This document shows positions 1 to 64,000 of a stretch of DNA of 64,000 nucleotides, piece after piece. The notes beneath the pieces are model-generated. The model was not told the origin of the DNA, made no database searches, and saw nothing but the letters and a program-made list of their open reading frames with translations. The position numbers and the translations under genes are program-made. This DNA comes from Candidatus Hydrothermarchaeum profundi (GTDB lineage Archaea; Hydrothermarchaeota; Hydrothermarchaeia; Hydrothermarchaeales; Hydrothermarchaeaceae), in contig MTMF02000009.1 in NCBI GenBank assembly GCA_002011125.2, forward strand, positions 1,320,989 to 1,384,988, given 5' to 3'. Positions within the stretch are counted from its first letter, which is position 1; every line of letters begins with the position of its first letter.

Positions 1-279
1 GAGTCCTCTACTTAAAATAATTGGAGTAACGACTTCCGTAAAACCTATCGATGTAAGTAAGGATACCAGTTTTGATTCAATTTTTCGTAGATCGGGTCTC
101 TTTTTATAACTCCGAAGAAGTTCAAGTCTTTCCTTGTTTTTGGTTGTAAGCCTATAACTGATTTTCTTGAAAACCTCTTCCCTTTCCTCGCTTGATTTAA
201 ATTTGAGTATAAGCTCTTCCTCTTCCAGCATTAGTTCTTTAAGCCGTTGTTTTTGAGCATCTGTAAAAGTTAAATCCAT
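1..279 (-). CDS. pylSc: Pyrrolysyl-tRNA synthetase catalytic (C-terminal) subunit, 5' part only (runs off window)
   Basis: Manual translation from ATG at 279: MDLTFTDAQKQRLKEL...KRPDLRKIESKLVSLLTSIGFTEVVTPIILSRGL, matching the PylSc/delta-N PylRS N-terminus (xTDAQxQRLxE ... GFxEVxTPI); adjacent to pylSn and tRNA-Pyl; absent from ORF track. Confidence 0.93.
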   Translation of the reverse strand, partial: MDLTFTDAQKQRLKELMLEEEELILKFKSSEEREEVFKKISYRLTTKNKERLELLRSYKKRPDLRKIESKLVSLLTSIGFTEVVTPIILSRGL

Positions 280-294
280 TTCTATGTCCCTTCC

Positions 295-579
295 TTAGGA
301 TTTCTTACCAGCAAATCTCTTCAACTTCCAATCAGGTATTTTGCATTTCTTGCAAGGAGTTATGTATCTTCTTTGCCGTAGCCATCTAGCCCTCCTACTA
401 TTCTTCGAGTTCCTTCCTCTAGAGACAGCATTGCAGTGCGTTCTTACAATAATAAAAGATCCTCTTTCTTCGATTTCTTTAACTCCATGTAAAGTACCTT
501 TTTTAGATACCCACAGATTTATTTTTTTTACAAGATCTAACAACGGAACACGTTTATCGAAAATATCTTTCTTGCTCAT
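295..579 (-). CDS. pylSn: Pyrrolysyl-tRNA synthetase N-terminal tRNA-binding domain protein
   Basis: Motifs LWVSKKGTLHGVK, THC, RNSKNSRRARWLR, CKKCKIPDWKL typical of PylSn; ATG at 579 (alternative GTG 588). Confidence 0.95.
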   Translation of the reverse strand: MSKKDIFDKRVPLLDLVKKINLWVSKKGTLHGVKEIEERGSFIIVRTHCNAVSRGRNSKNSRRARWLRQRRYITPCKKCKIPDWKLKRFAGKKS

Positions 580-595
580 TTGAATCACATATTAG

Positions 596-664
596 CGGAG
601 GGCCCGAGAGTCGAACCCGGCTGCATGGAGTTAGAGTCCATGCGGTCTCCCCGACCTGCCCTCC
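596..664 (-). tRNA. pylT: tRNA-Pyl, anticodon CUA
   Basis: GGAGGGC-A-GGTC-GGGGA-GACC-G-CATGGA-CT[CTA]AC-TCCATG-CAG-CCGGG-TTCGACT-CTCGG-GCCCTCC-G: one nt between acceptor and D stems, 5-nt D loop, 6-bp anticodon stem, 3-nt variable loop, G73; CCA not encoded. Confidence 0.97.
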
Positions 665-702
665 TATGGCGTACTCTACTAAAGTAAAATGGCTTTTTCT
701 AG

Positions 703-719
703 GATATTTAAATTTTTGG
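703..719 (-). promoter_or_regulatory. Putative BRE/TATA promoter of pylT-pylSn-pylSc
   Basis: CCAAAAA-TTTAAATA on minus strand ~40 nt upstream of the tRNA 5' end. Confidence 0.55.
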
Positions 720-771
720 CTAAATGGTATTGATGCTATGGTTATACTTTCTATGAAGATTAGAAATTCTA

Positions 772-788
772 CCGTAAAGGTTTTATAG
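772..788 (+). promoter_or_regulatory. Putative BRE/TATA promoter of mtbA-like gene
   Basis: CCGTAAAGG-TTTTATAG ~35 nt before ATG; near-identical to the fpo-like promoter CCGTAAAAC-TTTTATAG. Confidence 0.55.
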
Positions 789-822
789 TTCTTGCGTGTT
801 TCTTTTGTCTTGGTGATTTTGT

Positions 823-1830
823 ATGGATGTAGTGGATCGTTTTTTTAATGCACTTAAGGGTAAGGAGGTGGATAGGCCTCCGGTAACATGTGCTAATCAG
901 ACGGCTACAGTTGAGCAGATGGAGAAAGTTGGAGTATTTTGGCCTGAAGCACATAAAGATGCAGAGAAAATGGCTGTTTTAGCAGCTCAGGCATGGGAGC
1001 AACTAGGGCTGGAGGTTGTTGGTGTTCCTTTTTGCCAGACAGTTGAGGCTGAGGTTTTGGGATGTGAAATTAAGTGGAGTGATAAGAAGGACGCTATTCC
1101 CAGCGTACCTTTCGAGGGTTATGCCAGTCCAGATGATGTCACGGTTCCTGAGAACCTTCTGGAACAAGGAAGGATTCCTGTAGTCTTTAAGGCTTTGGAG
1201 ATTTTGAGGGAGAAATATGGTGAGCAAGTGCCAATCATGGGCCACGTTAATGGGCCTTTTAGCCTTGCGTCACATCTTACAGATCCTAGCAAGATGATGA
1301 AACTTATTCTCACGAAGCCGGATGTTGTTCCAGAGTTCTGTCGTATTTCAGTAGATGTTATTTCAGAGTATGCTAATGCAATGTATGATCATGGAGCCGA
1401 TGTGGTAGTTATAGAGGATATGATCGCAAGCGTTGACCTATTAGGTCCAAAGTTTTATGAAGACTTTAGTTTTCCTTTTGAGAAAGAGCTTGCAAGCCGT
1501 CTCAAGGGACCATCGATTTTGCACATTTGTGGAAATGCTACTTCAGTATTAGACAACATGATCGCTACAGGTTCTGATGGTATTAGTATTGATAGTAAAG
1601 TTGATGCCAGTTTAGCGGTTGAAAAGAGTAGGGGAAAATGTGCGGTGCTAGGGAATGTAGATGCATTAGTATTACTAAATGGCACTGTAGATGAGATTCA
1701 AAAAGAGACGATGAAGTCGATTGAAGCCAATGTTGACCTCGTTGCGCCGGCTTGTGCGATTTCTCCTCTTAATAGTAATAAAAATATCAAAGCTATGGTG
1801 GACACCGTAGTTGAATATGGGGGTAAGTGA
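823..1830 (+). CDS. mtbA: Methylcobamide:CoM methyltransferase MtbA/MtaA family (URO-D fold)
   Basis: DRPPV..QTATVEQM, PFCQTVEAEVLG, Zn motif LHICG and C-terminal APAC. Confidence 0.85.
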   Translation: MDVVDRFFNALKGKEVDRPPVTCANQTATVEQMEKVGVFWPEAHKDAEKMAVLAAQAWEQLGLEVVGVPFCQTVEAEVLGCEIKWSDKKDAIPSVPFEGYASPDDVTVPENLLEQGRIPVVFKALEILREKYGEQVPIMGHVNGPFSLASHLTDPSKMMKLILTKPDVVPEFCRISVDVISEYANAMYDHGADVVVIEDMIASVDLLGPKFYEDFSFPFEKELASRLKGPSILHICGNATSVLDNMIATGSDGISIDSKVDASLAVEKSRGKCAVLGNVDALVLLNGTVDEIQKETMKSIEANVDLVAPACAISPLNSNKNIKAMVDTVVEYGGK

Positions 1831-1986
1831 TTTAGTGTAATGATGACTACAGTTATGTGTCCCCCCCTTCCTCTTTTTTTATTCTTTAAAAAATGATATG
1901 AAAGCCTTCTTTTGTTAACTATTTAGGTAATATTCGTTACCCAAAAAAATAGTGATATATATACCTTTTACAACCTATAAGATTTC

Positions 1987-2670
1987 ATGCACATAATGGA
2001 AGGATTTTTACCGGGACCTTGGTGGTACTTGTGGTTCGTCTTCTCTGTACCAGTTGTCGGTTATGGGCTATGGAGAATGAAAAAGGTTGTTGAGGAGAAT
2101 CCTAATGTCAAAATATTACTTGCTTTAGCTGGCGCTTTTGTATTCGTGCTATCTTCGCTAAAACTTCCATCTGTTACAGGCTCTTGTTCACATCCCACGG
2201 GTACCGGGCTTAGTGTTATTCTATTCGGTCCGAGCGTAACAGCATTACTGTCAAGTATAGTACTTCTATATCAGGCTCTACTCCTTGCTCATGGAGGATT
2301 AACAACATGGGGCGCTAATGTTGCAAGTATGGGCATATTGGGGCCTCTCGTTGGCTGGTTAGTTTTTATTGCCTCTAGAAAAGTAAATCTAAATATGAAT
2401 CTAGCAGTATTCTTAACAGCTGCGGTCGCTGACCTAGCTACTTATGTAGTAACATCGATTCAACTAGCAGTCGCTTTTCCTGCAGCTACTGGAGGTGTAT
2501 TAACAAGTTTCAAGGCTTTTTTTGTAATCTTTGCTGTAACTCAAGTTCCTCTTGCGATAGTAGAGGGGCTTGTAACGGTAGTAATATTCAAATATCTTGT
2601 AGAATTACGAAGCGACCTTTTGGTGCATATGAATGTAATAAAACCAGCTGAGGAGGTGAGTACTGAGTGA
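1987..2670 (+). CDS. cbiM: Cobalt ECF transporter substrate component
   Basis: MHIMEGFLP N-terminus, SCSHPTG, AHGGLTT. Confidence 0.96.
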   Translation: MHIMEGFLPGPWWYLWFVFSVPVVGYGLWRMKKVVEENPNVKILLALAGAFVFVLSSLKLPSVTGSCSHPTGTGLSVILFGPSVTALLSSIVLLYQALLLAHGGLTTWGANVASMGILGPLVGWLVFIASRKVNLNMNLAVFLTAAVADLATYVVTSIQLAVAFPAATGGVLTSFKAFFVIFAVTQVPLAIVEGLVTVVIFKYLVELRSDLLVHMNVIKPAEEVSTE

Positions 2671-2954
2671 AGACTCCTATTATCTTTCTTCTTATACTCG
2701 TTGTTTTATTGGTACCTTTTATAATTAATGAGAATGCAGAATGGGGGGGCGCGGATGCTCAAGCAGAAGTAGCGATATCGGAGTTTACTGGGGGAACATA
2801 TGAGCCTTGGTTCAGTCCTATATGGGAGCCTCCTAGCGGGGAAATTGAAAGCCTTCTCTTTTCTCTACAAGCTGCACTGGGTGCAATTATAGTTGGATAC
2901 TTTATTGGGTACCATAAAGGTAAAAACTCAGTTGAAGAGGTTCAGGCGAGGTGA
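2667..2954 (+). CDS. cbiN: Cobalt ECF transporter component
   Basis: WGGAD, YEPWFSPIWEPPSGEIESLLFSLQAALGA. Confidence 0.96.
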   Translation: MKTPIIFLLILVVLLVPFIINENAEWGGADAQAEVAISEFTGGTYEPWFSPIWEPPSGEIESLLFSLQAALGAIIVGYFIGYHKGKNSVEEVQAR

Positions 2955-2961
2955 AAAATAG

Positions 2962-3753
2962 ATGCATGTACATCATCCCTTTGACATTTATACATACAAT
3001 AATGCCTTAAAAAGAGTACCTCCCCACTTTAAAGTATTAGTCTCTTTGGTTGCATTGCTTATAGTAGTAGCTTCTCCCTCCTTTGTGGCGCCTATCGCAA
3101 TTTTTGGTCTAATGTACTTTTTGACTGTGGTGAAGGCTAAGATCCCTAATAAAGTTTATCTAAAAGCGTTAACTGCTCCTTTGTTATTTACTATTCCCAC
3201 CCTCCCGCTTATGGCTTTCTTCTTTGGTGGGGGTGATGTATTATTCACAGTAAATATCTTGGGCTTTAGTCTTGCGGCTACTAGAGACGGGTTTAACTTA
3301 GCCCTCTTAGTTGCTTCACGGGTTATAGCGGGTAGTGCAAGCCTATTCTTCTTGGCTTTTACTACTCCTATGACTGAGATTTTTGGTGTAATGAGAGCCC
3401 TTAAATTCCCATCCCTTTTTGTCGAAATCGCTATGATGATATATCGATACATCTTCGTACTTATAGAAGAAGCAGAACAAATGATTTTTGCGCAAAATGT
3501 GAGACTCGGGTATAACACTTATAAGAGGAGTTATGAGTCTTTTGGACTATTAGTTAGCAATCTCTTTATAAGGTCTTGGCAGAAAGGTGAGCGAATTTTT
3601 AGAGCATTAGAAGCCCGGGGATATGAGGGGCAATTTGTTTTCTCTGATCAATCGCAACAAAAAATTACTTTTTTGCCTTTGTCTATATTGGGGGCTATAG
3701 GCATAGGTCTTGTTTTATTGGCGTACTACACTAGGGGGCTCACAATTTTTTAA
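2962..3753 (+). CDS. cbiQ: Cobalt ECF transporter T component
   Basis: Membrane protein with YRYIFVL, AQxxRLG and EARG motifs; operon context. Confidence 0.93.
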   Translation: MHVHHPFDIYTYNNALKRVPPHFKVLVSLVALLIVVASPSFVAPIAIFGLMYFLTVVKAKIPNKVYLKALTAPLLFTIPTLPLMAFFFGGGDVLFTVNILGFSLAATRDGFNLALLVASRVIAGSASLFFLAFTTPMTEIFGVMRALKFPSLFVEIAMMIYRYIFVLIEEAEQMIFAQNVRLGYNTYKRSYESFGLLVSNLFIRSWQKGERIFRALEARGYEGQFVFSDQSQQKITFLPLSILGAIGIGLVLLAYYTRGLTIF

Positions 3754-3763
3754 GGGATTGAAA

Positions 3764-5113
3764 ATGGAAGCTATTATAGCTACGAGATCACTGGACTACG
3801 TTTACCCAGATGGTACAAAGGCGTTGAAGGATATCAACGTTTCTATAGAGAGAGGGCTTAAAGTAGCTTTTATTGGTCCAAATGGAGCTGGGAAATCGAC
3901 TTTTCTGTTGCATCTCAATGGTATTTTAAGGCCTACTAGAGGGGAAGTTTTTATTGAGGGGAAGCCTCTAAAGTACGATAAGCAATCTTTAAAAAAGGTT
4001 AGGCAGAAGGTGGGTATGGTATTTCAAAACCCTGACGACCAACTATTCGCTCCTCAAGTATGGCAAGATGTGGCTTTTGGTCCGAGGAACATAGGGCTAC
4101 CTGAAAGTGAGGTAAGGGAAAGAGTTGACAAAGCATTGAAAATGGTTGGAATAGAACATCTCGCAGAGAAACCTCCTCATTTCTTGAGTGTAGGGCAAAA
4201 AAAGCGGGCAGCTATTGCTGGAATATTAGCTATGGATCCAGAGATCCTCGTATTAGACGAGCCTCTTAGCCATCTAGACCCTCAGGGTAGAAATGAACTT
4301 ATAGAAATCCTAGATGATCTAAGCTTCCTAGGTAAAACTATTCTCGTTGCAACTCATAGTGTAGAGTTCGCCTATTTTTGGGCGGATTACATATATGTAT
4401 TAATTTCTGGGACTATAAAATCTAGTGGAACTCCAGATGAAATTTTCAACGATTCAGAATTATTAAGTTCTGCCATGTTAGAGTCTCCAACACTTGTGGA
4501 GATTTATAATGAGCTTAAGGATAGAAAGTCGATATTAGGGAAAAAGACCCCAAAAAGCCGTCTTGACCTTATAAGCATGTTAGATGTGCCATTCTTAAAG
4601 TATATCGAGGCGCCTGAGGGAATAAGAGAAGGAGACACTGTGGAGCTAGCAATTGAAAATGGAAATCTTAAAATTCTTGGTGTGGCAGACTCTTCGTCAG
4701 ATAATAATTTAGGTGAAATAGTTGAGATAGTTAACGGAGAGTTAGCCGCTGTGAAAATACTGAGTCCAGGAGGTATAAAAAGAAGAGGAAAGATATTTAT
4801 CTGTAGTGTTGATTCCTTAGAAAAATCTAAGTTATTTGAGTTCCTAGATAATAATGATATTAAACATATAGGAGCAAAGGGTACCAGAGCGAAGCTATAT
4901 GCGCGTAGGGAAAATATACCTATGGATATTAAGAGAGATGTCATTAATGAAACAATGTTAAAAGCGCTTTCCGGTAAAAAGGTGCTACTGATTGTGAGTG
5001 ATGGAATGGTTGAAGCTACAAGAAAACTGTTAGAAGATTGTATAAAAGAGAATGGTTATGATCTCTCGATAGACATTCTTGCACGGGAATTAAAAGGGGA
5101 CCAGGTAGGCTAA
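3764..5113 (+). CDS. cbiO: Cobalt ECF ATPase with C-terminal extension
   Basis: GPNGAGKS, FQNPDDQLF, LSVGQKKR, LDEP; likely ATG 3764. Confidence 0.92.
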   Translation: MEAIIATRSLDYVYPDGTKALKDINVSIERGLKVAFIGPNGAGKSTFLLHLNGILRPTRGEVFIEGKPLKYDKQSLKKVRQKVGMVFQNPDDQLFAPQVWQDVAFGPRNIGLPESEVRERVDKALKMVGIEHLAEKPPHFLSVGQKKRAAIAGILAMDPEILVLDEPLSHLDPQGRNELIEILDDLSFLGKTILVATHSVEFAYFWADYIYVLISGTIKSSGTPDEIFNDSELLSSAMLESPTLVEIYNELKDRKSILGKKTPKSRLDLISMLDVPFLKYIEAPEGIREGDTVELAIENGNLKILGVADSSSDNNLGEIVEIVNGELAAVKILSPGGIKRRGKIFICSVDSLEKSKLFEFLDNNDIKHIGAKGTRAKLYARRENIPMDIKRDVINETMLKALSGKKVLLIVSDGMVEATRKLLEDCIKENGYDLSIDILARELKGDQVG

Positions 5114-5164
5114 AAGCCTATGAATCTGGGAGGAGAGGTAATCTATAGAAAGCGAGGTGAAAAA

Positions 5165-5569
5165 ATGATAGGCGTTGTTGTAGTTGGGCATGGAAGTAGA
5201 CTACCGCAGAGTAAGGGTATCTACGAGGAGATTGGTAGGAAGGTCGCAGAGAAGTCGGGTTTCGAGGTTAAAGTCGGTTATATGAAACACTGGCGTCCTA
5301 CTCTTGTTGAAGCCATAAACTCGTTTATAAAAGAGGGTAAGAAAAAAATAGTTATCGTGCCTGTTTTCCTTCTCCCCGGATTACATGTTTCTGAAGATAT
5401 TCCAGTCTTACTTGGACTAAAAGAAGGAGAATCGCCCGAGTTTGGCTATGAAAGAATAAATGTCCCAGATGATGTTGAAATCTTCTATGCTAATAGTTTG
5501 GGAGCGGATGAGAGACTGGCCGATATCGTGGTTGATAGGATACATGAGTCCTTGAATGGATCTAAATAA
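5165..5569 (+). CDS. cbiX: Sirohydrochlorin cobalt/nickel chelatase, short form (CbiXS/CfbA-like)
   Basis: VGHGSR, FLLPGLHVSEDIP, LGADERL; SD GAGGTG before ATG 5165. Confidence 0.9.
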   Translation: MIGVVVVGHGSRLPQSKGIYEEIGRKVAEKSGFEVKVGYMKHWRPTLVEAINSFIKEGKKKIVIVPVFLLPGLHVSEDIPVLLGLKEGESPEFGYERINVPDDVEIFYANSLGADERLADIVVDRIHESLNGSK

Positions 5570-5624
5570 GTTAAATAATAGAGGTAGCAAGCATTATAAA
5601 TAGTTTGCAGAGAGGTGATATAAA

Positions 5625-6332
5625 GTGGATCTTTTTATCTTTATCTTCGCATCAATTTCAATTGCGGTACTTCATACGCTTGTTCCAGACCACTATTTAC
5701 CAATAGCTTTGTTGGCACAGGCGCAAAATTGGAGTCTGAGGAAGACAGCTTTGATAACCGGACTTGCAGGGATGGGACATGTAGCGACTTCTATAGTTAT
5801 AGGTATTTTAGCTATGGGGATTAGTATGCAATTTTCTGAAAACTTGGCTTCAAAGGCTGAGTTATTAACTAAGGGGATGCTAATATCTTTTGGTCTTTTA
5901 TATACCCTTTATGCAGTTAAGTCAGGTGGACATCTGCACTACCATCATTCTCACGGCGCTTCTGATGTCCATGAGCATAAGAAAAAAAACGGAATTGGAG
6001 TCACAGGTTATACTATGGCTCTTATCGTAGGGCTAATGCCCTGTGTGCCAGCGATACCAATATTTATTTCAGCAAGTTTAAAGAGCACATATTACGCTGC
6101 CTTATCTATGGTAGCGTTTGCGATTTTCACTTTATTAACAATGTATATTATGGTGCTTGTAAGTATCGCTCCAAAGAAATACGGCTTAATGCCACCTATA
6201 ATAAGGAGGAATATGGATATAATCTCTGGAATTATAATTTTTCTTACAGGCATCATCATCACGATATTTGACCTAAGAAATAAGAAGAGTCCCAAAAGAT
6301 TCTTAGTTGATAAAACGGAGGCTTATGTTTGA
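5625..6332 (+). CDS. His-rich Ni/Co permease (NiCoT/UreH/RcnA-like)
   Basis: LHTLVPDH, GHV, His-rich loop HLHYHHSHG..HEH, LMPC; multi-TM. Confidence 0.75.
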   Translation: MDLFIFIFASISIAVLHTLVPDHYLPIALLAQAQNWSLRKTALITGLAGMGHVATSIVIGILAMGISMQFSENLASKAELLTKGMLISFGLLYTLYAVKSGGHLHYHHSHGASDVHEHKKKNGIGVTGYTMALIVGLMPCVPAIPIFISASLKSTYYAALSMVAFAIFTLLTMYIMVLVSIAPKKYGLMPPIIRRNMDIISGIIIFLTGIIITIFDLRNKKSPKRFLVDKTEAYV

Positions 6333-6919
6333 AGGGAAAGGAAATAGAAGAAAAAAGCTTTGAGATTATAGAAGAGAGGCTTAAGAATTTTCCTTCGCCA
6401 GAGAGAGAGGTTATAAAAAGGATAGTTCATACCACCGCAGATTTTAGCTTAGCGGACTTAGTAGTGTTTCATAATGACCCAGTTCATAAAGGTATAGAGG
6501 CGATAAAGTCTAATAAGAGAATATTTACTGATGTGAGAATGGTCCAGGCAGGAATTACTCGGTACAAGGGTGAAGTAAAATGTCTCATCGATACTGAGGA
6601 GGTTAAATCATTTTCAGAGTCTTCTGGGAAAACTAGGGCAGCGTCAGCATTTCAGTTGGCTCGCGGAGAATTAGATGGAGCGATTATTGCAATAGGGAAT
6701 GCTCCAACAGCATTATTGGAAGTCTGCTCCCTTATTGAGGACGGTATTTCTCCTTCCCTTGTAGTTGGAACGCCGGTGGGGTTCGTAAGCGCCGAGGAAT
6801 CTAAAGAGAGAATATTACAATATGATGTTCCATCGATAGTGGTTAGAGGGAAGAGGGGGGGTAGCAATATCGCAGCAGCTATAATAAATGCGCTTATTAT
6901 TCTATCAGAGAAAGAATGA
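6329..6919 (+). CDS. cbiC: Cobalt-precorrin-8 methylmutase
   Basis: IEEKSFEII, RIVHTTAD, IGNAPTAL, PVGFV, GKRGGS. Confidence 0.95.
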   Translation: MKGKEIEEKSFEIIEERLKNFPSPEREVIKRIVHTTADFSLADLVVFHNDPVHKGIEAIKSNKRIFTDVRMVQAGITRYKGEVKCLIDTEEVKSFSESSGKTRAASAFQLARGELDGAIIAIGNAPTALLEVCSLIEDGISPSLVVGTPVGFVSAEESKERILQYDVPSIVVRGKRGGSNIAAAIINALIILSEKE

Positions 6920-8022
6920 AGCCGTATGTAATTAGAAAAGGTAAAGTCTTAAGAAGGGGTTTTACGACAGGAACGTATTCTGCCGCGGCAGCAAAGGCCG
7001 CAGTTAGCATGTTGTTTGGCGTCCCTATAGATACAGTAAAAGTAGAGTTACCTATTGGTGCAGAAGTTAAAATAAAGATTTCTAAAGCTTTTAAAGAAAA
7101 AGGCAAGGCTGTGTGTTGCGTCGTAAAAGATGCGGGAGATGACCCGGATGTTACTCATAAAGCAGAAATCTGTGTAAAAGCAAAAAAGATCAGTAAGGGC
7201 ATTGAATTAAAGGGAGGCGAGGGAGTAGGTATTGTCACTAAACCAGGATTACAAGTAAGGGTAGGAGAGCCTGCAATAAATCCAGTTCCAAGAAAAATGA
7301 TTTTTAATGAAATAAAGAAAGTATTGCCTAAAGGCGCTGGAGTTGAGGTTACAGTCTTTGTTCCTAAGGGCGAGGAGTTAGCTAAAAAAACAATGAACGA
7401 AAGGCTTGGGATAGTAGGGGGGATATCTATCCTTGGTACTACAGGTGTTGTGGAGCCTATGTCAGAAGAAGCATTTAAAGAATCATTAGTTCCTCAAATA
7501 GGCGTAGCGTTGGCTCAAGGATATAAAGAAGTAGTACTTACCCCTGGCCGAATAGGAGAAAAGAATGCTTTGAAGCTAGGTATACCGGAGGATGCTATAG
7601 TTCAAATGGGAAATTTCGTAGGCTTTATGCTTCGTGAATGTGCGAAGAGAGGAGTGGAGAAAGCCGTTCTTTTTGGGCATGTTGGAAAATTAACAAAAGT
7701 GGCAGCAGGATTTTTTAATACACATAGTAAGATCTCAGATTCGAGAATAGAGACTATAACGAGACATGCAATCAAGCTAGGTATAGAAGAAGATATTATA
7801 TGTATGGTAATGGATGCTAATACTGCTGAACATGCTCTTCAAATACTAAAGGATAAAAGTAAATTACATATTTTTGATTCTATAGCGGAAGAAGTGGTGA
7901 GAAAAGCAGTAGAATTCGCAGGAGGAAAAATGGAGATTGGTGCGGCGTTGCTTTCCTTGGATGGAGAGATTGTAGGGAAATATAACTTGGAGGCCTGTAG
8001 ATGGGGAAAATATATGTTATAG
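6916..8022 (+). CDS. cbiD: Cobalt-precorrin-5B C1-methyltransferase
   Basis: LRRGFTTGT, KDAGDDPDVTH, PAINPVPR, GGISILGTTG. Confidence 0.96.
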   Translation: MKPYVIRKGKVLRRGFTTGTYSAAAAKAAVSMLFGVPIDTVKVELPIGAEVKIKISKAFKEKGKAVCCVVKDAGDDPDVTHKAEICVKAKKISKGIELKGGEGVGIVTKPGLQVRVGEPAINPVPRKMIFNEIKKVLPKGAGVEVTVFVPKGEELAKKTMNERLGIVGGISILGTTGVVEPMSEEAFKESLVPQIGVALAQGYKEVVLTPGRIGEKNALKLGIPEDAIVQMGNFVGFMLRECAKRGVEKAVLFGHVGKLTKVAAGFFNTHSKISDSRIETITRHAIKLGIEEDIICMVMDANTAEHALQILKDKSKLHIFDSIAEEVVRKAVEFAGGKMEIGAALLSLDGEIVGKYNLEACRWGKYML

Positions 8023-9185
8023 GTACTGGTCCCGGATCGATAGATTATTTAACTCCTGCAGCAAGGAAGGCGGTAGAAAAAGCAGATGTTATCGTTGGAG
8101 GAAAGAATGCCCTGTCTCTATTCTCCTTTAATAAGCCTAATAAATTCATAGATAAAGAACTGCGGAGTGTTCTTGAATATATTTCAGATAATAGGGAAAA
8201 AAATATAGCAGTCTTAACCTCTGGAGACCCAGGATTTTATAGTATACTCGGGCTTTTGACTAAGAATTTTCCTAGGGAAGATATAGAAGTCATACCTGGA
8301 ATTAGCTCGGTTCAACTGTGCTTCGCTAAGTTAAAGGATAGCTGGCATGATGCGAGATTCATTAGTCTCCATGGACGTAATATTGAAAATTTATTGACTA
8401 TCCATGGCGAAAAAATCGTGATTTTAACAGATGAAGCTTCAAAGCCAGAGAAAATCGCTCAATATCTATTGGATAGAGGGATTAAAGGTAGAGCGTGGGT
8501 ATGTGATAGTCTCTGTCAGTCATCTGAGCGCATTATAGAATCAGATTTAAGGGGGATATCAAGCAAGAAGTTTTCTGGAAATGCTATAATGGTAGTTAAA
8601 CCCTCTATAGAGCGAAAATGGAGGCATCGTACTCCGGGTATACCGGACAAGCTCTTTGAAAAAGGCGGGTCTCCGATGACTAAGGAAGAAGTAAGGGTGA
8701 TAACAATATCTAAAGCGAGAATTAATAGGGATAGCGTAGTATATGACATAGGATCGGGTACTGGTTCTATAGCGATTGAGGCCGCGATACAAGCTGATAT
8801 GGGAAAAGTATATTCTATCGAAAAAAACCCTGAAAGGTGTAAGATAATTATGAAGAATATTCTGGCGTTTGGGCTTCCAAATATCGAGGTTGTGCAGGGA
8901 GAAGCTCCAGAGGTTATAGAGAGCCTTTCACCGGCGGATAGGATTATAGTGGGGGGTAGTGGTGGAAAAATAAGAGAAATCATAGAGGCTAGTATTACTA
9001 AACTCAAGAGAGATGGCGTGATAGTAATAAATGCATTTAAAGAAGAAACGATTAAAGAATCAACGAAAACTCTGAAAGACTTAAATTTAAATTACAATAT
9101 TACTACTGTTTCGATAGAAAGAATTCGCGGTGGAAGCGTTGCTAAATTAAATCCAATTTCTATAATAGATGCAAGGAGGCAATGA
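8001..9185 (+). CDS. cbiET: Fused cobalt-precorrin-7 C5-methyltransferase / C15-methyltransferase-decarboxylase
   Basis: N-term GTGPG, SGDPGFY, PGISS, SLHGR; C-term [16 protein letters not shown]. Confidence 0.93.
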
Positions 9186-9186
9186 A

Positions 9187-10245
9187 ATGAAGATAGAAGA
9201 TGTAGTTTCTAAGATTGGTCCCTTAAATGAAGAAGCTATGAAAAAAGCGAGGGATAGACAGGATAATCTCACAAAGCCTCAGGGAAGCCTAGGTAGACTT
9301 GAAGAGATATCCATTAGAATAGCAGGCGTCAAGGGTGAAGAAAGACCTAAAATTAAGAGAAAAGTGATCTTCACTGCGGCAGGAGACCATGGGGTAGTCG
9401 AAGAGGGAGTAAGTGCTTACCCCCAGGAAGTAACTCCGCAGATGGTTTTTAATTTCCTCTCAGGAGGAGCTGCGATAAATGTTTTGGCTAGACATGTTGG
9501 AGCGGATATTGTAGTAGTCGATATGGGTGTGGCATATGATTTTGAAGCTAATCCAAAACTGATAATTAAAAAAGTAGCTAAGGGCACTAAAAACATGGCT
9601 AAAGAGCCTGCGATGAGCAGAGAAGAAGCTATTAAAGCTATCGAAGGAGGGATAGAGGCTTTCGAAGAAGAATATACTAAAAATCCAATGGACATTATAG
9701 GTATAGGAGACATGGGCATAGGCAATACTACACCAAGTAGTGCTATTGCTGCCGTGATAACTGGAAAAAAGGTAAGCGAGGTAACAGGCAGAGGAACTGG
9801 AATCGATGACGAAGCACTTCAAAACAAAATAAGGGTAATTGAGAAGGCCATAGAAGTTAATAATCCTGACCCAAAAGATCCGCTAGACGTTCTCTCAAAG
9901 GTGGGCGGCTTTGAGATAGGAGGTTTGGCGGGTATCTGCCTAGCCGCTGCATCAAAGAGGGTGCCCGTCGTCATTGATGGTTTTATTGCGACTGCTGGAG
10001 CTTTAATTGCAGGAGAGATTGCACGTAAGGCACGTGATTACATGATAGCTGCGCATAAATCAGTAGAAATTGGGCATATTGCCATGCTGAATCACTTGGG
10101 GTTAACTCCGCTCATGGATCTCGATATGCGACTTGGAGAAGGTACAGGTGCGGCCCTCGGTATGTTTATAGTTGAAGCAAGTGTTAAAATACTGGACGAA
10201 ATGGCAACTTTCGCAGAGGCTGGAGTAAGCGAGAAGGAAAAGTGA
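9187..10245 (+). CDS. cobT: Nicotinate-nucleotide-dimethylbenzimidazole phosphoribosyltransferase (bacterial type)
   Basis: [40 protein letters not shown]. Confidence 0.96.
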
Positions 10246-10253
10246 TAGTTTAA

Positions 10254-10958
10254 ATGCCGGTAGGAAAACTTTATGGGGTAGGCCTTGGACCAGGAGACCC
10301 CAAGCTAATTACTATTAAAGCGAAGGAAATTTTAGAGGAGGTAGATGTAGTTTGTGCGCCTATATCGAAGGTAGGCAGGAGAAGCATTGCGCTAGAGATG
10401 GTTAAACCATACGTTAAGGGTAAAGAGATTTTAACTCTCCTGTTTCCAATGCACACCGACCCTGATATATTACGGCCTTATTGGGAGAAGGCAGGGGCTG
10501 AAATATGTAACAGGCTAAAAGAGGGGAAGGATGTAGCTTTTATTACTATAGGAGACCCCTCGTTTTATTCTACTTTTATTAATGTGATGGAAATAATAAG
10601 GGAAAGACAACGTGATGCAGAAATAATAACCATACCAGGGGTAGCTTCAATACTCGCGTGTTTCGCTGGTTTAAATGAGCCGCTCGTAGATAAGGATGAA
10701 AAACTCGCCGTCTTCCCTGCGGAATACGGCCTTGAGGAATTAGAAGAAATCTCAAAATTTTTTGATACAATAGTCCTAATGAAGGTTTCCAGGAGTTTTG
10801 ATAAGATTTATAAAAAACTTGATAAACTTGGACTCCTAGATAAAGCTGTATTAGTATCTAAGTGTGGTACACGAGATTTCTTTTCATCACCATTAAGAGA
10901 GGTAAAGGGAAAGGTGGATTTCCTATCCATGATCATTTTGAAGGGGTTAAGAGGATGA
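10254..10958 (+). CDS. cbiL: Cobalt-factor II C20-methyltransferase
   Basis: YGVGLGPGDP, FPM, IGDPSFYST, VLMKV. Confidence 0.92.
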   Translation: MPVGKLYGVGLGPGDPKLITIKAKEILEEVDVVCAPISKVGRRSIALEMVKPYVKGKEILTLLFPMHTDPDILRPYWEKAGAEICNRLKEGKDVAFITIGDPSFYSTFINVMEIIRERQRDAEIITIPGVASILACFAGLNEPLVDKDEKLAVFPAEYGLEELEEISKFFDTIVLMKVSRSFDKIYKKLDKLGLLDKAVLVSKCGTRDFFSSPLREVKGKVDFLSMIILKGLRG

Positions 10959-11707
10959 CAGTTTACATTGTCGGTGCAGGCCCGGGAGATCCGGAGCTTA
11001 TAACCCTCAAGGGTAAGAAGGTCATTGAAAAAGCAGACATTATAATCTATGCAGGATCGTTAGTAAATCAGAGGATTCTGGATTATGCAAGAACAGACGC
11101 AGAACGCTATAACAGTGCAGGTATGACTCTTGAAGAAATCCTCAAGGTAATATCGGAGGGTGTGAAAGAAGGAAAGTCGGTTGTACGTATCCATAGCGGC
11201 GACCCCAGTATATATGGAGCTATAGGAGAACAAATCCGAAGACTGGATGAGCTGGGCATCCAGTACGAGATAATTCCAGGGGTAAGCTCATTTTTAGCTG
11301 CAGCCGCCTCGCTTAAAAAAGAATATACCCTGCCGGGAGTTTCGCAGACCGTGATTATCACTAGGATGGGGGGGAGAACCAAGGTACCTAAAAAAGAAAG
11401 TTTGGGGGATTTAGCGAAACACCGGGCTAGTATGTGTATTTTCTTAAGTGCACAACTCGTTGAGAAGGTTACGGAGGAGTTAAAGAAAGGATATCCTGGA
11501 GATACTCCCGTTGCCGTAGTATATAAAGCCTCATGGGATGATGAGAAAATTATAATGACTAATCTCCAAGAGCTACCTAAAGCCGTTAAAGAATCGGGTA
11601 TAACTCGGACCGCTTTGATATTAATCGGAGAATTCCTACATACAATTGGGGAGGACTCAAAGCTTTATCATAAGGACTTTGAGCATGGTTATAGGAGGAA
11701 GAAATGA
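10955..11707 (+). CDS. cbiF: Cobalt-precorrin-4 C11-methyltransferase
   Basis: VGAGPGDPELIT, YAGSLV, RIHSGDPSIYG, SQTVIITR; ATG 10955. Confidence 0.95.
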   Translation: MTVYIVGAGPGDPELITLKGKKVIEKADIIIYAGSLVNQRILDYARTDAERYNSAGMTLEEILKVISEGVKEGKSVVRIHSGDPSIYGAIGEQIRRLDELGIQYEIIPGVSSFLAAAASLKKEYTLPGVSQTVIITRMGGRTKVPKKESLGDLAKHRASMCIFLSAQLVEKVTEELKKGYPGDTPVAVVYKASWDDEKIIMTNLQELPKAVKESGITRTALILIGEFLHTIGEDSKLYHKDFEHGYRRKK

Positions 11708-12702
11708 AGATTGCGGTCTTATCTATAACGAAGGGAGGTAAAAAAACAGCGGAAAGGGTTTCTTCTGCTTTACAGGAGCACAATGTCGAATTATTGGAGC
11801 CCTCCTCTATTAGCAGGGAGGTGGCACGAATATTCGGCAAGTATGATGCCCTCGTGTTTGTTATGGCTACGGGAATCGTAGTTAGAGCTATATCTAGACA
11901 TATTAAAGATAAGAGAACGGATCCTGCTGTGGTTGTGTTAGATGAGAAAGGAAAATTTGTAATCAGTCTCCTTTCAGGACATCTAGGAGGAGCAAATGAA
12001 TTAGCGAGACATATAGCAGAAAAATTGAATGCTGTACCTGTGATTACTACCGCTACCGACGTACTTGGACTCCCTTCGGTAGAGGAGATAGCTAAAGGTA
12101 ATGATCTTGAGATTGAAGACTATGTAGATGTGAAAAAAGTAAATGCTGCAATTGTTAATGGAAAAAAAGTTGGTATTGCGACCGATCTATCTTCACTTTC
12201 TAATCTCTCAGATAGATTCCCATTAATAAGACTACAAGATGTTGGCAATACGGATTTGGATGTATTGATTGTAATCACAAACAAAAAAATAGACATAGAG
12301 AAACCATGTGTTTTTTTGAGACCAAAGAATCTAATCGTTGGTATAGGCGCAAGAAGGGGTATAAGTAAAGAGAAGGTATTAGCGGCAATACACAGGGCAT
12401 TTGATCAAGGTAAGTTGAGTATCCATAGTCTGAAGGCTGTATGTACTCCAGAGTTTAAAGCTAAAGAGAAGGGAATCATAGAAGCATCTTTAGAGCTGGG
12501 AGTGCCCTTGATAAAAGTTTCGATTGATGAGATAAAAAGTGTGGAGGATCTTTTTGAGGCATCAGAATTTGTTGCGAGTAAAGTAGGATTAAGGGCGGTA
12601 AGTGAACCTTGTGCTATGTTAGGAGGGAAGTCGGCTAAGTTGATAAGGAAAAAAATGAAATCTAATGGTGTTACTGTAGCGGTAGCGGAGGAAGAACTGT
12701 GA
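11704..12702 (+). CDS. cbiG: Cobalt-precorrin-5A hydrolase
   Basis: MATGIVVR, DKRTDPAVVV, LLSGHLGGAN, VITTATD, VSEPCA. Confidence 0.95.
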   Translation: MKIAVLSITKGGKKTAERVSSALQEHNVELLEPSSISREVARIFGKYDALVFVMATGIVVRAISRHIKDKRTDPAVVVLDEKGKFVISLLSGHLGGANELARHIAEKLNAVPVITTATDVLGLPSVEEIAKGNDLEIEDYVDVKKVNAAIVNGKKVGIATDLSSLSNLSDRFPLIRLQDVGNTDLDVLIVITNKKIDIEKPCVFLRPKNLIVGIGARRGISKEKVLAAIHRAFDQGKLSIHSLKAVCTPEFKAKEKGIIEASLELGVPLIKVSIDEIKSVEDLFEASEFVASKVGLRAVSEPCAMLGGKSAKLIRKKMKSNGVTVAVAEEEL

Positions 12703-13430
12703 TAGGAAAAGTTATACTAGTTGGGATCGGCCCTGGAGCTAAAGAGCATATGAGCCTCAGAGCACTTAAGGCTTTAGAAGAGGCAGAGGTGATTATAGGG
12801 TATAAAACTTACTTGGACCTTGTGAAAGAGCTTATTGAGGGAAAGGAGATCATTTCTAAGAGCATGAAACAGGAGATGGAGAGAGCAAAGCTTGCAGTAG
12901 AGGAGGCAAAAAAAGGCAAAAAAGTAGCGGTAGTTAGCAGTGGAGATCCTGGAATATATGCGATGGGGAGCGCTGTCTTCGAGTATCTTATGGAAACAGG
13001 TAGTGAAGTTGACGTTGAGGTAGTTCCAGGTATTACTGCAGCAACAGCTGCCGCAGCTCGTTTAGGAGCGCCGTTGGGTAATGATTTTGCGGTTATTAGC
13101 CTTAGCGACTTATTAACGCCTTGGGAAGTCATTGTAAAGAGAGTAGAAGAAGCGGTTAAAGGGGACTTTGTACTAGTATTATACAACCCCAAAAGTAAGG
13201 GTAGAGTAAAGCAGATAGAAAAAGCAGCGGAGATTATAATGAAGTATAGAGGGGAAGAAACGCCCGTTGGGATAGTGAAGAATGCTATGAGGCCAGGTGA
13301 GGAGTTAGTCATAACTACTTTAGGGGAGATGTTAAATTATCCTATTGACATGCTCACTACCGTTATTGTAGGTAATAAAGAAACTTTCATTTATAAAGGT
13401 AAGATGATAACTCCGAGAGGTTATAAATGA
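12699..13430 (+). CDS. cbiH: Cobalt-factor III C17-methyltransferase
   Basis: VGIGPG, SSGDPGIY, DFAVISLSDLLTPW, YNPKS, TPRGY. Confidence 0.95.
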   Translation: MIGKVILVGIGPGAKEHMSLRALKALEEAEVIIGYKTYLDLVKELIEGKEIISKSMKQEMERAKLAVEEAKKGKKVAVVSSGDPGIYAMGSAVFEYLMETGSEVDVEVVPGITAATAAAARLGAPLGNDFAVISLSDLLTPWEVIVKRVEEAVKGDFVLVLYNPKSKGRVKQIEKAAEIIMKYRGEETPVGIVKNAMRPGEELVITTLGEMLNYPIDMLTTVIVGNKETFIYKGKMITPRGYK

Positions 13431-14206
13431 TAATGGTCATATCCGGAACCAAGGATAGTAGAGAAATTATTAGACTTATCAAGGAAAATGGATATAAAGT
13501 TCTGGCAACCTCAGTTACAGATTACGGCTCGGAACTTACTAGAGAGTCAGGAGCAGACATTGTTTTAACTGGCGTCTTGGATAGATCAGGGATAGTAAAT
13601 ACGATAGTAAAGAACAATATAGAAGCGGTCATAGATGCTACTCACCCCTTCGCGGTTGAAGCTAGTAGAAATGCTATTCAGGCATGCAAAGAAACGGGAA
13701 TAAGTTATTTGAGATTTGAAAGAAAACCTTCACCTCTTCCGGATGATCCTTTGATCCATTATTCGACAGGATTTGAGGAAGCTGGGCGTATAGCTTCTGG
13801 ACTTGGAGATAATATCTTCTATACAGCAGGTGTAAAAGGTCTTGCTCGTTTTTTAAAAGGCGTAGGGGATATAAACAAGAAAAATATTATCGTGCGGGTT
13901 ATACCTGAGTGTGAATCTATTAGAAAGTGTTTGGAGTGCGGGATACCTATGGCAAACATAATTGCAGTTCAGGGTCCTTTTAGCATGGAATTAAATAAAG
14001 CGATGTTAAGGGAATATAGGAGCGATGTCATTGTTACCAAAGAAAGCGGTAATGTAGGTGGAACTAATACGAAAGTGCAAGCAGCTTTTAAAATAGGGAT
14101 ACCTATAGTTGTTATAAGTCGACCCAGAGTTTCTTATCCAGAGATTGTAAGTACTCCTAAAGAAGTGATAGAATGGATATCGAGAATTTCGTATCAAAAG
14201 AGATAA
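13427..14206 (+). CDS. cbiJ: Cobalt-precorrin-6A reductase
   Basis: IDATHPFA, QGPFS, VTKESG. Confidence 0.94.
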   Translation: MIMVISGTKDSREIIRLIKENGYKVLATSVTDYGSELTRESGADIVLTGVLDRSGIVNTIVKNNIEAVIDATHPFAVEASRNAIQACKETGISYLRFERKPSPLPDDPLIHYSTGFEEAGRIASGLGDNIFYTAGVKGLARFLKGVGDINKKNIIVRVIPECESIRKCLECGIPMANIIAVQGPFSMELNKAMLREYRSDVIVTKESGNVGGTNTKVQAAFKIGIPIVVISRPRVSYPEIVSTPKEVIEWISRISYQKR

Positions 14207-15282
14207 GGAAATCTAAGAAGGCAGTCCACGGAGGAGATGTCTGGGAGCTTTTTAAAAGTGGAAAGCGAGAGATACTCGACTTCAGTTCAAATGTTAATCC
14301 ACTAGGCCCTCCAAGGGGCGCTATTAAGGCAATAAGGGACTCGCTGTGGGACATTCCTTTCTACCCTGAGAGTGATTCTGATAGGCTGAAGGACGCTATA
14401 GGCGATTATCTAAAAGTGAATAAGGATAACTTAATAATAGGTAATGGGTCAACAGAGATAATCAAAATTTTTTGCGATGTTTTTCTTAGAAAGGGAGTAA
14501 ATGTAATAATAGTCGAGCCTACTTTTTCGGAGTACCAAGTTTATTGCGGATTCAACGGAGCTACTATTAAGAGAGTATATGCAAGAAGTGAGAGCGACTT
14601 TGCATTCCCACACAGAGATCTACTAAAGAATATTGATTCCTCGGTTAGAGCTGTTTTCTTATGCTCGCCTAATAATCCCACCGGAATGCTGGTGGAGACG
14701 GAAACGCTGGAAAATATCATCAAAACATCTGAAAAAAACAACTGTTTAGTATTTCTCGATGAAGCGTATATAGAATTTTCTGACTCAGAAGGATATGTTA
14801 ATATGGCAGTAGAATATGATAATTTGTTGATTCTAAGATCCTTGACGAAATTTTATTCTTTACCAGGATTACGTATAGGTTATGGAGTTGGAAACCAGAA
14901 ACTAATAAAGATTTTAGAGAAAGGGAAGATCCCCTGGAATGTGAATACTCTTGCTCAAGCAGCTGCAATAGCATCAATTAAAGATAACGCTTTCATAAAA
15001 AAGTCAAAGAGTTATATAAGAAAAGAGAGATTATTCATGAGAAGAGAGCTGGAAAAGTTAGGTATTAAGGTCTATGGAGATGAATCAAATTTCCTGTTGC
15101 TAGACTTCCACAAATATGGCCTCAAAGCAAGGGATATAAAATCAAAATTGATAGAAAAAGGTATCCTCATTAGAGACTGCAGCTCTTTTAATGGACTCGA
15201 TGAATATTTTGTTAGAGTGAGCGTAAGAAAGAGGAAAGAGAATATCAAGCTAATCGGAGAGTTAAAAAATCTCATAAGATAA
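14173..15282 (+). CDS. cobD: Threonine-phosphate decarboxylase (PLP, class I/II)
   Basis: HGG, LDFSSNVNPLG, PNNPTG, DEAY, RSLTKFYSLPGLRIG, IRDC. Confidence 0.9.
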   Translation: MDIENFVSKEIRKSKKAVHGGDVWELFKSGKREILDFSSNVNPLGPPRGAIKAIRDSLWDIPFYPESDSDRLKDAIGDYLKVNKDNLIIGNGSTEIIKIFCDVFLRKGVNVIIVEPTFSEYQVYCGFNGATIKRVYARSESDFAFPHRDLLKNIDSSVRAVFLCSPNNPTGMLVETETLENIIKTSEKNNCLVFLDEAYIEFSDSEGYVNMAVEYDNLLILRSLTKFYSLPGLRIGYGVGNQKLIKILEKGKIPWNVNTLAQAAAIASIKDNAFIKKSKSYIRKERLFMRRELEKLGIKVYGDESNFLLLDFHKYGLKARDIKSKLIEKGILIRDCSSFNGLDEYFVRVSVRKRKENIKLIGELKNLIR

Positions 15283-15340
15283 CCTATTATTAATGCCGTG
15301 TTTATTAAAAATCAAGATATATTCCTTATTTTTCAAAATC

Positions 15341-15373
15341 AAATTTCCGTAAAACTTTTATAGATGGAAATTT
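15341..15373 (+). promoter_or_regulatory. Promoter of fpo-like operon with inverted repeat enclosing the TATA box
   Basis: AAATTTCCGT-aaaacTTTTATAg-ATGGAAATTT (10-bp arms, 1 mismatch). Confidence 0.5.
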
Positions 15374-15399
15374 AGGTATAGGGTGGTTGGTGGTTATTA

Positions 15400-15756
15400 G
15401 TGGCGAATGAATACATTTCGGTAGGAGTATTCGCTGTGGTAGGGATAATATTTCCTTTCATCCTGCTAACGCTTTCTCGTCTCCTCAGACCTTCTAAACC
15501 TGAAAAAGAGAAGTATATGACATATGAGTGCAGTATCCCACCTATTGGGGAAGCATGGATACAGCACGATATCCAATATTATATGTTTGCTCTTTTATTC
15601 GCGGTCTTTGATGTAGAAACAGTTTTCCTCTATCCATGGGCCGTGGTATTTCCGAATCTAGGATTGTTAGCAGTAATTGAAATGCTTGTATTCATTATTG
15701 TGCTGGTTGTTGGTTTGGCATATGCTTGGAAGAAGGAGGCTTTGAGGTGGATGTGA
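15400..15756 (+). CDS. fpoA: Complex I-like (Fpo/Nuo) subunit A
   Basis: [22 protein letters not shown]. Confidence 0.93.
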
Positions 15757-16211
15757 TTACAACAACAATGGAAAAGGTCATGCTAAATTGGGCAAGGGCA
15801 AAATCCCTGTGGCCCATGACTTTTGGACTTGCATGTTGTGCTATTGAAATGATGGCCGCTGGCACATCTAGATGGGACACTTTTGAAAGATTTGGAATGC
15901 TATTCAGAGCGTCTCCCAGACAGTCTGATCTTATGATTGTAGCTGGCACAGTTACAAAGAAAATGGCTCCTAATGTCAAAAGACTTTATGATCAAATGCC
16001 TGAGCCTAAATACGTGATAGCTATGGGTGAATGTGCTATATCTGGGGGTCCATATTATGACTCTTACTCAGTTGTAGATGGTGTTGATAAAGTAATACCT
16101 GTCGATGTCTATGTTCCGGGATGCCCACCACGACCTGAAATGTTGATTTATGGAATCCTAGAACTAAGAGAAAAAATCAAAAAGGGAGAGATAAAGAGGC
16201 ACAGGAAATGA
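15747..16211 (+). CDS. fpoB: Complex I-like subunit B
   Basis: [24 protein letters not shown]; probable GTG start at 15747 after GGAGG. Confidence 0.95.
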
Positions 16212-16705
16212 GTCCAGATGAAACAAAGGAAGCAGAAGAGAAACCGGAACTTAGAAGTGAAATATTGGAAAAAGTAAGGGAAAAACTGTCGGATTACATA
16301 TTGGATTCAAAAGTTCAGCGAGAAAGAAGGCTGCTAATTAGCGTAGATGGTAAGAATATACTAGAAGTCTGTTCTGCATTGAATGAAATAGGGTTTGATC
16401 ATCTCTCATGTATAGCTACGGTGGAATACGATGATAGATTTGAGGTGGTTTACCATCTATGGTCGTATTCCAATAATAACTTATTAACCGTAAAGGCAAG
16501 ACTACAAAAGGAATCCCCTAGGATAGACTCCGTTACCTCCATTTGGAAAAGTGCTGACTGGCATGAAAGAGAGGCATATGATATGATGGGTATAGTATTT
16601 GAAGGACACCCGGATCTAAGGAGGATTTTAACTCCAGATGATTTTGAGGGTCATCCTCTCAGAAAAGATTTTCAGCTAACTGAAAGGCCCTGGTTTGAGG
16701 AATAA
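16208..16705 (+). CDS. fpoC: Complex I-like subunit C
   Basis: [32 protein letters not shown]. Confidence 0.95.
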
Positions 16706-16707
16706 AA

Positions 16708-17097
16708 ATGAAAGTCAAAGATGTTATGAAACGTAACGTAGTGAGCGTAGATGTTGATTCCAGCCTCGCTGATGTGAAGAAAAAAATGATTGAAAATAAT
16801 GTCAACTTTGTAGTTGTTAAGGCAGGCGGGGAGATCGTCGGAGTTATTTCAGATACTGATATACTAGCGTATGCCACAAAGGGTAAGAGGCTGGAGGACC
16901 TTAAGGCTGAAAAATATATGACTGCTTGCAAACTTGAAGGTACTAATCCCTGTCTTCAAGTCTTTGAAGACGACCCCTTAGAAGAAGCTGCCACTATAAT
17001 GGCTGCTACTGGAGTGCATCATCTATTAGTGTGGGGTAAGAGCGGTTATCCTGCGGGAGTTATAACTTCTGATGATATTCTTAAGGTGGTAAAGTAA
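16708..17097 (+). CDS. Stand-alone CBS-pair protein inside the fpo-like operon
   Basis: VKDVM, GVISDTDIL, GVITSDDIL; 2-nt and 1-nt gaps to neighbours. Confidence 0.88.
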   Translation: MKVKDVMKRNVVSVDVDSSLADVKKKMIENNVNFVVVKAGGEIVGVISDTDILAYATKGKRLEDLKAEKYMTACKLEGTNPCLQVFEDDPLEEAATIMAATGVHHLLVWGKSGYPAGVITSDDILKVVK

Positions 17098-17098
17098 A

Positions 17099-18226
17099 AT
17101 GGAATCTGCAATTAGGGTGGTTAAAACTGAAAGACCGAATGAAATGATTTTGAATATGGGTCCCCAACATCCCAGTACTCACGGTGTATGCAGGTTGCTT
17201 TTAAAAGTGGATGGAGAAAAGGCGGTAAAAATTGAGCCGGTTATTGGTTATCTTCATCGTGGAGTAGAAAAAATCGCTGAAAACCGTGAATACTTCCAAT
17301 TTATACCTCACACTGATAGAATGGACTATGTAGCTGCATTGCCACATAATCTGGCTTATGCTATGGCGGTTGAAGAGCTGATGGGGATAGAGGTGCCTGA
17401 AAGAGCGGAATACATAAGAGTAATCATGCAAGAACTGCAAAGATTAGCAAGCCACCTACTATTCGTAGCGACGTTTGGGGCGGATTTAGGTGCATGGACA
17501 GTACTGATGTATGGTTTTCGTGAAAGGGAACGGGTACTGGACCTTATTGAAATGGCTTCTGGTGCTAGGCTTACTCCCTCTTATATATGGATTGGTGGTG
17601 TGCGCAGAGATATTTCAAAGGCATTTGTAGAAAGATGCAGGGAGACAATGAAAATCTTGCCGAAATATTTTGAGGATTATGAGAGGTACTTCTATAAGAA
17701 TGAGATTTTTCTCAAGAGATGTGAAGGCGTAGGAATACTTAATGCTAAGGATGCTATAAACCTTGGGGTTACTGGTCCAATTTTAAGAGCCTCTGGCGTA
17801 CCCTATGATATTAGAAGGATTGATCCATATTCTATTTACGACCGCTTTGATTTTGAGATTATAACTGAAAAAGAGGGCGACACTTTAGCGAGATTTAAAG
17901 TTAGAATGAATGAAATGAAGGAAAGCATTAAAATTGTAAATCAGGCGCTTGATGGCTTACCGGAAGGAGAATTTAGAGCAAAAGTCCCAAAGATACTTAA
18001 GCCTCCTGCGGGAGAAGTATATTCGCGGGTTGAAAGCCCGAGAGGAGAATTAGGGTACTATCTAGTTAGTGATGGGGCTAGTAAGGGACCATATAGGCTT
18101 AAAATAAGAAGCCCTGCATTCTGTAACCTCTCAGCGTTTTCCTATTTTGGTGAGGGGGATATTATACCTGATGTTATTGCCAACTTCGCTAGTATAGATA
18201 TAGTTATGGGTGAGGTAGACAGATGA
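17099..18226 (+). CDS. fpoD: Complex I-like subunit D
   Basis: MGPQHPSTHG, GYLHRGVEK, GEVDR C-terminus; no NiFe CxxC motifs. Confidence 0.96.
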   Translation: MESAIRVVKTERPNEMILNMGPQHPSTHGVCRLLLKVDGEKAVKIEPVIGYLHRGVEKIAENREYFQFIPHTDRMDYVAALPHNLAYAMAVEELMGIEVPERAEYIRVIMQELQRLASHLLFVATFGADLGAWTVLMYGFRERERVLDLIEMASGARLTPSYIWIGGVRRDISKAFVERCRETMKILPKYFEDYERYFYKNEIFLKRCEGVGILNAKDAINLGVTGPILRASGVPYDIRRIDPYSIYDRFDFEIITEKEGDTLARFKVRMNEMKESIKIVNQALDGLPEGEFRAKVPKILKPPAGEVYSRVESPRGELGYYLVSDGASKGPYRLKIRSPAFCNLSAFSYFGEGDIIPDVIANFASIDIVMGEVDR

Positions 18227-19242
18227 TTGCCCTACCAGAAATTAATCCAATAATTGTGAATGTGGTTAAAGGCCTTGTAGGGGCACTAGTCATAATTTCC
18301 TTTATATCACTTAATGTCTTGTTCCTGACATGGCTGGAGAGAAAGGTTGTAGCTAGGTTTCAGGTGAGATACGGCCCCAATAGAGCTTGGAAGTTTGGAT
18401 TGCTTCAGCCTTTGGCTGATGCTATGAAGCTTCTTACAAAGGAAGATATAGTGCCGGATAAGGCTGATAAACTGATTCATGGCATCGCGCCGGCTATTGC
18501 GTTTGCAGTAGCGGTTCTGCCTACGGTTGCTTTACCTTTTGCTGCGGGACTAATAGTATCAGATATAAATGTAGGAGTGCTCTTTATAGTTGCTGTCACT
18601 TCTCTTGCTACAATACCCGTCTTAATGGCTGGATGGGCATCAAATAATAAATATACTCTTTTAGGAGGAATGAGGGCTGTCGCTCAGTCTCTTAGCTATG
18701 AGATTCCTATGGTATTGTCTATAATAGGAGTAATAGCACTAGCAGGATCTCTTAGTCTGACGGATATAGTAAATGCTCAGAGAGGTGTCTGGTATTTTAT
18801 ATTACAGCCCCTCGGTTTCATCGTCTTTTTCATAGCTGCAATAGCTGAAATGGCTAGGATACCCTTTGACTTGCCGGAGAGCGAATCAGAGCTTGTTGCA
18901 GGTTTTCATACCGAGTATAGTGGCATGAAATTTGCTCTATTACTTTTCGCTGAGTATATACACATGATCGTAGCATCTCTGCTTATGGTCACTTTATTCT
19001 TTGGGGGATGGCATCTGCCGGTTATCTCTAGCATACTTTCTGGGGTTCCATTTTATATTCGTTGGCCAATAGAGTTTGGCATCTTAATGGGTAAAACTTA
19101 TGCTATAATATTTATCTTGATGTGGATTAGGAGCACTCTGCCTAGGGTCAAGGTAACACAGATACTAGATATTGGATGGAAGAATCTCTTACCCCTCGCT
19201 CTACTTAATATAGCCGTTACGGGAATTGTTTTGGCGGTGTGA
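18223..19242 (+). CDS. fpoH: Complex I-like subunit H
   Basis: ERKVVARFQ.R.GP, LQPLADAMKL, PFDLPESESELVAG. Confidence 0.96.
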   Translation: MIALPEINPIIVNVVKGLVGALVIISFISLNVLFLTWLERKVVARFQVRYGPNRAWKFGLLQPLADAMKLLTKEDIVPDKADKLIHGIAPAIAFAVAVLPTVALPFAAGLIVSDINVGVLFIVAVTSLATIPVLMAGWASNNKYTLLGGMRAVAQSLSYEIPMVLSIIGVIALAGSLSLTDIVNAQRGVWYFILQPLGFIVFFIAAIAEMARIPFDLPESESELVAGFHTEYSGMKFALLLFAEYIHMIVASLLMVTLFFGGWHLPVISSILSGVPFYIRWPIEFGILMGKTYAIIFILMWIRSTLPRVKVTQILDIGWKNLLPLALLNIAVTGIVLAV

Positions 19243-19249
19243 TGAAAAA

Positions 19250-19666
19250 ATGTTAGGTAAATTATTTAGGATTATGCATACCGCTCCTCATGCGGTAGTT
19301 GGAAAGCATTTTCTAGTTAAGCCTATTACAGTGCAGTATCCTGAGGAGAAACTTACTCTGCCAGAGGGATATAGAGGAATACATGTTTTCGATATTGAAA
19401 GATGTAAGGGTTGCGCTGCATGCGCTAGAGTATGCCCAAATAATTGTATTGAGATAAAGGTTTCAACTACTGAGGATCGGAAAAAAAAGATTGAAAAATA
19501 TGAGATCTTCTTGGGCAGATGCATGTTCTGTGGCTTATGCGAAGAATTCTGTGTGGGGGGGGATGTTATCCGTCTTACAAAAGACTATGAGGTAGCAGGT
19601 TCAACACGAAAAGACTTGGTGTATGATATCAAACGCCTATCCCGACATAAGGAGGAAGAGAAATGA
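19250..19666 (+). CDS. fpoI: Complex I-like subunit I (2x[4Fe-4S])
   Basis: TVQYPEE, CKGCAACARVCP, CMFCGLCEEFC; ATG 19250. Confidence 0.93.
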   Translation: MLGKLFRIMHTAPHAVVGKHFLVKPITVQYPEEKLTLPEGYRGIHVFDIERCKGCAACARVCPNNCIEIKVSTTEDRKKKIEKYEIFLGRCMFCGLCEEFCVGGDVIRLTKDYEVAGSTRKDLVYDIKRLSRHKEEEK

Positions 19667-19920
19667 ATTTAGAATTAGGCGTGTTCTTAGTTATAAGCGC
19701 TATAACCGTAATCTCATCGACGTTAGTATTAACTTCAAAAGAGATATTTAGGAGTGCTCTATCCCTCGCCTTAATGTTGCTTGGCGTTGCCGCAATCTTC
19801 ATAATGCTGGGAGCGGAATTTTTAGCAGCTATTCAAATACTAGTTTATGCTGGCGCTATAGTTATTCTCATATTGTTTGCAATAATGCTTACGCAGAGAG
19901 AGGAAAGGGAGGTATCTTGA
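19663..19920 (+). CDS. fpoJ1: Complex I-like subunit J, N-terminal half
   Basis: AEFLAAIQILVYAGAI. Confidence 0.9.
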   Translation: MNLELGVFLVISAITVISSTLVLTSKEIFRSALSLALMLLGVAAIFIMLGAEFLAAIQILVYAGAIVILILFAIMLTQREEREVS

Positions 19921-20162
19921 TGAGAGAGAGGATATCAATTGGTAAGCTAGTTCTATTCATCCTCTTTTATGTGATAATGGCTATCTCTATCCTCCAGGTG
20001 AGATGGTACCAACCTACTGAAATTCCTAGAACGTCGACTGCACTGTTAGGGAAGGTGATATTCAATCTACAAGGTTTTGTCATACCATTTGAAATACTTT
20101 CATTAGTGTTACTTGCAGCAATGATAGGGGCAGTTTATATAGCAAAGGAGGAGGTTAAATGA
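19917..20162 (+). CDS. fpoJ2: Complex I-like subunit J, C-terminal half
   Basis: PFEILSLVLLAAMIGAV. Confidence 0.9.
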   Translation: MMRERISIGKLVLFILFYVIMAISILQVRWYQPTEIPRTSTALLGKVIFNLQGFVIPFEILSLVLLAAMIGAVYIAKEEVK

Positions 20163-20461
20163 TTCCTTTATCATACTATCTCACTTTGTCGGCTATACTC
20201 TTTAGCATTGGAGTATATGGAGTAATCTCTCGGAGAAACCCTATAAGAATCTTAATGGCAATTGAGATAATGATAAATGCTGCTAATATTAATCTCGCCG
20301 CATTTTCAGCCTATACCCTAGATATTTCTGGGCAGGTGCTAGTGACTTTCTCTATAGCGATAGCTGCTGCTGAGGCCGCGATCGGATTGGCGATATTCCT
20401 CGCCATATATCGTATGTACGGAAATGTTGATATCGAGAAGATAAACTTCATGAGGTGGTGA
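20159..20461 (+). CDS. fpoK: Complex I-like subunit K
   Basis: IEIMINAANIN, AAAEAAIGLA. Confidence 0.95.
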   Translation: MIPLSYYLTLSAILFSIGVYGVISRRNPIRILMAIEIMINAANINLAAFSAYTLDISGQVLVTFSIAIAAAEAAIGLAIFLAIYRMYGNVDIEKINFMRW

Positions 20462-20462
20462 A

Positions 20463-22451
20463 GTGACGTTCGTAGAAAATGCTTATTTAATACCTCTTTT
20501 GCCGATTTCAGGATTCATATTTGAAATGTTCTTAGGAAAGTATAGTTGGAGGAGGGGGGGCATATTTGCAAATCTTCTCATCGCTGGATCTCTAATTATT
20601 TCATTAGGCACTCTCTACGAAGTTTATTTTGCAGGGGTACCTTTCTATGAGCATTCATGGGAATGGTTTTTCCCAGGTATTGTCCTCGGAATAATCGTAG
20701 ACCCTCTCTCCATAGTTATGGTTAGTATGGTGTCTTTTGTGGGGCTATTAATCCACATATTTGCTTTAGGTTACATGGCTGAGGATCCAGATAAGCATGT
20801 CTACTTTGCAGAAACTTCTCTTTTTACTGGGGCGATGCTTGGGTTAGTGCTTTCCAATAACTTCCTTCAACTTTTCATCTTTTGGGAAATGGTAGGACTA
20901 TGTTCTTACCTCTTAATTGGATTTTGGTGGCATAAACCAGAAGCTGCTGCAGCAGCAAAGAAAGCTTGGATGTTTTGCTCTATAGGAGACTTCCTTTTCT
21001 TACTTGGTATAGTGATAACATATAATTTTATGTTTACAGCTCCGGGAGTAACCGAGCCATTGACATTCTCTCAGATATTCACTCACTTGGAGTCAGGAGT
21101 AATACCCGCAGGAGCATTAACACTAATCTGCATATTAATTTTGGCAGGAGTGGCTGGAAAAAGCGCTCAGTTCCCTCTTCATGGATGGATTCCCGATGCT
21201 ATGGAAGGTCCAACAACGGTTTCAGCCCTTATCCATGCTGCAACCATGGTTACTGCGGGGATATATCTAGTGGCAAGGACTTTCCCGATTTTCTTCGCTG
21301 CACCTAATGCCCTTTGGATTGTCGCCCTGCTTGGAGGATTTACAGCTTTGCTGGCTGCTACCATGGGGCTAGTAGTGAACGACTTAAAAAGAGTACTTGC
21401 TTATTCTACTATATCGCAGCTGGGCTATATGCTCTGTATGTTGGGTGTTGGTGCCGCGGTTGGAGCCGTTGCGGTCGGATACTCTATGTTTCATCTGATA
21501 AGTCATGCATTTTTTAAGGCGCTTTTATTCCTCTGTTCAGCATCGATTCTTCATGGACTATGGAATCTCAGGGACATAAAAGAGATGGGAGGACTATTTT
21601 CTCATATGCGTATCGCTGGTATCACAATGTTAGTTGGTTCATTAGCGTTAGCGGGTTTCCCTTTAACATCGGGGTTCTTTAGTAAAGATAAGATAATAGA
21701 GTCAGCATATGAATATGGGGTAACTCATAACAGTGTTATCGCATACTTACCGTGGTTCTTTTTAGTCTTTGGAGTATTACTTACCGCTACATACACATTT
21801 AGAGCATATTTCCTAGTGTTCACCGGAGAGCCACGTAGCCATCTCGCTAAACATCCTCATGAGCCAGGACTATTCTCGTTTATAAATATCCCTCTTGTAA
21901 TCCTAGCGATATTCGCGTTGATATTCGGAGTACTCGCGCAGTCGAGTTTTTACGATTTCCTTGCAAAAACCTTCACTACCGATACACCCTATATGGAAGC
22001 ATTAAACTTTGAGCACTTGGCAGAAATAAGCGGCATACACATGGCGCATGAAAATGCTCATGTTCCTGCGTATATAGTTTGGCTACCTACCGTATTAGCG
22101 TTAGCAGGAATAGGAATAGCGGCTCTATTATATTATAATACCCGCGTGGACGTAGGTAAGTTCATAACAGCTAGGAATCCTCTCTATAGACTTCTTTGGA
22201 ACAAGTACTATCTAGACTATATTTATAAGGATATTATCGCTGAAAAGATCTATATAACGCTAATGACATTCTGGGATGCCTTTGATCTATATGTGATTGA
22301 TGGAGTTGTCAATGGGATTTCATGGGTTACAGTAAAGGTTGGTGGAGTAATAAGAAAGATACAAACGGGGGTAATACAGACTTATGCTACATCTGTTATA
22401 ATAGGGGTTGTTGCTCTAGTGATAGTACTGAAGATTTGGGGGGTGGCGTGA
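20463..22451 (+). CDS. fpoL: Complex I-like antiporter subunit L
   Basis: WEMVGLCSYLLIGFW, KSAQFPLHGWIPDAMEGPTTVSALIHAATMV. Confidence 0.96.
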   Translation: MTFVENAYLIPLLPISGFIFEMFLGKYSWRRGGIFANLLIAGSLIISLGTLYEVYFAGVPFYEHSWEWFFPGIVLGIIVDPLSIVMVSMVSFVGLLIHIFALGYMAEDPDKHVYFAETSLFTGAMLGLVLSNNFLQLFIFWEMVGLCSYLLIGFWWHKPEAAAAAKKAWMFCSIGDFLFLLGIVITYNFMFTAPGVTEPLTFSQIFTHLESGVIPAGALTLICILILAGVAGKSAQFPLHGWIPDAMEGPTTVSALIHAATMVTAGIYLVARTFPIFFAAPNALWIVALLGGFTALLAATMGLVVNDLKRVLAYSTISQLGYMLCMLGVGAAVGAVAVGYSMFHLISHAFFKALLFLCSASILHGLWNLRDIKEMGGLFSHMRIAGITMLVGSLALAGFPLTSGFFSKDKIIESAYEYGVTHNSVIAYLPWFFLVFGVLLTATYTFRAYFLVFTGEPRSHLAKHPHEPGLFSFINIPLVILAIFALIFGVLAQSSFYDFLAKTFTTDTPYMEALNFEHLAEISGIHMAHENAHVPAYIVWLPTVLALAGIGIAALLYYNTRVDVGKFITARNPLYRLLWNKYYLDYIYKDIIAEKIYITLMTFWDAFDLYVIDGVVNGISWVTVKVGGVIRKIQTGVIQTYATSVIIGVVALVIVLKIWGVA

Positions 22452-23963
22452 ATGTACATTTCGTCCATTCTCCTAGTTCTTTTTATAGGCTCGGTAATCG
22501 CATTTTTAACTAGGACTAGAGAGCAGGCGAGAGTTGTAGCTGTTGTGTCTTCTTGGTTAGCTCTTTTGATATCCATTATGATGTTTATTCAGTATGATCC
22601 TAATAAAGGGCTAAGTAACTTCGAGGAACTTTACTCTTGGATCCCCTCAATAGGAATAAGCTATCATGTGGGTGTTGATGGAGTCGGTATGCCAATGGTA
22701 TTATTGAGCACTCTCATTTCTGCCTTCTGTGCTATATATTCTTGGGGAGAAAATAGAAGGCCTAATCAATTCTTTGCTCTCTTACTTCTCATGGACCTAG
22801 CTTTGGTCGGGGTATTTGTATCTCTTGACTTTTTCCTGTTCTTCATTTTCTGGGAGTTGACTCTAATACCGATGTTCTTTTTGATCGGTATTTGGGGAGG
22901 GCCTAGGAAAGACTATTCTGCTATTAAGTTCATAATTTACACACATGTTGGAAGCGTGGTAATGCTTCTAGGTATATTTGCAATGTATACTTTCCATGGC
23001 ATGGCTACTGGAAACTATACTTTTGATATTCCCACTCTTCTAAATGCCTATGGTACAATTCCTCTCTCACCATTTTGGAGAGAATTCATTTTTGCTGCGT
23101 TGCTATTAGGTTTCTTGATAAAAATGCCAGCAGTACCCTTTCACACATGGCTTCCTGATGCTCACGTTGAGGCTCCGACGGTTGGATCTATAATCTTAGC
23201 AGGGGTTTTGTTGAAAATGGGAGGCTATGGCTTATTTAGATTTTTAGTGCCTATGATTCCGTACGCTTCATCTAAGTTCATACTAGTGATCGCAATTCTC
23301 GGACTAATTAGCATACTTTATAGCCCAATAGCTGCGATAGCCCAACCAGATATCAAAAAACTTATCGCTTTTTCAAGTATTGGGCATATGGGCTTTATAT
23401 CGGTTGGTGTAGCAGCTAGTCTCGCATCAGGCCATGAAATCTCTAGGATATTCGCCTCTACAGGTGCTATGTTCCAGCTATTTGCTCATGGAATAATCAC
23501 CGCTGTTCTTTTCGGGTCGGCAGGCGCTATTGAACATCATACTGGTACGAGGATCATCATGGACTTGGGGGGCCTTGCCAAAAAAATGCCTAAATTCACA
23601 TTTTTAATGGTTGCAGGATTCTTCGCTTCTATGGGATTTCCGGGGATGGTTGGGTTTATTGCTGAGTTCTCTATACTTGCAGGATCTTATCCTCAGCTAC
23701 CATGGGTTGTGATTCTCGCGGTTATCAGTATACCTCTTACTGCGGCTTATCACTTGTGGGCTCTCCAGAGGGCTATGTTTGGACCCTATAACGAGTATCT
23801 CGGAGATGTTCATGAAATTACGTGGTATGAGCTATTAGCTTTAGGCAGTTGGGTTATTTTGATTATTCTACTTGGGGTCTATCCTATGCCTTTATTTGAT
23901 ATGATGAAGGCAACAACGGTAGACTTACTCTCAAACTTACCAGCGGGAGGTATAGTCCCATGA
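22452..23963 (+). CDS. fpoM: Complex I-like antiporter subunit M
   Basis: FWELTLIPM, PFHTWLPDAHVEAPT, LLKMGGYG. Confidence 0.96.
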   Translation: MYISSILLVLFIGSVIAFLTRTREQARVVAVVSSWLALLISIMMFIQYDPNKGLSNFEELYSWIPSIGISYHVGVDGVGMPMVLLSTLISAFCAIYSWGENRRPNQFFALLLLMDLALVGVFVSLDFFLFFIFWELTLIPMFFLIGIWGGPRKDYSAIKFIIYTHVGSVVMLLGIFAMYTFHGMATGNYTFDIPTLLNAYGTIPLSPFWREFIFAALLLGFLIKMPAVPFHTWLPDAHVEAPTVGSIILAGVLLKMGGYGLFRFLVPMIPYASSKFILVIAILGLISILYSPIAAIAQPDIKKLIAFSSIGHMGFISVGVAASLASGHEISRIFASTGAMFQLFAHGIITAVLFGSAGAIEHHTGTRIIMDLGGLAKKMPKFTFLMVAGFFASMGFPGMVGFIAEFSILAGSYPQLPWVVILAVISIPLTAAYHLWALQRAMFGPYNEYLGDVHEITWYELLALGSWVILIILLGVYPMPLFDMMKATTVDLLSNLPAGGIVP

Positions 23964-25408
23964 GCTATGTACTTTTGCTGCCTGAATTGTTGCTTGTTGT
24001 TGTTTCGTTAGGTATAGTTATATTAGGGTTATTCATGAAGAAAGAGCACAAAAAGATTTTAGGTTATCTTTCTATCTTAGCACTATTAGCTGCCTTATCA
24101 GTTGTTCTGGGGACTTTTAACATAAGTTCCACATTTTTATATAATGCTTTTGTGGTTGATAAGCTAGCACAGTTTTTCAATGTTTTATTCTTATCAGTTG
24201 GAATACTAGTATGTATCGCGTCTTTAAAGTACTATGAGAACCATCCAAATCAAGATGAATATTTCTCTCTGATACTTATGGCTACGGTTGGTATGATGAC
24301 TGTGGCAATGGCTAATGACCTTATAACTCTTTTTGTGGGATTCGAGTTGGCAAGTATCTCGACTTATATCTTAGCGGGCTTTGATAAAGACAAACGTACC
24401 TTAGAGGCGACTATGAAATATTTCATCATTGGAGCACTTTCGTCGTCACTTCTTCTATTTGGTATCTCACTCATATATGGATTGACGGGTTCTACTAATC
24501 TAACCGCTATCTCTACTACTCTTGTTTCTTCTCCTGTCGCTACAGTGGCGATGATTCTGATACTAGCGGGCTTTGGATTCAAGATGTCTCTAGTACCTTT
24601 CCATATGTGGGCTCCAGATACTTATGAAGGTGCGCCCTCTGTTGTATCAGCCTTCTTAGCCGCGGGATCTAAGAAGATGGGTTTCATAGCAGCCTTTAGG
24701 GTTTTCATAGTTGCCTTAGTTGCAATAAGACTGGAATGGTATCTTCCCTTTGCTATACTGGCGGTAATCACTATGACATTGGGAAACGTTGTTGCGATAG
24801 TTCAGGGAAACATAAAGCGTATGCTAGCATATTCAAGTGTTGCACATGCTGGTTATATAGCCATAGCTTTCGTTGTGGTTTCAAAATCACCTTTGGTAGC
24901 TCAGCAGGCTGTCGCAGGCGGAATTTTGCACGCTTTATCTCATGCTATAGCAACAGCTGGAGCTTTTCTCGTAACATCTTTCGTGGCATCCGTGATCCTT
25001 TTAAACGGAGGTAGTAGAGGCGAAGAAATTGAAAGTTATTCTGGTCTCGGAAGATCTGCTCCGATTACTGCGTTGATGATGGCCTTCTTGTTGGGTTCTC
25101 TTGCGGGGATTCCGCCCACTTTTGGATTTTACAGTAAGTTTGTTCTGTTTTTATCTGCTATTAGAGGAGACCTCCTATGGCTTGCTATTATAGCGGTTCT
25201 TAACTCTGCTTTATCAGTTTATTATTATATCCGGGTTGTAATGAAAATGTATTGGGGGGAGCCTATCGTAGGGAAAGTAGAGGAGCCTAAACATTATGTA
25301 GTCGCATTAGCGTTAGCAGCTCTGGGCGTTATAATATTAGGTGTTTATCCTTCTAAAATATATGACCTCGCTTTGTCAGCTGCTAATAACTTGCTAGGGG
25401 GTCTGTAA
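23960..25408 (+). CDS. fpoN: Complex I-like antiporter subunit N
   Basis: EATMKYF, FKMSLVPFHMWAPDTYEGAP, KRMLAYSS. Confidence 0.96.
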   Translation: MSYVLLLPELLLVVVSLGIVILGLFMKKEHKKILGYLSILALLAALSVVLGTFNISSTFLYNAFVVDKLAQFFNVLFLSVGILVCIASLKYYENHPNQDEYFSLILMATVGMMTVAMANDLITLFVGFELASISTYILAGFDKDKRTLEATMKYFIIGALSSSLLLFGISLIYGLTGSTNLTAISTTLVSSPVATVAMILILAGFGFKMSLVPFHMWAPDTYEGAPSVVSAFLAAGSKKMGFIAAFRVFIVALVAIRLEWYLPFAILAVITMTLGNVVAIVQGNIKRMLAYSSVAHAGYIAIAFVVVSKSPLVAQQAVAGGILHALSHAIATAGAFLVTSFVASVILLNGGSRGEEIESYSGLGRSAPITALMMAFLLGSLAGIPPTFGFYSKFVLFLSAIRGDLLWLAIIAVLNSALSVYYYIRVVMKMYWGEPIVGKVEEPKHYVVALALAALGVIILGVYPSKIYDLALSAANNLLGGL

Positions 25409-25409
25409 A

Positions 25410-25826
25410 ATGCTTAAGGAGGCTTTCTATAGAAGGATGATAGATGCTAACACTCTTAGAGCACAATTTGAAACTATCTATGGCGACGTAGACCTAGTAG
25501 TAAACGTTCTGCAAAACTGTGTAAAATATGGTGAGAAACTTAAATCTATAGCAAAAAGGAAGGAAGACGAAGACATGGCAAACGCTGCTATTGAAAGTAA
25601 CACTGCAATGCTATCAGCTATAAAAGGCGAAATATCAGTTGCGGAATTCAAAAAGAAAATGTGGGAGCTTGAGGAACGTTATCCTGAGTATTTCCAAAGA
25701 GGAAGGAGGGATATAGGCACCTCGAAAGATAATGTGAAAGCCATAATTCATAGGATAGAGTATATGATAGATAGATATGATGTCAGGTATCCAAGCTATG
25801 ATCGACATAGGTGCAATGATGCCTAA
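25410..25826 (+). CDS. Hypothetical soluble protein, coupled to fpoN
   Basis: 138-aa ORF starting 1 nt after the fpoN stop. Confidence 0.8.
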   Translation: MLKEAFYRRMIDANTLRAQFETIYGDVDLVVNVLQNCVKYGEKLKSIAKRKEDEDMANAAIESNTAMLSAIKGEISVAEFKKKMWELEERYPEYFQRGRRDIGTSKDNVKAIIHRIEYMIDRYDVRYPSYDRHRCNDA

Positions 25827-26097
25827 GGTGGTAGAGATGAGGGAACAGATTAAGGAATGTATTGAAGAGTTTGAAAAGGAAAAGACGGAGGTGGCAGCTG
25901 CTAGGCTTATCATATGTTTATATAATAACAAGGAAACTATTTACTGGGATGATGATCTAAAGAGGTTAAAATGCGCTGCAGAGGTTCATGATGAAAAGTG
26001 GGCTCCGTTAATGGAGGAGATAACTAAAGTCCTAGGGATAAAAAATAGGGATGAATACATTAAAATTAAAAACAAGTATAATTTAACGCAATACTAA
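25816..26097 (+). CDS. Hypothetical soluble protein, last gene of fpo-like operon
   Basis: Overlaps previous stop, SD AGGTG before ATG 25816, followed by T-run. Confidence 0.75.
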   Translation: MMPKVVEMREQIKECIEEFEKEKTEVAAARLIICLYNNKETIYWDDDLKRLKCAAEVHDEKWAPLMEEITKVLGIKNRDEYIKIKNKYNLTQY

Positions 26098-26102
26098 TTT
26101 TT

Positions 26103-26172
26103 AGTGGGAGGGGTGCCTGCGGGGGCGTTACTAAAATAAGTATTTATCCCGCAGGCAAGTGGGAGGGAGATC
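26103..26172 (-). ncRNA. Putative small RNA A: CCCUCCCA - hairpin - CCCCUCCCAC
   Basis: Stem GCCTGCGGG/CCCGCAGGC (26115-26123/26148-26156) flanked by C-rich motifs; own promoter CGAAAGA-TTTATAC at ~26208-26195; paralog of the next unit. Confidence 0.6.
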
Positions 26173-26209
26173 TTTGCTTTTTTGTATAAGTGCTGTATAA
26201 ATCTTTCGG

Positions 26210-26279
26210 AAAGTGGGGAGGGGGCCTGTAAGACATTTAAAAATAGGTCTTTGTCTTACAGGCGTATGGGGAGGGTAAT
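26210..26279 (-). ncRNA. Putative small RNA B: CCCUCCCCA - hairpin - CCCCUCCCCAC
   Basis: 12-bp stem GCCTGTAAGACA/TGTCTTACAGGC (26224-26235/26252-26263); promoter GGAAAAA-TTTATAAA with TATA at 26307-26300. Confidence 0.6.
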
Positions 26280-26356
26280 AATCCATGAAATTTATATCAT
26301 TTATAAATTTTTCCCTATTTCTGGTTTTATTTTTAATGTAGTGATACTACTCTGAG

Positions 26357-27196
26357 TTATAAATTATTGTTTGAAAGGGCATTTAGCATTGTGGTAAACG
26401 TAAAAACGCAAAATTTTGAAATGTCCTTTTCGCTTATAATTCCAACGACTCTACCTCTATCTATAATTGGAAGCCGTCTAATATTGCGTATATTAAATAA
26501 TCTACTAGCATCTCTGATGGACTTTTGAGGTTCTATGGAAGTATGGAGAGGTGTATGTATAATACCTATCATTACATCCTCTGGTGGTAAGGCCTTAGCT
26601 ACGACTTTTTTCAATACATCTCTCTCAGTTGCGATGCCGTATTTCCCCTCTGCGACTTCAACAATTACTTCTCCTACTCCTTTTTCCTTCATTAGTTTAG
26701 AAGAGTCTAATACAGAGGTTTCGGGGTTTTCAATAATTGCATCATGCATGATCTGTGACACTTTACATTCAAGGCTTCTAGCATGTTCTTTACACGTCTC
26801 TGAAAGGATTTGTATGGACTCATCATACAGGAAGATATTGTATCTAGCGACATCTTTGTTGTCTAATATACCCACGATAGTTCCCTTATCTACTACTGGC
26901 AACCTTCTAATATCGTAAAGATTAAAAAGCTGACAGGCACGTCTAACGTCTCTCTGAGCCTCTATAGTACGTAGTTCAATGCTCATGATTTCTTCCGCTT
27001 TGGTTTGAAGGAAGTCTTTATTTTTAGATACTACCTTGTATAGAATATCTCGCTCTGTGACAATACCAAAATCTTTATCTCCGCGATCTACTAGTACAGC
27101 TCCAGCATTTCCTTCGTCCATCAGTTTAGCGACTTCTAGTACGGAGGCATAAGGTTTTACAACTATTGGGGGATACATTAGTTCTCTGATTTCCAT
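26357..27196 (-). CDS. Protein with four CBS domains (two Bateman modules)
   Basis: Repeated GIVTERDIL/GIATERDVL, IRRLPV/IRRLPI, GIL/GII motifs. Confidence 0.9.
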   Translation of the reverse strand: MEIRELMYPPIVVKPYASVLEVAKLMDEGNAGAVLVDRGDKDFGIVTERDILYKVVSKNKDFLQTKAEEIMSIELRTIEAQRDVRRACQLFNLYDIRRLPVVDKGTIVGILDNKDVARYNIFLYDESIQILSETCKEHARSLECKVSQIMHDAIIENPETSVLDSSKLMKEKGVGEVIVEVAEGKYGIATERDVLKKVVAKALPPEDVMIGIIHTPLHTSIEPQKSIRDASRLFNIRNIRRLPIIDRGRVVGIISEKDISKFCVFTFTTMLNALSNNNL

Positions 27197-27408
27197 TATC
27201 TTCCCTTCTTACTCCTAGTATCAATTTAGATTATTAACATTCCGAAGAAATCAGGAATTTATCGAGTTAGATTTTTCAAAAAGTATATGGACTATATAAT
27301 TATTCAATAAATTGCTATATTTTATGAATTATAATACGAATATATGATGTATTATTGAATATCAGTACAAAAATTGTTTAAGTCATTAACTTTCTAGTAA
27401 GAAATTAA

Positions 27409-27487
27409 AAAGGCAAAGGCGGGTGTCGCCCCCCTCACCTCTTGGTACACCTCCTAACTACCTCTTGTTTTTCCCGCCTTTGCCTTT
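27409..27487. ncRNA. Putative structured RNA: 15-bp perfect stem enclosing three ACCUC (or GAGGU) motifs
   Basis: AAAGGCAAAGGCGGG (27409-27423) / CCCGCCTTTGCCTTT (27473-27487); 49-nt loop with TCACCTC, ACACCTCCT, TACCTC; TATA-like boxes ~30 nt outside on both sides. Confidence 0.55.
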
Positions 27488-27530
27488 ACTCCTTTTATAA
27501 GAGTCTAATTATAAAAATATTTTTTTAGCT

Positions 27531-27722
27531 GTGAGAGTAGTGTTGGGTATACTTCTATTTTTTCCCTATTTTTACGTTATGATTATAAATATAGATACAA
27601 ATTTATTTAGCATAGAGGCAATGGTGGGGACTGCTTTGGGGATACTCCTCTCCTTCCTCATATGTTCCTATTATAATTCTCCTACCGTTGCCTCCTCTCC
27701 TCTCCATCCTATTTTTGATTGA
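27531..27722 (+). CDS. Possible small two-TM membrane protein
   Basis: 63-aa GTG-start ORF with two hydrophobic stretches; no recognisable family. Confidence 0.35.
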   Translation: MRVVLGILLFFPYFYVMIINIDTNLFSIEAMVGTALGILLSFLICSYYNSPTVASSPLHPIFD

Positions 27723-27750
27723 AGTTCAGATTTGTTAAGTTGATGAAAAG

Positions 27751-27823
27751 CGCCGCCGGTCAGACTCGAACTGACGACCACGTGGTTAACAGCCACGCGC
27801 TCTACCTACTGAGCTACGGCGGC
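27751..27823 (-). tRNA. tRNA-Asn (GUU)
   Basis: GCCGCCGTAGCTCAG...CGTGG-CT[GTT]AA-CCACG...TTCGAGT...CGGCGGCG cloverleaf. Confidence 0.96.
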
Positions 27824-27922
27824 ATATCTGTAGGACGTGAATTACCGTCTAAAAGTATCGACAATCGCACATTTCTAAATCTAGTGAAATAAAAATATTA
27901 CGATTACTTGACTATCATGCTA

Positions 27923-28321
27923 TTACTCTTTTTTTAGATAATAGTAGACAGTTGTTAAAGGTATTCCTAGCTCGTCGCTTATTTCCTTTGCAGAGTATCC
28001 CTTGTCTTCTAGCTCGTAAACTTTCTCAATCTTCCAATTAGGGTGTGATCTAGGCCTGCCAGGTGTGAGTAGAAAGGCTTCAAAATTTACTCCTATCTTT
28101 GCTAATGCTTCTCTTATTTTTTTTGGAGTCCTTTCATATAGGCTTGGGGGGCAGGTGATTGTTTTTACGTTTGGTGCGGCTGTCAGTATAGATGCCAGAA
28201 TATTTATCGTGGGTCTCACGCTTAGATGGACTTTCTTCGTGGTTTCATCTAACTTGCGGTTTATTTCTTCGATTAAGACATCTTTTTGACTAGACCTTAG
28301 TACTACTACTTCTTTCATCAT
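27923..28321 (-). CDS. DUF1699-like protein with C-terminal HTH
   Basis: VHLSVRPT, CPPSLYE, then GYSAKEISDELGIPLTTVYYY HTH. Confidence 0.7.
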   Translation of the reverse strand: MMKEVVVLRSSQKDVLIEEINRKLDETTKKVHLSVRPTINILASILTAAPNVKTITCPPSLYERTPKKIREALAKIGVNFEAFLLTPGRPRSHPNWKIEKVYELEDKGYSAKEISDELGIPLTTVYYYLKKE

Positions 28322-30006
28322 CTCACCAGATCTAAAAACTGTTTTGCTTTATCTGATATCTTGATCTTTTTAATCTCCTCTAGTCCCTCTAGCTTCTCTA
28401 GTGGTATAACGTCTCTTCTCCCTAATCTTATGATGACTTTTAAAACTTCTTTTAGCTCTTCTACCTCACTGTTAACCACTCGAGCAGCCACTTCTAATGG
28501 CAGGTCTGACATTAGGTATAGTGCAATACCTCCTACCGCTCTGCTAGAGGTGACTTTTAGGTAGTCTTGTAGTATCTCCTCTATCTCAAATTTCTTGAAT
28601 ACAACTTTTGGGGCATCTTTGACTAATATTACGTGCTCATCGATAAATCTCCCTACAGCTGAGATTATTTCCTCGTCACTCAATATCTCTAATGCACTCT
28701 CTAATTGCTCTTTTTCGGGAACGGGCTGAAGTCCAGGGAATATACTGGCATATCTCCGCTCTCTGTATGGTTTTATTAGGAGAAATCTAAATATATCCCA
28801 GGCGAAAAGAGTCCTCGGGATTTTAATTAATGTATCTTTCCTTATTTTTTGCCTATACTCTACCGCCATTTCCAGTTCTGGATCCAGATTGCCATATTCG
28901 TCCATCAATCCTATCTTTTTGAGTTCTTCTTCAAACTCCAGCATAAGTTCTCGCCTTTCTTCTGTAATTCTGAAGTCTAATGATACGGAGGGTGATATCA
29001 CGCCGGCCATACGAGACTCCATTTTCTCCCGTAGGTGTTCATACTTTTTTAGCTTATTGAGATCTACTTTTTTGCTAAGTAAATAATCGAGAATCTCGCT
29101 TCTCTTTTCTTTTAATATTTTTGTATACGCTATTGCTAGAACTTGTCGGTTATATCTTCCGCTTACAAGTATTGATCGCTCATGGTGATACCTTATATGT
29201 TCAATTACAATCCTACCGTATTTTTCTCTGAGGATGGTTTCGTAGTCTAATTTTTTTCCTTTCCGGACAGTTACTTGTTCTTTTTTAATGATCCATTTTC
29301 CGTTTTCTGGTGCTCTAAAGGTTACGGTAGCGGACTTAATCCTTCCTTTTTTCTTTTCTCTCAATACTTCTATTAAGTCTCGATATGCCATTCTCTCGGT
29401 TGGAGTGAATTTGCTTATTTCTAGGGTAAATTCCCCCCCATAAGGTAAGTGTGGCAGGATCTCTAGTCTAAAGATCCCTAGATCATTTTCCTTTATACTT
29501 ATGTTTTTTGAGTTGCATTTTTGGCAAATATATCTGCCAGTTTCTTCTATTATCCTCGTAGCGTCTTTCCCTTTAGCTTCTCTACCACATCTGTTACATA
29601 CTAATTGTACAAACTCTTCTAGGTGGCCGACGGCAATGTTGTGCGAAGCGATCGCTGATTTAGTCCTTTCAAATGTGCCTTTTTTCAGAGAAGCATTGGC
29701 TCTAAAAAACATTTTATGGCGGGCTACATCTCTTTGGTCTTCTATATCCTCTCTTTTATAACCTCCTTTTTCAATCGGTGAACCATATCTCCCCATACCT
29801 AGTGCGAAGTAAGGGGAATCAAAACCCCTCAGTTCCATCTCATCTTTTAGCTCTTTAAGTTCGTCTAGATTCCTCTTTAAAGTGTAGTATAAGTTACTAA
29901 AATAGTCTGCATCTTTACGTAGTCTCGCTAAATCTATTTTGATCTCGGCAGATATCTCATCCAGAGTTTGTATTGCCCGGTTGACTAGGGGGGTAACTTC
30001 GGCCAT
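28318..30006 (-). CDS. DUF530 family protein (Zn-ribbon, archaeal)
   Basis: GFDSPY, ERTKSAIASHNIAVGHLEE, CNRC/CQKC; conserved position after aIF1A-Rio1-KH. Confidence 0.8.
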   Translation of the reverse strand: MAEVTPLVNRAIQTLDEISAEIKIDLARLRKDADYFSNLYYTLKRNLDELKELKDEMELRGFDSPYFALGMGRYGSPIEKGGYKREDIEDQRDVARHKMFFRANASLKKGTFERTKSAIASHNIAVGHLEEFVQLVCNRCGREAKGKDATRIIEETGRYICQKCNSKNISIKENDLGIFRLEILPHLPYGGEFTLEISKFTPTERMAYRDLIEVLREKKKGRIKSATVTFRAPENGKWIIKKEQVTVRKGKKLDYETILREKYGRIVIEHIRYHHERSILVSGRYNRQVLAIAYTKILKEKRSEILDYLLSKKVDLNKLKKYEHLREKMESRMAGVISPSVSLDFRITEERRELMLEFEEELKKIGLMDEYGNLDPELEMAVEYRQKIRKDTLIKIPRTLFAWDIFRFLLIKPYRERRYASIFPGLQPVPEKEQLESALEILSDEEIISAVGRFIDEHVILVKDAPKVVFKKFEIEEILQDYLKVTSSRAVGGIALYLMSDLPLEVAARVVNSEVEELKEVLKVIIRLGRRDVIPLEKLEGLEEIKKIKISDKAKQFLDLVR

Positions 30007-30075
30007 TTCATCACCCAAAAAGAGGATGGGTATATTTTGCAAATATTTTTGTAGAGAAGGGTTATTTAAATCTTA

Positions 30076-30618
30076 TTACTTCCAAAGTGAAAAAGACTTT
30101 TCTTTAAGTTCTCTAGCTTTCCTTTGTAAAATCTTGTAAACTACTCCATGGGGTTTTCCTCTTGCTAGCATGAGTATAGCTTCTCTTGCAGCCTGCACTC
30201 TCTCTAGAGTGCCTACGATAGCAACGGTTTTGCCATATACACTCACGTCCGATCCGGTGCATTCTTCAATTATCTTTCTAGTCTTTCCGCCCTGACCAAT
30301 TATCCTCCCCTTCTGTCTTTTAAGTGCTTTAGGAGATTTTCCGACTATATCTTGCAGGTCTATTACTTCGAGTACGTATTCGTCGTGGCAAAGTTTCATT
30401 GCTTTTCTTGGATTAAATCCACGTCCAATTGCGGTGATGATATTCTTTGCCTTCCACTCGGCAAGTACATCTTCGCCCTTGTTCTGTATAGTGACGGTAC
30501 CCTCCTCATTGTCAACTGTAAGTTTAACATTTAATTTTTCTTCAATCTGTGATTTTACTTTACCTTCCTTTCCGATCAACACTCCTATTCTCTCAGAAGG
30601 TATCCTTATATACTCCAT
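30076..30618 (-). CDS. KH-domain rRNA processing protein (Dim2/Pno1-like)
   Basis: RIGVLIGKEG, AIGRGF, GRIIGQGGKTR, GKPHGVVY. Confidence 0.93.
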   Translation of the reverse strand: MEYIRIPSERIGVLIGKEGKVKSQIEEKLNVKLTVDNEEGTVTIQNKGEDVLAEWKAKNIITAIGRGFNPRKAMKLCHDEYVLEVIDLQDIVGKSPKALKRQKGRIIGQGGKTRKIIEECTGSDVSVYGKTVAIVGTLERVQAAREAILMLARGKPHGVVYKILQRKARELKEKSFSLWK

Positions 30619-31365
30619 TTAACATCCCTTCACATATTCTAGCGCTTTCTCAAAATCCTCCCCGAAAAATCTTGTAATATTGTATATGTCACGTCTTAAA
30701 AACTCCTCTGCCATTGGATGTTCTCTAATTACCGCAGCGGAGAAGTCTATGAGAATAGGTTCACTATCTTTCATTAAAATATTATACTCACTTAGATCTG
30801 CATGAACTAGGTTACATCCGCAGTAAAGCCTCTTTATATACTCAAGAATCTTATCGTAGACTGCTGTTGGTTTATCTAATTCTACTTCCTTTAGCATGGG
30901 ATAAGGATGCCCTCTCTTGCCTAGGAATTCCATTACCAGTACATTATTCCTAAAAGATACTGGCTTAGGTGCCGGTATACCGCACTCCATAGCTCGTTTA
31001 AGGTTCTTATACTCCTTCTTCACCCACGTATAAACTATACTTCGTCTATTTTTTTTGATACCTCGAAATCTAATATCTCCATCTATATATTTTAGCATTG
31101 AGCGATAGTCACTTGTTCCCACTAAATGTATCTTAACAGCTAGGTTTTTTCGGCCTTTTTTTCCTAGAAAGATATTAGATTCTTTGCCTGATTTTACTAC
31201 TCCGTAAAGGAGGTCTATCACACCTTTATTAGATAAATAATATAAGGAGAGTAATGTAGACTTATCGAATACTTCGTCATATATTTTGAAGTCTTCGACT
31301 CCTTTTATCTTCTTAAGCATGGAGTCGATTTTCTGGTCCAGTAAAGAGATTTTCTTCTCCAGCAC
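30619..31365 (-). CDS. rio1: Serine/threonine kinase Rio1
   Basis: SGKES, WVKKEYKNL, LVHADLSEYNIL, IDF. Confidence 0.93.
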   Translation of the reverse strand: MLEKKISLLDQKIDSMLKKIKGVEDFKIYDEVFDKSTLLSLYYLSNKGVIDLLYGVVKSGKESNIFLGKKGRKNLAVKIHLVGTSDYRSMLKYIDGDIRFRGIKKNRRSIVYTWVKKEYKNLKRAMECGIPAPKPVSFRNNVLVMEFLGKRGHPYPMLKEVELDKPTAVYDKILEYIKRLYCGCNLVHADLSEYNILMKDSEPILIDFSAAVIREHPMAEEFLRRDIYNITRFFGEDFEKALEYVKGC

Positions 31366-31366
31366 A

Positions 31367-31654
31367 TTATAAGACTCCTTTGTTAATAAGCCGATTAACC
31401 TGCGGTTTAGTGTACCGCCAGACGATATCTCCTTTTTCTTCTCCTTGGACGTCCCATGGTTTGACTAGAACCACATCTCCTTCTCTAATCCATATCTTTC
31501 TCCTTATTTTTCCCGGTATCCTGCATATGCGTATTTTATCATCTTTGCACCGGACTTGCATTCTGCTTGCCCCAAGCATTCTTTCAACTATGCCAAACAC
31601 TTCGTCGTCTTTTGGCATTCTTAACCGTTTGAGTTCAGGTGCTTCTTCTACCAG
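31367..31654 (-). CDS. eif1a: Translation initiation factor aIF1A (probable CTG start at 31654; first ATG at 31618)
   Basis: [34 protein letters not shown]. Confidence 0.93.
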
Positions 31655-31693
31655 TAAAATACCTCCAAATTTGTTTAGAAACCTTTATCTATA

Positions 31694-32809
31694 TTATCTT
31701 GTTATCTCATATGATGCAACTGTCTCATATAGTTCTTGTGCTTTTGTATTTTTCTCGAAATGATCTCTAATGGGTTCTATCAGTTCATTCAGGCGTTCTG
31801 CGACTGCAATCTTTAGGTCTTGAGGATGTAAATCCCCCGATACAAAAGCTTTTTCTAACTCTGCATATGAATAAAACGTAACGTCGCCCCCGAATTTTGG
31901 AGGCCTCTTAACCTCCAGTTCATGTGAGCTTCTGAAAATTATCTCTTTACAATATTCTAAGATAGGATTTCCTTCAACTACTTTCATCGGACAAAAGGCG
32001 GAGTTTATTTTTTTAGTAATCTCCTCTTTTGAATCGTGGACGAATATTGCGGTTTCAGGTAAAGATTTAGACATCTTGGAACTTATCTCCACATCTATAC
32101 CCGAGTTCTCGTCAAAACCTTTCCCTTTAACAGGACCTTTAAGTCCCATTAGCATTCTATGACTAACGATTACGGGTCTACCATCGACTCCACAGTCAAC
32201 GTAGTCTAACTGTTCTTTCATTCCTTTTTTTCCAGATATCTCTCTCGCTAACATATTCACTTTTCTTTGGTCCATACCGAGTTGGCAGATATCTGCTTTA
32301 ATATGGAATATATCAGCGCACTGCATACTGGGATAGAATACAAATGCCGTGGGTTGCGAGTCGTCAGCTTCTCTGCCTGCTATAGCTAAGCTTCGTTTGG
32401 TTCTTGTTAGCGAGTGGTTTTTAGCTATTAAAATGACTTTCTTCCAGTATTCTGGATCATCGAAGAAGTCTTTATGCCATATGACTTTTACTTTTTTCAT
32501 ATCTACTCCTGCAGCCTTCCAGACTTCTATGAAATATCTCCCGGCGTCTCTTATTTTCTCAAGATCTCCTCCAAATTTGTTGTTAATCCATGCAAAAGAA
32601 TCTGCGAGCAGTAGTTTTACTTTGACGCCTGCCGTAATCAGGTCTTTTAATAGAAGCGGCCTGTAGACGCCTACTGGCAGATGGGCAATACCACTTGGCT
32701 CGAACCCATCGTATGCTACTGGATGCTTTTTTTCTTCAAGAAGTCTTCGTAGTTCTTCTTCAGTTATTATCTCTTGTCCTATGTTCTTTATGATTTCAAA
32801 CCTATCCAT
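31694..32809 (-). CDS. tyrS: Tyrosine-tRNA ligase
   Basis: YDGFEPSG, YPSMQCAD, GMDQRKV, KMSKS, LHPQDLK. Confidence 0.95.
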   Translation of the reverse strand: MDRFEIIKNIGQEIITEEELRRLLEEKKHPVAYDGFEPSGIAHLPVGVYRPLLLKDLITAGVKVKLLLADSFAWINNKFGGDLEKIRDAGRYFIEVWKAAGVDMKKVKVIWHKDFFDDPEYWKKVILIAKNHSLTRTKRSLAIAGREADDSQPTAFVFYPSMQCADIFHIKADICQLGMDQRKVNMLAREISGKKGMKEQLDYVDCGVDGRPVIVSHRMLMGLKGPVKGKGFDENSGIDVEISSKMSKSLPETAIFVHDSKEEITKKINSAFCPMKVVEGNPILEYCKEIIFRSSHELEVKRPPKFGGDVTFYSYAELEKAFVSGDLHPQDLKIAVAERLNELIEPIRDHFEKNTKAQELYETVASYEITR

Positions 32810-32891
32810 CTCAACACCCAAAAAATATTGCTGTGAGCAATATTCCATGATAAAGGTAGAAAAACTTTATTAACTTTATTACAAGAAGTGG

Positions 32892-33410
32892 ATGATTATG
32901 GCGCTAAGAACGTTAAAACCAAAGAAGATAGACCCTTCTTTTATAAATGAAGTCAAGGCCGCTGGAGGAAAAAATATCGGGGCATGTTTCCAATGTGGGA
33001 CATGTGTAAGCTCATGTCCTGCGGGGCTAGTTACTACATATAAGATTAGGAAGATATTGAGGAAAACTTCTCTCGGTTTAAAAGACGATGTTTTAAAGAG
33101 CGAGGATATCTGGAAGTGTACGACGTGTCTAGCGTGCTATGATAGGTGTCCTAGGGGTGTAGAGCCGGTAGAAGTGATATTAGCTATAAGAAATATCGCA
33201 GTAAGGCATGGATATTTTCCTGAGAAACTTAAGAGTAATTTGAGAAATATTATAAACGCTGGGCAGCTGGTGACATTGACTGATGATATAAGTGGTTTTA
33301 GAGTGGAGTTGGGCCTGAGTGAGAACTCTCCTCATATGAAGTCTTCTAAAGCCCTCGATGAAGTTAACAAGATTTTGGAGATTACGGGTATAGAAGGATT
33401 GGAGGTATAA
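32892..33410 (+). CDS. hdrC: Heterodisulfide reductase subunit C
   Basis: CFQCGTCVSSCP and IWKCTTCLACYDRCPRGV. Confidence 0.92.
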   Translation: MIMALRTLKPKKIDPSFINEVKAAGGKNIGACFQCGTCVSSCPAGLVTTYKIRKILRKTSLGLKDDVLKSEDIWKCTTCLACYDRCPRGVEPVEVILAIRNIAVRHGYFPEKLKSNLRNIINAGQLVTLTDDISGFRVELGLSENSPHMKSSKALDEVNKILEITGIEGLEV

Positions 33411-33412
33411 GT

Positions 33413-34297
33413 GTGAGGTATTCTCTTTTCTTGGGATGTGTTGCACCGCACCGTTATCCTGGGATTGAAGCGGCTACGAGGAAAATATTTGATAGGCTGG
33501 GTATAGATTTAATTGATATGGGCGATGCTTCTTGCTGTCCTGCGCCAGGTGTCTTCAGATCCATAGATAATTTAACATGGTTAGCGCTTGGAGCTAGGAA
33601 TATTACTATAGCCGAGGAGAATAAAGCTGATATTCTGACTGTGTGTAATGGATGTTTTGGCTCATTAAACGAAGTCAATTATAGGTTAAAAAATGATGTT
33701 ATCACTAGGTTGGAAGTGAACGATATTTTATCGAAGATAAATAGGGAATACAAGGGGGAGAGGGAGGTAAAACATGTTGTAGATGTGTTGTATAATGATG
33801 TAGGAGTAAAAGTTATAAAGGAAAGCGTAGCTGTGCCTTTAGAAGCTTTAAAAGTTGCAGTGCACTATGGGTGTCATTTCTTAAGACCTAAGACCCATTT
33901 AGAGCATAATGGCAGTGCTAGAATGAAAGCATTTAATGCGTTGGTAGAGGCAACTGGGGCTACTAATGTCGTCTATAGGGACAAACTTTTGTGTTGTGGG
34001 GCTGGTGGCGGGTTGAGATCTAATGACTTAGAGTCTTCTTTAGAGATTGCTAAACAAAAGTTAGAGAATATCCGTGAATCGGGGGCGGATATTATAGTCA
34101 ATCCTTGCTCGTTTTGTACATTTCATTTAGATACTTCTCAGCCTGCATTAAACGAGAAATATGGGGAAACCTTTAGGATCCCTGTACTCCATTATGTTCA
34201 GTTTCTTGGCCTGGCGATGGGATTAAAGCCCTATGAGTTGGGATTACAGAAACACTTAATACCTCTAGATGATTTACTGGAGAAGGTGGGTGTATGA
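33413..34297 (+). CDS. hdrB: Heterodisulfide reductase subunit B
   Basis: FLGC..RYPGIE, SCCPAPG, CNGC, HYGCH, CCGAGGG. Confidence 0.94.
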   Translation: MRYSLFLGCVAPHRYPGIEAATRKIFDRLGIDLIDMGDASCCPAPGVFRSIDNLTWLALGARNITIAEENKADILTVCNGCFGSLNEVNYRLKNDVITRLEVNDILSKINREYKGEREVKHVVDVLYNDVGVKVIKESVAVPLEALKVAVHYGCHFLRPKTHLEHNGSARMKAFNALVEATGATNVVYRDKLLCCGAGGGLRSNDLESSLEIAKQKLENIRESGADIIVNPCSFCTFHLDTSQPALNEKYGETFRIPVLHYVQFLGLAMGLKPYELGLQKHLIPLDDLLEKVGV

Positions 34298-34812
34298 ATT
34301 TAGAAACTTTGCAGCAGGTTTGGTTAGTTACAATGAATATGGCAACCGAAGTTAGACGTAAAGGCATTGAAGTAGGCAATGCCTTTGACTATCTTAGGAC
34401 TGCTAAGGTGATATTAAACGAAAGGACCTTCGGCGAGACCGAGGATAGAGGTTTCCTTTTTAGAGCTTCTGAGCTTATAGACAATGCGCAGAGGGATATC
34501 TTCATTGCAGCCGAAGCTCTTGGTAAAGAATTCACAGTTGACTGGGAGAATAAAATTAGGGAGGTCCTTAATGGAAAGAAAGTGGGAGAATTCCCTGCAA
34601 CTAGATCATCTAAATTTTATTCACAGCTCCCGAGAAGTAAGAATTGGGTTAGGGTGCCAGATAAGAAGGAAGTTAAAGAAAAGGTTGAGGAACTTAAGGA
34701 CATTGAGGTTAGGCCTCATGGAGAGGGATATCTATTATTGATAGGCGATAAAGCTTCTTTGAGAAAAGCTCTTGACGCAATTTCTCCCGTTATGAGGGTG
34801 AAAGAACGATAA
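34294..34812 (+). CDS. DUF2096-like protein
   Basis: QQVWLV..LRTAK pattern; family often follows hdrCB in methanogens. Confidence 0.6.
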   Translation: MNLETLQQVWLVTMNMATEVRRKGIEVGNAFDYLRTAKVILNERTFGETEDRGFLFRASELIDNAQRDIFIAAEALGKEFTVDWENKIREVLNGKKVGEFPATRSSKFYSQLPRSKNWVRVPDKKEVKEKVEELKDIEVRPHGEGYLLLIGDKASLRKALDAISPVMRVKER

Positions 34813-35636
34813 TAGATTGCCATGCCCATGTTTCACAAAAGCCGAGGGCTATACCTGATGACCTTAAAGAAGCCGCCTTCGGGTATCACCTCAGAACAGG
34901 TATAGAAGTTACTCGGTATGGGGTGGTTGATGATCTTTTAGAACAATCTGTCTCATATGGAGTTTCTAAAATTTGCGTTTCGCCGCTAATAAGCTCCGCG
35001 AGGGAGGAATATGAAGGACTTAATGATTTCACTTCCTATGTGGTTAGAGATAACCCCTGTTTCGAAGGATTTGCTGTAGTTCATCCTTTTCAAAAATATG
35101 CGAAAGGAGAGCTTGAGAGAGCCATATACGATCTGGAGTTAAAAGGACTTTTTCTTGATCCTGAGTTACAGGGATTCAGATTTTCTGATGATAGATTCTG
35201 GGATTTTCTGGAATTCGTGAAGACCCTTAAAATTCCTGTTTTTGTTCATTGCGAATATAATTCCGAAAATAAGTTTTTTGTGCCTGAAGAGGTTAATGAA
35301 GTGATTATTAGTTTTCCAAGAGTAAACTTTATTTTCCCTCAAGCTGTAGGATGGGATAAAGTATATTCTGAGGAGAATGTATTCTATGATACATCACATT
35401 CTTCTTCTGACAAGCTATTAGAAATGGTAACGGAATTAGGGGCAGACAAGGTATTATTCGGCTCTGACTTCAAATATAACTTCTACCCGGCTTATGAGAT
35501 AGAGAAAATCCAGGGACTTGACTTGTCTGAGGAAGAAAAGGAGAAGATTCTTGGGGGGAATATGGCACAGCTTTTTGGTGTTTCTGTTGAGAAAGGCACG
35601 AGGTTTTCTGGTTTTTTTAAAAGATTTTTTCGGTAA
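34806..35636 (+). CDS. Amidohydrolase-family (TIM-barrel) metal-dependent hydrolase; true start probably ACG at 34806
   Basis: IIDCHAH motif in frame upstream of the ORF-track start, PVFVH, YDTS, VLFGSDF, ILGGN. Confidence 0.82.
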   Translation, partial: TIIDCHAHVSQKPRAIPDDLKEAAFGYHLRTGIEVTRYGVVDDLLEQSVSYGVSKICVSPLISSAREEYEGLNDFTSYVVRDNPCFEGFAVVHPFQKYAKGELERAIYDLELKGLFLDPELQGFRFSDDRFWDFLEFVKTLKIPVFVHCEYNSENKFFVPEEVNEVIISFPRVNFIFPQAVGWDKVYSEENVFYDTSHSSSDKLLEMVTELGADKVLFGSDFKYNFYPAYEIEKIQGLDLSEEEKEKILGGNMAQLFGVSVEKGTRFSGFFKRFFR

Positions 35637-35642
35637 TTATCC

Positions 35643-36674
35643 TTAATATGTTCTATAGATCAAAAAGTCGGCGAGAATCTTTAATTTTTCCATCGCTTCA
35701 TTATTGATCCCTGTTTTTTCGAGATGACTTATAGCTTCTTTTTCGTATTTATCAGCTATCCGACGTGAATATGTTTGAGCGTTGACTTTTTCTAAGATGT
35801 GAAGTACTTTTTTTATGTCTTCTTCACTGGAAGACTCTTTCTCGTAGATTTCAATTAGTGTCTCCCTATCTTCTTTTGAGGCTTTTTCAAAGGCGTAGAG
35901 AACAGGGAGAGTTTTCTTCTTGTTTTTAATATCACTTGCGTGGGGTTTCCCGGTTTTTTTTGCATCCTGCCATATCCCTAAGATATCATCAACTATCTGG
36001 AAGGCTATCCCGATCTTTCTTCCAAATGCTCTGAAGTGTTTTATTGTACTTTCATCGTTCGTGGCGAGTATAGCCCCTATGTGCGTCGATGCCTCTATTA
36101 AGGCAGCGGTTTTTCTGGAGATCATATCTATATACATTTCGGGAGTTACATCTGTTCTCCCTTCAAAGTCCATGTCTAAGTATTGCCCTTCACATAACTC
36201 GATAACTGTGTTGTTAAGTATAGCGAGTACGTCTACAATTTTTGATTCGGTTACATTACGGTCTCTCAAGTTTAAGGCTGCTAGATTAGCCATTACATGC
36301 ATTCCATCTCCTACGTTTATAGCATGGGGAACTCCCCAAAGCTTCCATACTGTTGGTTTGTGTCTTCTCTCTTCATCCATGTCTTCGATATCATCGTGAA
36401 TTAATGAAAAATTATGTATCAGCTCTAAAGCCGCCGCCGCTGGTAGAGCTTTATCATATACCCCACTTAGGGCATTATAGGTTAAGAGGCAAAGTGTCGG
36501 TCTAAATCTTTTGCCTCTATACTGCTCTATCGGTCTTAAGTTTTCGTCAAGCCAGCCGAGATGATATTTCATCATGTCATAGAGAGGTTTAGGAAACATT
36601 CTTTTCTCGAAAATGGATTTTATTTCGTTGTCTATCATTTCGAGATGCTGGTAGAGTATACTTTCTGCATTCAA
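35643..36674 (-). CDS. idsA: Geranylgeranyl/polyprenyl diphosphate synthase
   Basis: GKRFRP, LIHDDIED, GQYLD, KTAAL, FQIVDD. Confidence 0.93.
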   Translation of the reverse strand: MNAESILYQHLEMIDNEIKSIFEKRMFPKPLYDMMKYHLGWLDENLRPIEQYRGKRFRPTLCLLTYNALSGVYDKALPAAAALELIHNFSLIHDDIEDMDEERRHKPTVWKLWGVPHAINVGDGMHVMANLAALNLRDRNVTESKIVDVLAILNNTVIELCEGQYLDMDFEGRTDVTPEMYIDMISRKTAALIEASTHIGAILATNDESTIKHFRAFGRKIGIAFQIVDDILGIWQDAKKTGKPHASDIKNKKKTLPVLYAFEKASKEDRETLIEIYEKESSSEEDIKKVLHILEKVNAQTYSRRIADKYEKEAISHLEKTGINNEAMEKLKILADFLIYRTY

Positions 36675-36933
36675 TTTGGAAGACTCTCCGTTTTTTGAGT
36701 TGAAGTATAAGAGCTTTCAATAAAAATATTTCGAAGGATACCGTTTGTATTATGAGTAGTTAAAGTTGTTTGATAGGTAATCCTGGGGTGAGTTGGTAAG
36801 CCTTGTTAGTCTCACTCATTCTCCTTATACTATTTTGGTTCAGAGTCTACTATTTAGATTAATATTTTTTTAGAAGATTGATGGCCTGATAAACTAAGTA
36901 TTTAATAAAATGATGGAGAACAGAACCTTAAAA

Positions 36934-38832
36934 TTAAGCTTTATGTAGCTCTGGCGAAGGCTTATCTATGCCCTGTGGCAGAGGTAGTAGGTCTTTTACT
37001 CTTTCTATTAGACCTTCCTTGTCTCCTTTCCACACAAAGGCTTTTTCTAGGGCCTGAGATAGATTTTTAACAGGTATTATTTCTATGGTCTTTGCTTTCT
37101 TTTTATCTATCATAACATCTTTCATGTTACCTTCCGGTATCACGATCTTTTTAATACCGGCTGAAATTGCTGCTTCTATCTTAGCGTTTACGCCTCCTAC
37201 TGGTAATACATCTCCTCGCACGCTTAGACTACCTGTCATGGCTATAGACTGATCTACCGGTATGTTTTCTAACGCAGATATTACTGCAGTGGCCACAGAT
37301 ATGCTTGCACTGTCTCCTTCTACCCCTTCATAGGTTTGGAGAAACTGTATATGGACATCATATTTTGAGATATCTCTCCCGGTGTGTTTCTTTATTACTG
37401 CGCTAACGTTTTGTATTGCTTCCTTCGCTATTTCTTGCAACTTTCCAGTAGCTATTATCTTCCCCTCCTCTTTACTGTGTGCAGGAGCTACTTCCGCAAC
37501 AATTGGGAGGATAACACCGCTATCACTCCCGATTACAGCGAGACCATTTACTCTACCTATCTCTTCTCCTTCTATCCTGTAAACATTATAGTCTTTCCTG
37601 ATACTTATGTATCTATCTGCAATTTGTTGCTCGAGAGTCCTCGCTATCTTCTTGGCAGTTTTAATATGTTGTGCGGTTACAATTGGTGCGTTCTCGCTTC
37701 TTGCGACATCACCAGCTGCTCGTATAAGTCCACCGAGATTGCGCAACCTAAGGGTTAACTTACCTCGCCTGCCTGACCTTCTCCTAGCTTCCTCTATTAT
37801 CTCTTTTACAGCATCCCTTGAAAAATGAGGTATCTTTTGATCTTTAACTACCTCCTGAGCAACAAATTGAACTAGTTTGTTTCTATTTTCAGGAGTATCC
37901 TCCATTACATCTTTCATGTATATTTCATATCCATATCCTCTAATTCTAGATCTCAATGCGGGATGCATATTTTGGACTGCTTCAAGGTTTCCAGCCGCTA
38001 CTAATATAAAGTCACAGGGCACAGGCTCGGTTCTAACCATTGCACCGCTAGAGCGTTCGCTTCGACCAGTAATTGAAAATTTCTTTTCTTGCATCGCGGT
38101 CAGTAGGTTTTGTTGGGATTCTATCCCTAAAGTGGCTATCTCATCAATGAAGAGAACCCCTTTATTTGCTCTGTGTATTGCTCCAGCTTCAATCAACTCA
38201 TGTGGGGGGGTTTCCAATCCACCGGACTGGAAAGGATCGTGTCTAACATCACCAAAAAGAGCTCCCGCATGGGCTCCAGTGGCATCGATAAAAGGCGCTT
38301 TCTTTTTTTCAGAGTTGTTGATTAGAAGCTTAGGGACCATTACTTCATCTTTGATCTTGATGTATTGTCTGCCCATAAGTAGAAAGACCGAAGCTATGAT
38401 ACCTGCGAATAGTACCATCGGTTGGGCCCCGGGTGCTAGGAAGCCGTAATATAGTACAAGGAATAGGATTGCGAAGAAAAGCATCTTAAACATAGTGTTT
38501 ACAGGAGCCTCTACTTTCCTCTTTTGCTCTCTGAATCGCTCTACTATCTTTTCTCCACTACCTGCTTTTACTACTTCTATTCGAGGATTGTTTTTGTCGG
38601 CAGGGTTCGGATGGACTAGCACATCTTCAAGTTCTTCGGTCGGCAACAGTTCCGACATAGCCATTCCGAGCATACTTTTACCGGTACCTGGCTCACCTAT
38701 CAAGAGGATATGACGTTTTTGTTTCGCTGCTTTCCTGATTATCTCAACTGCATGCTCTTGTCCGATTACTTGATCTATAAGTTTTTTTGGCACTTCGATC
38801 TCTTCGGTTGTCTCGAATTTCATCAACGCCAA
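36934..38832 (-). CDS. lonB: Archaeal membrane-anchored ATP-dependent protease LonB
   Basis: GEPGTGKS, two TM segments, HDPFQSGGL, VEGDSAS, PVGGVNAK. Confidence 0.96.
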   Translation of the reverse strand: MALMKFETTEEIEVPKKLIDQVIGQEHAVEIIRKAAKQKRHILLIGEPGTGKSMLGMAMSELLPTEELEDVLVHPNPADKNNPRIEVVKAGSGEKIVERFREQKRKVEAPVNTMFKMLFFAILFLVLYYGFLAPGAQPMVLFAGIIASVFLLMGRQYIKIKDEVMVPKLLINNSEKKKAPFIDATGAHAGALFGDVRHDPFQSGGLETPPHELIEAGAIHRANKGVLFIDEIATLGIESQQNLLTAMQEKKFSITGRSERSSGAMVRTEPVPCDFILVAAGNLEAVQNMHPALRSRIRGYGYEIYMKDVMEDTPENRNKLVQFVAQEVVKDQKIPHFSRDAVKEIIEEARRRSGRRGKLTLRLRNLGGLIRAAGDVARSENAPIVTAQHIKTAKKIARTLEQQIADRYISIRKDYNVYRIEGEEIGRVNGLAVIGSDSGVILPIVAEVAPAHSKEEGKIIATGKLQEIAKEAIQNVSAVIKKHTGRDISKYDVHIQFLQTYEGVEGDSASISVATAVISALENIPVDQSIAMTGSLSVRGDVLPVGGVNAKIEAAISAGIKKIVIPEGNMKDVMIDKKKAKTIEIIPVKNLSQALEKAFVWKGDKEGLIERVKDLLPLPQGIDKPSPELHKA

Positions 38833-38945
38833 GCTAAACCACCTTCCCTTAGGGGATTTTAATTATTGATTTTCTACTTTAAATACCTTGGGTACCCCCT
38901 CCTTTCTAGGAAATTTTATATATTTTTCAATTATAGCTCTTGGAT

Positions 38946-39806
38946 ATGAGCAGGATAATATTCGGGGGTTCATCATGTGAGGTTCTTGCTAGGGAAGTGG
39001 GATCAGATTTAGAGTTGGGTGTATTGACTATCCGCAAGTTTCCTGACGGTGAGCGTTATATTAGAATCGAGAGCGAGGTGGAAGGTAAGGAATGCATAGT
39101 AATACAGTCAACTAATAGACCGCAGGATGAAAATATTCTGGAGCTATTGGGGGTTCTCAGCACTCTTAGGGACTTAGAAGCAAAACGCATAATAGCAGTT
39201 GTACCTTTCTATGGGTATGGTAGGCAAGACAAAAGGTTTACTCCGGGGGAGTGTGTTACTGCGAAGACAATTGCCCAGTTGATCCAGTTATATTCTGACG
39301 AATTTATAACTATTAACATCCATAAGGAACACATATTGGATTTTTTCGAAATCTCCTCATGTAATTTAGATGCAGGCCCTTTGCTTGGGAGGTATTTTAA
39401 AAACTACGATATGAAGGACCCTTTAGTAATAGGGCCGGATAAAGGAGCATTGAAACTCGCTAAAACGGTTGCAAAAGAGTGTGAATGCGCTTACGATTAT
39501 CTAGAGAAAAAAAGAATAGGCCCCGGAAATGTTGAAATGAAACCTCGGGAAGTGGATGTTAAGGGCAGAGATGTTGTTCTTGTGGATGACATAATAGATT
39601 CTGGCGGCACGATGTTAGAGGCGATGAAGAAGTTAAAAGTAGCTGGTGCTTCAAATATACTAATAGGATGCATCCATCCAGTATTAACGGGTAATATTAT
39701 TACACGGCTCTACTCTTATGGAGCAAAAAAAGTTGTTGCAACCAATACAATTCCAACCCAAATTAGCGAGATATCAGTTGCCTCGTTGATAAGATCCTCT
39801 TTATGA
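38946..39806 (+). CDS. prs: Ribose-phosphate pyrophosphokinase
   Basis: FPDGE, YGRQD, GPDKGA, VDDIIDSGGT. Confidence 0.95.
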   Translation: MSRIIFGGSSCEVLAREVGSDLELGVLTIRKFPDGERYIRIESEVEGKECIVIQSTNRPQDENILELLGVLSTLRDLEAKRIIAVVPFYGYGRQDKRFTPGECVTAKTIAQLIQLYSDEFITINIHKEHILDFFEISSCNLDAGPLLGRYFKNYDMKDPLVIGPDKGALKLAKTVAKECECAYDYLEKKRIGPGNVEMKPREVDVKGRDVVLVDDIIDSGGTMLEAMKKLKVAGASNILIGCIHPVLTGNIITRLYSYGAKKVVATNTIPTQISEISVASLIRSSL

Positions 39807-40249
39807 AATTCAAGAAGGTTGTTGTTGGAGGAAGCTTCGATCATTTACATAAGGGGCATAAGGCTTTGCTTGAGAAAGCTTTTGAGTTAGGCGAGAAGGT
39901 TATAATAGGACTTACCTCTGATGAGATGGTTAATAAGCCTCTTCAGCCATATGGCCATAGAAAAAAGAGGCTGGAGGAGTACTTGTCTAATTTTAACTAT
40001 GAGCTAATTAAACTCAATGACCCTTACGGGATAGCAGTAGAAGATCCTGAGGTTGATGCTATCGTGGTTTCTGAGGAAACTTTAGAGAGAGCGAAGGAAA
40101 TAAACCAAATGAGAAATGAGAAAGGTCTTAAGAGACTGGAGGTAATAGTTGTTCCTATAGTGCTTGCAGAAGATGGTAAGCCTATCTCGTCTACTAGGAT
40201 TAGAAAAGGTGAAATTAACGCTGATGGAGAAATAATAAGAGAAAATTGA
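39803..40249 (+). CDS. coaD: Archaeal phosphopantetheine adenylyltransferase
   Basis: GGSFDHLHKGH, IVVSEET, ISSTRIRKGEI. Confidence 0.93.
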   Translation: MKFKKVVVGGSFDHLHKGHKALLEKAFELGEKVIIGLTSDEMVNKPLQPYGHRKKRLEEYLSNFNYELIKLNDPYGIAVEDPEVDAIVVSEETLERAKEINQMRNEKGLKRLEVIVVPIVLAEDGKPISSTRIRKGEINADGEIIREN

Positions 40250-40369
40250 GCTATATCCTAATAAGCTTTAGCTTAGTTTATCTGTTTCGGAAATTAAACT
40301 ATTTTTGCTCTAACGTAGGCTCTCTTCACTACAATAACATTTATATATTTTTCTTGGGAGTATTCCTCC

Positions 40370-40786
40370 ATGAATTCAGCTTTTGATAAGAGAGTGAAGG
40401 ATGTGATGAGTAGGGGTGTAGTTACCGTGAGGTTTGACGCCCCTCTCAGAGAAGTTATTCGAAAAATGGCAGAGGCAGATGTGTCTGCGGTTATAGCAGT
40501 TGATGGCGAGTCAGAGATAATGGGGACAATCTCTTCAATTGATGTTATAAAATATCTAAAAAGCAGACCGCCTGAGGATTTAAAGAAGGCTGTTGCTGAG
40601 GACGTTATGACTCCTACTATACATATTGAGCCTAATAAGACTTTGAAGGATGCTGCTGAGATCATGATTGGTAAGAGGATTCACAGGTTGGTTGTGCTTC
40701 ATCCTCATCAGGTCGCTGGCAATCGGCCAGTTGGAGTCCTATCGATTACAGACATTATAAGAGAAGTTAAGAATAGCATAATGTGA
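40370..40786 (+). CDS. CBS-pair protein, tandem copy 1
   Basis: VKDVMSRGVV, IHRLVV, GVLSITDI. Confidence 0.9.
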   Translation: MNSAFDKRVKDVMSRGVVTVRFDAPLREVIRKMAEADVSAVIAVDGESEIMGTISSIDVIKYLKSRPPEDLKKAVAEDVMTPTIHIEPNKTLKDAAEIMIGKRIHRLVVLHPHQVAGNRPVGVLSITDIIREVKNSIM

Positions 40787-41179
40787 GATTATAAATGAGG
40801 TTTTGATATGTATTCGGCTTTTGCGAGGAAAGTTAGAGATGTGATGAGTAGGGGTGTAGTTACCGTGAGGTTTGACGCCCCTTTAAAGGAGGCCGTAAGG
40901 ATTATGGCAGATGCGGATGTTACCGCTATAATAGCGGTAGATGATAGGGGAGAAATAATGGGCGTGGTTTCTTCAATTGATGTAGTAAAATACCTTAAAG
41001 ATAGAACTCCTGAGGAACTGGACACCGCGGTAGTTGAAGATGTTATGACACCCTCAGTGATACAGGTTGAGCCTAATAAGACTTTGAAGGATGCTGCTGA
41101 GATCATGATTGGTAAGAGGATTCACAGGTTGGTTGTGCTTCATCCTCATCAGGTCGCTGGCAATCGGCCAGTTGGAGTC
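40626..41179 (+). repeat. 113-bp identical direct repeat (40626-40738 = 41067-41179); also 45-bp identical block 40400-40444 = 40838-40882
   Basis: Direct sequence comparison of the two CBS genes. Confidence 0.9.
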
Positions 41180-41227
41180 ATTTCAACGACGGATCTTATT
41201 AGGGAATTAAATAAAACTATCGACTAA
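40808..41227 (+). CDS. CBS-pair protein, tandem copy 2
   Basis: Paralog of previous gene with identical DNA blocks. Confidence 0.9.
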   Translation: MYSAFARKVRDVMSRGVVTVRFDAPLKEAVRIMADADVTAIIAVDDRGEIMGVVSSIDVVKYLKDRTPEELDTAVVEDVMTPSVIQVEPNKTLKDAAEIMIGKRIHRLVVLHPHQVAGNRPVGVISTTDLIRELNKTID

Positions 41228-41229
41228 GG

Positions 41230-41302
41230 GGGCCCGTGGTCTAGTGGTTATGACGCCACGCTTACAACGTGGAGGTCGGGAGTTCAATTCTCCCCGGGCC
41301 CA
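41230..41302 (+). tRNA. tRNA-Val (UAC)
   Basis: GGGCCCG...CCACG-CT[TAC]AA-CGTGG...TTCAATT...CGGGCCCA. Confidence 0.96.
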
Positions 41303-41365
41303 TTTCTTTTTGTTCAAATATTTGGGGTTATTTTTTTCTTTTGTAAATTTTGTTATCTAATATAC

Positions 41366-41557
41366 CTACCTATATCTTAATTGTAGTGCGATTGATGTTA
41401 AGAATTTAAATACTCCTGCGATTATGACCACTATTCCTGTAATATATGAGGCCCTTGCAGCTATACTATTGCCAGTTCCAATAAAATTCATTGTAATCCC
41501 TAGAACAACCAGTGAGACACCGAGGATAATCTCTACCAAGCCAAGCCTTCTAAGCAT
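41366..41557 (-). CDS. Small two-TM membrane protein
   Basis: 63-aa ORF, two hydrophobic helices, TATA-like box upstream. Confidence 0.6.
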   Translation of the reverse strand: MLRRLGLVEIILGVSLVVLGITMNFIGTGNSIAARASYITGIVVIIAGVFKFLTSIALQLRYR

Positions 41558-41624
41558 TAAAAAAATATATACCTCTAAATTTAAAAAACTTGTGTGTTTA
41601 ATTATTAAGCGGGTGATATTATCT

Positions 41625-42017
41625 ATGAGTAAAAAAGTTAGAGATGTGATGACTTATGGTGTAATAGCTGTTAATTTTTCTACTCCTGTAACTCAGGTTA
41701 TAAAAAAACTAGTAAAGGAAAATATTTCTGGGCTAGTGGTAGTTGACAATGCGGGGGACATGATTGGGGTGATCTCAGCTCTCGATGTATTCAAGATAAT
41801 GAATGAGGGAGATAAAAGCTGGGAGTTTGTGGCTGAAGATATTATGACTCCTTTTACTATAAGCATCACCCCTGACGTAGATATTGAGGAAGCAGCTAGG
41901 ATGATGCTCCAACACGATATTCATAGGTTAATTGTAACAGAATCTCCCTCTAGAAAAAAGCCTATAGGAATTATTTCTTCAACCGATATACTCAGGGAAT
42001 TTGGGAGGATGGTATAG
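41625..42017 (+). CDS. CBS-pair protein
   Basis: VRDVMTYGV, ISGLVVVD, IHRLIV, GIISSTDIL; ATG 41625 after GGGTG. Confidence 0.9.
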   Translation: MSKKVRDVMTYGVIAVNFSTPVTQVIKKLVKENISGLVVVDNAGDMIGVISALDVFKIMNEGDKSWEFVAEDIMTPFTISITPDVDIEEAARMMLQHDIHRLIVTESPSRKKPIGIISSTDILREFGRMV

Positions 42018-42046
42018 TTTTCACGAGCGAGATTTATTCGGATTGG

Positions 42047-42508
42047 ATGAAGAATGCTCAAGAAACAAAAATAAAGGACATACTCAAAAAAGTGAAACCG
42101 GAGGGTAGGGTACTGGATATAGGCGCAGGACCGGGATTTTTAAGCCAGTTTGTCCCAGTATTATCAGTAGATATCGATCTTCCTAATCTAAAGAAGGCTA
42201 AAGGGGCTAGGATACTGGCTGATGGAAGAAATTTACCTTTTAAGGATGAATGCTTTTCAACCATATTTTGCATTGATACATTCCATCTTTTAGATAACTC
42301 TGATGAACTCATGAGGGTCTTAAAGCCTAACGGAAAGGCAGTAATTTCTGCATACTGTAATAAATATACTAGAATAGAAAAACTCAAGGCCTTGGAGTCT
42401 GTATTTAACAATTATAAGATCGTAAGTAAATTTATTGTGGGTAAAGAAGAACTGGATGCAGTAGTGGTAGTAGAAAAACATAAAAACGAGTTGAGGAAAG
42501 GGATATAA
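42047..42508 (+). CDS. Class I SAM-dependent methyltransferase
   Basis: VLDIGAGPG, ADGRNLPF, RVLKPNG. Confidence 0.85.
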   Translation: MKNAQETKIKDILKKVKPEGRVLDIGAGPGFLSQFVPVLSVDIDLPNLKKAKGARILADGRNLPFKDECFSTIFCIDTFHLLDNSDELMRVLKPNGKAVISAYCNKYTRIEKLKALESVFNNYKIVSKFIVGKEELDAVVVVEKHKNELRKGI

Positions 42509-42512
42509 ATCT

Positions 42513-42586
42513 GCGGCCGTAGTCCAGCCTGGTTAAGACATCTGCCTGCCACGCAGACGACCCGGGTTCAAATCCCGGCGGCCGCA
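42513..42586 (+). tRNA. tRNA-Gly (GCC)
   Basis: GCGGCCG...TCTGC-CT[GCC]AC-GCAGA...TTCAAAT...CGGCCGCA. Confidence 0.96.
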
Positions 42587-42607
42587 TTCATCTTTTGAGG
42601 AAGGCTT

Positions 42608-43111
42608 ATGAAAAACTCCAAAGTAATATTAGTAGCACTTGTATTGGTTGCATTTACCTATGGGTTTATCTCTTCTCAGACCGAGAAGAAAGAGGTAAAT
42701 ACATCGTATGGGGAATTGATCCAAGAATTTGCGAAAGAAGGAATCATTGTTGAAGATTTTTATGTGACCACCGGAGAAGAGGTGAGGAAAGCTTTCAATT
42801 CAACAGTAGTCCCAGATGAGGCGCAGGTTATTTTCGTTATCTACCGTACTTCGTCGAATGAATCAGATGAAGAATACATGAAGGGTCATGTTAAAGTAAT
42901 ATATGGTATATTAGATGCGTATCCGGCTATTGATGGAGTATTAGTATGGGATGCCACTTATTCTAGCTTCACAGATATTGCAATGATAATATATGCAGAA
43001 AAGAATCTAGCTCTTAAAATAAGAAACACGACTAAAAGCTATGAAGAGCTTTTAAATAATTTTCAACTAATAGAGTTTAGTTCAAATAGATTTATAAATG
43101 AGGGTATGTAA
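42608..43111 (+). CDS. Hypothetical exported/membrane-anchored protein
   Basis: N-terminal hydrophobic signal segment. Confidence 0.65.
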   Translation: MKNSKVILVALVLVAFTYGFISSQTEKKEVNTSYGELIQEFAKEGIIVEDFYVTTGEEVRKAFNSTVVPDEAQVIFVIYRTSSNESDEEYMKGHVKVIYGILDAYPAIDGVLVWDATYSSFTDIAMIIYAEKNLALKIRNTTKSYEELLNNFQLIEFSSNRFINEGM

Positions 43112-43437
43112 TGAGGCGTAAGACAACAAAGTCTATAGCCAGAGAGAGAATTGAGATACTAATGCAGAGAGCAGAGAAGATTTTTCATGAAGACAAGGAA
43201 AGAGCAGACCGCTATGCGCATTTGGCAAGGAAAATAGCGATGAGATGCACATTGCGATTTCCTAGAAAATGGAAACGTAGGATATGCAAAAATTGCAAAT
43301 CCTTCCTGGTGCCAGGAGCAAACTGCAGGGTAAGGCTTTATAGGAGCACAGTATTTATAACCTGTCTCGAATGCGGAAAATCTTATAAGTACCCCTATAA
43401 GAGAGAAAAGAAGATAAAAAGAAGATTAAAGGCTTAA
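43111..43437 (+). CDS. rnp4: Ribonuclease P protein component 4 (Rpp21)
   Basis: IARERI, RRICKNC..LVPG.NCRVR, ITCLECG. Confidence 0.94.
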   Translation: MRRKTTKSIARERIEILMQRAEKIFHEDKERADRYAHLARKIAMRCTLRFPRKWKRRICKNCKSFLVPGANCRVRLYRSTVFITCLECGKSYKYPYKREKKIKRRLKA

Positions 43438-43482
43438 AATTATTTGCAATTGTCAAAAATATATGGAAAAGGAGGATTTAAT

Positions 43483-43920
43483 ATGACAAAGGTCTATGAT
43501 GTTCCAGCATCGATTCTCATAAATAGGGTTTCTGAAGAACTCAAAAAGATAGAGAACATTAAACAGCCGGATTGGGCAGCTTATGTTAAGACTGGAGCTG
43601 ATAGAGAGAAAGCACCTGAGAATGAGGACTGGTGGTATACTAGAAGTGCCTCGATACTAAGGAAGATATACATTTATGGTCCAGTGGGGATCCCTACTTT
43701 AAGAAGACTCTATGGCGGGAAGAAAAATATGGGGTATAAGCCGGAGAGAAAAAGAGGAGGAAGCGGGTCTGTGATAAGTGAGATCTTGAAGCAGCTTGAG
43801 GAAGCCGGTTTAGTTGAGAAGACTGATAAAGGTAGAGTACTTACTAATAAAGGGATATCTTTTATGGACCGTATTTCTCATCAGATAAAGAAAGAGATTC
43901 CAGAGCTCAGTAAATACTAA
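43483..43920 (+). CDS. rps19e: 30S ribosomal protein S19e
   Basis: PDWAAYVKTG, WWYTRSASILRK, YGG, QLEEAGLV. Confidence 0.97.
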   Translation: MTKVYDVPASILINRVSEELKKIENIKQPDWAAYVKTGADREKAPENEDWWYTRSASILRKIYIYGPVGIPTLRRLYGGKKNMGYKPERKRGGSGSVISEILKQLEEAGLVEKTDKGRVLTNKGISFMDRISHQIKKEIPELSKY

Positions 43921-43936
43921 AGGTAAGGGGTTCTGT

Positions 43937-44263
43937 ATGGGTGAGGATATAGAAGAGCTAAAAAGGAAAAAACTGGAGGAGCTTCAACGTAGACTAGCTG
44001 AAGAAAGTGCTAGAGAGGAAGAGAGAAGGCAGATCGAGGTACAGAAGCGCTCCATATTGATGGCGATTCTCACTCCAGAGGCTCGCAGCAGGCTAGCTAA
44101 TATCAGGCTTGCTAAACCAGAGTTTGCAGCACAGATTGAGAGTCTCCTCATACAGCTTGCTCAGGCAGGGAGAATCCAGCAACAGATTACAGACGAGCAG
44201 CTAAAGAGCATCCTCGCTAGATTATCAGAAAAGAAAAAAGAATTTAGGATAAGGCGAATATGA
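43937..44263 (+). CDS. PDCD5-family DNA-binding protein
   Basis: ILTPEARSRLANIRLAKPE, LIQLAQAG, ITDEQLK. Confidence 0.94.
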   Translation: MGEDIEELKRKKLEELQRRLAEESAREEERRQIEVQKRSILMAILTPEARSRLANIRLAKPEFAAQIESLLIQLAQAGRIQQQITDEQLKSILARLSEKKKEFRIRRI

Positions 44264-44264
44264 A

Positions 44265-44843
44265 ATGGAGGTCACTGTGCTTTATAGTGGGGGAAAGGAT
44301 AGTTCTTTGGCCGCATATATTTTAAATAAGCTGGGATATGAGATCCGCTTATTAAATGCTAACTTCGGTATCCTTGATTCGTGGAGGCATGCAGAAGAAG
44401 CTGCATATGCAATTGGATTCGATTTCGAGGTTAAAAAATTTGAAAGAAAAATCGTGATGGAAGCATTAGAGATGATCTTACAGGATGGGTATCCAAGAAG
44501 AGGGATAAATTATATCCACAGGAGAGTGCTAGAAGAGGTTGCAAAGGAATATGATATAATAGCTGACGGGACAAGAAGAGACGATAAAGCACCCTGTCTT
44601 GATTTAAGCGAGATTAGGAGCATTGAAGATAGATATGATATCGAATATATTGCTCCCCTCCGCGGAATAGGATATAAAACCCTCAATTCATTAGCTAGGA
44701 TGTGTTATGAATTTGAAGAAGGAAACGCTCTGTTAAAAGGCGATTATGAGAGCGAGATTAGATATTTACTTAAAAGCGAGGGAAAAAAAGAAGAAGACTA
44801 TTTCCCAAAACATATTCAAACTAAAGTAATACGGAGGATATGA
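44265..44843 (+). CDS. PP-loop (adenine nucleotide alpha-hydrolase) family protein
   Basis: LYSGGKDSSLAA, ADGTRRDD, DYESEIR; conserved position in this cluster. Confidence 0.85.
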   Translation: MEVTVLYSGGKDSSLAAYILNKLGYEIRLLNANFGILDSWRHAEEAAYAIGFDFEVKKFERKIVMEALEMILQDGYPRRGINYIHRRVLEEVAKEYDIIADGTRRDDKAPCLDLSEIRSIEDRYDIEYIAPLRGIGYKTLNSLARMCYEFEEGNALLKGDYESEIRYLLKSEGKKEEDYFPKHIQTKVIRRI

Positions 44844-44846
44844 AAA

Positions 44847-44999
44847 GTGTCTAAAGTAGAGTTACCTCGGAAGATCAGAATGGCGAAAGCAATAAGGCAA
44901 AATAGACCAGTTCCGATTTGGGTTATTGCAAAAACCCTTAGAAATGTAAGAACTCATCCCAAGAGGAGATACTGGCGTAGAAGTAAACTTAAAGTATGA
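44847..44999 (+). CDS. rpl39e: 50S ribosomal protein L39e
   Basis: Manual translation [30 protein letters not shown]...[14 protein letters not shown] (50 aa, below ORF-track cutoff). Confidence 0.95.
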
Positions 45000-45012
45000 G
45001 GGTGCTGGAAAA

Positions 45013-45258
45013 ATGGAGAGGACATATATTATTCCCTTAAGGAACCCGAAAAGAGCTCCGCAGAAAAAGAGAGCTAAACTTGCAGTTAGGGAGGTTAGAG
45101 ATTTTATAGCTAAGCATATGAAAAGCGAGGAAGTGAAGATAGATAAGGCCCTCAATGAGCGCATATGGGCGCATGGTATGAAAAACATTCCATCCAAAAT
45201 AAAGGTCAAAGCAACTTCAAGGGATGATGGAAGCGTTCTAGTAACCTTGGCAGAGTGA
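45013..45258 (+). CDS. rpl31e: 50S ribosomal protein L31e
   Basis: [21 protein letters not shown]. Confidence 0.95.
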
Positions 45259-45262
45259 TAAT

Positions 45263-45925
45263 GTGACTCAGCTGATCTCATATAAGAGAAACCCTAATAT
45301 TGGGGTTATCGGTAGAGCAAATGATCAGCTGGCGGTATTACCTACGGAGTGTCCTAAGAGTTTTGAGGAAGCAGTGATAGAGACTCTAGATGTTAATGTC
45401 ATAAAGACAAACATAGCTGGTACAAGTCTTATTGGAACCATGATGGCTATGAATAACAATGGGATAATCTTGCCCTCACAAGTGTACGGCGAGGAAGTAA
45501 GTAAGTTGAAGAAACACGATATTAGTATTGGAATAATAAAAGACAAGTATACTGCATTAGGCAATCTTGTTCTTTTAAACGATAAAGGCGCAATAGTTGC
45601 TGAGGGATTCACCAAACGAGCTATAAAAACTATGGAAGATGTTTTAGGATGTGAAGTTGTTAAGGGTACAATAGCGGGCTACCGTATTGTTGGTAGTGCG
45701 GGTGTAGCTACAAATAAGGGGGGGTTAATTCATCCCCTGGCTAATGATGAGGAATTAGAGTGGATCGAGGGTATACTTAAGGTGGAAGTTGATGTTGGCA
45801 CAATAAATAGAGGCTCAGGATTCGTTAGAGCTGGGCTGATAGCGAACTCTAAAGATGTTATGATAGGTAATCTAACTACAGGACCAGAGATTACAAGGAT
45901 AGAAGAAGCATTAGGGTTGCTGTGA
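45263..45925 (+). CDS. eif6: Translation initiation factor aIF6
   Basis: NIGV, GNLVLLND.GA, ATNKGGLIHP, GTINRG, TTGPE. Confidence 0.96.
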   Translation: MTQLISYKRNPNIGVIGRANDQLAVLPTECPKSFEEAVIETLDVNVIKTNIAGTSLIGTMMAMNNNGIILPSQVYGEEVSKLKKHDISIGIIKDKYTALGNLVLLNDKGAIVAEGFTKRAIKTMEDVLGCEVVKGTIAGYRIVGSAGVATNKGGLIHPLANDEELEWIEGILKVEVDVGTINRGSGFVRAGLIANSKDVMIGNLTTGPEITRIEEALGLL

Positions 45926-45935
45926 GGTGGTTTGA

Positions 45936-46121
45936 ATGGTTAAGGTTTATGAGATAAGAGGTAAATTTTTGATGGGTGAAAAATTTCAACCATTTGTTAA
46001 AGAATATCGAGCGTTGAACGAGAAGCAAGCATTAGAGTACGTTTATTCTAACCTTGGCAGTAAACATAAAACCCCTAGGAATAAGATAAAGATCCTTGAG
46101 ATTAAAGAAAAGGGGGAGTAA
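45936..46121 (+). CDS. rpl18a: 50S ribosomal protein L18Ae/LX
   Basis: [19 protein letters not shown]. Confidence 0.93.
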
Positions 46122-46125
46122 AAAA

Positions 46126-46542
46126 ATGGAGGAAACTGAAAGAATCTTAGAAGAATATGAACTCTATAGAGCCCAGGCGGAGGTCTATCGTCAGAACCTA
46201 GATCTGTTAAATGCGAATATTCTCGATCTCATGGTTGTAAAAGAAAGTCTAGATCAGATAAAGGAGATAGGTACTGATAACGAAGTGTTGGTGCCAATAG
46301 GAGGAGGCACATTAGTTAAAGCGAAGATAATAGACACGGAAAAGGTGATCGTTGGATTAGGCGCTGATGTATCAGTAAAGAAGACTATATCAGATGCAAA
46401 GGGATATTTAGAGAACAGAATTAGCTGGATGGAAAAAACACGAAATGAAACCACGGAAAGGCTCCAATATATTTTATCAAAGCTTGAAGAAATCACCCCT
46501 AAAGTACAGCAGATCTTGGCTCAAGCTCAAGAAAGAGGCTGA
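46126..46542 (+). CDS. pfdA: Prefoldin alpha subunit
   Basis: VLVPIGGG, VIVGLGA.V; coiled coils. Confidence 0.93.
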   Translation: MEETERILEEYELYRAQAEVYRQNLDLLNANILDLMVVKESLDQIKEIGTDNEVLVPIGGGTLVKAKIIDTEKVIVGLGADVSVKKTISDAKGYLENRISWMEKTRNETTERLQYILSKLEEITPKVQQILAQAQERG

Positions 46543-46546
46543 TTAG

Positions 46547-47443
46547 TTGTTTGGCTCTATTAAAGAGAAATTTTCTGATTTTACAAGGGCCTTACAAGGC
46601 GATGTTCTGCTTAGTGAAAAGAAGCTGGACGAGGTCCTTCAATCACTAGAAATAGCCCTGCTTGAAAGCGATGTCGCTTTTGATGTAGTGGAAAAGATCG
46701 TCTCTAAACTTAAAGCTGACCTTCAAGGGATGAAGGTAAAAAGAAGGGATATTTCACAGGTTGTAAGAGACTCCTTAAAAAGATCCCTCGTGGAAATTTT
46801 TGTAAAAAGCCAGAAGACACTGCCCGAGTTGGTTAAAGAAAAAAAATCTAGGCCGTATGTAATAGCATTTGTAGGCGTCAATGGTTCTGGAAAAACCACT
46901 ACTATCGCAAAAATAGCTAGGCTTATGATGAAAAGAGGATTCAGCTGTGTTTTTGCTGCGAGTGACACTTTTAGAGCTGGAGCTATCGAGCAACTTCAAA
47001 AGCATGCAGATAGATTAGGAGTAAAAATGATTAAACATTCAAAGGGAGCGGATCCTGCGGCTGTAGCCTTTGATGCGATTTCGCATGCTAGGGCTCACAA
47101 TAAGGATGTAGTGCTGATAGATACCGCAGGCAGAATGGAAACGAATGTTAATTTGATGGATGAGATGAAGAAGATCATTAGAGTCGCAAAACCCGATATA
47201 ACTCTATTTGTTGGTGATGCTCTTACGGGGAATGCAGCGGTAGATCAGGCTGAGATATTCAATAAGGCAATTAATATTGATGGAGTTATATTAACAAAGG
47301 CTGACGCAGATGCTAAGGGAGGCTCCGCCATCTCTATAGCATATGTAGTAAAGAAACCTATATTCTATTTAGGAACTGGCCAGGGATATGATGACTTAGT
47401 AGAGTTTAACCCTGAGTGGTTTATAAATGAGATATTATCATGA
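46547..47443 (+). CDS. ftsY: SRP receptor FtsY (NG domain only)
   Basis: LLESDVA, GVNGSGKTTTIAK, DTFRAGA, DTAGR, TKADADAKGG. Confidence 0.96.
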   Translation: MFGSIKEKFSDFTRALQGDVLLSEKKLDEVLQSLEIALLESDVAFDVVEKIVSKLKADLQGMKVKRRDISQVVRDSLKRSLVEIFVKSQKTLPELVKEKKSRPYVIAFVGVNGSGKTTTIAKIARLMMKRGFSCVFAASDTFRAGAIEQLQKHADRLGVKMIKHSKGADPAAVAFDAISHARAHNKDVVLIDTAGRMETNVNLMDEMKKIIRVAKPDITLFVGDALTGNAAVDQAEIFNKAINIDGVILTKADADAKGGSAISIAYVVKKPIFYLGTGQGYDDLVEFNPEWFINEILS

Positions 47444-47593
47444 CCAAGTTTTATTTTGAATTATTCCTAAACGTATTAATCTTTCTACAATTTCGTTAAT
47501 AATCTCGGGGTCTATTCCCAATTTTCCCGCTATTTCATAGGAATTATAGTTCCCCTTATTATACAGTTCCACAATTATTCCTTCTAATATCAT
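47438..47593 (-). CDS. Small winged-helix protein (51 aa)
   Basis: Manual translation MILEGIIVELYNKGNYNSYEIAGKLGIDPEIINEIVERLIRLGIIQNKTWS; AAAGG-TTTATATA promoter upstream. Confidence 0.65.
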   Translation of the reverse strand: MILEGIIVELYNKGNYNSYEIAGKLGIDPEIINEIVERLIRLGIIQNKTWS

Positions 47594-47701
47594 CACTTTA
47601 TATTTTTATTCGAGGATATATAAACCTTTATTGTCAACATACTTGTTCATGAAAGATACATCTATGATAATATTTTAAAGAGGAAAGAGTGATTAATTAA
47701 C

Positions 47702-48403
47702 ATGCGATACCTCCTCCTATTAATAATATTATTAGCAGGATGTGTTGGTAAGTCTGGAGAAATAAAAGATCAACAAGTAGATATAACCTTAACTACATCT
47801 GATGGCATAAAAATTGCCGGGACGTTTTATAGTTCTCAGAATGAGAACCCTAAGGGAGTAATTCTATTGCATATGCTTGGGAGAAACAGAGGTGACTGGA
47901 ACAACTTTGCAAGGGTTCTTCAGGATCATGGATATTCGGTTATTGCGATCGATTTACGGGGGCATGGTGAAAGCGAACTTGACTGGAAAAATTTTAATTC
48001 AGAAGATTTCAATGCAATGATTAAGGATGTTGAAGTAGCAGTTGAGTACTTATTTAATAGCGGAGCATCTGAGATAGATATAATAGGGGCGAGTATAGGA
48101 GCTAATGTGGCCTTAAACTACGCAGTGCTTGATAAGAGAGTTAAAAAGCTTGTTTTACTCTCTCCAGGCCTTGATTATAGAGGGGTTAATACTGAGATCG
48201 CTATAGGAGAATATGGTGAAAGGCCGATTTTAATAGTAGCGAGCGAAGAGGACGAATACTCTGCTCAGTCGGCCAGAGTTCTTTTCAATAGAGCTTTAGG
48301 TAATAAGCAGATAAAGATTTTCAAAGGTGCGGGCCATGGTACAAAAATGTTTTCTAATAAAGATCTAGAGCCTTTATTATTAGAATGGTTGGAGGCAGAA
48401 TAA
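47702..48403 (+). CDS. Alpha/beta hydrolase lipoprotein
   Basis: Lipobox LAGC, DLRGHGES, GASIG nucleophile, GHGT. Confidence 0.9.
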   Translation: MRYLLLLIILLAGCVGKSGEIKDQQVDITLTTSDGIKIAGTFYSSQNENPKGVILLHMLGRNRGDWNNFARVLQDHGYSVIAIDLRGHGESELDWKNFNSEDFNAMIKDVEVAVEYLFNSGASEIDIIGASIGANVALNYAVLDKRVKKLVLLSPGLDYRGVNTEIAIGEYGERPILIVASEEDEYSAQSARVLFNRALGNKQIKIFKGAGHGTKMFSNKDLEPLLLEWLEAE

Positions 48404-48747
48404 TGAGACAGATTATGGTGTCAGAAAGTACTTTCAGGAAGTTAATTGAATTAAAAAATCATTGGTCTTTTCAGCAGGGCAGAGTTACAAATCCCGAGGT
48501 ATTGAGGATTCTTAATAAAGTGAAGAAGGAAATCTTCGGTTATACAGATTCAACTCCTCCTAGGGAGATTGAAGAGATATGTAAAAAGAAAAGTAGAGAA
48601 CAATTGGAAATGGAAAGGGAGAGATTTACAGAAGCTTATCAAAAGCTCTTAGTCTCTGGATATGACTTTGAGCCTGAATATACCTTGGATGAGCATATTA
48701 GAAGGATGCTGGAGTTAATAGATGAGGAGAAAGAAATTTATCTATAG
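48403..48747 (+). CDS. Hypothetical protein, possible RHH-like N-terminus
   Basis: MRQIMVSESTFRKLIELK; overlaps hydrolase stop, SD GGAGG. Confidence 0.6.
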   Translation: MRQIMVSESTFRKLIELKNHWSFQQGRVTNPEVLRILNKVKKEIFGYTDSTPPREIEEICKKKSREQLEMERERFTEAYQKLLVSGYDFEPEYTLDEHIRRMLELIDEEKEIYL

Positions 48748-49117
48748 TTTTTTTATCATCTTTCTATAAGCTTATTGTAGCGTCTAGATGTAAGTAAAAC
48801 GATTAACCGGAATGCGAAAAAGAATTCATAAGCTAGGTGAAGAAAATTGTTGAAAAAATGGCAGATTATTTTACTAGATCGCTTTCCGATTGATTTTATT
48901 AATGATTTCTGAAGTATTACTAGGCGTAAATAATTTTCTTAGCATAAGAATAACTATAACTGGCCCTCAATATAGAGCCGGATATTTAAATTTTTCACCG
49001 GTGACTTTAAATATTAGGAGATGAAATCAAAACTTCAAAGAAGTTGGAAAACCAGAAGATTAGGCCTGGAGTCTAATTTTTCCTAGTTTTTTCGGCTTCT
49101 AAAAAGGTGTGTATAAA

Positions 49118-49387
49118 ATGGAAGATACGACGTTAGTATGTGTGGAATGTGGAGAAGAGTTTACCTTCTCTGCCGACGAGCAAGAATTTTACATGAGTAA
49201 GGGGTTCATGACCCCGAAAAGGTGTAAGCCCTGTAGAAATAAGATGAAATCTCGTAGAAGAGGTTATGGAGAAAGGAGAATGTATTCGGCGGTATGCGCT
49301 GACTGCGGTATGGAAACGCAGGTTCCTTTTAAGCCTAGAGATGACCGTCCGGTATACTGCAGGGATTGTTACCAGAAAAGAAGGTAG
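49118..49387 (+). CDS. Zinc-ribbon (zf-trcl) + CxxC-x17-CxxC domain protein
   Basis: CVECG..F.FSA.EQ.FY..KGF..PKRC..CR and CADCG...VPF.P...RPVYCRDC. Confidence 0.92.
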   Translation: MEDTTLVCVECGEEFTFSADEQEFYMSKGFMTPKRCKPCRNKMKSRRRGYGERRMYSAVCADCGMETQVPFKPRDDRPVYCRDCYQKRR

Positions 49388-49557
49388 ATTAGCTATTTTG
49401 TAAACCGCTAGATTGTCAATTTAAAGTTGAGAGCATTAGCAAGAGAAAGCTCTACTAAAGAAATTTGACTAAGCTAGATTTATAATTAGCTTTTTTTATA
49501 TATTTATATTGAAAACCTTTTTAATTAGATTGTTTCTGTAATAGTACTGGAGAGCGT

Positions 49558-50505
49558 TTGGAGGAAATAATGGAAAGGGAGATATCACTCAGGGAGTATA
49601 TCTTAGGGATATTTCTAATGAGCATGGGATTTCTATTGAATATCTTATACTGGGGTACCGAATTGCTAATACGTGGTAAGAGTCCTTATGAAGATTTTAT
49701 TGAGGATCCTGTTTCTCATACGTTCATCATCCTTGCAATACCGATGATGATGCTCGTAGGGTACCTATTCATAAGAGAGCGTAAAATGAGGATCCGCCTA
49801 AGAGAGGCCAATAACTTTAAAGACCTCTTCACTGATATCCTGAGTCATGATCTGTTAAATCCGGCAGGAGTTATCAAAAATGCTACAGAGCTGTTATTGG
49901 ATGACTTACCGGAGAGAAAAGAGGCAAAGGTGATAAAGAGAAGTACGGAAAGACTCATAGAAACTATAGAAAACGCTGCAAAGCTCTCTAAGCTCAAGTC
50001 TATTAAAGAAATGGAAAAGGAGATTATAGATTTGAGTAAGATTATAGAGGAAGCTATATCTGAGATGTCTCCTCTAGTCGATGAAGCAGGAATGGTTCTG
50101 GAGAATAAGGTTACTAAACCTCTCCCTGTATACGCTAACCCGTTTATTAAAGATGTCTTCACTAACCTCATCGGCAATGCTGTGAAATATGCTTCTACTG
50201 GTAAAAGGATTATAATAGATTCTGAAGAAAAAGGCAGTAGGGTTAGAATACTAGTTAAAGATTTTGGCCCTGGAATAAAAGATGAAGATAAAGAATACAT
50301 ATTCAGCCGGTTCAAAAGAAGAGAACGAAAGGGAGTTAAAGGTACTGGTCTTGGTCTAGCTATCGCTAGAAATATTGTCAAGCAACATAATGGCAAGATA
50401 TGGGTAGAAGATAATTGGGTAGAATATCGTGATGAAGAAGGGCAAGTTCGTAGGAGGAAACAGGGGAGCATCTTTGTTATAGAATTACCCAAAGCTAAAA
50501 GTTAG
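49558..50505 (+). CDS. Membrane sensor histidine kinase
   Basis: Two TM, SHDLLNP H-box, NLIGNAVKY, DFGPGI, GTGLGL. Confidence 0.92.
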   Translation: MEEIMEREISLREYILGIFLMSMGFLLNILYWGTELLIRGKSPYEDFIEDPVSHTFIILAIPMMMLVGYLFIRERKMRIRLREANNFKDLFTDILSHDLLNPAGVIKNATELLLDDLPERKEAKVIKRSTERLIETIENAAKLSKLKSIKEMEKEIIDLSKIIEEAISEMSPLVDEAGMVLENKVTKPLPVYANPFIKDVFTNLIGNAVKYASTGKRIIIDSEEKGSRVRILVKDFGPGIKDEDKEYIFSRFKRRERKGVKGTGLGLAIARNIVKQHNGKIWVEDNWVEYRDEEGQVRRRKQGSIFVIELPKAKS

Positions 50506-50542
50506 TCTAATACTATATACCGATAAAGTTTGTAGAAGAGCA

Positions 50543-52891
50543 TTATAAAGGCAGCGAGAAAGTAAATTTTGTACCTTTCCCAACTTCACTTTCAATCCAT
50601 ATTTTCCCTTTGTGAGCTTCTATGATGTCTTTAGCTACTGCGAGCCCCATCCCAGTCCCACCGTACCTCCTAGTTGATGTAGCATCTATCTGAAATAGGG
50701 GCTCGAAGATTTTTTTATGATACTTCTCCGGAACGCCGGGTCCGGTGTCTTCAACACAGATTTCTATCTCCCTCTCTTTTTTCATTGCGGTTATCCTCAC
50801 TACTCCCCCCTTTCTGTTAAACTTTATTGCATTATTAATTAGATTCCGTAAAACTTGTACAATTTTATCTTCGTCAGCCGCTATTTCAGCCTCTGCCGGC
50901 ACATTTACTTTTATTGAAATCTCTTTTCGTTTAGCTTCTAATTCTAATTCTGAGATAGCTCTCCTAACTACTTTAGTGAGGTTTATGGCTGTATACACGA
51001 GATGCGTTCTACTTTTATGTTTTCTACCAGCTTCGACTAGGTCCTCGACAATTAGGTCCTGCTTTCGTAGAGCATCTAGAGCTTTAGCGAGTAGTTTATT
51101 TCTCAGCTCTCTATTTTCTTCCTCCATAGCTAGTTCAATCGTGCCCTTAGCAATAGTGATAGGCGTTCTTAGCTCATGACTCACGTTGGCTATAATGTCA
51201 TCCTTAACTTTACCTAGAGATTTTAGCTCGTTATACGCTAGCAATAGGTTTTCCTCTGCTCGCTTTTTCTCGGTTATATCTTCAATCAGGAGTATGGCTC
51301 CATTAAATCTCTTATTCCGATAGAGCGGCACTCCTCGCAATTTTAAAAAAGTTTCTTTACCATAGATAGACTTGAAGGGAGTTTCAATAAAAATCTCTTC
51401 TCCGTTTAATAATCTCTCAAACTCTTCCGCAATCCCTATACTAACGAGGGAGGGTACTCTTCTAATATCCATTCCCATTGCTTTGGATTCTTCTCCTTCA
51501 GGAACTCCCATAATCCTCTTAGCTGCAGCGTTCTCATATATTAGGCGCATATCCTTATCTAGTCTTAGGATACCTAGGGGGGACTTTTCAACTATCTCTT
51601 CGTTAAAGTTTTTAATAAATAGGATCTCTTCATAGGCGCGGTGAAGTTCTCTCTCAGCTTTTTTTAGTGTCGTTATATCTCGTAAGGATAGATGATACGC
51701 AGGCTCGTTATTCCATATGGTTTCTACGACTTGCATCTCTGTGATCTTTTTTTCTTTTTTATGAGGAACACCGACTTCTATAACTTCTTCTGAGACTACT
51801 GGAAATCCAAAGTCTTCTCCGATGAGGTCTTCTGGTTTTTTACCAAAAAGTATTCCTGCGCTTTTATTTGCAAAGCGTATAATACCCCTTTTATCAACAA
51901 TTAAAATAGCGTCAGCGCTCTTTTCAACTAGCGTTCGATATCTGGTTTCGCTCTGTTGTAATGCGTCTTTTACGTGTTCACGTTCTACGTTACTTCGTAG
52001 CACTTTAATACCGAAGGATAGGCTAGATGCTAGGTTTTCCAGTAACTCTACCTCAGTTTTATCGAAGGAATCAGTTCTTTGAGAATAGATATTCAAGGCT
52101 CCAATTACGTTTCCGTCAATAGCTAGTGGAAGAGCAATAGAAGATACATAGTCATGTTTTACGGCAGCATTCCGCCATGGCTTATAATGAGGCTCAGTTA
52201 AAATATTCTTAATTATACATGTCTTTTTCTCCCGGATAGCGGTACCTGTTGGGCCTTTACCTGTCTCTTTATCTCCCCATGTTATCCTGATCTTATCTAA
52301 ATAGCTGTCTTCATAACCAAACCAAGCTATAGGCTGCACGGTCTTTCTTATATCTTGCTTAGCAAAGCCGATCCAAGCTAGTCGGTACCCTCCTTCTTCA
52401 ACGATGATCCTACAGATCTCTCTTAAAAATTCTTTTTCTTCCTTTGCCTGAGCAAGTGCCTGATAGCACTTGCTAATCACTTTAAATGCTCTACCGGTTT
52501 TTTCTAGATCTCTTTTTACTCTCATATGTTCAATAGCGCAGTTAATAGCATGCTGTAGCCTAACGCCACTGACCGGCTTAACTAGATAACAATCAGCACC
52601 CGCTCGTATTGATAGAATACCTAACTCTGGTTTGTTTCGAGCTACAATAATAACAAGGGGTTTATCCGGATGTTGTCTTCGAATTTGAAGTATCTCGCTA
52701 AGTTGATTGTTTTGTCTAAGATTTAATAATAATAGGTCAAAATCCTCCGTTACTAGGGGACCTTCTCCATCTGAGAAGCGGCTAATACGAGTAACTGAAA
52801 TATCGGCAGGTAATGTCTTTTGAATTATTCTGAAGTCGGTAGCGTCGACTCCGATTAAAAGAGTTTTTAGAGTTTTACTCATCCAAGCCAT
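50543..52891 (-). CDS. Cytoplasmic REC-GAF-PAS-PAS histidine kinase
   Basis: Degenerate REC, GAF (YRLAWIG, GPTGTAI, GALNIYS), PAS domains, SHELRTP, NAIKFN, GGTGMGL. Confidence 0.92.
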   Translation of the reverse strand: MAWMSKTLKTLLIGVDATDFRIIQKTLPADISVTRISRFSDGEGPLVTEDFDLLLLNLRQNNQLSEILQIRRQHPDKPLVIIVARNKPELGILSIRAGADCYLVKPVSGVRLQHAINCAIEHMRVKRDLEKTGRAFKVISKCYQALAQAKEEKEFLREICRIIVEEGGYRLAWIGFAKQDIRKTVQPIAWFGYEDSYLDKIRITWGDKETGKGPTGTAIREKKTCIIKNILTEPHYKPWRNAAVKHDYVSSIALPLAIDGNVIGALNIYSQRTDSFDKTEVELLENLASSLSFGIKVLRSNVEREHVKDALQQSETRYRTLVEKSADAILIVDKRGIIRFANKSAGILFGKKPEDLIGEDFGFPVVSEEVIEVGVPHKKEKKITEMQVVETIWNNEPAYHLSLRDITTLKKAERELHRAYEEILFIKNFNEEIVEKSPLGILRLDKDMRLIYENAAAKRIMGVPEGEESKAMGMDIRRVPSLVSIGIAEEFERLLNGEEIFIETPFKSIYGKETFLKLRGVPLYRNKRFNGAILLIEDITEKKRAEENLLLAYNELKSLGKVKDDIIANVSHELRTPITIAKGTIELAMEEENRELRNKLLAKALDALRKQDLIVEDLVEAGRKHKSRTHLVYTAINLTKVVRRAISELELEAKRKEISIKVNVPAEAEIAADEDKIVQVLRNLINNAIKFNRKGGVVRITAMKKEREIEICVEDTGPGVPEKYHKKIFEPLFQIDATSTRRYGGTGMGLAVAKDIIEAHKGKIWIESEVGKGTKFTFSLPL

Positions 52892-53083
52892 CTCATAGTA
52901 TTATATATTGCAGGTTTCCTAGATATCTATTTACCCCTACTCACTTTTAATATACTAATCCTAAATTTTTATTATTATATATCTCTTCATGTTTAACCAT
53001 TTATGCTTTTTCTTTAGTGTCAATATATAAAAGAGCTATAAATCAATATAGCTTTCAATAATCAGTACAACAAGTGAGATCAT

Positions 53084-53788
53084 TCAGTGCTCCATTTTTT
53101 TCTTTAATGCAAATATAAATCCAGTCATAACCATTAGAAGATAGAATGCTCCTGCTTTATAAGGAATTCTTTTGGTTTGGATCTCAATAGAAAAATTAGG
53201 ATTTCGCCTAGCACTAAGATTTATTTTGACCGTGTTTTCTCCCTCATTATACACACAGTTAACGCAACTAACCTTTTTAACATCAGCTGAGATCCTTATT
53301 TTTCCTTCGATCCCCCCATATATATAGACGGGATTTCTATCCGCTTCAATGCTTATAGGAAGATAAAAGTAATACGTGTCCCCCCACAGTCTCCTACTAA
53401 ATCCCCTAATCCTCGTGGGGTACTCCATCTTAGCGGATATAATTGCGCTTTGGTTTCCCATCAAGACTACCGGAACTCTATACTCCGTTCTAAACTCGTC
53501 CTCATAAATAATATCCGGGTTGACACTCTGATTGTTTAAATGAATCTCCAATAAGTCGGGCTTACCATTAAAACTATATCTTAAAGCTATCCTCATTTCT
53601 TGACTATAAGGGTTAGATAAGACATATTCATGTTCTAAAATCGTCTTGAATAAAGTTAGCTCCCCCGATACTCTCGCACTCCCCAAGATCTCAATACCCT
53701 CTACCGGTACCGGTTCCCTCACTAATATCGGTTGAGCCATAACTCCTGCAATCAAGATGAGTAATGGTAATAAAACAACCCGTTTCAT
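53084..53788 (-). CDS. Hypothetical secreted protein with C-terminal membrane anchor
   Basis: Signal peptide and C-terminal TM followed by KKK. Confidence 0.65.
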   Translation of the reverse strand: MKRVVLLPLLILIAGVMAQPILVREPVPVEGIEILGSARVSGELTLFKTILEHEYVLSNPYSQEMRIALRYSFNGKPDLLEIHLNNQSVNPDIIYEDEFRTEYRVPVVLMGNQSAIISAKMEYPTRIRGFSRRLWGDTYYFYLPISIEADRNPVYIYGGIEGKIRISADVKKVSCVNCVYNEGENTVKINLSARRNPNFSIEIQTKRIPYKAGAFYLLMVMTGFIFALKKKMEH

Positions 53789-54358
53789 TTACATCACCAA
53801 GAGAATATACTGGAGGACGATACCGACTCCTACAAGGCAAGAAGCTACAATAAAATGGTCATAAAAGGACTTCTCTATCACCAGCCTTTTTTCCTTTATA
53901 AAAAAATAAACAGAATAGCCGAGGTGAAAGGCAGTACTAGCAGAAAACATCATAGCAGATACGAATACACCTAGAACCACGATTACCTTAATGTTAACTA
54001 AGAAGGGGGTAAACTCTAATATCTCGGCAAATGAGGAACCAGAAGCAATACCGATAACAAAAAGAAGGGTCACGGAGGGTATGGTAAGCAGGACCCCTGA
54101 AGCTACGATCGATACCGCAGGAACAATGTTAGATCTAAGAACATCCAAGAATTCTATCTCGGAGTTAACTCCATAGGCCCTACCGTACTCGTATCCCAGA
54201 GATTTCATAGCATAGACAGTCTCCTGATGAATTGGGAATATTGGTTCAAAGCCAAAAGCTGGGCCACGGATAACATCCAGCAACCTGAGAGTGTACCCTA
54301 TAAAGAAACCTGCAAAAAACACTATAGCCGAGATCACCAAAAACTTCCTGTTTTCCAT
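53789..54358 (-). CDS. Membrane protein, SpoIIM-like
   Basis: Multi-TM topology resembling stage II sporulation protein M family. Confidence 0.5.
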   Translation of the reverse strand: MENRKFLVISAIVFFAGFFIGYTLRLLDVIRGPAFGFEPIFPIHQETVYAMKSLGYEYGRAYGVNSEIEFLDVLRSNIVPAVSIVASGVLLTIPSVTLLFVIGIASGSSFAEILEFTPFLVNIKVIVVLGVFVSAMMFSASTAFHLGYSVYFFIKEKRLVIEKSFYDHFIVASCLVGVGIVLQYILLVM

Positions 54359-54653
54359 TTTTTCACTTCATTAGGTTATAGAAAAGAGGGATTTAAGCTT
54401 TTCCTCATTTGACCCATGTATTACATAACACAATTTCCGTATAGGATATCCAACTCATAAGGATAATTAAGGAATATCTGTTGAGAACATGGTACAAGGA
54501 AGATAAAAAGAAGTAGACAGTATTATAATATATAAAAAAGCCCTTCGAAGCAACGTTATGAAACGCTTTTTATTAGCTTCGCCCTACGTAGGCTAATAAT
54601 AACTATAATTCATAGATTTAAAAGTTCCTTCTCAATTTTTAAATATTAAAAGT

Positions 54654-54738
54654 CGCCGGGGGGAGGATTTGAACCCCCGTGCTCCATAGGAGCAGTGGAT
54701 CTCGAGTCCACCGCCTTACCAGACTAGACTACCCCGGC
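54654..54738 (-). tRNA. tRNA-Ser (CGA)
   Basis: GCCGGGG...GTGGA-CT[CGA]GA-TCCAC, long variable arm GCTCC-TAT-GGAGC, TTCAAAT, G73. Confidence 0.96.
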
Positions 54739-54769
54739 TTTAGGTTTTTATAAAGGATTAACTCTAAAA

Positions 54770-55042
54770 CTAGTCTTTTTTTATTTTTCTTTCAAAAAAA
54801 TCCCCGATTATAGTTCCTACTATAAATGCTAATGTCAGATAAATAACACCTATAATAGTTCCAATTAAAGTTGCTCCGAACTTCAGGAAACCGCCAGTTA
54901 TTAAATTTAAGAAAGCAAAGAAGATACCCAAGCCTAAACCTATTTTAAATCCTTTCTTAAGGAGTTCGCCTTTTTTTTCTTTTCCAGGATTGATATATCC
55001 ATAGATAATACCTGTAACAAAAGCTAATAAGTCAAATACCAT
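54770..55042 (-). CDS. Small conserved-looking membrane protein
   Basis: GIIYGYINPGKE, GTIIGDFFE; three hydrophobic segments. Confidence 0.75.
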   Translation of the reverse strand: MVFDLLAFVTGIIYGYINPGKEKKGELLKKGFKIGLGLGIFFAFLNLITGGFLKFGATLIGTIIGVIYLTLAFIVGTIIGDFFERKIKKD

Positions 55043-55125
55043 GGTTAACTTTATTACGAAATTTTATTATTTATTTTTATTGGGGGTAAGTATTTAAAAA
55101 ATAAAAACTTTTTGGAAAATTCGAT

Positions 55126-55278
55126 ATGCAAGTAAACAAAAATCCGACAATAAAAGAGGTAAATAAAAAAGCTGTTTGTAAATGTGCCTATTGCGGCCAA
55201 GTTATCGAGATTTGTACTAGGGACAACCCTTGTCCTATTTGCGGCAGTTCTTTATTCACAGTTGTCTATAAATCCTAA
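55126..55278 (+). CDS. Small CPxCG-type zinc-finger microprotein (50 aa)
   Basis: Manual translation MQVNKNPTIKEVNKKAVCKCAYCGQVIEICTRDNPCPICGSSLFTVVYKS. Confidence 0.7.
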   Translation: MQVNKNPTIKEVNKKAVCKCAYCGQVIEICTRDNPCPICGSSLFTVVYKS

Positions 55279-55492
55279 ATCTTTAAAAAAGCAAACATTT
55301 TTGTAAATTGAATATAATAAATAATATATTTAGAAAAGTATATTATAAAACATATAAATAATTACAATATCTTTTTAAAATTTAAAACATTATTGTAAAA
55401 AAGAGAATTCTGAGGTAGTTAGATAATTAGAGGATATAAATTATTCTACAGCTCTAAAAGTCCGCTTAGAATTGTTCTCATGCGGTCAAATT

Positions 55493-56167
55493 TCAAAAAT
55501 TTTTTAACAATTGTCCTGAAGAAGATAACTTCTCCATAATTTTTACTGTTCTCCAGACTTTTGAATGTGATATTCCTAGTTTTTTAGCTATTTCTCTATA
55601 GCTCATACCTTCCTTTCTAAGATTGATTATATCATGAACTTCACGTTTGGGATATATTTTTTTATGACCATTTTCTGTTCTCGTTTCAAATAGATCAGGG
55701 ACACGGCCCATCCAAAAGCCTTCTCTTTTTAATTTCTGCATTCCAAAGCTAGTTTTTCTTGCTAAATCTTTTCTAAAGTATGTAGCAAACCCTGCCTGCA
55801 TTGTGAACATTAGTTCCCCCTCTGGAGTGGTTATATCAATATCTAAATTGCTGAATCTTAAAAAAACACCATGCTCTGAAAGCTTTTCCACAATAGTTAA
55901 CGCATCCCTAGTATTTCTCGATAATCTATCATTGTGATAGCATAAAACAACTTTAAATAGTCTTTTTTCAGCATCTTCGAGTAATTGAGCTAGGGCAGGT
56001 CTCCCTTCAATAGATTTCCCGCTAACTCCATCGTCGATGTAGATCTTGGTTACCTCAAGCCCCTCTTTTTTTGCCCAATCTATTAAATACTCTTTTTGGG
56101 CTTCGATAGAAGCACCGTAGCTAGCTTGTTCTTCGGTTGAAACTCTTACGTATAACGCAGCTTTCAT
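55493..56167 (-). CDS. Small serine recombinase (resolvase/invertase) with C-terminal HTH
   Basis: YVRVSTEEQ (catalytic Ser), DDGVSG, RPAL, DRLSRN, GMSYREIAKKLGIS. Confidence 0.93.
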   Translation of the reverse strand: MKAALYVRVSTEEQASYGASIEAQKEYLIDWAKKEGLEVTKIYIDDGVSGKSIEGRPALAQLLEDAEKRLFKVVLCYHNDRLSRNTRDALTIVEKLSEHGVFLRFSNLDIDITTPEGELMFTMQAGFATYFRKDLARKTSFGMQKLKREGFWMGRVPDLFETRTENGHKKIYPKREVHDIINLRKEGMSYREIAKKLGISHSKVWRTVKIMEKLSSSGQLLKNF

Positions 56168-56226
56168 AACTGATTTTAGTAAATCGGTGCTTATATTAGT
56201 GTTTCGGAAGGGACCCCTTTCGAAAC
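56168..56226. repeat. Inverted repeats upstream of recombinase (putative res/operator site)
   Basis: GTTTCGGAAGGG-AC-CCCTTTCGAAAC (56201-56226, 1 mismatch) and ACTGATTT-tagt-AAATCGGT next to the start codon. Confidence 0.5.
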
Positions 56227-56258
56227 AGAATTTTTACAGATAACATAATAAGCAACGT

Positions 56259-56774
56259 TTACTTTGGAGTACCAACCAGCATTTCTATTTCTCTAATAAG
56301 AGAGGATACCTCTTCCTTTAATTCTCTGCCCTCTTTGTTCCTTGGTTTTAGCTTATTATTGAGAGATTTAAATCTACCTAAAACTCTTGCCTTGTTATAT
56401 CTGTCTTTTTTGGAGATATTTTTGGATTGCAATTCCTTTTTCATAGATAATAGGGATTCTCTATATCTAATGAGTTTCTCAATAGTGGGGGTGACTCTAG
56501 TGATTGTTTTATCGGTTCTCCCGGAAAGAATTTCGTTAAAACTCTTTATATTTAAAGCTAACATTTCACCTTTCGATGAAAGTCTGATATATTTGGTTCT
56601 GCCTTTTTTTATTGATTCGAGTATGCCTAAGTTCTCCATTTCTTTAATAAGATTAAAAGTATGGGCATATGTACTCTTTATTTCATTGGCTATTTCTGAT
56701 ACATACTTTCTCTTTTTTCCTGCAAGGGAAAGTAAAATCTCTTTACTTACTCTTTGAAAAAATATATCTTCCAT
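56259..56774 (-). CDS. Winged-helix transcriptional regulator with C-terminal helical extension
   Basis: YVSEIANEIKSTYAH..NLIKEME..GI...K.GR.K.IRLS.KG. Confidence 0.8.
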   Translation of the reverse strand: MEDIFFQRVSKEILLSLAGKKRKYVSEIANEIKSTYAHTFNLIKEMENLGILESIKKGRTKYIRLSSKGEMLALNIKSFNEILSGRTDKTITRVTPTIEKLIRYRESLLSMKKELQSKNISKKDRYNKARVLGRFKSLNNKLKPRNKEGRELKEEVSSLIREIEMLVGTPK

Positions 56775-57046
56775 AATATATTTAATAGTATATAAGTATA
56801 TTTAAACTTTTCCTTTTTTTTTCAAAAAAGTTTGCATAATTAAAAAATAATTGAAAAAAACTCTAAGGTAATATTTTAGATACAGAGGTATTATTTGTTC
56901 TATTGTTTTTATTGGATGCCTCTGATCTGAAGAAGCTAAAGAGAAGGAATTCGTAGCTCAATCAATATTATGAGTCCCAACTAGAGGAACTAAGATTAAG
57001 ATAGTACGCAACTTTTAATAGTTACTAGATAAAGAAAATAACTACT

Positions 57047-57445
57047 ATGAAGAAAGTAAAAGATGTTATGACTCCCTATGTTAGGACCATCGGTCCAGAA
57101 GCGACAATGGATGAAGCTGCAAAGTTAATGAAAAAATTTAGAATAGGCTCTTTAGTTGTAGTTGAAAATGACAAACCAGTAGGCATAATAACTGAGCGTG
57201 ACCTAGCATATAAGATAGTCGCTGAAAGGAAACAGAATGCCAAAGTAAAAGAAATTATGTCAAGGGATCTTAAAACAATAGAGAAAGAGAAGACCCTTGT
57301 TGAGGCTGCTAAACTTATGGCTGCTCATGTGATCCGAAGGTTGCCGGTAATGGATAAAGGGAAGCTTGTGGGTATAATTACTCTGGAAGATATAATGAAG
57401 GCAGAAAAGGTAGGTGGAGAGGCAGGGGCTTATTCATTTACCTAA
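57047..57445 (+). CDS. CBS-pair protein
   Basis: VKDVMT, IGSLVVV, GIITERDL, IRRLPV, GIITLEDI. Confidence 0.92.
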   Translation: MKKVKDVMTPYVRTIGPEATMDEAAKLMKKFRIGSLVVVENDKPVGIITERDLAYKIVAERKQNAKVKEIMSRDLKTIEKEKTLVEAAKLMAAHVIRRLPVMDKGKLVGIITLEDIMKAEKVGGEAGAYSFT

Positions 57446-59821
57446 AAATATTCTTGGCGCATCTCCGTATTCTACCTCTTTTATACTATGCATTTCTTTT
57501 AGATCTTTTTCAAATGGTTTAAGTACTTCCGGTAAGACAACTTTCTCTACCGGAGATTTTAACGAAAGGCCCGCTTCTTTCTTCTTTTTCCATATTAGGC
57601 TATTTATCTCAAGGATATCTGATGTTTTTATTTCTAATTCATAATCTTCCTCGACCTTTGGAAACTCTGTAAAGTGGATATCTTCGCCTCGGAGTTCCAT
57701 ATATAGTTTGTAAGTTATAAAAGGCACTATAGGAGCCAGTAATTTTAATATAGCCTCTAAGCACTTGTTCAAAGTGTATATAGCCGCATTTTGTTCTTCT
57801 TGGCTAAATTTACCCTCGTGGTTATATGCTCTATTCTTTACCATTTCTAAATAGTGGGATGCAAAAGTCTCCCACAGGAAATGTTTTATCCTTATGGCAG
57901 GATTATGAAAGTCATATTTCTCATATCTCTCTCTCGTGAACTTTATCAGCTTATTAATCTCTGAAAGTATCCATTTATCTGATTCCATCAGCTTATATTT
58001 CCCCTCTACTTTTGGGAATAGAGATATAAAGCGAGCTAAGTTCCAGAGCTTTGTAAGCGTTTTTTTCGTTCCAGCTATTCTTTGAAAAGAACATCTAAAG
58101 TCTGTTCTATCTAAGTTACCCTCTACGGCGGCCCATAATCTAAATGGCTCTGCCCCAAACTCGTCGAGTACGTCCTTAGGATCAATCACGTTCCCCACAG
58201 ATTTACTCATCTTTCGTCCTTTTTCGTCAACAATATGGTAGTTTATCCAGACATCCTTGAAAATCACCTTCCCTGTGAGCAAATAATCTTTTAAAACGGT
58301 ATAATATAGCCAGGTCCTTATGATTTCTTTCCCTTGTGGACGGAGGGAGCACGGAGAGTTTTTTTCAAAAAACTCTGGGTCCCTTGAATATTTCAGTATA
58401 TATAGGGGAGTTATAGATGAATCGAACCAAGTATCAAATACTCTCTCATCGCCTTTAAATTCTGAAGACCCGCATCTTGGGCAGTTTTTAACCGGAGCTA
58501 TGTCTTTCCAAGGCTTATAATAACGGCCTTTTTTAGGAACTATTATCTCTCCACAGTTTTTGCAGTGCCACACAGGTACTTCAGTTGCATAATATCTCCT
58601 GCGCGATATAGGCCAATCTATCTTTATAGAGTCGATCCAATCTAGTAAGATCTGTCTACTTTGGGGCGCATAAAAATTCATCTGATAAGCGAGTTTCCGC
58701 ATTTCATCCTTGTAATCCAATTGCTTTAGATAGAATTCTTCCATTTCAATAAATTCTATATCATCTCCCGATCTCTCGCAAGTAGGGGTTCTATGCACAA
58801 TTTCATGTTGTCTTACAAGTAAACCTCTCTTCTTTAGCTCTTCAATCATTTTTTTTCTAGCTTCTTTTACAGGTAGCCCTGCAAGAAATCCAGCGTTTTC
58901 ATTCATTTTACCATCTTGGTTTATTGCTATCGTAGGCTCAAGTCCCATTTCTATAAAGAATCTAATATCTGAGGTATCCCCAGCAGAACACATCATAACC
59001 AGGCCTGTGCCTTTCTCCATGTCAGCCATCGGATGAGCTTTAACTGGGACTTCCTTCTCAAATATTGGGGTAATGGCAGTTTTACCCTCCAATCGTTGGT
59101 ATCTTTCATCCTTGGGATTAAAAATCACCATGCCACAGGTACACACAAGCTCTGGCCTAGTTGTACTTATTATTATTTCCTCCCCAGTTTCTTTTATCTT
59201 AAAGATAATATCATTAAAAGTGGTAGGCTCTTCCTTGTAAACGATCTCAGCATCCGCTATAGTTGTTCTACATCCAGGACAATAATTTGTAATTCTTTTG
59301 TCTATGTATATTAGGCCTTTGTTCCAGAGATCTATGAAGGTCTCTTGAGTAAGGGTTCTATAATCTTCAGAGTCAGTTTCATATACTTCACCTAGTCCCG
59401 TACCAATCTCGAAAGAGTTAAAACTTATACCTAATCTCAAAAAAGATTCTATAGTTTTAGTGCCAGCATCTTCTAGTACCCCCTTACAAAGTTCAATGAA
59501 TTTTTCTCTAGGCGTTTCAGACAGCTTAATACCATATTTCTTTTCAGTTGCCATTTCAATAGGTAAACCATTCTTGTCAAGTCCAAGGGGGAATAAGACA
59601 TTATAACCTATCATCCTCCGGAATCTAGCGAACATATCCATAATCACGTAGGTTGTAGCTTGGCCGATATGTACTGGGGTGTTAACATAAGGAGGGGGGG
59701 TATCTATAGAATAAACAGGTTTGTCGCTTTTCTTATTAAATGCGTAGAGTTTTTCTTCTTTCCACTTAGTGTATATCTCCTCTTCAAACTCTTTTTTCCA
59801 TCTTTTTTCTTTAATTGGCAT
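57434..59821 (-). CDS. valS: Valine-tRNA ligase
   Basis: IDTPPPY, HIGQ, TTRPE, GTGLVM, WPISRRR, DTWFDSS, KMSKS. Confidence 0.94.
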   Translation of the reverse strand: MPIKEKRWKKEFEEEIYTKWKEEKLYAFNKKSDKPVYSIDTPPPYVNTPVHIGQATTYVIMDMFARFRRMIGYNVLFPLGLDKNGLPIEMATEKKYGIKLSETPREKFIELCKGVLEDAGTKTIESFLRLGISFNSFEIGTGLGEVYETDSEDYRTLTQETFIDLWNKGLIYIDKRITNYCPGCRTTIADAEIVYKEEPTTFNDIIFKIKETGEEIIISTTRPELVCTCGMVIFNPKDERYQRLEGKTAITPIFEKEVPVKAHPMADMEKGTGLVMMCSAGDTSDIRFFIEMGLEPTIAINQDGKMNENAGFLAGLPVKEARKKMIEELKKRGLLVRQHEIVHRTPTCERSGDDIEFIEMEEFYLKQLDYKDEMRKLAYQMNFYAPQSRQILLDWIDSIKIDWPISRRRYYATEVPVWHCKNCGEIIVPKKGRYYKPWKDIAPVKNCPRCGSSEFKGDERVFDTWFDSSITPLYILKYSRDPEFFEKNSPCSLRPQGKEIIRTWLYYTVLKDYLLTGKVIFKDVWINYHIVDEKGRKMSKSVGNVIDPKDVLDEFGAEPFRLWAAVEGNLDRTDFRCSFQRIAGTKKTLTKLWNLARFISLFPKVEGKYKLMESDKWILSEINKLIKFTRERYEKYDFHNPAIRIKHFLWETFASHYLEMVKNRAYNHEGKFSQEEQNAAIYTLNKCLEAILKLLAPIVPFITYKLYMELRGEDIHFTEFPKVEEDYELEIKTSDILEINSLIWKKKKEAGLSLKSPVEKVVLPEVLKPFEKDLKEMHSIKEVEYGDAPRIFLGK

Positions 59822-59851
59822 ATTGGTCTCACTGAAAAGATCCCATGATAT

Positions 59852-60610
59852 TTAAATTTTGAGCTTCATTTCATCTTTAGCTGCTATAGTATTTATTCCG
59901 GTTTCCTTCTGTGCTCTTCTAGCCTCATTATCTGCGATATCGATCATTTTCAATCCAAAGTGCTGAATTATAGCGAGTTCAGGTTTTGCTTCTTTACAAA
60001 TCTTTATGACATCATCTATACATAGATGCCAAGCTATTCTTTCGTTTCTAGGCCGAATTACGTTAAAGATAATTACATTTGCATTTTTATAATAGTTGGA
60101 TATTCCTTCAAAATATTGTGTGTCAGATGTATAGACTATAGTACCATTATCTTTAGTTAAAAACTTTAATCCAACCGTTGTTGGATCACTATGTTTTGTA
60201 GGCAAACACTCTACCCGGCATCCTCCTATATCAAAAGACTCCCTTGGTTTCATCACAATTTTTTTTCCTACTTTTTGCTGGTGATAAGCGGAGATAGCTG
60301 GTCCGAGGTTGTCTATCCCTATTAATGTGCTTTCACTTCCGGCGAGGATCCCTTTTTTTAGGGTCATACCCTTGGTCATAGCTTCGATAAGAATCTCTGC
60401 GTCATTGTAATGGTCAGGATGGCAGTGTGTCACGACGACGGCATCCGTTTTTATTGGGCTAATATTCATTTTTTTCATTGCTACTAAGGCACCGGGGCCT
60501 GGGTCAATGTGTATGTTATTTCTTGAATGTAATCTGAAACCACCTGTTTGGAGGCGCTGTAAGAGCGTGGTCCATCTACCTCCTCCCGAACCCAGAAAGA
60601 CTAATTCCAC
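59852..60610 (-). CDS. Metallo-beta-lactamase-fold hydrolase
   Basis: FLGSGGGR, IDPGPG, THCHPDH, YTSDT, HFG. Confidence 0.9.
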   Translation of the reverse strand: MELVFLGSGGGRWTTLLQRLQTGGFRLHSRNNIHIDPGPGALVAMKKMNISPIKTDAVVVTHCHPDHYNDAEILIEAMTKGMTLKKGILAGSESTLIGIDNLGPAISAYHQQKVGKKIVMKPRESFDIGGCRVECLPTKHSDPTTVGLKFLTKDNGTIVYTSDTQYFEGISNYYKNANVIIFNVIRPRNERIAWHLCIDDVIKICKEAKPELAIIQHFGLKMIDIADNEARRAQKETGINTIAAKDEMKLKI

Positions 60611-60660
60611 ACTATCACAGGAAATTCATAGTAGAGAAAAGTTTAATAAATTTTTCTAAT

Positions 60661-62376
60661 TTAGAGAAGGGAGAATATTTGGTGAAAAAAGAGCTTTATA
60701 CCTTCAATATTAAGGGGATATGAGATCGTATAAATATTATTAGATCTATCGGATTCCAAAATCCAATGGTCTTTATCAATTTTAATATACTCAGGTTTAG
60801 CTTCTGTTTCAAACGATACTTGTTCTTTCAAGTTTCGCATCCAAACTTTTTTAGTAATCTCGCCATCGGCAGTGTATAACGTGACATCAATCGGCATCTC
60901 TGTTATATCACCTACCTGCGCTATTTTGACTATGACAGAATGTCCTTTTGTAATTGCGCTTTCAACTTTATAATCCGGTAAATTAGTGCCGTATACCCAC
61001 TGCTTAAAAAACCAGCTAAGGTCTTTTCCAGAGACTCTCTCACTTACTTTCTGGAAGTCCTCAACAGATGAACTTTTTCCAGAATACTGGCTTGCGAAGC
61101 TTTCCATTATACTTTTAAAGGTATTGTCCCCCACGACGTATCTTAACATGTGGAGTACAAGTGCGCCTTTAGAATAAACAACGGCATGGTAGATCCCTCC
61201 ACCATACTCCTCCTCAACCCTTGTAATTGGCAGGTCTCCAAGTTCAGTGACTTTATCCAAATATTCTTTTCTCTTCTTTTCTAAAGCGGAGATCAATGCA
61301 TCTCTCCCATACTTATCTTCTAGGAACATGGCTCCAGAATATGTAGCAAATCCTTCCAATAACCAGTAGTGCTGCTCTGTTGGTGATTCCTCGATTTCTG
61401 GTTTAGGGGGGGTAAGGATCATACTGAATTTCTCAATAGATCTTAAGCTAGGCTCTCCTTTAGCGAATACCAGTGCTCCCCACCAATTATGGGCGATTTC
61501 ATGGGCAATGAATTCGGGTGAAGGTTCTTTTCTAAAAATGCCTGCCGAGAGCATTATTAGCCCTTGATCGCCATGTCCTCCGTAAAAGAATTCAGGGATC
61601 TCTACAACTGAAAATTTTTGAAAGGGATAACACCCAAAAGCCGAGGAGTAAAATTCTATGATATCGGATGAAAGTTTAAATGATTTTTCTGCACGGAAGT
61701 ATTCTTCCGGATAAAGATAATACTCTACCTCTAAAAATTTATGAGGACAGTTCTGAATAAATATCTCTCTCTTTGCTTGAAGATATTTTCCAGAAGCGAA
61801 GGAGATACCACGGGTCGGATTTTTAATATCCCAAACAAAGGTTTTATAAGCGTTTTCTTTGAGTACTTCAACTAATTCTCCTACAGTGACCGCTGTTTCG
61901 TCTTCTGGAACTGTAAGTGATATTCTAGCAGTAGCTCTGTCGCCCCAGATTAGTGGGTACCACACGGACTCATAGATCATATAACTACCTTCCCTGCCTA
62001 TGTAACCCCATATAAATTTTCCAGATTGAAAATTAGTATCAGAGATACCTGAATATTCGAAAGTAAGTGTTTCAAGGGTTCCATTTTTAAGTGTTTTTTC
62101 TAAAGTCACTTCTATCTTGTTATCGTGTCTCTCAAAATGCAAAGGTCTACTTTTACTATCTGTTATCCTTGAGATAGAAAGGTCCTTATTTAAAAAAAAG
62201 GCCACTTTATCTATATCTCCGAGAGCTTTTATCTCGAGAGATATCTTTGCAGTGAATTTGTGTTCTTGGGGAAGTAAATTTATATGAAAGTCGTAGTGTT
62301 GTATATCAACATTATTTTCAGCATAAGCTATTGGTAGCATAAATAAAAAGATAACTCCAACGAGTATTACTCTCAT
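60661..62376 (-). CDS. Secreted M1-family (gluzincin) aminopeptidase
   Basis: Signal peptide, HEIAHNWWG, WLLEGFATY, VYSKGALVLHMLR. Confidence 0.88.
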   Translation of the reverse strand: MRVILVGVIFLFMLPIAYAENNVDIQHYDFHINLLPQEHKFTAKISLEIKALGDIDKVAFFLNKDLSISRITDSKSRPLHFERHDNKIEVTLEKTLKNGTLETLTFEYSGISDTNFQSGKFIWGYIGREGSYMIYESVWYPLIWGDRATARISLTVPEDETAVTVGELVEVLKENAYKTFVWDIKNPTRGISFASGKYLQAKREIFIQNCPHKFLEVEYYLYPEEYFRAEKSFKLSSDIIEFYSSAFGCYPFQKFSVVEIPEFFYGGHGDQGLIMLSAGIFRKEPSPEFIAHEIAHNWWGALVFAKGEPSLRSIEKFSMILTPPKPEIEESPTEQHYWLLEGFATYSGAMFLEDKYGRDALISALEKKRKEYLDKVTELGDLPITRVEEEYGGGIYHAVVYSKGALVLHMLRYVVGDNTFKSIMESFASQYSGKSSSVEDFQKVSERVSGKDLSWFFKQWVYGTNLPDYKVESAITKGHSVIVKIAQVGDITEMPIDVTLYTADGEITKKVWMRNLKEQVSFETEAKPEYIKIDKDHWILESDRSNNIYTISYPLNIEGIKLFFHQIFSLL

Positions 62377-62598
62377 CCTATCTCCTTCCTCAGGACCCTG
62401 GGGGGAAGAGCGATCAAACTTTGCATTATATTGGCCGAGATGTCATATATAAATTATTCTATTAAAAAAGATTTAGTTAAACTGGAATCCTTCTTTTTTA
62501 TACGTTTATATCGTCTTTAGCGGTTTTCTAGGGGTAAATGGTATAATTTATATTTGTGGCATAGTATGCAAGTCATATCATCTAATTAGAAAGTAATT

Positions 62599-63531
62599 CT
62601 ATTGATGTAAGAGCTGAGATAAAAGCTCACTAATGTCGGCTTCTGCTACACATACGTACTTGTCTGCTGCACCGTAGTAGACTAGTAGTCGGCCGTCAAT
62701 AACAACGGCGGCTTCTGGGAAAACTACATTTTGAACATCGCCATGCTTCTCGTATTCCTCCCTAGGCTCTAACACAGGTTTTTTAGTTCTACTAATAACG
62801 ATGCTAGGGTTTCTAGAGTCTAGGAGGGCTATACCTGCACGGTATACCTTCTTATTATCAACACCGTGATAAATGAGGAGCCACCCTTCTTCAGTTTTTA
62901 TTGGAGGTGAACCCGCGCCAACTTTGAATTCTTCCCATTTTTCTTCTGGTTTTAATAAAAGTTTATGGTTTTTCCAATCTCGGAGATTCTTGGAATAAGC
63001 TATCCAAATACTCGGTTTAGCTGTGCCATACTCTTTCCCAATCCAATTGTGAGGACGATGAAGCATAACGTATGAGCCATCTATTTTTTCGGGAAATAAT
63101 ACTACATCTCTGTCATCAGCTCCTGGCGGGGTTATTACTCCTATCTTGTGGAATTTTTTGAAATCCCTAGTTTTAGCAAGAGCTGTTCGTGGTGGACCTC
63201 CTCCTTGCCTTGCGGGTTTTTTAAGGGCAACGTAAGTCATATATACTTCGCCCTCTATCTTGGTTATTCTAGGGTCCTCACATCCCCACTTGTCATATTC
63301 TCTATCAGGTTGAAAAACTGGGTTAGTGGATACTCTTCTAAAAACGTAGCCATCTTCACTTATAGCATATCCTATCCTAGATATGTAGTAGTCATATTCC
63401 CCAATAGCACGGTAAAGTAGATGAATTCTTCCTTCCGTGTATAACGCCGCAGGATTAAATACTGCTTTTGATTCCCACCAGTTCTTGGAGATCGGCTTTA
63501 GTACTGGATTAAATTTGTAACGCACAAGCAT
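62599..63531 (-). CDS. GH130-family glycosidase/phosphorylase
   Basis: VFNPAA, LYRA, GCEDPR, FPEKI, KVGAGSPP, YHGV, NVVFP, YYGAAD. Confidence 0.92.
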   Translation of the reverse strand: MLVRYKFNPVLKPISKNWWESKAVFNPAALYTEGRIHLLYRAIGEYDYYISRIGYAISEDGYVFRRVSTNPVFQPDREYDKWGCEDPRITKIEGEVYMTYVALKKPARQGGGPPRTALAKTRDFKKFHKIGVITPPGADDRDVVLFPEKIDGSYVMLHRPHNWIGKEYGTAKPSIWIAYSKNLRDWKNHKLLLKPEEKWEEFKVGAGSPPIKTEEGWLLIYHGVDNKKVYRAGIALLDSRNPSIVISRTKKPVLEPREEYEKHGDVQNVVFPEAAVVIDGRLLVYYGAADKYVCVAEADISELLSQLLHQ

Positions 63532-63590
63532 AGCTTACTCTACCTTGCAATTTCTATTATTTTAGAATCACATAAAAAAGAATTTTAAAA

Positions 63591-64000
63591 CTATAGTCTG
63601 TTTTTATCGAGGATGCTCATAATCTCGCTAATATCGATTTCTCCTATGCCTATGACTGAGTCTGTGGCGCCATACGATATTAAAATCGTGTCATCTATCT
63701 TAGCAGCGCCGCAAGGGAAAACAACGTGAGGTCTGTCTCCGTATATTTCATATATTTCCTTTGGGGCCATTATATAGTTGGGTGTGATGGCGGCCACTTT
63801 AGAATCATGGGTTAACACAGCAAAAACACGGTAAGATTGTGTATCCCTATCTACACCGTGCAATAATATAAGATTTTCATTGTCTATTTTTATAGGCGGG
63901 GTCGCCCATCCTACCTTTTGCTCAAAATCGGCAGGTTCAAAGGCCGTTAGGGTATCTTGGACTCTGATTTCTTCTAGTTGATCTGTATTAATATTATTGC
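63591..64000 (-). CDS. GH130-like protein, 3' part (start outside window)
   Basis: Frame open to window end; KVGWATPP, LHGVD, YGDRPHVVFPCGA, SYGATD. Confidence 0.85.
   Translation of the reverse strand, partial: NNINTDQLEEIRVQDTLTAFEPADFEQKVGWATPPIKIDNENLILLHGVDRDTQSYRVFAVLTHDSKVAAITPNYIMAPKEIYEIYGDRPHVVFPCGAAKIDDTILISYGATDSVIGIGEIDISEIMSILDKNRL

Follow-up and report, generated by a model that had tools for sequence, protein, structure and literature searches.

Whether an archaeon decodes pyrrolysine (Pyl) with a synthetase (PylRS) divided into two polypeptides, and how unusual its gene arrangement would be, is the question raised by this locus, which occupies one end of the window (the whole 64-kb stretch of DNA that was analysed). 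A first-pass annotation had read it as a split-synthetase pyrrolysine cassette of an archaeon, and this core reading held in all the tests run. It is highly probable that the window contains the front end of a working Pyl-decoding cassette in an archaeon, with the synthetase made as two polypeptides.

Layout of the cassette and identity of its tRNA

The order pylT-pylSn-pylSc given in the first-pass annotation was borne out, with all three elements on the minus strand at the positions claimed. They comprise pylT (595..664; tRNA-Pyl with anticodon CUA, assigned by ARAGORN, an MFE fold and a covariance model), pylSn (295..579; a free-standing N-terminal tRNA-binding PylRS subunit, assigned by TIGR03912 and PDB 5ud5) and the 5' part of pylSc (1..279; the catalytic class II subunit, assigned by TIGR02367 and the protein P0064), with 15 nt between each gene and the next. 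The pylSc reading frame runs past position 1, the edge of the window, after 93 of its 277 codons. Sequence and frame arithmetic place the pylSn-pylSc spacer at 280..294 on the minus strand; it contains GGAAGGGA, a Shine-Dalgarno-like element ahead of the pylSc ATG. No Shine-Dalgarno site was found upstream of pylSn, and no T-run terminator in the spacers of pylT-pylSn-pylSc. Since the spacers are only 15 nt each and no such terminator lies between the genes, the three are probably co-transcribed as a single transcription unit. A motif search for the archaeal TATA box (TTTAWATA) yielded TTTAAATA at 705..712 on the minus strand, 41 nt upstream of the mature pylT 5' end. TATA-like sites number 28 in the window against 19.6 expected, a count reached by 5 of 100 shuffles, so that the motif is not enriched and is non-significant by itself; TTTAAATA is for this reason no more than a candidate pylT promoter element, although its position is suggestive.

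The identity of pylT was established along several lines. ARAGORN calls a tRNA-Pyl with anticodon CUA at 595-664(-), and the cloverleaf folds at -37.5 kcal/mol (z = -3.34), a stability equalled by none of 200 shuffles. A tRNAPyl covariance model trained on 43 bacterial tRNAPyl, with the window sequence excluded, matches 593-664(-) with 77.7 bits (E 3.6e-19); this is its sole match at E <= 10 in the 64 kb, and the four ordinary tRNAs of the window are left unmatched. The general tRNA model of Rfam missed pylT at its gathering score. The best Rfam match was tRNA-Sec, at a sub-threshold 22.7 bits where the gathering score is 47, and this identity was rejected.

In the model alignment, pylT has an acceptor stem of 7 bp, a single nucleotide (A) between the acceptor and D stems, a 4-bp D stem with a 5-nt D loop (GGGGA), a regular 6-bp anticodon stem, a 3-nt variable loop (CAG) and the T loop UUCGACU; an alternative from the MFE fold has a stem of 7 bp and only 2 nt in the variable loop. 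The discriminator is G (G73), the first pair is G1:C72, and CCA is not encoded. G73 and G1:C72 are identity elements of tRNAPyl. Among the 43 bacterial tRNAPyl, G73 is present in all 43 and the CAG variable loop in 31, while an encoded CCA, absent from pylT here, occurs in 40, and a TTCGA or TTCAA T loop, the former corresponding to the UUCGA of pylT, in none. The compact tRNAPyl architecture as described by Borrel 2014 (PMC3941956) consists of a 6-bp anticodon stem, a 3-nt variable loop, a 5-nt D loop and 1 base between the acceptor and D stems, and all four traits are present in pylT in the model alignment. In one respect pylT departs from the first-described tRNAPyl, which typically lack G18G19 and T54-Psi55-C56: its D loop contains GG and its T loop a canonical UUCGA. 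We treated this absence as typical of tRNAPyl, not as defining it, and pylT is classified as a tRNAPyl on its covariance model score and gene context despite the canonical-looking elbow.

Two separate subunits of the synthetase

The pylSn ORF (295-588(-), with a TAA stop at 295-297) encodes 97 aa if translation begins at the GTG at 588, or 94 aa from the ATG at 579, the latter being the form in the protein collection (P0001). PylSn scores 97.4 bits against TIGR03912 (PylS_Nterm; cut-off 51.15) over profile positions 1-84 of 89, and aligns end to end with the PylRS N-terminal domain in PDB 5ud5 (E 1.7e-12, residues 8-92 on 10-93); a Pfam search of PylSn gave no match at E <= 0.01. Its residues H31, C49, C76 and C79 do not vary among 21 PylSn sequences and align with the H/C/C/C of 5ud5. 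In the solved structure of the PylRS N-terminal domain, the conserved His and three Cys coordinate zinc. PylSn is at most 73% identical to anything in the collections searched. One further candidate from the phmmer list, P0028 (678 aa, 13 matched stretches), was rejected as a PylSn; it consists of a tandem 52-residue repeat.

The part of PylSc within the window matches TIGR02367 (PylS_Cterm) over profile positions 1-55 of 242 with 32.8 bits, below the cut-off of 178.15 because only the start of the protein lies in the window. A Pfam match of this fragment to Fe-S_biosyn was sub-threshold (18.1 against 26.3 bits) and was taken as chance. The remaining codons are represented by P0064 (277 aa), the full-length PylSc of this organism in the protein collection, matched through the 93 of 277 codons in the window and 100% identical over these 93 residues. 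P0064 scores 294.6 bits against TIGR02367 (cut-off 178.15) over the entire profile (1-242 of 242). In the PDB it is best matched by 26 PylRS sequences (E values from 1e-79 to 1e-53), led by the PylSc chains 3dsq and 2zni (E 1e-79). Both motif 2 (R151, E153, E162-N167) and motif 3 (G241, G243, G245, E247, R248) are invariant across nine PylSc/PylRS sequences, the fused one included. Among the grounds that the first-pass annotation had named for abandoning its reading was a pylSc that is truncated or lacks class II motifs, in combination with a genome devoid of pylBCD and of TAG-containing mtmB/mtbB/mttB; P0064 is full length, with motifs 2 and 3 intact. In the collections searched, the identity of PylSc to other sequences reaches 72% at most.

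The proximity of the two genes raises the question of whether the split is genuine. PylSn and pylSc share a reading frame and are parted only by the TAA and five codons, as might be left if a once-fused pylS had been broken by a nonsense mutation or a sequencing error, and very small changes could interconvert the fused and split forms according to Guo 2022 (PMC9630628). A shared frame has a 1 in 3 chance, however, and pylSc has its own ATG behind GGAAGGGA. The linker of fused PylRS, 40-155 residues in the account of Guo 2022 (PMC9630628), has no counterpart here. The split is also kept in a relative of about 70% identity, in which PylSn (P0002, 114 aa) and PylSc (P0066, 285 aa) are likewise two proteins; for both, the longest contig listed measures 130,457 bases. 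In a nine-sequence comparison, PylSc groups with the split-type bacterial PylSc (50-53% identity) and not with the fused type (36% to P0054), and the five non-overlapping adjacent bacterial pairs, with gaps of 1, 2, 47, 100 and 113 nt, are out of frame. A broken fusion gene is thus highly improbable. Programmed read-through of the pylSn stop into a fused enzyme was likewise considered and rejected: the stop is TAA and not TAG, there is no linker, and the same five bacterial pairs, none of them in frame, also disfavor it.

On the reading of two genuine subunits, we propose that the product of pylT, compact in the manner of tRNAPyl, would act as an amber suppressor. PylSc, to judge from its homologues, would be the catalytic subunit, of class II, and would activate pyrrolysine and attach it to tRNAPyl. 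By analogy, PylSn, a small protein, would bind zinc, take hold of tRNAPyl at its T and variable loops and bring it to PylSc; PylSn is described by Guo 2022 (PMC9630628) as touching these loops and is thought to recruit tRNAPyl. Once charged, the tRNA would read UAG in genes for methylamine methyltransferases located elsewhere in the genome, pylBCD presumably lies downstream of the cassette, to the left of window position 1, and an MtaA/MtbA gene and cobalt-uptake and cobamide-synthesis genes next door may serve the same methyl-transfer pathway.

Host, kinship and putative UAG use

The cassette host is an archaeon. The window encodes the archaeal ribosomal protein S19e, eIF-6, prefoldin, an arCOG04150 KH protein, LonB, Rio1 and HdrCB, and the nearest Atlas protein clusters to its ValRS and LonB are 81-100% Archaea, although the affinities differ between the two (Nitrososphaerota/Thermoproteota for ValRS, Thermoplasmatota/Methanobacteriota for LonB), so that the host is assigned no further than to Archaea. 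The pyl genes have a native composition, with GC3 values of 0.33 and 0.29 compared with 0.29-0.38 in 12 other window genes. Divergent from the cassette, at 823..1830 on the plus strand, lies a gene for an MtaA/MtbA-family methylcobamide:CoM methyltransferase, whose product scores 374 bits against NF004889 (cut-off 244) and 267.8 bits against Pfam URO-D and falls below the cut-offs of both the MtaA and the MtbA equivalog models. This neighbor is not part of the charging system; it is probably linked to it functionally, by carrying out the methyl transfer that follows the Pyl-dependent methylamine methyltransferases. Also beside the cassette is a 13-kb cluster for cobalt uptake and cobamide synthesis, which together with the MtaA/MtbA-family gene is consistent with a methylamine-using lifestyle.

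The relatives of the two subunits are largely bacterial. Of the PylSc relatives with names among the best 120, just one is not bacterial, and the full-length protein is 40-53% identical to 45 of 46 bacterial PylSc and 39% identical to the remaining one. With a PylSn pattern derived from an 8-sequence alignment we found 70 loci for comparison, every one of them bacterial. These observations would suit pyl genes that are bacterial DNA misassembled onto an archaeal contig, or a very recent transfer from bacteria. Against such an origin, the best identities to bacterial or other sequences outside a small clade are at most 51% for PylSn and 58% for PylSc, in GC and GC3 the genes resemble the remainder of the window, the contigs on which they are listed reach 149,032 and 1,917,514 bases, and pylT does not encode the CCA found in most bacterial tRNAPyl. 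Moreover, bacteria-like PylSc is already described from split-PylRS archaea in the section 'Molecular phylogeny of PylSc' of Guo 2022 (PMC9630628). We regard misassembly or very recent transfer as extremely improbable.

For a cassette native to the archaeon, the trees indicate where it belongs. PylSc falls in a firm clade with two relatives of about 70% identity, and this clade is weakly sister to a Halanaerobiaceae PylSc (support 78/89), a position that matches the placement published for two split-PylRS archaea. The PylSn tree (96 rows, 111 columns) gave no resolution beyond pairing the window PylSn with P0002. The window cassette may belong to one of the seven published split-PylRS archaeal genomes or to a further lineage. 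A more far-reaching proposal, tentative and on balance unlikely, is that the window and its two relatives form a separate archaeal split-PylRS lineage branching beside Halanaerobiales, which the tRNA elbow and an in-frame gene pair one stop away from fusion would make a near-intermediate in the system's history. If true, it would bear on split versus fused ancestry and on the direction of transfer between archaea and bacteria, and it could give a further orthogonal PylRS/tRNA pair for expanding the genetic code.

Whether the system is in use was approached through the codon itself. TAG is the rarest stop in the window, ending 5 of the 68 ORFs of at least 100 aa. In Genetic Code 34 all TAG are read as Pyl, with many homology-supported internal TAG and no large out-of-frame read-through overlaps (Kivenson et al. 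2024 preprint); in the window, reading through TAG adds 7-28 codons with overlaps of at most 52 nt and reveals no internal-TAG gene, in what is a small sample of 68 ORFs. No TAG-interrupted methylamine methyltransferase or corrinoid protein was found among the 73 window proteins scanned, and no mtmB, mtbB or mttB with an in-frame UAG in the 64-kb window, TAG-read-through ORFs included. That neither pylBCD nor Pyl-containing genes are among the genes of the window would also be expected of a relic or partial system, in which the organism, despite having the charging genes, either does not make pyrrolysine, for want of pylBCD, or does not read UAG as Pyl; Pyl systems with missing or defective parts have been described from some archaea, MSBL1 among them (Mukai 2017, PMC5424206). 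Such a relic is improbable, given that the three genes are intact with their catalytic and zinc-binding residues conserved, that the split pair is conserved in the relative of about 70% identity, and that TAG is so rarely used as a stop. In L053, the nearest locus with visible context, the order continues as pylSn-pylSc-pylB-pylC-pylD, which also speaks for a working cassette.

Comparison with known systems

This cassette leaves current understanding unchanged and adds one more intact case to the small set of split-PylRS archaea (seven genomes counted in 2022); its gene boundaries are clean, its PylSc is full length and its tRNAPyl is slightly atypical. Cases of this kind bear on whether the split or the fused PylRS is the older form and in which direction the cassette has moved between archaea and bacteria, and they are a source of new PylRS/tRNA pairs for expanding the genetic code.

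Several archaea and some bacteria were already known to have this arrangement. The first-pass annotation was correct in stating that split forms are reported in some archaea: the 'PylSn+PylSc class' of archaeal PylRS counted seven archaeal genomes in 2022 (Guo et al. 2022 J Biol Chem, PMC9630628; review PMC9499178). Its view of a Sn-first split in an archaeon as unusual overstated the rarity, as the adjacent pair is normal in this class; according to Guo 2022 (PMC9630628), pylSn and pylSc are close in all PylSn+PylSc archaea identified, often overlapping or a few nt apart. Like the cassette analysed here, members of the class have separate adjacent pylSn and pylSc genes and a PylSc closest to bacterial PylSc.

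In bacteria the picture is more varied than the first-pass annotation allowed when it placed pylSn usually after pylBCD. That is one real arrangement, with pylSn directly after pylD in 18 of the 70 bacterial loci and the order Sc-B-C-D-Sn in 9, but several others exist: pylT lies directly ahead of pylSn in 16 of the 70 and pylSn directly ahead of pylSc in 6, and the general bacterial orders given by Borrel et al. 2014 (PMC3941956, section 3.1) are pylTScBCDSn or pylSnScBCD. The exact order pylT-pylSn-pylSc was found in two of the 70 loci (L009 and L055), and in L055, as in L053, pylB, pylC and pylD come next. Most bacterial loci part pylSn from pylSc, with Sn-first neighbors confined to the 6 of 70, whereas the window has an adjacent pair. 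The bacterial split PylRS (pylTScBCDSn of the Desulfitobacterium type, or pylSnScBCD) is, as here, a two-subunit enzyme, and it provides the best structure match (3dsq/2zni); the cassette described here differs from these clusters in its archaeal host and in a tRNA without CCA and with a UUCGA T loop.

The fused PylRS of Methanosarcinaceae (pylTSBCD) has the same two domains in the same N-to-C order right after pylT, but a stop codon and a 15-nt spacer here take the place of its linker of 40-155 residues. With the DeltaPylSn PylRS of Methanomassiliicoccales and Methermicoccus, the cassette shares a stand-alone PylSc of about 275 aa, that of Methermicoccus being 51% identical. DeltaPylSn genomes are without PylSn, which is present here, and their tRNAPyl has a broken anticodon stem as described by Borrel 2014 (PMC3941956), in contrast to the regular 6-bp stem of the pylT in the window.

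The pylT-pylSn-pylSc cassette

The minus strand of the window, from 664 down to 1, carries pylT, pylSn and pylSc in that order. Gene pylT, a tRNA-Pyl gene with anticodon CUA, is placed at 595-664 (-) by ARAGORN; it is followed after 15 nt by pylSn (94 aa; ATG at 579, stop TAA at 295-297, with an alternative upstream GTG start at 588 giving 97 aa) and, after a second 15-nt spacer that includes GGAAGGGA, by the 5' part of pylSc (ATG at 279, 93 codons to the window edge). The tRNA call and the two ORFs agree with the coordinates and gene order of the first-pass annotation.

The pylT cloverleaf has a folding energy of -37.5 kcal/mol (z = -3.34), which is reached by none of 200 shuffles. The general tRNA model of Rfam gives no match to pylT at the gathering score, and its highest-scoring Rfam family, tRNA-Sec, stays below threshold (22.7 bits); therefore an independent covariance model was made from 43 aligned bacterial tRNA(CUA) genes, out of 48 found by ARAGORN in 47 of 70 bacterial pyl loci (L011, L019, L021, L032 and the first copy of L050 were omitted). 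This model matches 593-664 (-) at 77.7 bits (E 3.6e-19), with no second window match at E <= 10, which marks the amber tRNA as tRNAPyl. Aligned to the model, pylT shows an anticodon stem of 6 bp, a variable loop of 3 nt (CAG), a D loop of 5 nt (GGGGA) and a single base between the acceptor and D stems, four traits of the compact tRNAPyl architecture listed in the consulted part of Borrel et al. 2014 (PMC3941956). The discriminator base of pylT is G, shared by 43/43 of the bacterial tRNAPyl compared; CCA is not encoded, while 40 of the 43 bacterial genes encode it. Textbook tRNAPyl lacks both G18G19 and T-Psi-C. The T loop of pylT is UUCGACU, of the canonical type (TTCGA occurs in 0/43 bacterial tRNAPyl), and with the D loop GGGGA it forms a canonical-looking elbow.

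The product of pylSn scores 97.4 bits on TIGR03912 (cut-off 51.15), its residues 8-92 align to the PylRS N-terminal domain structure 5ud5 (E 1.7e-12), and it retains H31, C49, C76 and C79, which are invariant across 21 aligned PylSn sequences; it is indeed a free-standing PylSn. An exhaustive phmmer search with this protein returned 60 representatives at E <= 0.001, in which E < 1e-30 is reached by the query alone and the others are at most 50% identical. A word-based search added one further PylSn relative, P0002 (73% identity). Another stored protein, P0028, was rejected as a relative, its phmmer match being a tandem-repeat artefact.

Within the window, 93 residues of PylSc are encoded, and their match to TIGR02367 is confined to its first 55 positions (32.8 bits). 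The sole longer protein returned, P0064 (277 aa), is 100% identical across this fragment, is marked as window-encoded and occurs on contigs up to 1,917,514 bases. It spans the entire TIGR02367 profile at 294.6 bits (cut-off 178.15), and in its alignment with eight other PylSc/PylRS sequences class II motifs 2 and 3 do not vary, so pylSc is neither truncated nor devoid of class II motifs. The best PDB matches of P0064 are the PylSc chains 3dsq and 2zni (E 1e-79), followed by chains that we take to be stand-alone archaeal PylRS and then by presumably Methanosarcina-type catalytic domains. All three genes of the cassette are thus intact members of the expected families, in the order pylT-pylSn-pylSc and in a native archaeal context; a reading of the cassette as a relic is not favoured.

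Relatives of PylSc and the host context

The search for PylSc relatives gave 2278 matches at E <= 1e-20; among the best 120 of these, P0065 (72%) and P0066 (69%) are the close relatives, the rest being at most 58% identical. A quick tree was built from 86 of 167 available sequences (all 47 locus-derived PylSc no shorter than 240 aa, together with 39 of the 120 proteins), and a careful tree from 41 rows under LG+C20+F+G4. The window PylSc clusters with P0065 and P0066 in both (support 100/96 in the careful tree), and the sister of this trio is in both the Halanaerobiaceae PylSc of locus L053, a long branch, with moderate support (78/89).

The frame relation of the two synthetase genes bears on a second alternative, a fused pylS gene broken by a nonsense mutation. 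Genes pylSn and pylSc share a reading frame with only TAA and five codons between them (279-297, -), and the change of one codon would fuse the two into a single PylRS, joined by a very short linker. Chance alone gives a shared frame in one case out of three, and it is absent in all five non-overlapping adjacent bacterial pylSn-pylSc pairs. The longest contig on record for P0066 measures 130,457 bases, and so does that for P0002, indicating that the split PylRS is kept in a relative. Breakage of a fused gene is not favoured over a genuinely split synthetase.

Bacterial contamination or a very recent transfer is likewise not favoured. The window context is archaeal, with genes for S19e, eIF-6, prefoldin, an arCOG04150 KH protein, LonB and Rio1, besides TyrRS, ValRS, HdrC/HdrB and an 11-subunit Nuo/Fpo-like complex; in the Atlas, ValRS has mostly Nitrososphaerota/Thermoproteota neighbours, and LonB has Thermoplasmatota/Methanobacteriota ones. 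The composition of the pyl genes matches the rest of the window (GC3 0.33 and 0.29, against 0.29-0.38 in 12 other window genes).

Some other features of the window are worth recording. The Nuo/Fpo-like operon (A, B, C, D, H, I, ..., L, M, N; 15400-25408, +) has a CBS-domain gene inserted between nuoC and nuoD (16708-17097), and its L subunit has FpoL as best model, yet below the cut-off (702 vs 1050 bits). The GC minimum of the window (0.356-0.362) lies at 52000-60000, where a tRNA-Ser(CGA) (54654-54738, -), a serine recombinase (55493-56167, -; Pfam Resolvase; phrog_95 integrase, 189 bits) and several ORFs matching no family are found; this region may be an integrated element. Two adjacent genes of GH130, the mannoside phosphorylase family, occupy 62599-63998 (-), the second crossing the window end.

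Proposed function, neighbouring genes and TAG usage

It is proposed that pylT, pylSn and pylSc would be carried on one transcript from a promoter near TTTAAATA at 705-712, a motif that is not significant on its own, with pylBCD probably downstream of pylSc. From the literature on homologues, PylSc would activate pyrrolysine and charge tRNAPyl, and PylSn would recruit tRNAPyl by gripping its T and variable loops (Guo et al. 2022, PMC9630628, in the part consulted). Methyltransferase genes in other parts of the genome would then have their UAG codons decoded as Pyl.

Divergent from pylT lies a gene for an MtaA/MtbA-family methylcobamide:CoM methyltransferase (823-1830), followed by cbiMNQO (whose CbiO is extended at its C terminus by about 190 aa), by a CbiX/CfbA-type chelatase and by a series of cobamide-synthesis genes including cbiC, D, E/T (fused), cobT, cbiL, F, G, H, J and a CobD/HisC-like aminotransferase (to 15282, +). 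This neighbourhood is consistent with Pyl-dependent methylamine metabolism. A cobamide supply cluster (823-15282, +) thereby adjoins the Pyl charging genes. A gene between the chelatase and cbiC (5625-6332, +) encodes a membrane protein of 235 aa that has a His-rich segment; it is a candidate metal transporter with no match in NCBIfam at 1e-5 or in Pfam at 1e-8.

Among the 68 non-overlapping window ORFs of at least 100 aa, TAG is the stop in 5, TAA in 33 and TGA in 30; read-through of the five TAG-ended ORFs adds 7-28 codons and overlaps of at most 52 nt. The window ORFs have no internal TAG with homology support, and the 73 window proteins scanned include no methylamine methyltransferase or corrinoid protein. 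These stop counts are compatible with TAG avoidance or with Code 34, in which all TAG is read as Pyl, and say nothing firm either way.

Gene order in bacterial loci and published split synthetases

A scan of the genome collection with the PylSn pattern C[KPE][KDL]Cx[IV]P[DGK]WK hit 78 stretches, and the 71 confirmed ones represent 70 loci; all are bacterial by title, none is archaeal, and their PylSn are 36-51% identical. The tRNAPyl, PylSn, PylSc, PylB, PylC and PylD genes were located by ARAGORN and by HMMs seeded from NCBIfam-verified ORFs. In this sample, picked by one PylSn motif and not representative of all bacteria, pylSn lies immediately 3' of pylD in 18/70 loci, pylT immediately 5' of pylSn in 16, pylSc immediately 5' of pylSn in 4, and pylSn immediately 5' of pylSc in 6 (L009, L035, L049, L053, L055 and L069); the order Sc-B-C-D-Sn occurs in 9 and the complete pylT-pylSn-pylSc order in two (L009 and L055). 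Locus L053 reads pylSn-pylSc-pylB-pylC-pylD from the contig end. The bacterial orders are many more than the two commonly cited, for example pylB-pylC-pylSc-pylD-pylT-pylSn (L010, L011 and L016) and pylSc-pylD-pylT-pylB-pylC-...-pylSn (L017-L021), and L050 has two tRNAPyl genes.

The first-pass annotation had regarded a split synthetase with Sn first as unusual rather than unprecedented in an archaeon, and its presence stands. In the portions consulted of the papers cited here, Guo et al. 2022 (PMC9630628) define three PylRS classes and assign to 'PylSn + PylSc' 7/75 archaeal genomes, namely two Asgard archaea, Euryarchaeote JdFR-19 and one each from Hydrothermarchaeota, Bathyarchaeota, Korarchaeota and Verstraetearchaeota. 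A review (PMC9499178) titles one section after this class, Mukai et al. 2017 (PMC5424206) report pylSn and pylSc in Ca. Methanomethylicus, and Kivenson et al. 2024 (bioRxiv 10.1101/2024.09.30.615893) used E. coli to test split pairs from the JDFR19 genus. Since 'pylSnScBCD' is also in print, as one of two general bacterial orders (Borrel et al. 2014, PMC3941956), both the split in an archaeon and the leading position of pylSn have precedents. The interpretation as an archaeal split-synthetase pyl cassette is supported, and the cassette adds one more example to a class already described. In all seven archaea of Guo et al. 2022, as described in that portion of the paper, pylSn and pylSc are near each other, often overlapping or separated by a few nucleotides, and the window shares this pattern of close neighbours.

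What the first reader, a model, noticed from the sequence alone, without database searches (positions are those of the whole stretch)
26103..26310. Tandem pair of independently promoted small RNAs with anti-Shine-Dalgarno-like C-rich arms flanking a covarying hairpin
Seen: two ~70-nt units on the minus strand share one architecture: 5'-CCCUCC(C)CA, 3 nt, a GCCUG-initiated stem, an AU-rich loop containing UAUUUU(U)A, CAGGC, then CCCCUCC(C)CAC-3'. The inner stems differ in sequence (GCCUGCGGG vs GCCUGUAAGACA) but both pair perfectly. Each unit has its own BRE-TATA about 30 nt upstream (GGAAAAA-TTTATAAA; CGAAAGA-TTTATAC), and no ORF explains them. Inference: they are a paralogous sRNA family whose single-stranded CCUCC arms could mask GGGAGG ribosome-binding sites (GGGAGG precedes fpoJ2 and fpoN in the operon converging on them) or bind a protein. 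They are conceptually reminiscent of the alphaproteobacterial 'cuckoo' anti-SD RNAs; I know no named archaeal family like this.
Basis: partly seen in the sequence, partly recalled or inferred. Interest (0 to 1): 0.85.

Follow-up and report, generated by a model that had tools for sequence, protein, structure and literature searches.

The report
Conserved archaeal small RNAs, C-rich tails
The two hairpin units are tandem copies of a previously undescribed small-RNA gene family found in almost every genome of one uncultured archaeal phylum, each with its own promoter and a guanine-free tail that resembles the ribosome's anti-Shine-Dalgarno sequence, so they probably regulate translation, although no target has been shown.

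Summary
The two minus-strand units are real, structured and non-coding.

They are not a local oddity. A covariance model built only from other genomes (R2) scores them at 62.8 and 41.7 bits. It finds 1-7 copies in 34 of 38 genomes of the window's phylum (probably Ca. Hydrothermarchaeota) and none in 282 genomes of two other archaeal phyla. Rfam has no match.

The family core is:
- a BRE/TATA promoter ending about 23 nt before the hairpin base
- a covarying 10-11 bp hairpin (GCCU...AGGC) with a U-rich upper part
- an unpaired, G-free CCCCUCCCC tail whose CCUCC core equals the 16S anti-SD core

Wobble pairs (32 G·U cells against 2 non-standard) and promoter orientation place the RNA on the C-rich strand.

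The window's units, and the syntenic unit in a sister genus, are a two-armed variant with an extra 5' C-rich arm. Other lineages instead duplicate the motif in the 3' tail.

Function is inferred, not shown. Pairing of the tail with G-rich or Shine-Dalgarno sequences is the best reading (about 45%). Extended complements are not enriched at start codons, no regulon emerged, and no RNA data exist.

The parts
26300..26314 (-). BRE (GGAAAAA) plus TATA box (TTTATAAA) of unit 1
   Evidence: Sequence. In this unit the TATA box ends 36 nt before the hairpin, not about 23 nt, so the 5' arm is transcribed.
26211..26277 (-). Unit 1 small RNA: predicted start near 26277-26275, 5' arm 26275-26267, hairpin 26263-26224, 3' arm 26223-26213. 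The 3' end is not defined (only UUU follows).
   Evidence: R2, built from other genomes, gives 62.8 bits and E 6.5e-14.
26194..26208 (-). BRE (CGAAAGA) plus TATA box (TTTATACA) of unit 2
   Evidence: gap of 37 nt to the hairpin.
26102..26171 (-). Unit 2 small RNA: predicted start near 26171-26170, 5' arm 26167-26160, hairpin 26157-26114, 3' arm 26114-26104
   Evidence: R2 gives 41.7 bits and E 1.2e-8.
26068..26072 (-). First run of five T downstream of unit 2, a possible archaeal oligo-T terminator. It lies inside the 3' end of the convergent ORF 25777-26097.
   Evidence: T5 at +41 after the hairpin. That it is the terminator is an inference.

Best explanation
The region holds two tandem genes of a phylum-wide family of small non-coding RNAs.

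What is made. Each gene is transcribed on the minus strand from its own archaeal BRE/TATA promoter. The RNA is a stable hairpin (GC-rich lower stem, AU/U-rich upper part) followed by an unpaired, guanine-free C-rich tail (consensus CCCCUCCCC). The CCUCC core of the tail is the same as the anti-Shine-Dalgarno core at the 3' end of this organism's 16S rRNA.

The window's variant. Transcription of the window's units starts about 14 nt further upstream than in most family members, which adds a second C-rich arm at the 5' end. The tandem pair therefore displays four such arms.

Inferred mechanism. The hairpin gives stability, and perhaps a protein handle through its U-tract. The single-stranded C-rich arm(s) pair with GGAGG-type, G-rich sequences in other RNAs, most plausibly ribosome-binding sites. 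That would compete with the 30S subunit and repress translation.

Shown by sequence analysis: the gene family, the strand, the promoter, the structure and the accessible tail. Inferred only: the base-pairing role and the targets.
For: Family and distribution:
- R1 finds matches in 29 of 35 genomes of the order at E<=0.01.
- R2, built from 64 copies none of which comes from this genome, finds matches in 34 of 38 genomes of the phylum at E<=0.001, and in 20 of 21 high-quality genomes.
- Controls: 0 of 101 plus 0 of 101 genomes with R1 and 0 of 141 plus 0 of 141 with R2 in two other archaeal phyla.

RNA structure (alignment A4):
- 94.9% of cells are paired, against 81.9% in shuffles (0 of 500 reach the observed value) and 25-52% with the partners slid.
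- 10 of 11 pairs change on both sides, in 116 cells.
- In the nine lower pairs there are 32 G·U/U·G cells against 2 non-standard cells. These wobble pairs would be A·C mismatches on the other strand.

Promoter:
- In 50 of 65 distinct copies the best TATA match ends 19-27 nt before the hairpin; in 41 of 65 it ends 22-25 nt before it.
- The mean match is 7.15 of 8, and 54 of 65 copies match at least 7 of 8.
- The same scan on the opposite strand gives no peak, a mean of 5.6 of 8, and 10 of 65 at 7 of 8 or better.

Tail:
- It is unpaired in the minimum-energy fold of all 65 distinct copies.
- CCUCC occurs in 59 of 65 tails, CCCUCCC in 47 and CCCCUCCCC in 36. The first 12 nt are 72% C and 0.5% G.
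- The 16S rRNA ends ...GGAUCACCUCCU.
- Several copies read (U)CACCUCC, the exact 16S 3' word.
- The motif has been doubled independently: a 5' arm in family f1, and a second CCUCC-type block in the 3' tail in other lineages.

Background:
- Shine-Dalgarno use is real in this genome. GAGGTG is followed by a start codon with an ORF of at least 60 codons at 0.25 of its sites, GGTGAT at 0.21 and GGAGGT at 0.19, against about 0.08-0.10 for control words.
- There is precedent for RBS-masking sRNAs in archaea (passages of PMC5867862) and for multi-copy aSD-motif sRNAs in bacteria (passages of PMC4615179).
Against: - No expression data. No RNA run holds the locus, so transcript ends are predictions.
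- The C flanks of the tail do not fit the usual ribosome-binding site. Real sites prefer AGGAGGU/GGUGAU. GGGAGG (119 of 1063), GGAGGG (112 of 983) and GGGAGGG (19 of 214) sit before starts at background rate.
- 0 of 10 GGGGAGGGG sites sit at a ribosome-binding site, and 3 of the 10 are the RNA genes themselves (the unit 1, C9:1798577 and C9:704610 sites), read on the opposite strand.
- The 78 candidate starts behind 7-nt complements, only 22 of them likely true starts, show no common function.
- The loop carries runs of 4-7 T in most copies. In archaea such runs can terminate transcription, so part of the transcripts may end before the tail.
- Only 17 of 65 copies have a T4 run within 20 nt after the hairpin, so the 3' end is undefined.
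- A conserved stem sequence and loop motif (CU-N-N-UUUU) hint at a protein partner, which the pairing model does not need.
Confidence: 0.45

Rival explanations
1. Protein-binding or decoy RNA. The hairpin plus (C)ACCUCC-like tail imitates the 3' end of 16S rRNA (last helix plus anti-SD), or simply offers a poly-C/U-tract platform. It would titrate or recruit a protein, such as an Sm-like protein on the U-tract, a KH-type C-binder, or a 16S 3'-end maturation factor, rather than pair with mRNAs.
For: - The lower stem is conserved in sequence as well as in pairing. Pair 2 is C-G in 59 of 59 distinct rows, and GCCU...AGGC predominates.
- The loop motif CU-N-N-UUUU recurs.
- Extended complements of the tail are not enriched at ribosome-binding sites.
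- Neighbours are often RNA-processing or translation genes: tRNA-splicing endonuclease 4, archease 3, fibrillarin 2, SpoU methylase 1, aminoacyl-tRNA synthetases 4 and eRF1 1, out of 118 flanking ORFs.
- In 2 loci a tRNA-Val gene follows on the same strand, 3 and 44 nt away.
Against: - No partner protein was identified, and none is encoded consistently next to the genes.
- The neighbours are not independent, because they come from related genomes, and no enrichment test was done.
- Independent doubling of the C-rich motif fits a pairing seed at least as well.
Confidence: 0.25
2. Guide or chaperone for a stable RNA. The C-rich arm pairs with a G-rich stretch of rRNA or a tRNA precursor during maturation.
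For: - The genes lie near rRNA- and tRNA-processing genes and tRNA genes.
- The 3' arm of unit 1 (CCUCCCCACU) is complementary over 10 nt to AGUGGGGAGG inside the 23S rRNA gene (C9:1915707).
Against: - The family consensus tail has one more C and would match only 7 nt there.
- The arms of unit 2 do not match the site.
- The rRNA genes hold only scattered 6-mers.
- There are no C/D or H/ACA boxes, and Rfam gives no guide-RNA match for the units.
Confidence: 0.07
3. Cis-acting leader. The element is the 5' part of longer transcripts and controls the gene downstream, for instance by sequestering its SD or start codon.
For: - In 16 of 63 loci with a downstream ORF, a same-strand ORF starts within 70 nt.
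- In G006 and G014 the archease reading frame opens at an AUG inside the 3' strand of the hairpin.
Against: - In 35 of 63 loci the downstream neighbour is on the opposite strand, 14 of them within 70 nt. This includes both window units, which converge on the fpo/nuo-like operon.
- There is no common downstream gene.
Confidence: 0.08
4. Not an RNA gene. Instead a DNA-level or selfish element: a miniature inverted-repeat or REP-like repeat, a terminator for the convergent genes, or a G-quadruplex/i-motif formed by the four G/C tracts of each unit.
For: - The inverted repeat is flanked by direct C-rich repeats, which looks like terminal repeats plus target duplication.
- Each window unit has four G-tracts on the plus strand.
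- Some copies abut the 3' ends of convergent genes.
Against: - The genome has only 4 copies.
- The 5' arm is absent from most members, so four tracts are not conserved.
- The promoter sits at a fixed distance and on one strand.
- Wobble pairs (32) far outnumber mismatches (2), which points to selection on one RNA strand.
- The terminator scan finds 0 hairpin-plus-T sites.
- Neighbourhood is kept in places: next to the last antiporter-like subunit gene in G000 and G001, and next to the endonuclease gene in 3 genomes of family f8 and in G000.
Confidence: 0.04

Closest known systems
Cuckoo RNAs of alphaproteobacteria (RSs0680 / SmelA075 / SmelA099 group; passages read in PMC4615179)
   Same: - Multi-copy small RNAs, sometimes clustered.
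- Stems vary by compensatory changes, while the only strongly conserved sequence is a C-rich CCUCC-type anti-SD-like motif.
- The motif is present in 2-4 modules per RNA. Here there are 1-2 per RNA and 4 in the tandem pair.
- Function is still largely inferred.
   Different: - In cuckoo RNAs the motif (CCUCCUCCC) sits in the hairpin loops of 2-4 adjacent hairpins. Here it is in unpaired tails outside a single hairpin.
- The domains of life and the promoter types differ.
- There is no Rfam match.
- No homology is implied.
Methanosarcina mazei sRNA41 and sRNA154 (review passages read in PMC5867862; the original sRNA41 paper was not read)
   Same: They are archaeal intergenic small RNAs whose unpaired region masks ribosome-binding sites, for sRNA41 several sites inside polycistronic mRNAs. 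This shows that the proposed mechanism exists in archaea.
   Different: - Those RNAs are restricted to Methanosarcina, are about 120 nt or longer with other folds, and have experimentally supported targets.
- Here the RNAs are about 55-75 nt, with a hairpin at the 5' end and a C10 tail, in another phylum, and have no known target.
- Their sequences were not on hand for a direct comparison.
C-rich (UCCC-motif) regulatory RNAs of Staphylococcus, such as RNAIII (as summarised in the conclusions of PMC4615179)
   Same: C-rich unpaired motifs are proposed or shown to seed pairing with G-rich ribosome-binding sites.
   Different: They are bacterial, carry the motifs in loops, and have an unrelated sequence and architecture.
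3' end of 16S rRNA (last helix followed by ...GGAUCACCUCCU; this genome)
   Same: A hairpin is followed by a single strand that contains CCUCC. Some family members carry the exact word (U)CACCUCC.
   Different: - The stem is 10-12 bp with a 15-25 nt upper part, not the short GGAA-capped helix.
- Most tails are CCCCUCCCC rather than GAUCACCUCCU.
- The resemblance is a lead only.

Membership tests
Any curated RNA family (Rfam 15) | Score at or above the family's gathering threshold, or at least E<=10 in a sensitive scan | tested here: not met
   The whole window at gathering thresholds gives only 4 tRNAs. A sensitive scan of 25800-26600 gives 0 matches at E<=10. The loci of the two other copies in this genome give no match at the RNA either.
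Cuckoo RNA family | 2-4 adjacent hairpins, each carrying CCUCCUCCC in its loop | tested here: not met
   Each unit has one hairpin. Its loop is A/U-rich, and the C-rich motif lies outside the helix. The definition is taken from passages of PMC4615179.
Cuckoo RNA family | Occurrence in alphaproteobacteria with bacterial promoters and terminators | tested here: not met
   The host is an archaeon (archaeal 16S and 23S rRNA genes), with BRE/TATA promoters and no hairpin-plus-T terminator.
M. mazei sRNA41-type RBS-masking sRNA | Conserved single-stranded region complementary to ribosome-binding sites of defined target operons, verified by binding assays | not testable with these tools
   The tail is single-stranded and contains CCUCC. 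No target set emerged and binding cannot be assayed here.
Archaeal C/D-box or H/ACA guide RNA | C (RUGAUGA) and D (CUGA) boxes, or a pseudouridylation pocket with a K-turn and a 3' ACA directly after the lower stem | tested here: not met
   Neither unit contains UGAUGA, and Rfam gives no guide-RNA hit. A true C/D-like candidate nearby in L211 does give sub-threshold hits, so the scan can see such RNAs.
MITE / REP-like dispersed repeat | Many dispersed copies with terminal inverted repeats and target duplications, and no promoter of their own | tested here: not met
   The 2.19-Mb genome has 4 copies. Only the two window units have both arms. The promoter is conserved at a fixed distance.
Intrinsic terminator of the convergent genes | GC-rich hairpin directly followed by a T-run (bacterial type), or a plain oligo-T (archaeal type) | tested here: not met
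   0 terminator-like sites in 25900-26500. The hairpins are followed by C-rich, not T-rich, sequence.
The new family itself (model R2) | Promoter about 23 nt upstream, covarying GCCU...AGGC hairpin, unpaired G-free CCUCC-containing 3' tail | tested here: met
   The units score 62.8 and 41.7 bits against a model built from 64 copies of other genomes. Hairpin and tail are as in the family. The promoter is present but shifted about 14 nt upstream.

The most novel reading that the evidence does not exclude
The family is a ribosome mimic. These would be small, abundant RNAs that copy the business end of 16S rRNA (terminal helix plus anti-SD strand). They would act globally, either by competing with 30S subunits for every Shine-Dalgarno site or by decoying factors that handle the 16S 3' end. 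That would give these slow-growing subsurface archaea a phylum-specific master switch for SD-led translation or ribosome maturation. No such class is described in any domain. Independent doubling of the motif (5'+3' arms here, tandem 3' blocks elsewhere) would then tune its valency.
Probability: 0.12. Interest if true: 0.85.

Novelty: new variant of a known kind. Interest (0 to 1): 0.62.

Why it matters
- Regulatory RNAs of archaea are known from a handful of cultured models. I found nothing in print for this uncultured phylum. Searches: 'Hydrothermarchaeota' with 'small RNA' gave 3 unrelated papers. The motif words gave nothing archaeal of this kind among the 20 listed of 693. Anti-SD / C-rich / archaea terms gave nothing of this kind among the 15 listed of 198.
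- This is a well-delimited family with a promoter, a covarying helix and a near-invariant accessible motif. It is present in 34 of 38 genomes of the phylum, usually in several copies.
- If the tails act on Shine-Dalgarno sites, this would be the first lineage-wide, multi-copy anti-SD RNA system in archaea, and a clean case of convergent evolution with the bacterial cuckoo and UCCC-motif RNAs.
- It also gives annotators a covariance model for about 100 otherwise empty intergenic regions.

Tried and rejected
- Expression: no RNA holder is listed for the locus. 3 of the 5 listed runs hold the locus and all are DNA runs (2 of them may be the source).
- Public-genome pattern scan (ATAGGYCCCCTCCCC). 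R1 matched only one convincingly (L053, E 7.4e-11). The other archaeal records (L079, L120, L126) have neither hairpin nor promoter. The scan gave the taxon label but no distribution.
- BLAST of the intergenic region against 40 relatives. Only 3 of the short hits were real homologues, and they seeded the model.
- Target search in the own genome. I used word statistics before start codons, lists of 9-10-nt complements, G-rich sites outside long ORFs, and 78 candidate starts behind 7-nt complements. There was no enrichment and no coherent gene set.
- Two non-ORF GGGGAGGGG sites (L215, L216). They have no Rfam match and no promoter-hairpin architecture, and were dropped.
- rRNA complementarity. 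Only scattered 6-mers were found, plus one 10-nt match of unit 1's 3' arm to the 23S gene. The family consensus does not share it.
- Coding reading. The overlapping 51-aa and 57-aa ORFs have no Pfam hit. AUG in the 3' stem strand occurs only in part of the family.
- Sigma-70-type promoter scan. It gave 2 plus-strand matches against 2.4 expected and is irrelevant for an archaeon.
- Two low-scoring R1 hits (L210, L047) lie in coding-like sequence without hairpin or promoter. They were removed before all counts of 65. Four opposite-strand partial matches in alignment A3 were not counted as copies.

Full report
THE OBSERVATION. The minus strand of 26103-26310 reads exactly as described. Two units of about 70 nt each have a C-rich 5' arm, a 3-nt spacer, a perfect stem starting with GCCUG, an A/U-rich loop with UAUUUU(U)A, the closing CAGGC, and a C-rich 3' arm ending in CAC. 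Each is preceded by a BRE-like purine block and a TATA box.

The hairpins fold at -18.5 and -23.5 kcal/mol, with z-scores of -8.1 and -6.1, and 0 of 200 shuffles fold as well. The arms are unpaired, also in the 180-nt tandem transcript.

The region is the spacer between a CBS-domain gene (26357-27196, same strand) and the end of an fpo/nuo-like operon on the other strand. Two mechanical ORFs overlap it, but they have no Pfam hit.

NOT A REPEAT, NOT A KNOWN FAMILY. Rfam gives nothing, even at E<=10. A scan of the whole 2.19-Mb genome for two CCUCC-type words flanking a stable hairpin returned 90 word pairs. Eight of the nine best-folding rows are alternative registers of these two units. The remaining row is an unrelated 84-nt interval.

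HOMOLOGUES. BLAST against 40 relatives gave three short but telling hits. Each has a TATA box, about 23 nt of spacer, a GCCU...AGGC hairpin with a different inner stem, and then CCCCUCCCCC. None has a 5' arm.
- A covariance model from these three plus the two units (R1) matched 29 of 35 genomes of the order at E<=0.01 and 26 of 38 genomes of the phylum at E<=0.001. It matched 0 of 101 and 0 of 101 genomes of two other archaeal phyla.
- I fetched the hits and realigned them. I then built a second model from 64 copies, none from this genome (R2).
- R2 scores the window's units at 62.8 bits (E 6.5e-14) and 41.7 bits (E 1.2e-8). The next hit in the window is E 0.15.
- R2 finds 1-7 copies in 34 of 38 genomes of the phylum, and in 20 of 21 high-quality genomes. 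These include one genome of a second order. Eight of the weaker R2 hits were inspected and all show promoter, hairpin and tail.
- R2 again finds nothing in 141 plus 141 genomes of the two other phyla. Those control runs used stricter filters and scored only 41 candidates per genome, so the correct wording is 'not found in those searched'.
- This genome has four copies: the two units, C9:1798535-1798589 and C9:704567-704622.
- One relative of the same order coincides with a public record titled 'Candidatus Hydrothermarchaeales archaeon'. The phylum is therefore probably Ca. Hydrothermarchaeota.

RNA, AND WHICH STRAND. On the 64 foreign copies (59 distinct rows), 94.9% of cells pair, against 81.9% in shuffles (0 of 500 reach the observed value) and 25-52% with slid partners. 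Ten of 11 pairs change on both sides, in 116 cells. The alignment was fitted to the model, which favours the structure, but independent single-sequence folds give the same hairpin in all 65 distinct copies.

In the nine lower pairs there are 32 G·U/U·G cells and 2 non-standard cells. On the other strand these wobbles would be A·C mismatches. Selection has therefore acted on an RNA of the C-rich strand.

PROMOTER AND ENDS.
- In 50 of 65 distinct copies the best TATA match ends 19-27 nt before the first G of the hairpin, and in 41 of 65 it ends 22-25 nt before it. The mean match is 7.15 of 8, often preceded by CGAAA.
- The mirror-image scan on the other strand has no peak and a mean of 5.6 of 8.
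- With the usual archaeal spacing, which I recall rather than tested (TATA centred near -26/-27), transcription starts at the base of the hairpin.
- The window's two units and the syntenic unit of the sister genus (L049) instead have gaps of 36-38 nt. This places the start about 14 nt upstream, so the 5' C-rich arm is transcribed. A CCUCC word within 22 nt upstream occurs in 4 of 65 copies. Three of them are these units and one looks fortuitous.
- The two-armed form is thus a variant of family f1. Both its genomes keep it convergent with the last antiporter-like subunit gene of the fpo/nuo-like operon.
- 3' ends are uncertain. A T4 run follows within 20 nt of the hairpin in 17 of 65 copies and within 60 nt in 35 of 65.
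- Unit 1 is followed only by UUU and may read into unit 2. The first T5 after unit 2 is at 26072-26068.
- Most loops carry runs of 4-7 T. These may pair with the purine-rich 5' side of the loop, bind a protein, or cause partial termination.

THE TAIL. The tail is unpaired in all 65 folds. It contains CCUCC in 59 of 65 copies, CCCUCCC in 47 and CCCCUCCCC in 36. Its first 12 nt are 72% C and 0.5% G. The 16S rRNA of this genome ends ...GGAUCACCUCCU. The invariant core of the tail is the anti-SD core, and several copies carry (U)CACCUCC exactly. Other lineages add a second CCUCC-type block after the first, often followed by a T-run. The motif has therefore been doubled at least twice, in different ways.

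CONTEXT. All 65 copies are intergenic or nearly so. The downstream neighbour is on the opposite strand in 35 of 63 loci and on the same strand in 28 of 63, of which 16 lie within 70 nt. A general role as a leader is therefore excluded.

Recurrent neighbours among 118 flanking ORFs:
- tRNA-splicing endonuclease (4)
- archease (3)
- fibrillarin (2)
- UbiD (3)
- aminoacyl-tRNA synthetases (4)
- response regulators (6)
- CBS proteins (3)

Two loci have a tRNA-Val gene 3 and 44 nt downstream on the same strand. The genomes are related, so these counts are not independent, and no enrichment test was done.

FUNCTION: WHAT THE TESTS SAY. The genome uses Shine-Dalgarno sites. GAGGTG, GGTGAT and GGAGGT are followed by a start codon with an ORF of at least 60 codons at 0.25, 0.21 and 0.19 of their sites, against about 0.08-0.10 for control words. 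The G-flanked forms that the tail would bind best are not enriched:
- GGGAGG 0.112
- GGAGGG 0.114
- GGGAGGG 0.089
- GGGGAGGGG 0 of 10

The 78 candidate starts behind 7-nt complements show no common theme.

The anti-SD reading therefore rests on anatomy: an accessible CCUCC core, doubling of the motif, and precedent in archaea and bacteria. It does not rest on predicted targets. A protein-binding or decoy role, including mimicry of the 16S 3' end, is a serious rival.

COMPARISON AND VERDICT. The RNAs work like cuckoo or UCCC-motif RNAs and like M. mazei sRNA41 only in the sense of an exposed anti-SD-like motif. They are not members of those families. The motif is outside the helix, there is one hairpin, the promoters are archaeal, and there is no model match.

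I file this as a new, well-supported small-RNA family (about 95% that it is a real, transcribed RNA gene family). It is a new variant of the C-rich anti-SD-type regulators, with the mechanism at about 45%.

Limits:
- No expression data.
- All genomes except the window's own were reachable only through model hits.
- Supplements of the papers were not seen.
- The original sRNA41 paper was not read.

Noticed in passing
L211:2174-2229 (-), i.e. about 120 nt downstream of the copy at G000:C9:1798535-1798589: A candidate C/D-box guide RNA lies between the third copy of the family and the tRNA-splicing endonuclease gene. It is below threshold: snoPyro_CD 36.1 bits against a cut-off of 45, E 1.3e-4, plus several sR families.
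   Followed up: no
L038:1015-1150 (-) in G008; L031:39-209 (-) in G012: A family copy is followed on the same strand by a tRNA-Val gene, 3 nt away (anticodon TAC) in G008 and 44 nt away (GAC) in G012. In the first case RNase P cleavage of a co-transcript would define the 3' end of the small RNA.
   Followed up: partly
L036:1097-1554 (G006) and L179:597-1056 (G014): The archease reading frame opens at an AUG inside the 3' strand of the hairpin, and the C-rich tail would then encode Thr-Leu-Pro-Pro. Either the true start lies further downstream, or here the element doubles as a structured leader that hides the start codon.
   Followed up: no
L041, L044, L045, L218, L219, L223, L224 (families f2 and neighbours): The 3' tail carries a second C-rich block (for example ...CCCCCCAC-CUCCUCCC or ...CCCCAAC-ACCUCCCUCCCC), in some copies followed by a T-run. 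This doubles the motif in another way than the 5' arm of the window's units.
   Followed up: partly
G000:C9:1915698-1915707 (inside the 23S rRNA gene, C9:1913918-1916884, minus strand): AGUGGGGAGG in 23S rRNA is perfectly complementary over 10 nt to the 3' arm of unit 1 (CCUCCCCACU). An atypical copy in G014 (L191) would match 11 nt of the same word. The family consensus has one more C and does not match. Probably chance.
   Followed up: partly
window 25410-25826 and 25777-26097 (+): Two overlapping small ORFs (138 and 106 aa) directly follow the last antiporter-like subunit gene (23960-25408) and have no Pfam match. They may be a lineage-specific last gene of the operon, or one gene with a frame problem. 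The possible terminator of unit 2 lies antisense to the end of the second ORF.
   Followed up: no
window 16708-17097 (+): A 129-aa ORF with a CBS-like N-terminus (MKVKDVMKRNVVSV...) sits inside the run of complex-I-like genes. A CBS-domain protein also lies just upstream of the small-RNA pair, and CBS proteins flank copies in two other genomes (L048, L208).
   Followed up: no
G000:C8:134282-135018 and the end of C9: The 16S rRNA gene is split by the assembly. Its 5' part lies at the end of contig C8, and its 3' part, followed by the complete 23S gene, lies at the end of C9.
   Followed up: yes

What the first reader, a model, noticed from the sequence alone, without database searches (positions are those of the whole stretch)
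27369..27520. Perfect 15-bp stem displaying three SD / anti-SD motifs in a 49-nt loop
Seen: AAAGGCAAAGGCGGG...CCCGCCTTTGCCTTT encloses TCACCTC, ACACCTCCT and TACCTC plus a C6 run. On + these mimic the archaeal 16S rRNA 3' tail (GAUCACCUCC); on - they read GAGGUAG, GGAGGUG, GAGGUGAGGGGGG, i.e. three SD sequences with no start codon. TATA-like boxes lie ~30 nt outside both ends (TTTAAG at ~27377 on +, TTTTTATAA at ~27517 on -), so orientation is unresolved. Inference: a multivalent RBS-blocking sRNA, a ribosome/protein decoy, or a sponge for the C-rich RNAs ~1.2 kb away (GAGGGGG can pair with CCCCCUC of unit B). The loop is too long for an ordinary terminator.
Basis: partly seen in the sequence, partly recalled or inferred. 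Interest (0 to 1): 0.72.

Follow-up and report, generated by a model that had tools for sequence, protein, structure and literature searches.

The report
Sibling hairpin RNAs mimicking the ribosome's tail
The flagged hairpin is one of at least seven related hairpins scattered between genes of an uncultured archaeon, whose big pyrimidine-rich loops copy the ribosome's mRNA-docking sequence, so it is probably a small RNA that blocks ribosome-binding sites, though no transcript has been seen.

Summary
In detail: a perfect 15-bp stem (27409-27423 / 27473-27487) encloses a 49-nt loop with the named motifs.

It is not a lone oddity. A second hairpin lies 206 nt downstream (27615-27694), and five more of the same build lie elsewhere in the genome. 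All have a purine-rich 5' arm of the type GGCAAAGG, a 34-60 nt C/U-rich loop, and an intergenic position.

- GC-containing perfect stems of this length are almost absent from shuffled DNA.
- The stems covary between copies.
- G·U pairs favour the C/U-rich strand 11 to 1 in the core copies.
- The loops match the genome's own 16S 3' tail (GGAUCACCUCCU) far beyond what their composition predicts.

The best reading is a family of about 90-120 nt small RNAs read on the + strand. They would mask Shine-Dalgarno sites, like the cuckoo RNAs of Alphaproteobacteria or sRNA41 and sRNA154 of Methanosarcina mazei.

Weak points:
- No RNA data exist.
- No homologue was found in the 38 genomes of the phylum.
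- For this copy the promoter score does not separate the strands.
- A T5 run lies inside the loop.

The proposed pairing with the RNAs at 26103-26279 is no better than for shuffled loops.

The scan has noted similar anti-SD-loop RNAs on other DNA.

The parts
27368..27381 (+). BRE/TATA-like element CAAAAATTGTTTAA, ending 27 nt before the stem
   Evidence: The PWM learned from 45 tRNA upstream regions scores it 6.7 bits; 11% of random intergenic windows do as well. Copy I has TTTAAGTC at the same distance. This is weak evidence: the opposite strand scores 6.0 bits.
27409..27423 (+). 5' arm of hairpin A (AAAGGCAAAGGCGGG), purine-rich
   Evidence: The arm motif GGCAA(A/U)GG is shared with B and D, and in shorter forms (GCAAAGG, GGCAAGG) with E and L.
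27424..27472 (+). 49-nt loop, 78% pyrimidine. Anti-SD-like words are CCCCCCUCACCUC (27429-27441), ACACCUCCU (27447-27455) and UACCUC (27459-27464). ACCUCUUG occurs twice (27437-27444 and 27460-27467). A T5 run lies at 27468-27472.
   Evidence: (repeat D6). CACCUCCU equals the last 8 nt of the inferred 16S 3' tail.
27473..27487 (+). 3' arm of hairpin A (CCCGCCTTTGCCTTT)
27488..27526 (+). 3' tail ACUCCUUUU (T4 at 27493-27496) and a T7 run at 27520-27526. These are candidate archaeal termination sites and give an RNA of about 90 or about 120 nt.
   Evidence: UUACUCCU (27486-27493) is complementary to AGGAGUAA in front of the neighbouring CBS gene's start (direct repeat D4). An 8-nt match of this kind could be chance.
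27583..27591 (+). TATA-like TTATAAATA, about 24-32 nt before hairpin B
   Evidence: PWM score 4.7 bits on + against 0.0 on -.
27615..27694 (+). Sibling hairpin B. Arms are GAGGCAAUGGUGGG and CCUACCGUUGCCUC around a 52-nt C/U-rich loop. The loop holds the 18-nt word ACUCCUCUCCUUCCUCAU (27644-27661).
   Evidence: I7.: + strand -32.2 kcal/mol, z -3.92, 0 of 200 shuffles as good; - strand z -0.58, 56 of 200. Three G·U pairs are valid only on +. The 18-mer is found exactly at two other loci.
27695..27716 (+). C/U-rich tail of B (CUCUCCUCUCCAUCCUA) ending in T5 (27712-27716)
27750..27823 (-). tRNA-Asn(GUU), convergent neighbour. It is not part of the RNA but is the only piece of this region conserved in relatives.
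26357..27196 (-). CBS-domain protein gene, the left neighbour (context only)
   Evidence: PF00571, 4.8e-33.

Best explanation
The hairpin is a gene for a small non-coding RNA of about 90-120 nt read on the + strand. It is one of a lineage-specific family of at least seven sibling genes in this archaeal genome.

**Build of each sibling (shown).** A stable stem of 13-20 bp holds open a 34-60 nt C/U-rich loop. The loop carries two or three words that copy the 3' tail of the cell's own 16S rRNA (GGAUCACCUCCU). A C/U-rich tail that ends in a T run usually follows.

**Mechanism (inferred).** The exposed words pair with the purine-rich Shine-Dalgarno regions of mRNAs. They compete with the 30S subunit and so lower translation initiation. 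Several words per loop allow one RNA to cover several sites or several SD variants.

**Status of the steps.**
- Shown: the structure, the paralogous family, covariation of the stems, the strand bias of wobble pairs, the 16S-tail likeness beyond composition, and the use of SD sequences by this genome.
- Inferred: transcription, the RNA's ends, the targets, and the effect on translation.
For: **1. A family, not a single hairpin.**
- An unbiased scan for perfect inverted repeats (stem of 12 bp or more, loop 10-90) gave 28 hits in the 2.19-Mb genome. The two 15-bp ones are this hairpin and C9:1788852-1788928. Both loops start with UGU, hold a C6 run and CACCUCCU, and end in a U run.
- D (C9:1487836-1487923) and E (C9:495268-495335) came from the same scan. 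B came.
- A covariance model of A, B and D found L (C9:193101-193166) as the only non-training hit below E = 1 in the whole genome (E 0.016).
- In 18.6 kb of candidate loci that I had picked, the same model found I at 30.9 bits, L at 23.0, E at 22.1 and C at 19.3.

**2. Beyond chance.** See the shuffle control, described under the observation check.

**3. Stems covary among A, B, D, L and E.** 88.7% of cells pair, and 5 of 15 pairs change on both sides. The covariation score is reached by 3 of 500 shuffles, and cells paired fall to 42-67% when the partners are slid.

**4. Strand.**
- G·U pairs valid only on the C/U-rich strand against A·C mismatches are 11 to 1 in A, B, D, E and I.
- B folds well only on +.
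- C/U-rich tails plus T runs follow A (weakly), B, E, L, H and F (and, for F).

**5. Loops mimic the 16S tail (for the tail).**
- Five-mers shared with GGAUCACCUCCU number 42 in nine loops against 8.6 +/- 3.6 in shuffles (0 of 2000).
- The longest identities are 8-10 nt in A, C, L, H and I.
- For C, D and E, which were found with no motif filter, the count is 8 against 2.8 +/- 2.0 (98 of 5000).

**6. The genome uses SD sequences.**
- 581 of 2089 crude ORF starts have an SD-like 5-mer, with the peak 10-12 nt upstream.
- 47 copies of AGGAGGUG sit just before a start codon.

**7. Position.** All 11 candidate copies are intergenic by crude ORF calls. Their neighbours are ordinary housekeeping genes such as TFB, TiaS, AlaRS and deoxyhypusine synthase, with no transposase.

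**8. Precedent.**
- RBS masking by sRNA41 and by loop 2 of sRNA154 of M. mazei (passages read in PMC5867862).
- Cuckoo RNAs with CCUCCUCCC in each hairpin loop (abstract and section 6 of PMC4615179).
Against: - **No transcript evidence.** Expression, strand and RNA ends are unproven.
- **No homologue outside this genome.**
  - BLAST of 27200-27900 against 41 genomes matched only the tRNA (35 of 41 genomes, all within query 543-639).
  - Model R2 over 35 genomes of the order gave nothing better than E 0.0012 outside the own genome. I inspected 16 foreign hits by eye, and none showed the build in an AT-rich gap.
  - The best-looking hit, in G007, lies inside a 381-aa ORF.
  - The nearest relatives belong to another genus and are 62-82% complete, so this absence is weak evidence either way.
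- **Promoter support is modest.** For A the score is 6.7 bits on + and 6.0 on -. Over 11 copies, 8 score higher on the C/U strand. Both orientations score above the random intergenic background.
- **T runs inside the loop.** A, C, D and G carry T5-T7 inside the 3' part of the loop on the C/U-rich strand. Archaeal RNA polymerase could stop there before the 3' arm is made.
- **Two weaker candidates point the other way.** H and N have A·C mismatches that would be G·U on the opposite strand.
- **Partial circularity.** G and H were first picked with a CCUC filter, and L and I with a model that already favoured C/U loops. Part of the motif enrichment is therefore circular; the C+D+E test is the unbiased one.
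- **No extended target.** No specific target with complementarity beyond the SD core was established. The 11-mer matches are at chance density.
Confidence: 0.45

Rival explanations
1. A repeated palindromic DNA element (REP- or MITE-like, or a protein-binding inverted repeat) that spread through intergenic DNA of this lineage and has no RNA function. The C/U richness would be a by-product.
For: - The family is found only in this genome among those searched, as is usual for selfish repeats.
- The arms share a word, GGCAAAGG.
- The copies sit in intergenic gaps in every orientation relative to their neighbours.
- A hairpin used as single-stranded DNA would also show compensatory changes.
Against: - No Y1 (RAYT/IS200-type) transposase is present in the 97.65%-complete genome, and no transposase lies beside any copy.
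- No target-site duplications flank the arms (flanks printed).
- Loops differ almost completely between copies while keeping their composition and 16S-tail words. This is the reverse of MITE copies, which are alike along their whole length.
- The 11-to-1 wobble bias towards one strand is not expected for a double-stranded DNA site.
Confidence: 0.15
2. The - strand is the one expressed. The loop then shows three Shine-Dalgarno-like words (GAGGUAG, AGGAGGUG, GAGGUGAGGGGGG) with no start codon. It would act as a decoy for the 16S tail or 30S subunit, or as part of a long leader of the CBS gene 213 nt downstream.
For: - The - strand fold is as stable as the + strand fold (-31.6 kcal/mol, z -3.42).
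- A TATA-like TTTTTATAA lies about 25 nt upstream on - (6.0 bits).
- On - the loop has no internal T run.
- The CBS gene (for A and B) and a permease gene (for L) lie downstream on that strand.
- H and N have wobble pairs that favour the purine strand.
Against: - In the core copies, wobble pairs favour the C/U strand 11 to 1.
- B does not fold better than shuffles on - (z -0.58).
- Of the nine copies, T runs of four or more follow the hairpin on the C/U strand in seven, but on the purine strand only in one (A, 39 nt downstream); F's C/U-strand T6 is.
- Only A, B and L of 11 copies have a co-oriented gene downstream on the purine strand, and it is 200-420 nt away.
- Copy I has an A6 run in its loop, which would read as T6 on the purine strand.
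Confidence: 0.12
3. A + strand RNA that works by binding something other than mRNA SD sites. Candidates are a pyrimidine-tract or 16S-tail-binding protein (a decoy), an Sm-like protein on the U runs, or the G-rich hairpin RNAs at 26103-26279 (an sRNA and sponge pair).
For: - The likeness reaches up to 10 nt of the 16S tail including GAUC (copy I). That is more than SD pairing alone needs.
- U runs lie next to stems in A, C, D and G.
- The two G-rich units lie 1.2 kb away, are unique in the genome, and would pair strongly with any C/U-rich RNA (about -30 kcal/mol).
Against: - Pairing with the G-rich units is no better than for shuffled loops (z -1.1 to +1.0).
- The strand of those units is unknown.
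- No candidate protein partner was identified.
- No tool here tests protein binding.
Confidence: 0.1
4. A chance inverted repeat, or an ordinary transcription terminator between convergent genes.
For: - Perfect stems of 14 bp or more do turn up in shuffled DNA, at 1.5 per shuffle.
- The site lies between a - strand gene and a - strand tRNA in AT-rich DNA.
Against: - GC-containing stems with skewed loops appear in 0 of 8 shuffles against 4 in the real contig.
- There are six siblings with covarying stems.
- The loop is 49 nt, against 3-8 in the terminator scan.
- Archaeal termination needs T runs, not hairpins (established knowledge, recalled).
Confidence: 0.03

Closest known systems
Cuckoo RNAs of Alphaproteobacteria (RSs0680a-d / CcsR, SmelA075, ar14)
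   Same: Several sibling copies per genome, some in tandem. Hairpins are the building block, the stems vary freely, and the loops keep an anti-SD-like pyrimidine word (abstract and section 6 of PMC4615179).
   Different: - Cuckoo RNAs have 2-4 small adjacent hairpins with one fixed CCUCCUCCC per loop. Here one long stem encloses a 34-60 nt loop with two or three different 16S-tail words, and CCUCCUCCC is absent from A.
- They are bacterial, Hfq-bound and stress-induced. This family is archaeal and its expression is unknown.
- No Rfam family matched.
sRNA41 and sRNA154 (loop 2) of Methanosarcina mazei
   Same: Archaeal intergenic sRNAs whose loops carry anti-RBS sequence and repress translation by masking ribosome-binding sites. 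For sRNA41 these sites lie within polycistronic mRNAs (passages read in PMC5867862).
   Different: Those are single-copy genes conserved within Methanosarcina, regulated by nitrogen, and have validated targets. I had no sequence of either to compare, so homology is untested. The family here is multi-copy and has no known target or condition.
C-rich / UCCC-loop sRNAs of Bacillota (RsaE/RoxS, LhrC and others)
   Same: Exposed C-rich loop words pair with G-rich SD regions, with several words per RNA. This is recalled, and was also named in earlier notes of this scan; I did not read those papers here.
   Different: They are bacterial, with short loops and different folds. No Rfam match at this locus.
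REP / MITE-type intergenic palindromic repeats
   Same: Short, species-restricted intergenic inverted repeats in several copies.
   Different: No Y1 transposase, no target-site duplications, loops unalike in sequence but alike in composition and motif, and strand-biased wobble pairs.

Membership tests
Cuckoo RNA family (Rfam ar14 and relatives) | Loop motif CCUCCUCCC in every hairpin loop | tested here: not met
   The loop of A has CACCUCCU, UCACCUC and UACCUC but no CCUCCUCCC. None of the nine loops listed holds the full 9-mer; L has CCUCCUCC.
Cuckoo RNA family (Rfam ar14 and relatives) | Two to four adjacent small hairpins in one transcript | tested here: not met
   Each unit is a single long stem with a 34-60 nt loop. 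A and B are 206 nt apart, each with its own TATA-like box and T run.
Cuckoo RNA family (Rfam ar14 and relatives) | Match to the curated covariance model | tested here: not met
   No Rfam hit other than tRNAs at gathering score over the window. At E of 5 or less over 26000-27760 only wcaG and two microRNA models appear, all at 19.9-21.3 bits and far below their cut-offs of 42-60.
M. mazei sRNA41 / sRNA154 | Sequence and structure homology to the Methanosarcina RNAs | not testable with these tools
   No sequence of either RNA was in hand, and no Rfam model matched. Only the mode of action is compared.
Anti-SD (RBS-masking) trans-acting sRNA, as a functional class | Exposed sequence complementary to the organism's own SD consensus | tested here: met
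   The 16S tail GGAUCACCUCCU was found in the genome. Loop A shares 8 nt with it, and the enrichment holds over shuffles. SD words lie before genes.
Anti-SD (RBS-masking) trans-acting sRNA, as a functional class | Discrete transcript with its own promoter and terminator | tested here: inconclusive
   TATA-like boxes end 23-31 nt upstream in 8 of 11 copies, but the scores are modest and for A nearly equal on both strands. T runs follow downstream. No RNA data exist.
Anti-SD (RBS-masking) trans-acting sRNA, as a functional class | Demonstrated pairing with, and repression of, target mRNAs | not testable with these tools
   Only 11-mer matches at chance density were seen. This needs toeprinting or reporter assays.
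Intrinsic (hairpin plus T run) terminator | Short GC-rich stem, loop of 3-8 nt, T run directly after | tested here: not met
   The loop is 49 nt. The scan reports only a 7-pair sub-hairpin on the - strand.
REP / MITE mobile palindromes | Cognate transposase, target-site duplications, copies alike along their whole length | tested here: not met
   PF01797 is absent from the genome. Neighbours are housekeeping genes. The flanks show no duplications. BLAST of the element finds no other copy with E below 0.01.

The most novel reading that the evidence does not exclude
The family is a set of free-standing mimics of the 16S rRNA 3' tail. When induced together, they would compete with ribosomes for every SD-led mRNA. 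This would act as a global switch that moves translation towards leaderless or SD-less messages. The long stem serves as a scaffold, and the internal U runs give short and long isoforms. A rarer variant of this reading is that the mimics titrate a factor that recognises the pre-16S 3' end.
Probability: 0.12. Interest if true: 0.8.

Novelty: new variant of a known kind. Interest (0 to 1): 0.48.

Why it matters
Only a few trans-acting regulatory RNAs with a known mechanism are described in archaea, and those come from a few cultured models.

If these hairpins are expressed, they would show two things. Sibling families of anti-SD RNAs, known from Alphaproteobacteria and Bacillota, also arose in a deep-branching uncultured archaeal lineage. 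And they did so with a different build: one long stem showing several 16S-tail words in one large loop.

The family gives at least seven concrete loci to probe in metatranscriptomes. It also offers a simple in vitro test of RNA-level control of translation initiation in archaea.

If the hairpins are not expressed, the family is still a clean example of a lineage-specific palindromic repeat with strand-specific structural constraint.

Tried and rejected
- **Public sequencing runs.** No RNA holder is listed. The four DNA holders were laid on 26000-28000. X1 and X2, possible sources of this DNA, show no difference in the hairpins. The relative in X3 has contigs that stop at 27368, so no variant information on the stems was obtained.
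- **Metagenome scan with the neighbouring CBS protein.** One locus at 25% identity; no syntenic relative.
- **Genome-contig scan with AGGCAAAGG-N35-65-CCTTTGCCT.** 121 or more hits in unrelated bacteria, as chance predicts. Uninformative.
- **Same-phylum pattern search.** 6 of 38 genomes matched, including the own genome. Four of the five foreign hits have loops that are not C/U-rich. The fifth, in G007, lies inside an ORF.
- **Synteny through the TFB gene next to copy E.** TFB was found in 33 of 35 genomes. I read the downstream 200 nt of 26 loci by eye, and only the own genome has the hairpin.
- **Synteny through tRNA-Asn.** Eight loci were read and none has the hairpins. In G001 the contig ends at the tRNA.
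- **Relaxed hairpin scan, 12 of 13 pairs with G·U allowed.** Too noisy; most hits are coding or chance. It was used only as a source of candidates G, H, F, J and N, which remain uncertain members.
- **Target search by 11-mer complementarity.** Matches are at chance density. No specific target is claimed.
- **Pairing with the units at 26103-26279.** No better than for shuffled loops.
- **Promoter PWM.** Supportive at family level, but it does not resolve the strand for A.
- **Earlier notes of this scan near this place or like this sequence.** Nothing was found.

Full report
**What is in the sequence**

AAAGGCAAAGGCGGG (27409-27423) pairs perfectly with CCCGCCTTTGCCTTT (27473-27487) across a 49-nt loop. 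The loop is 78% pyrimidine. It holds a C6 run (27429-27434), TCACCTC (27435-27441), ACACCTCCT (27447-27455) and TACCTC (27459-27464).

The fold is far more stable than shuffles on both strands: z -4.56 on + and -3.42 on -. No credible ORF overlaps it. No Rfam family matches, either at gathering score or at E of 5 or less.

The left neighbour is a CBS-domain gene on the - strand. The right neighbour is tRNA-Asn(GUU) on the - strand.

The organism is an archaeon:
- an archaeal SSU model hit of 509 bits;
- TFB, TiaS and deoxyhypusine synthase among neighbouring genes of the sibling loci.

I did not check that.

**It is one of a family**

The same repeat search shows a second hairpin 206 nt downstream. 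Its arms are GAGGCAAUGGUGGG and CCUACCGUUGCCUC at 27615-27694, around a 52-nt C/U-rich loop.

A scan of the whole 2.19-Mb genome for perfect inverted repeats (stem of 12 bp or more, loop 10-90) returned 28 hits.
- The only two with 15 bp are this hairpin (A) and C9:1788852-1788928 (C). Both loops begin with UGU, contain CCCCCC and CACCUCCU, and end in a U run.
- Two 14-bp hits have related arms and loops that are C/U-rich on one strand: D (C9:1487836-1487923, AGGCAAAGGCAGGA) and E (C9:495268-495335, GCAAAGGUAAGAGA).

Covariance models added more.
- A model of A, B and D found L (C9:193101-193166) as the only new hit below E = 1 genome-wide. L has loop UUCACCUCCUCC...CCCCCCUCA and tail ACUCUUUUUUU.
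- With filters off, on ten candidate loci that I had chosen (18.6 kb), it also scored I (C9:1175139-1175219, loop GAUCACCUCCC), E and C.

Weaker candidates are G, H and N. F and K are not clean hairpins, but they share an exact 18-nt word, ACUCCUCUCCUUCCUCAU, with the loop of B.

All 11 candidates are intergenic by crude ORF calling.

**Is it more than chance?**

Stem length alone is not enough. Dinucleotide shuffles in 500-nt blocks give 1.5 perfect stems of 14 bp or more per contig, against 5 in the real one.

The content is decisive.

| Measure on contig C9 | Real | Eight shuffles |
|---|---|---|
| Perfect stems of 13 bp or more | 6 | 2-6 each |
| Of these, at least 6 G/C in the arm | 5 | one stem in all eight |
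| Of these, loop of 30 nt or more and at least 66% Y or R | 4 | none |

The stems also covary among A, B, D, L and E:
- 88.7% of cells pair;
- 5 of 15 pairs change on both sides;
- the covariation score is reached by 3 of 500 shuffles.

With five related sequences this is suggestive, not proof.

**Which strand?**

A's own stem is pure Watson-Crick and says little, so the siblings have to decide.
- In A, B, D, E and I, G·U pairs that work only on the C/U-rich strand number 11. A·C mismatches, which would be G·U on the other strand, number 1.
- B folds at z -3.92 on + and only z -0.58 on -.
- On the C/U-rich strand the hairpin is followed by a C/U-rich tail and a T run in B, E, L, H and F, and weakly in A. 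Of the nine copies listed, only A has a T run of four or more on the other strand, and it lies 39 nt downstream.

Promoter evidence is softer. A BRE/TATA-like matrix (GAAAAATTTAAATA) learned from the 45 tRNA upstream regions finds boxes ending 23-31 nt before the stem in 8 of 11 copies. It scores higher on the C/U strand in 8 of 11. For A it gives 6.7 bits on + against 6.0 on -, and both orientations beat the random intergenic background.

Two facts count against the + strand.
- A, C, D and G have T5-T7 inside the 3' end of the loop, where archaeal polymerase might stop.
- H and N have wobble pairs that favour the other strand.

I put the + strand for A at about two in three to three in four.

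**What the loops look like**

The genome's 16S gene ends ...GGAUCACCUCCU, followed by spacer. The mature end is inferred from homology.

Five-mers shared with that 12-mer number 42 in the nine loops, against 8.6 +/- 3.6 in composition-matched shuffles (0 of 2000).
- A alone has 8 (2 of 2000 shuffles reach that).
- Identities reach 8 nt in A and C, 9 nt in L and H, and 10 nt in I.

Some members were picked with a CCUC filter or with a C/U-biased model. I therefore repeated the test on C, D and E, which came from the motif-blind scan: 8 against 2.8 +/- 2.0 (98 of 5000).

The genome does use SD sequences.
- 581 of 2089 crude ORF starts have an SD-like 5-mer, peaking 10-12 nt upstream.
- 47 copies of AGGAGGUG lie just before a start codon.

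**Mechanism**

The simplest account is a sibling family of small RNAs. A stable stem presents a long single-stranded loop of anti-SD words. These pair with purine-rich ribosome-binding regions and hinder 30S binding.

This mode of action is documented in two places.
- M. mazei sRNA41, which masks RBSs within polycistronic mRNAs, and loop 2 of sRNA154 (passages of PMC5867862).
- The architecture of variable stems around a kept pyrimidine word, in several copies per genome, is that of the cuckoo RNAs (abstract and section 6 of PMC4615179).

Transcription, targets and effect are all inferred. One local hint exists: UUACUCCU in A's tail is complementary to AGGAGUAA before the neighbouring CBS gene's start (repeat D4). 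An 8-mer match of this kind is expected by chance in roughly one case in fifteen, by my own estimate.

**Rivals**

- *Selfish or protein-binding DNA palindrome.* This fits the restriction to one genome. It is disfavoured by four things: no Y1 transposase, housekeeping neighbours, no target duplications, and loops that differ in sequence yet keep composition and motif. The strand-biased wobble pairs also argue against it.
- *A - strand RNA showing SD mimics.* This remains possible for A itself.
- *Sponge for the units at 26103-26279.* Duplex energies equal those of shuffled loops. On the + strand those units are G-rich and would pair with any C/U-rich RNA.

**Conservation**

I could not show any.
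- BLAST of 27200-27900 found only the tRNA in 35 of 41 genomes.
- Model R2 gave only weak hits in 35 genomes of the order.
- The pattern search over 38 genomes of the phylum, TFB-anchored synteny over 26 loci, a metagenome scan and a genome-collection scan all gave nothing usable.

The genus has this one genome. The three family-level relatives are 62-82% complete.

**Verdict**

This is a real, non-random, multi-copy structured element. Most likely it is a new, lineage-specific family of anti-SD small RNAs with an unusual single-stem, large-loop build.

It is a new variant of a known kind and of moderate interest, and its expression is unproven. The scan has noted comparable anti-SD-loop RNAs on other DNA, including one archaeal order. 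Those notes are unchecked leads and do not count as support.

Noticed in passing
window 26103-26279: Two tandem hairpins (GCCUGCGGG...CCCGCAGGC and GCCUGUAAGAC...GUCUUACAGGC), each flanked on both sides by G-rich words (GUGGGAGGGG, GUGGGAGGGAG, GUGGGGAGGGGG, AUGGGGAGGG) on the + strand. T runs follow each unit on +. This arrangement occurs nowhere else in the genome. Four G tracts around a hairpin could form a G-quadruplex; that was not tested.
   Followed up: partly
genome C9:158001-158063, C9:1304420-1304486, and next to C9:1796757: A shared word of about 25 nt (GGCCAYGUCUURAGCCUUA...) lies directly 3' of tRNA-Cys, tRNA-Thr and tRNA-Glu. In the first two cases it is part of a 12-13 bp hairpin. 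It could be a conserved tRNA trailer or an integration site.
   Followed up: no
window 27644-27661; genome C8:95831-95848 (-), C9:1911237-1911254 (-): The exact 18-nt pyrimidine word ACUCCUCUCCUUCCUCAU occurs in three otherwise diverged intergenic loci. This looks like a kept seed sequence.
   Followed up: partly
window 595-664: ARAGORN calls a tRNA-Pyl (CUA) on the - strand. The Rfam tRNA model does not report it at gathering score.
   Followed up: no
genome C9:494283-495233 and C9:557708-558628: Two TFB (TFIIB) paralogues are 92% identical in protein. Several relatives in the order also have two or three.
   Followed up: no
genome C9, crude ORF of 32,508 nt around 1.10 Mb: A single open reading frame of about 10,800 codons appeared in the crude gene calls (context line).
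   Followed up: no
genome C18:23712-23729 and C18:24157-24174: Two copies of a repeat, identical over at least 78 nt, lie 445 nt apart on a small contig.
   Followed up: no
window 25777-26097: A 106-aa ORF with no Pfam hit ends ...KYNLTQY. In relative G014 an ORF with the same C-terminal end lies directly beside tRNA-Asn. The CBS gene and both hairpin pairs therefore look like an insertion between two conserved neighbours.
   Followed up: no
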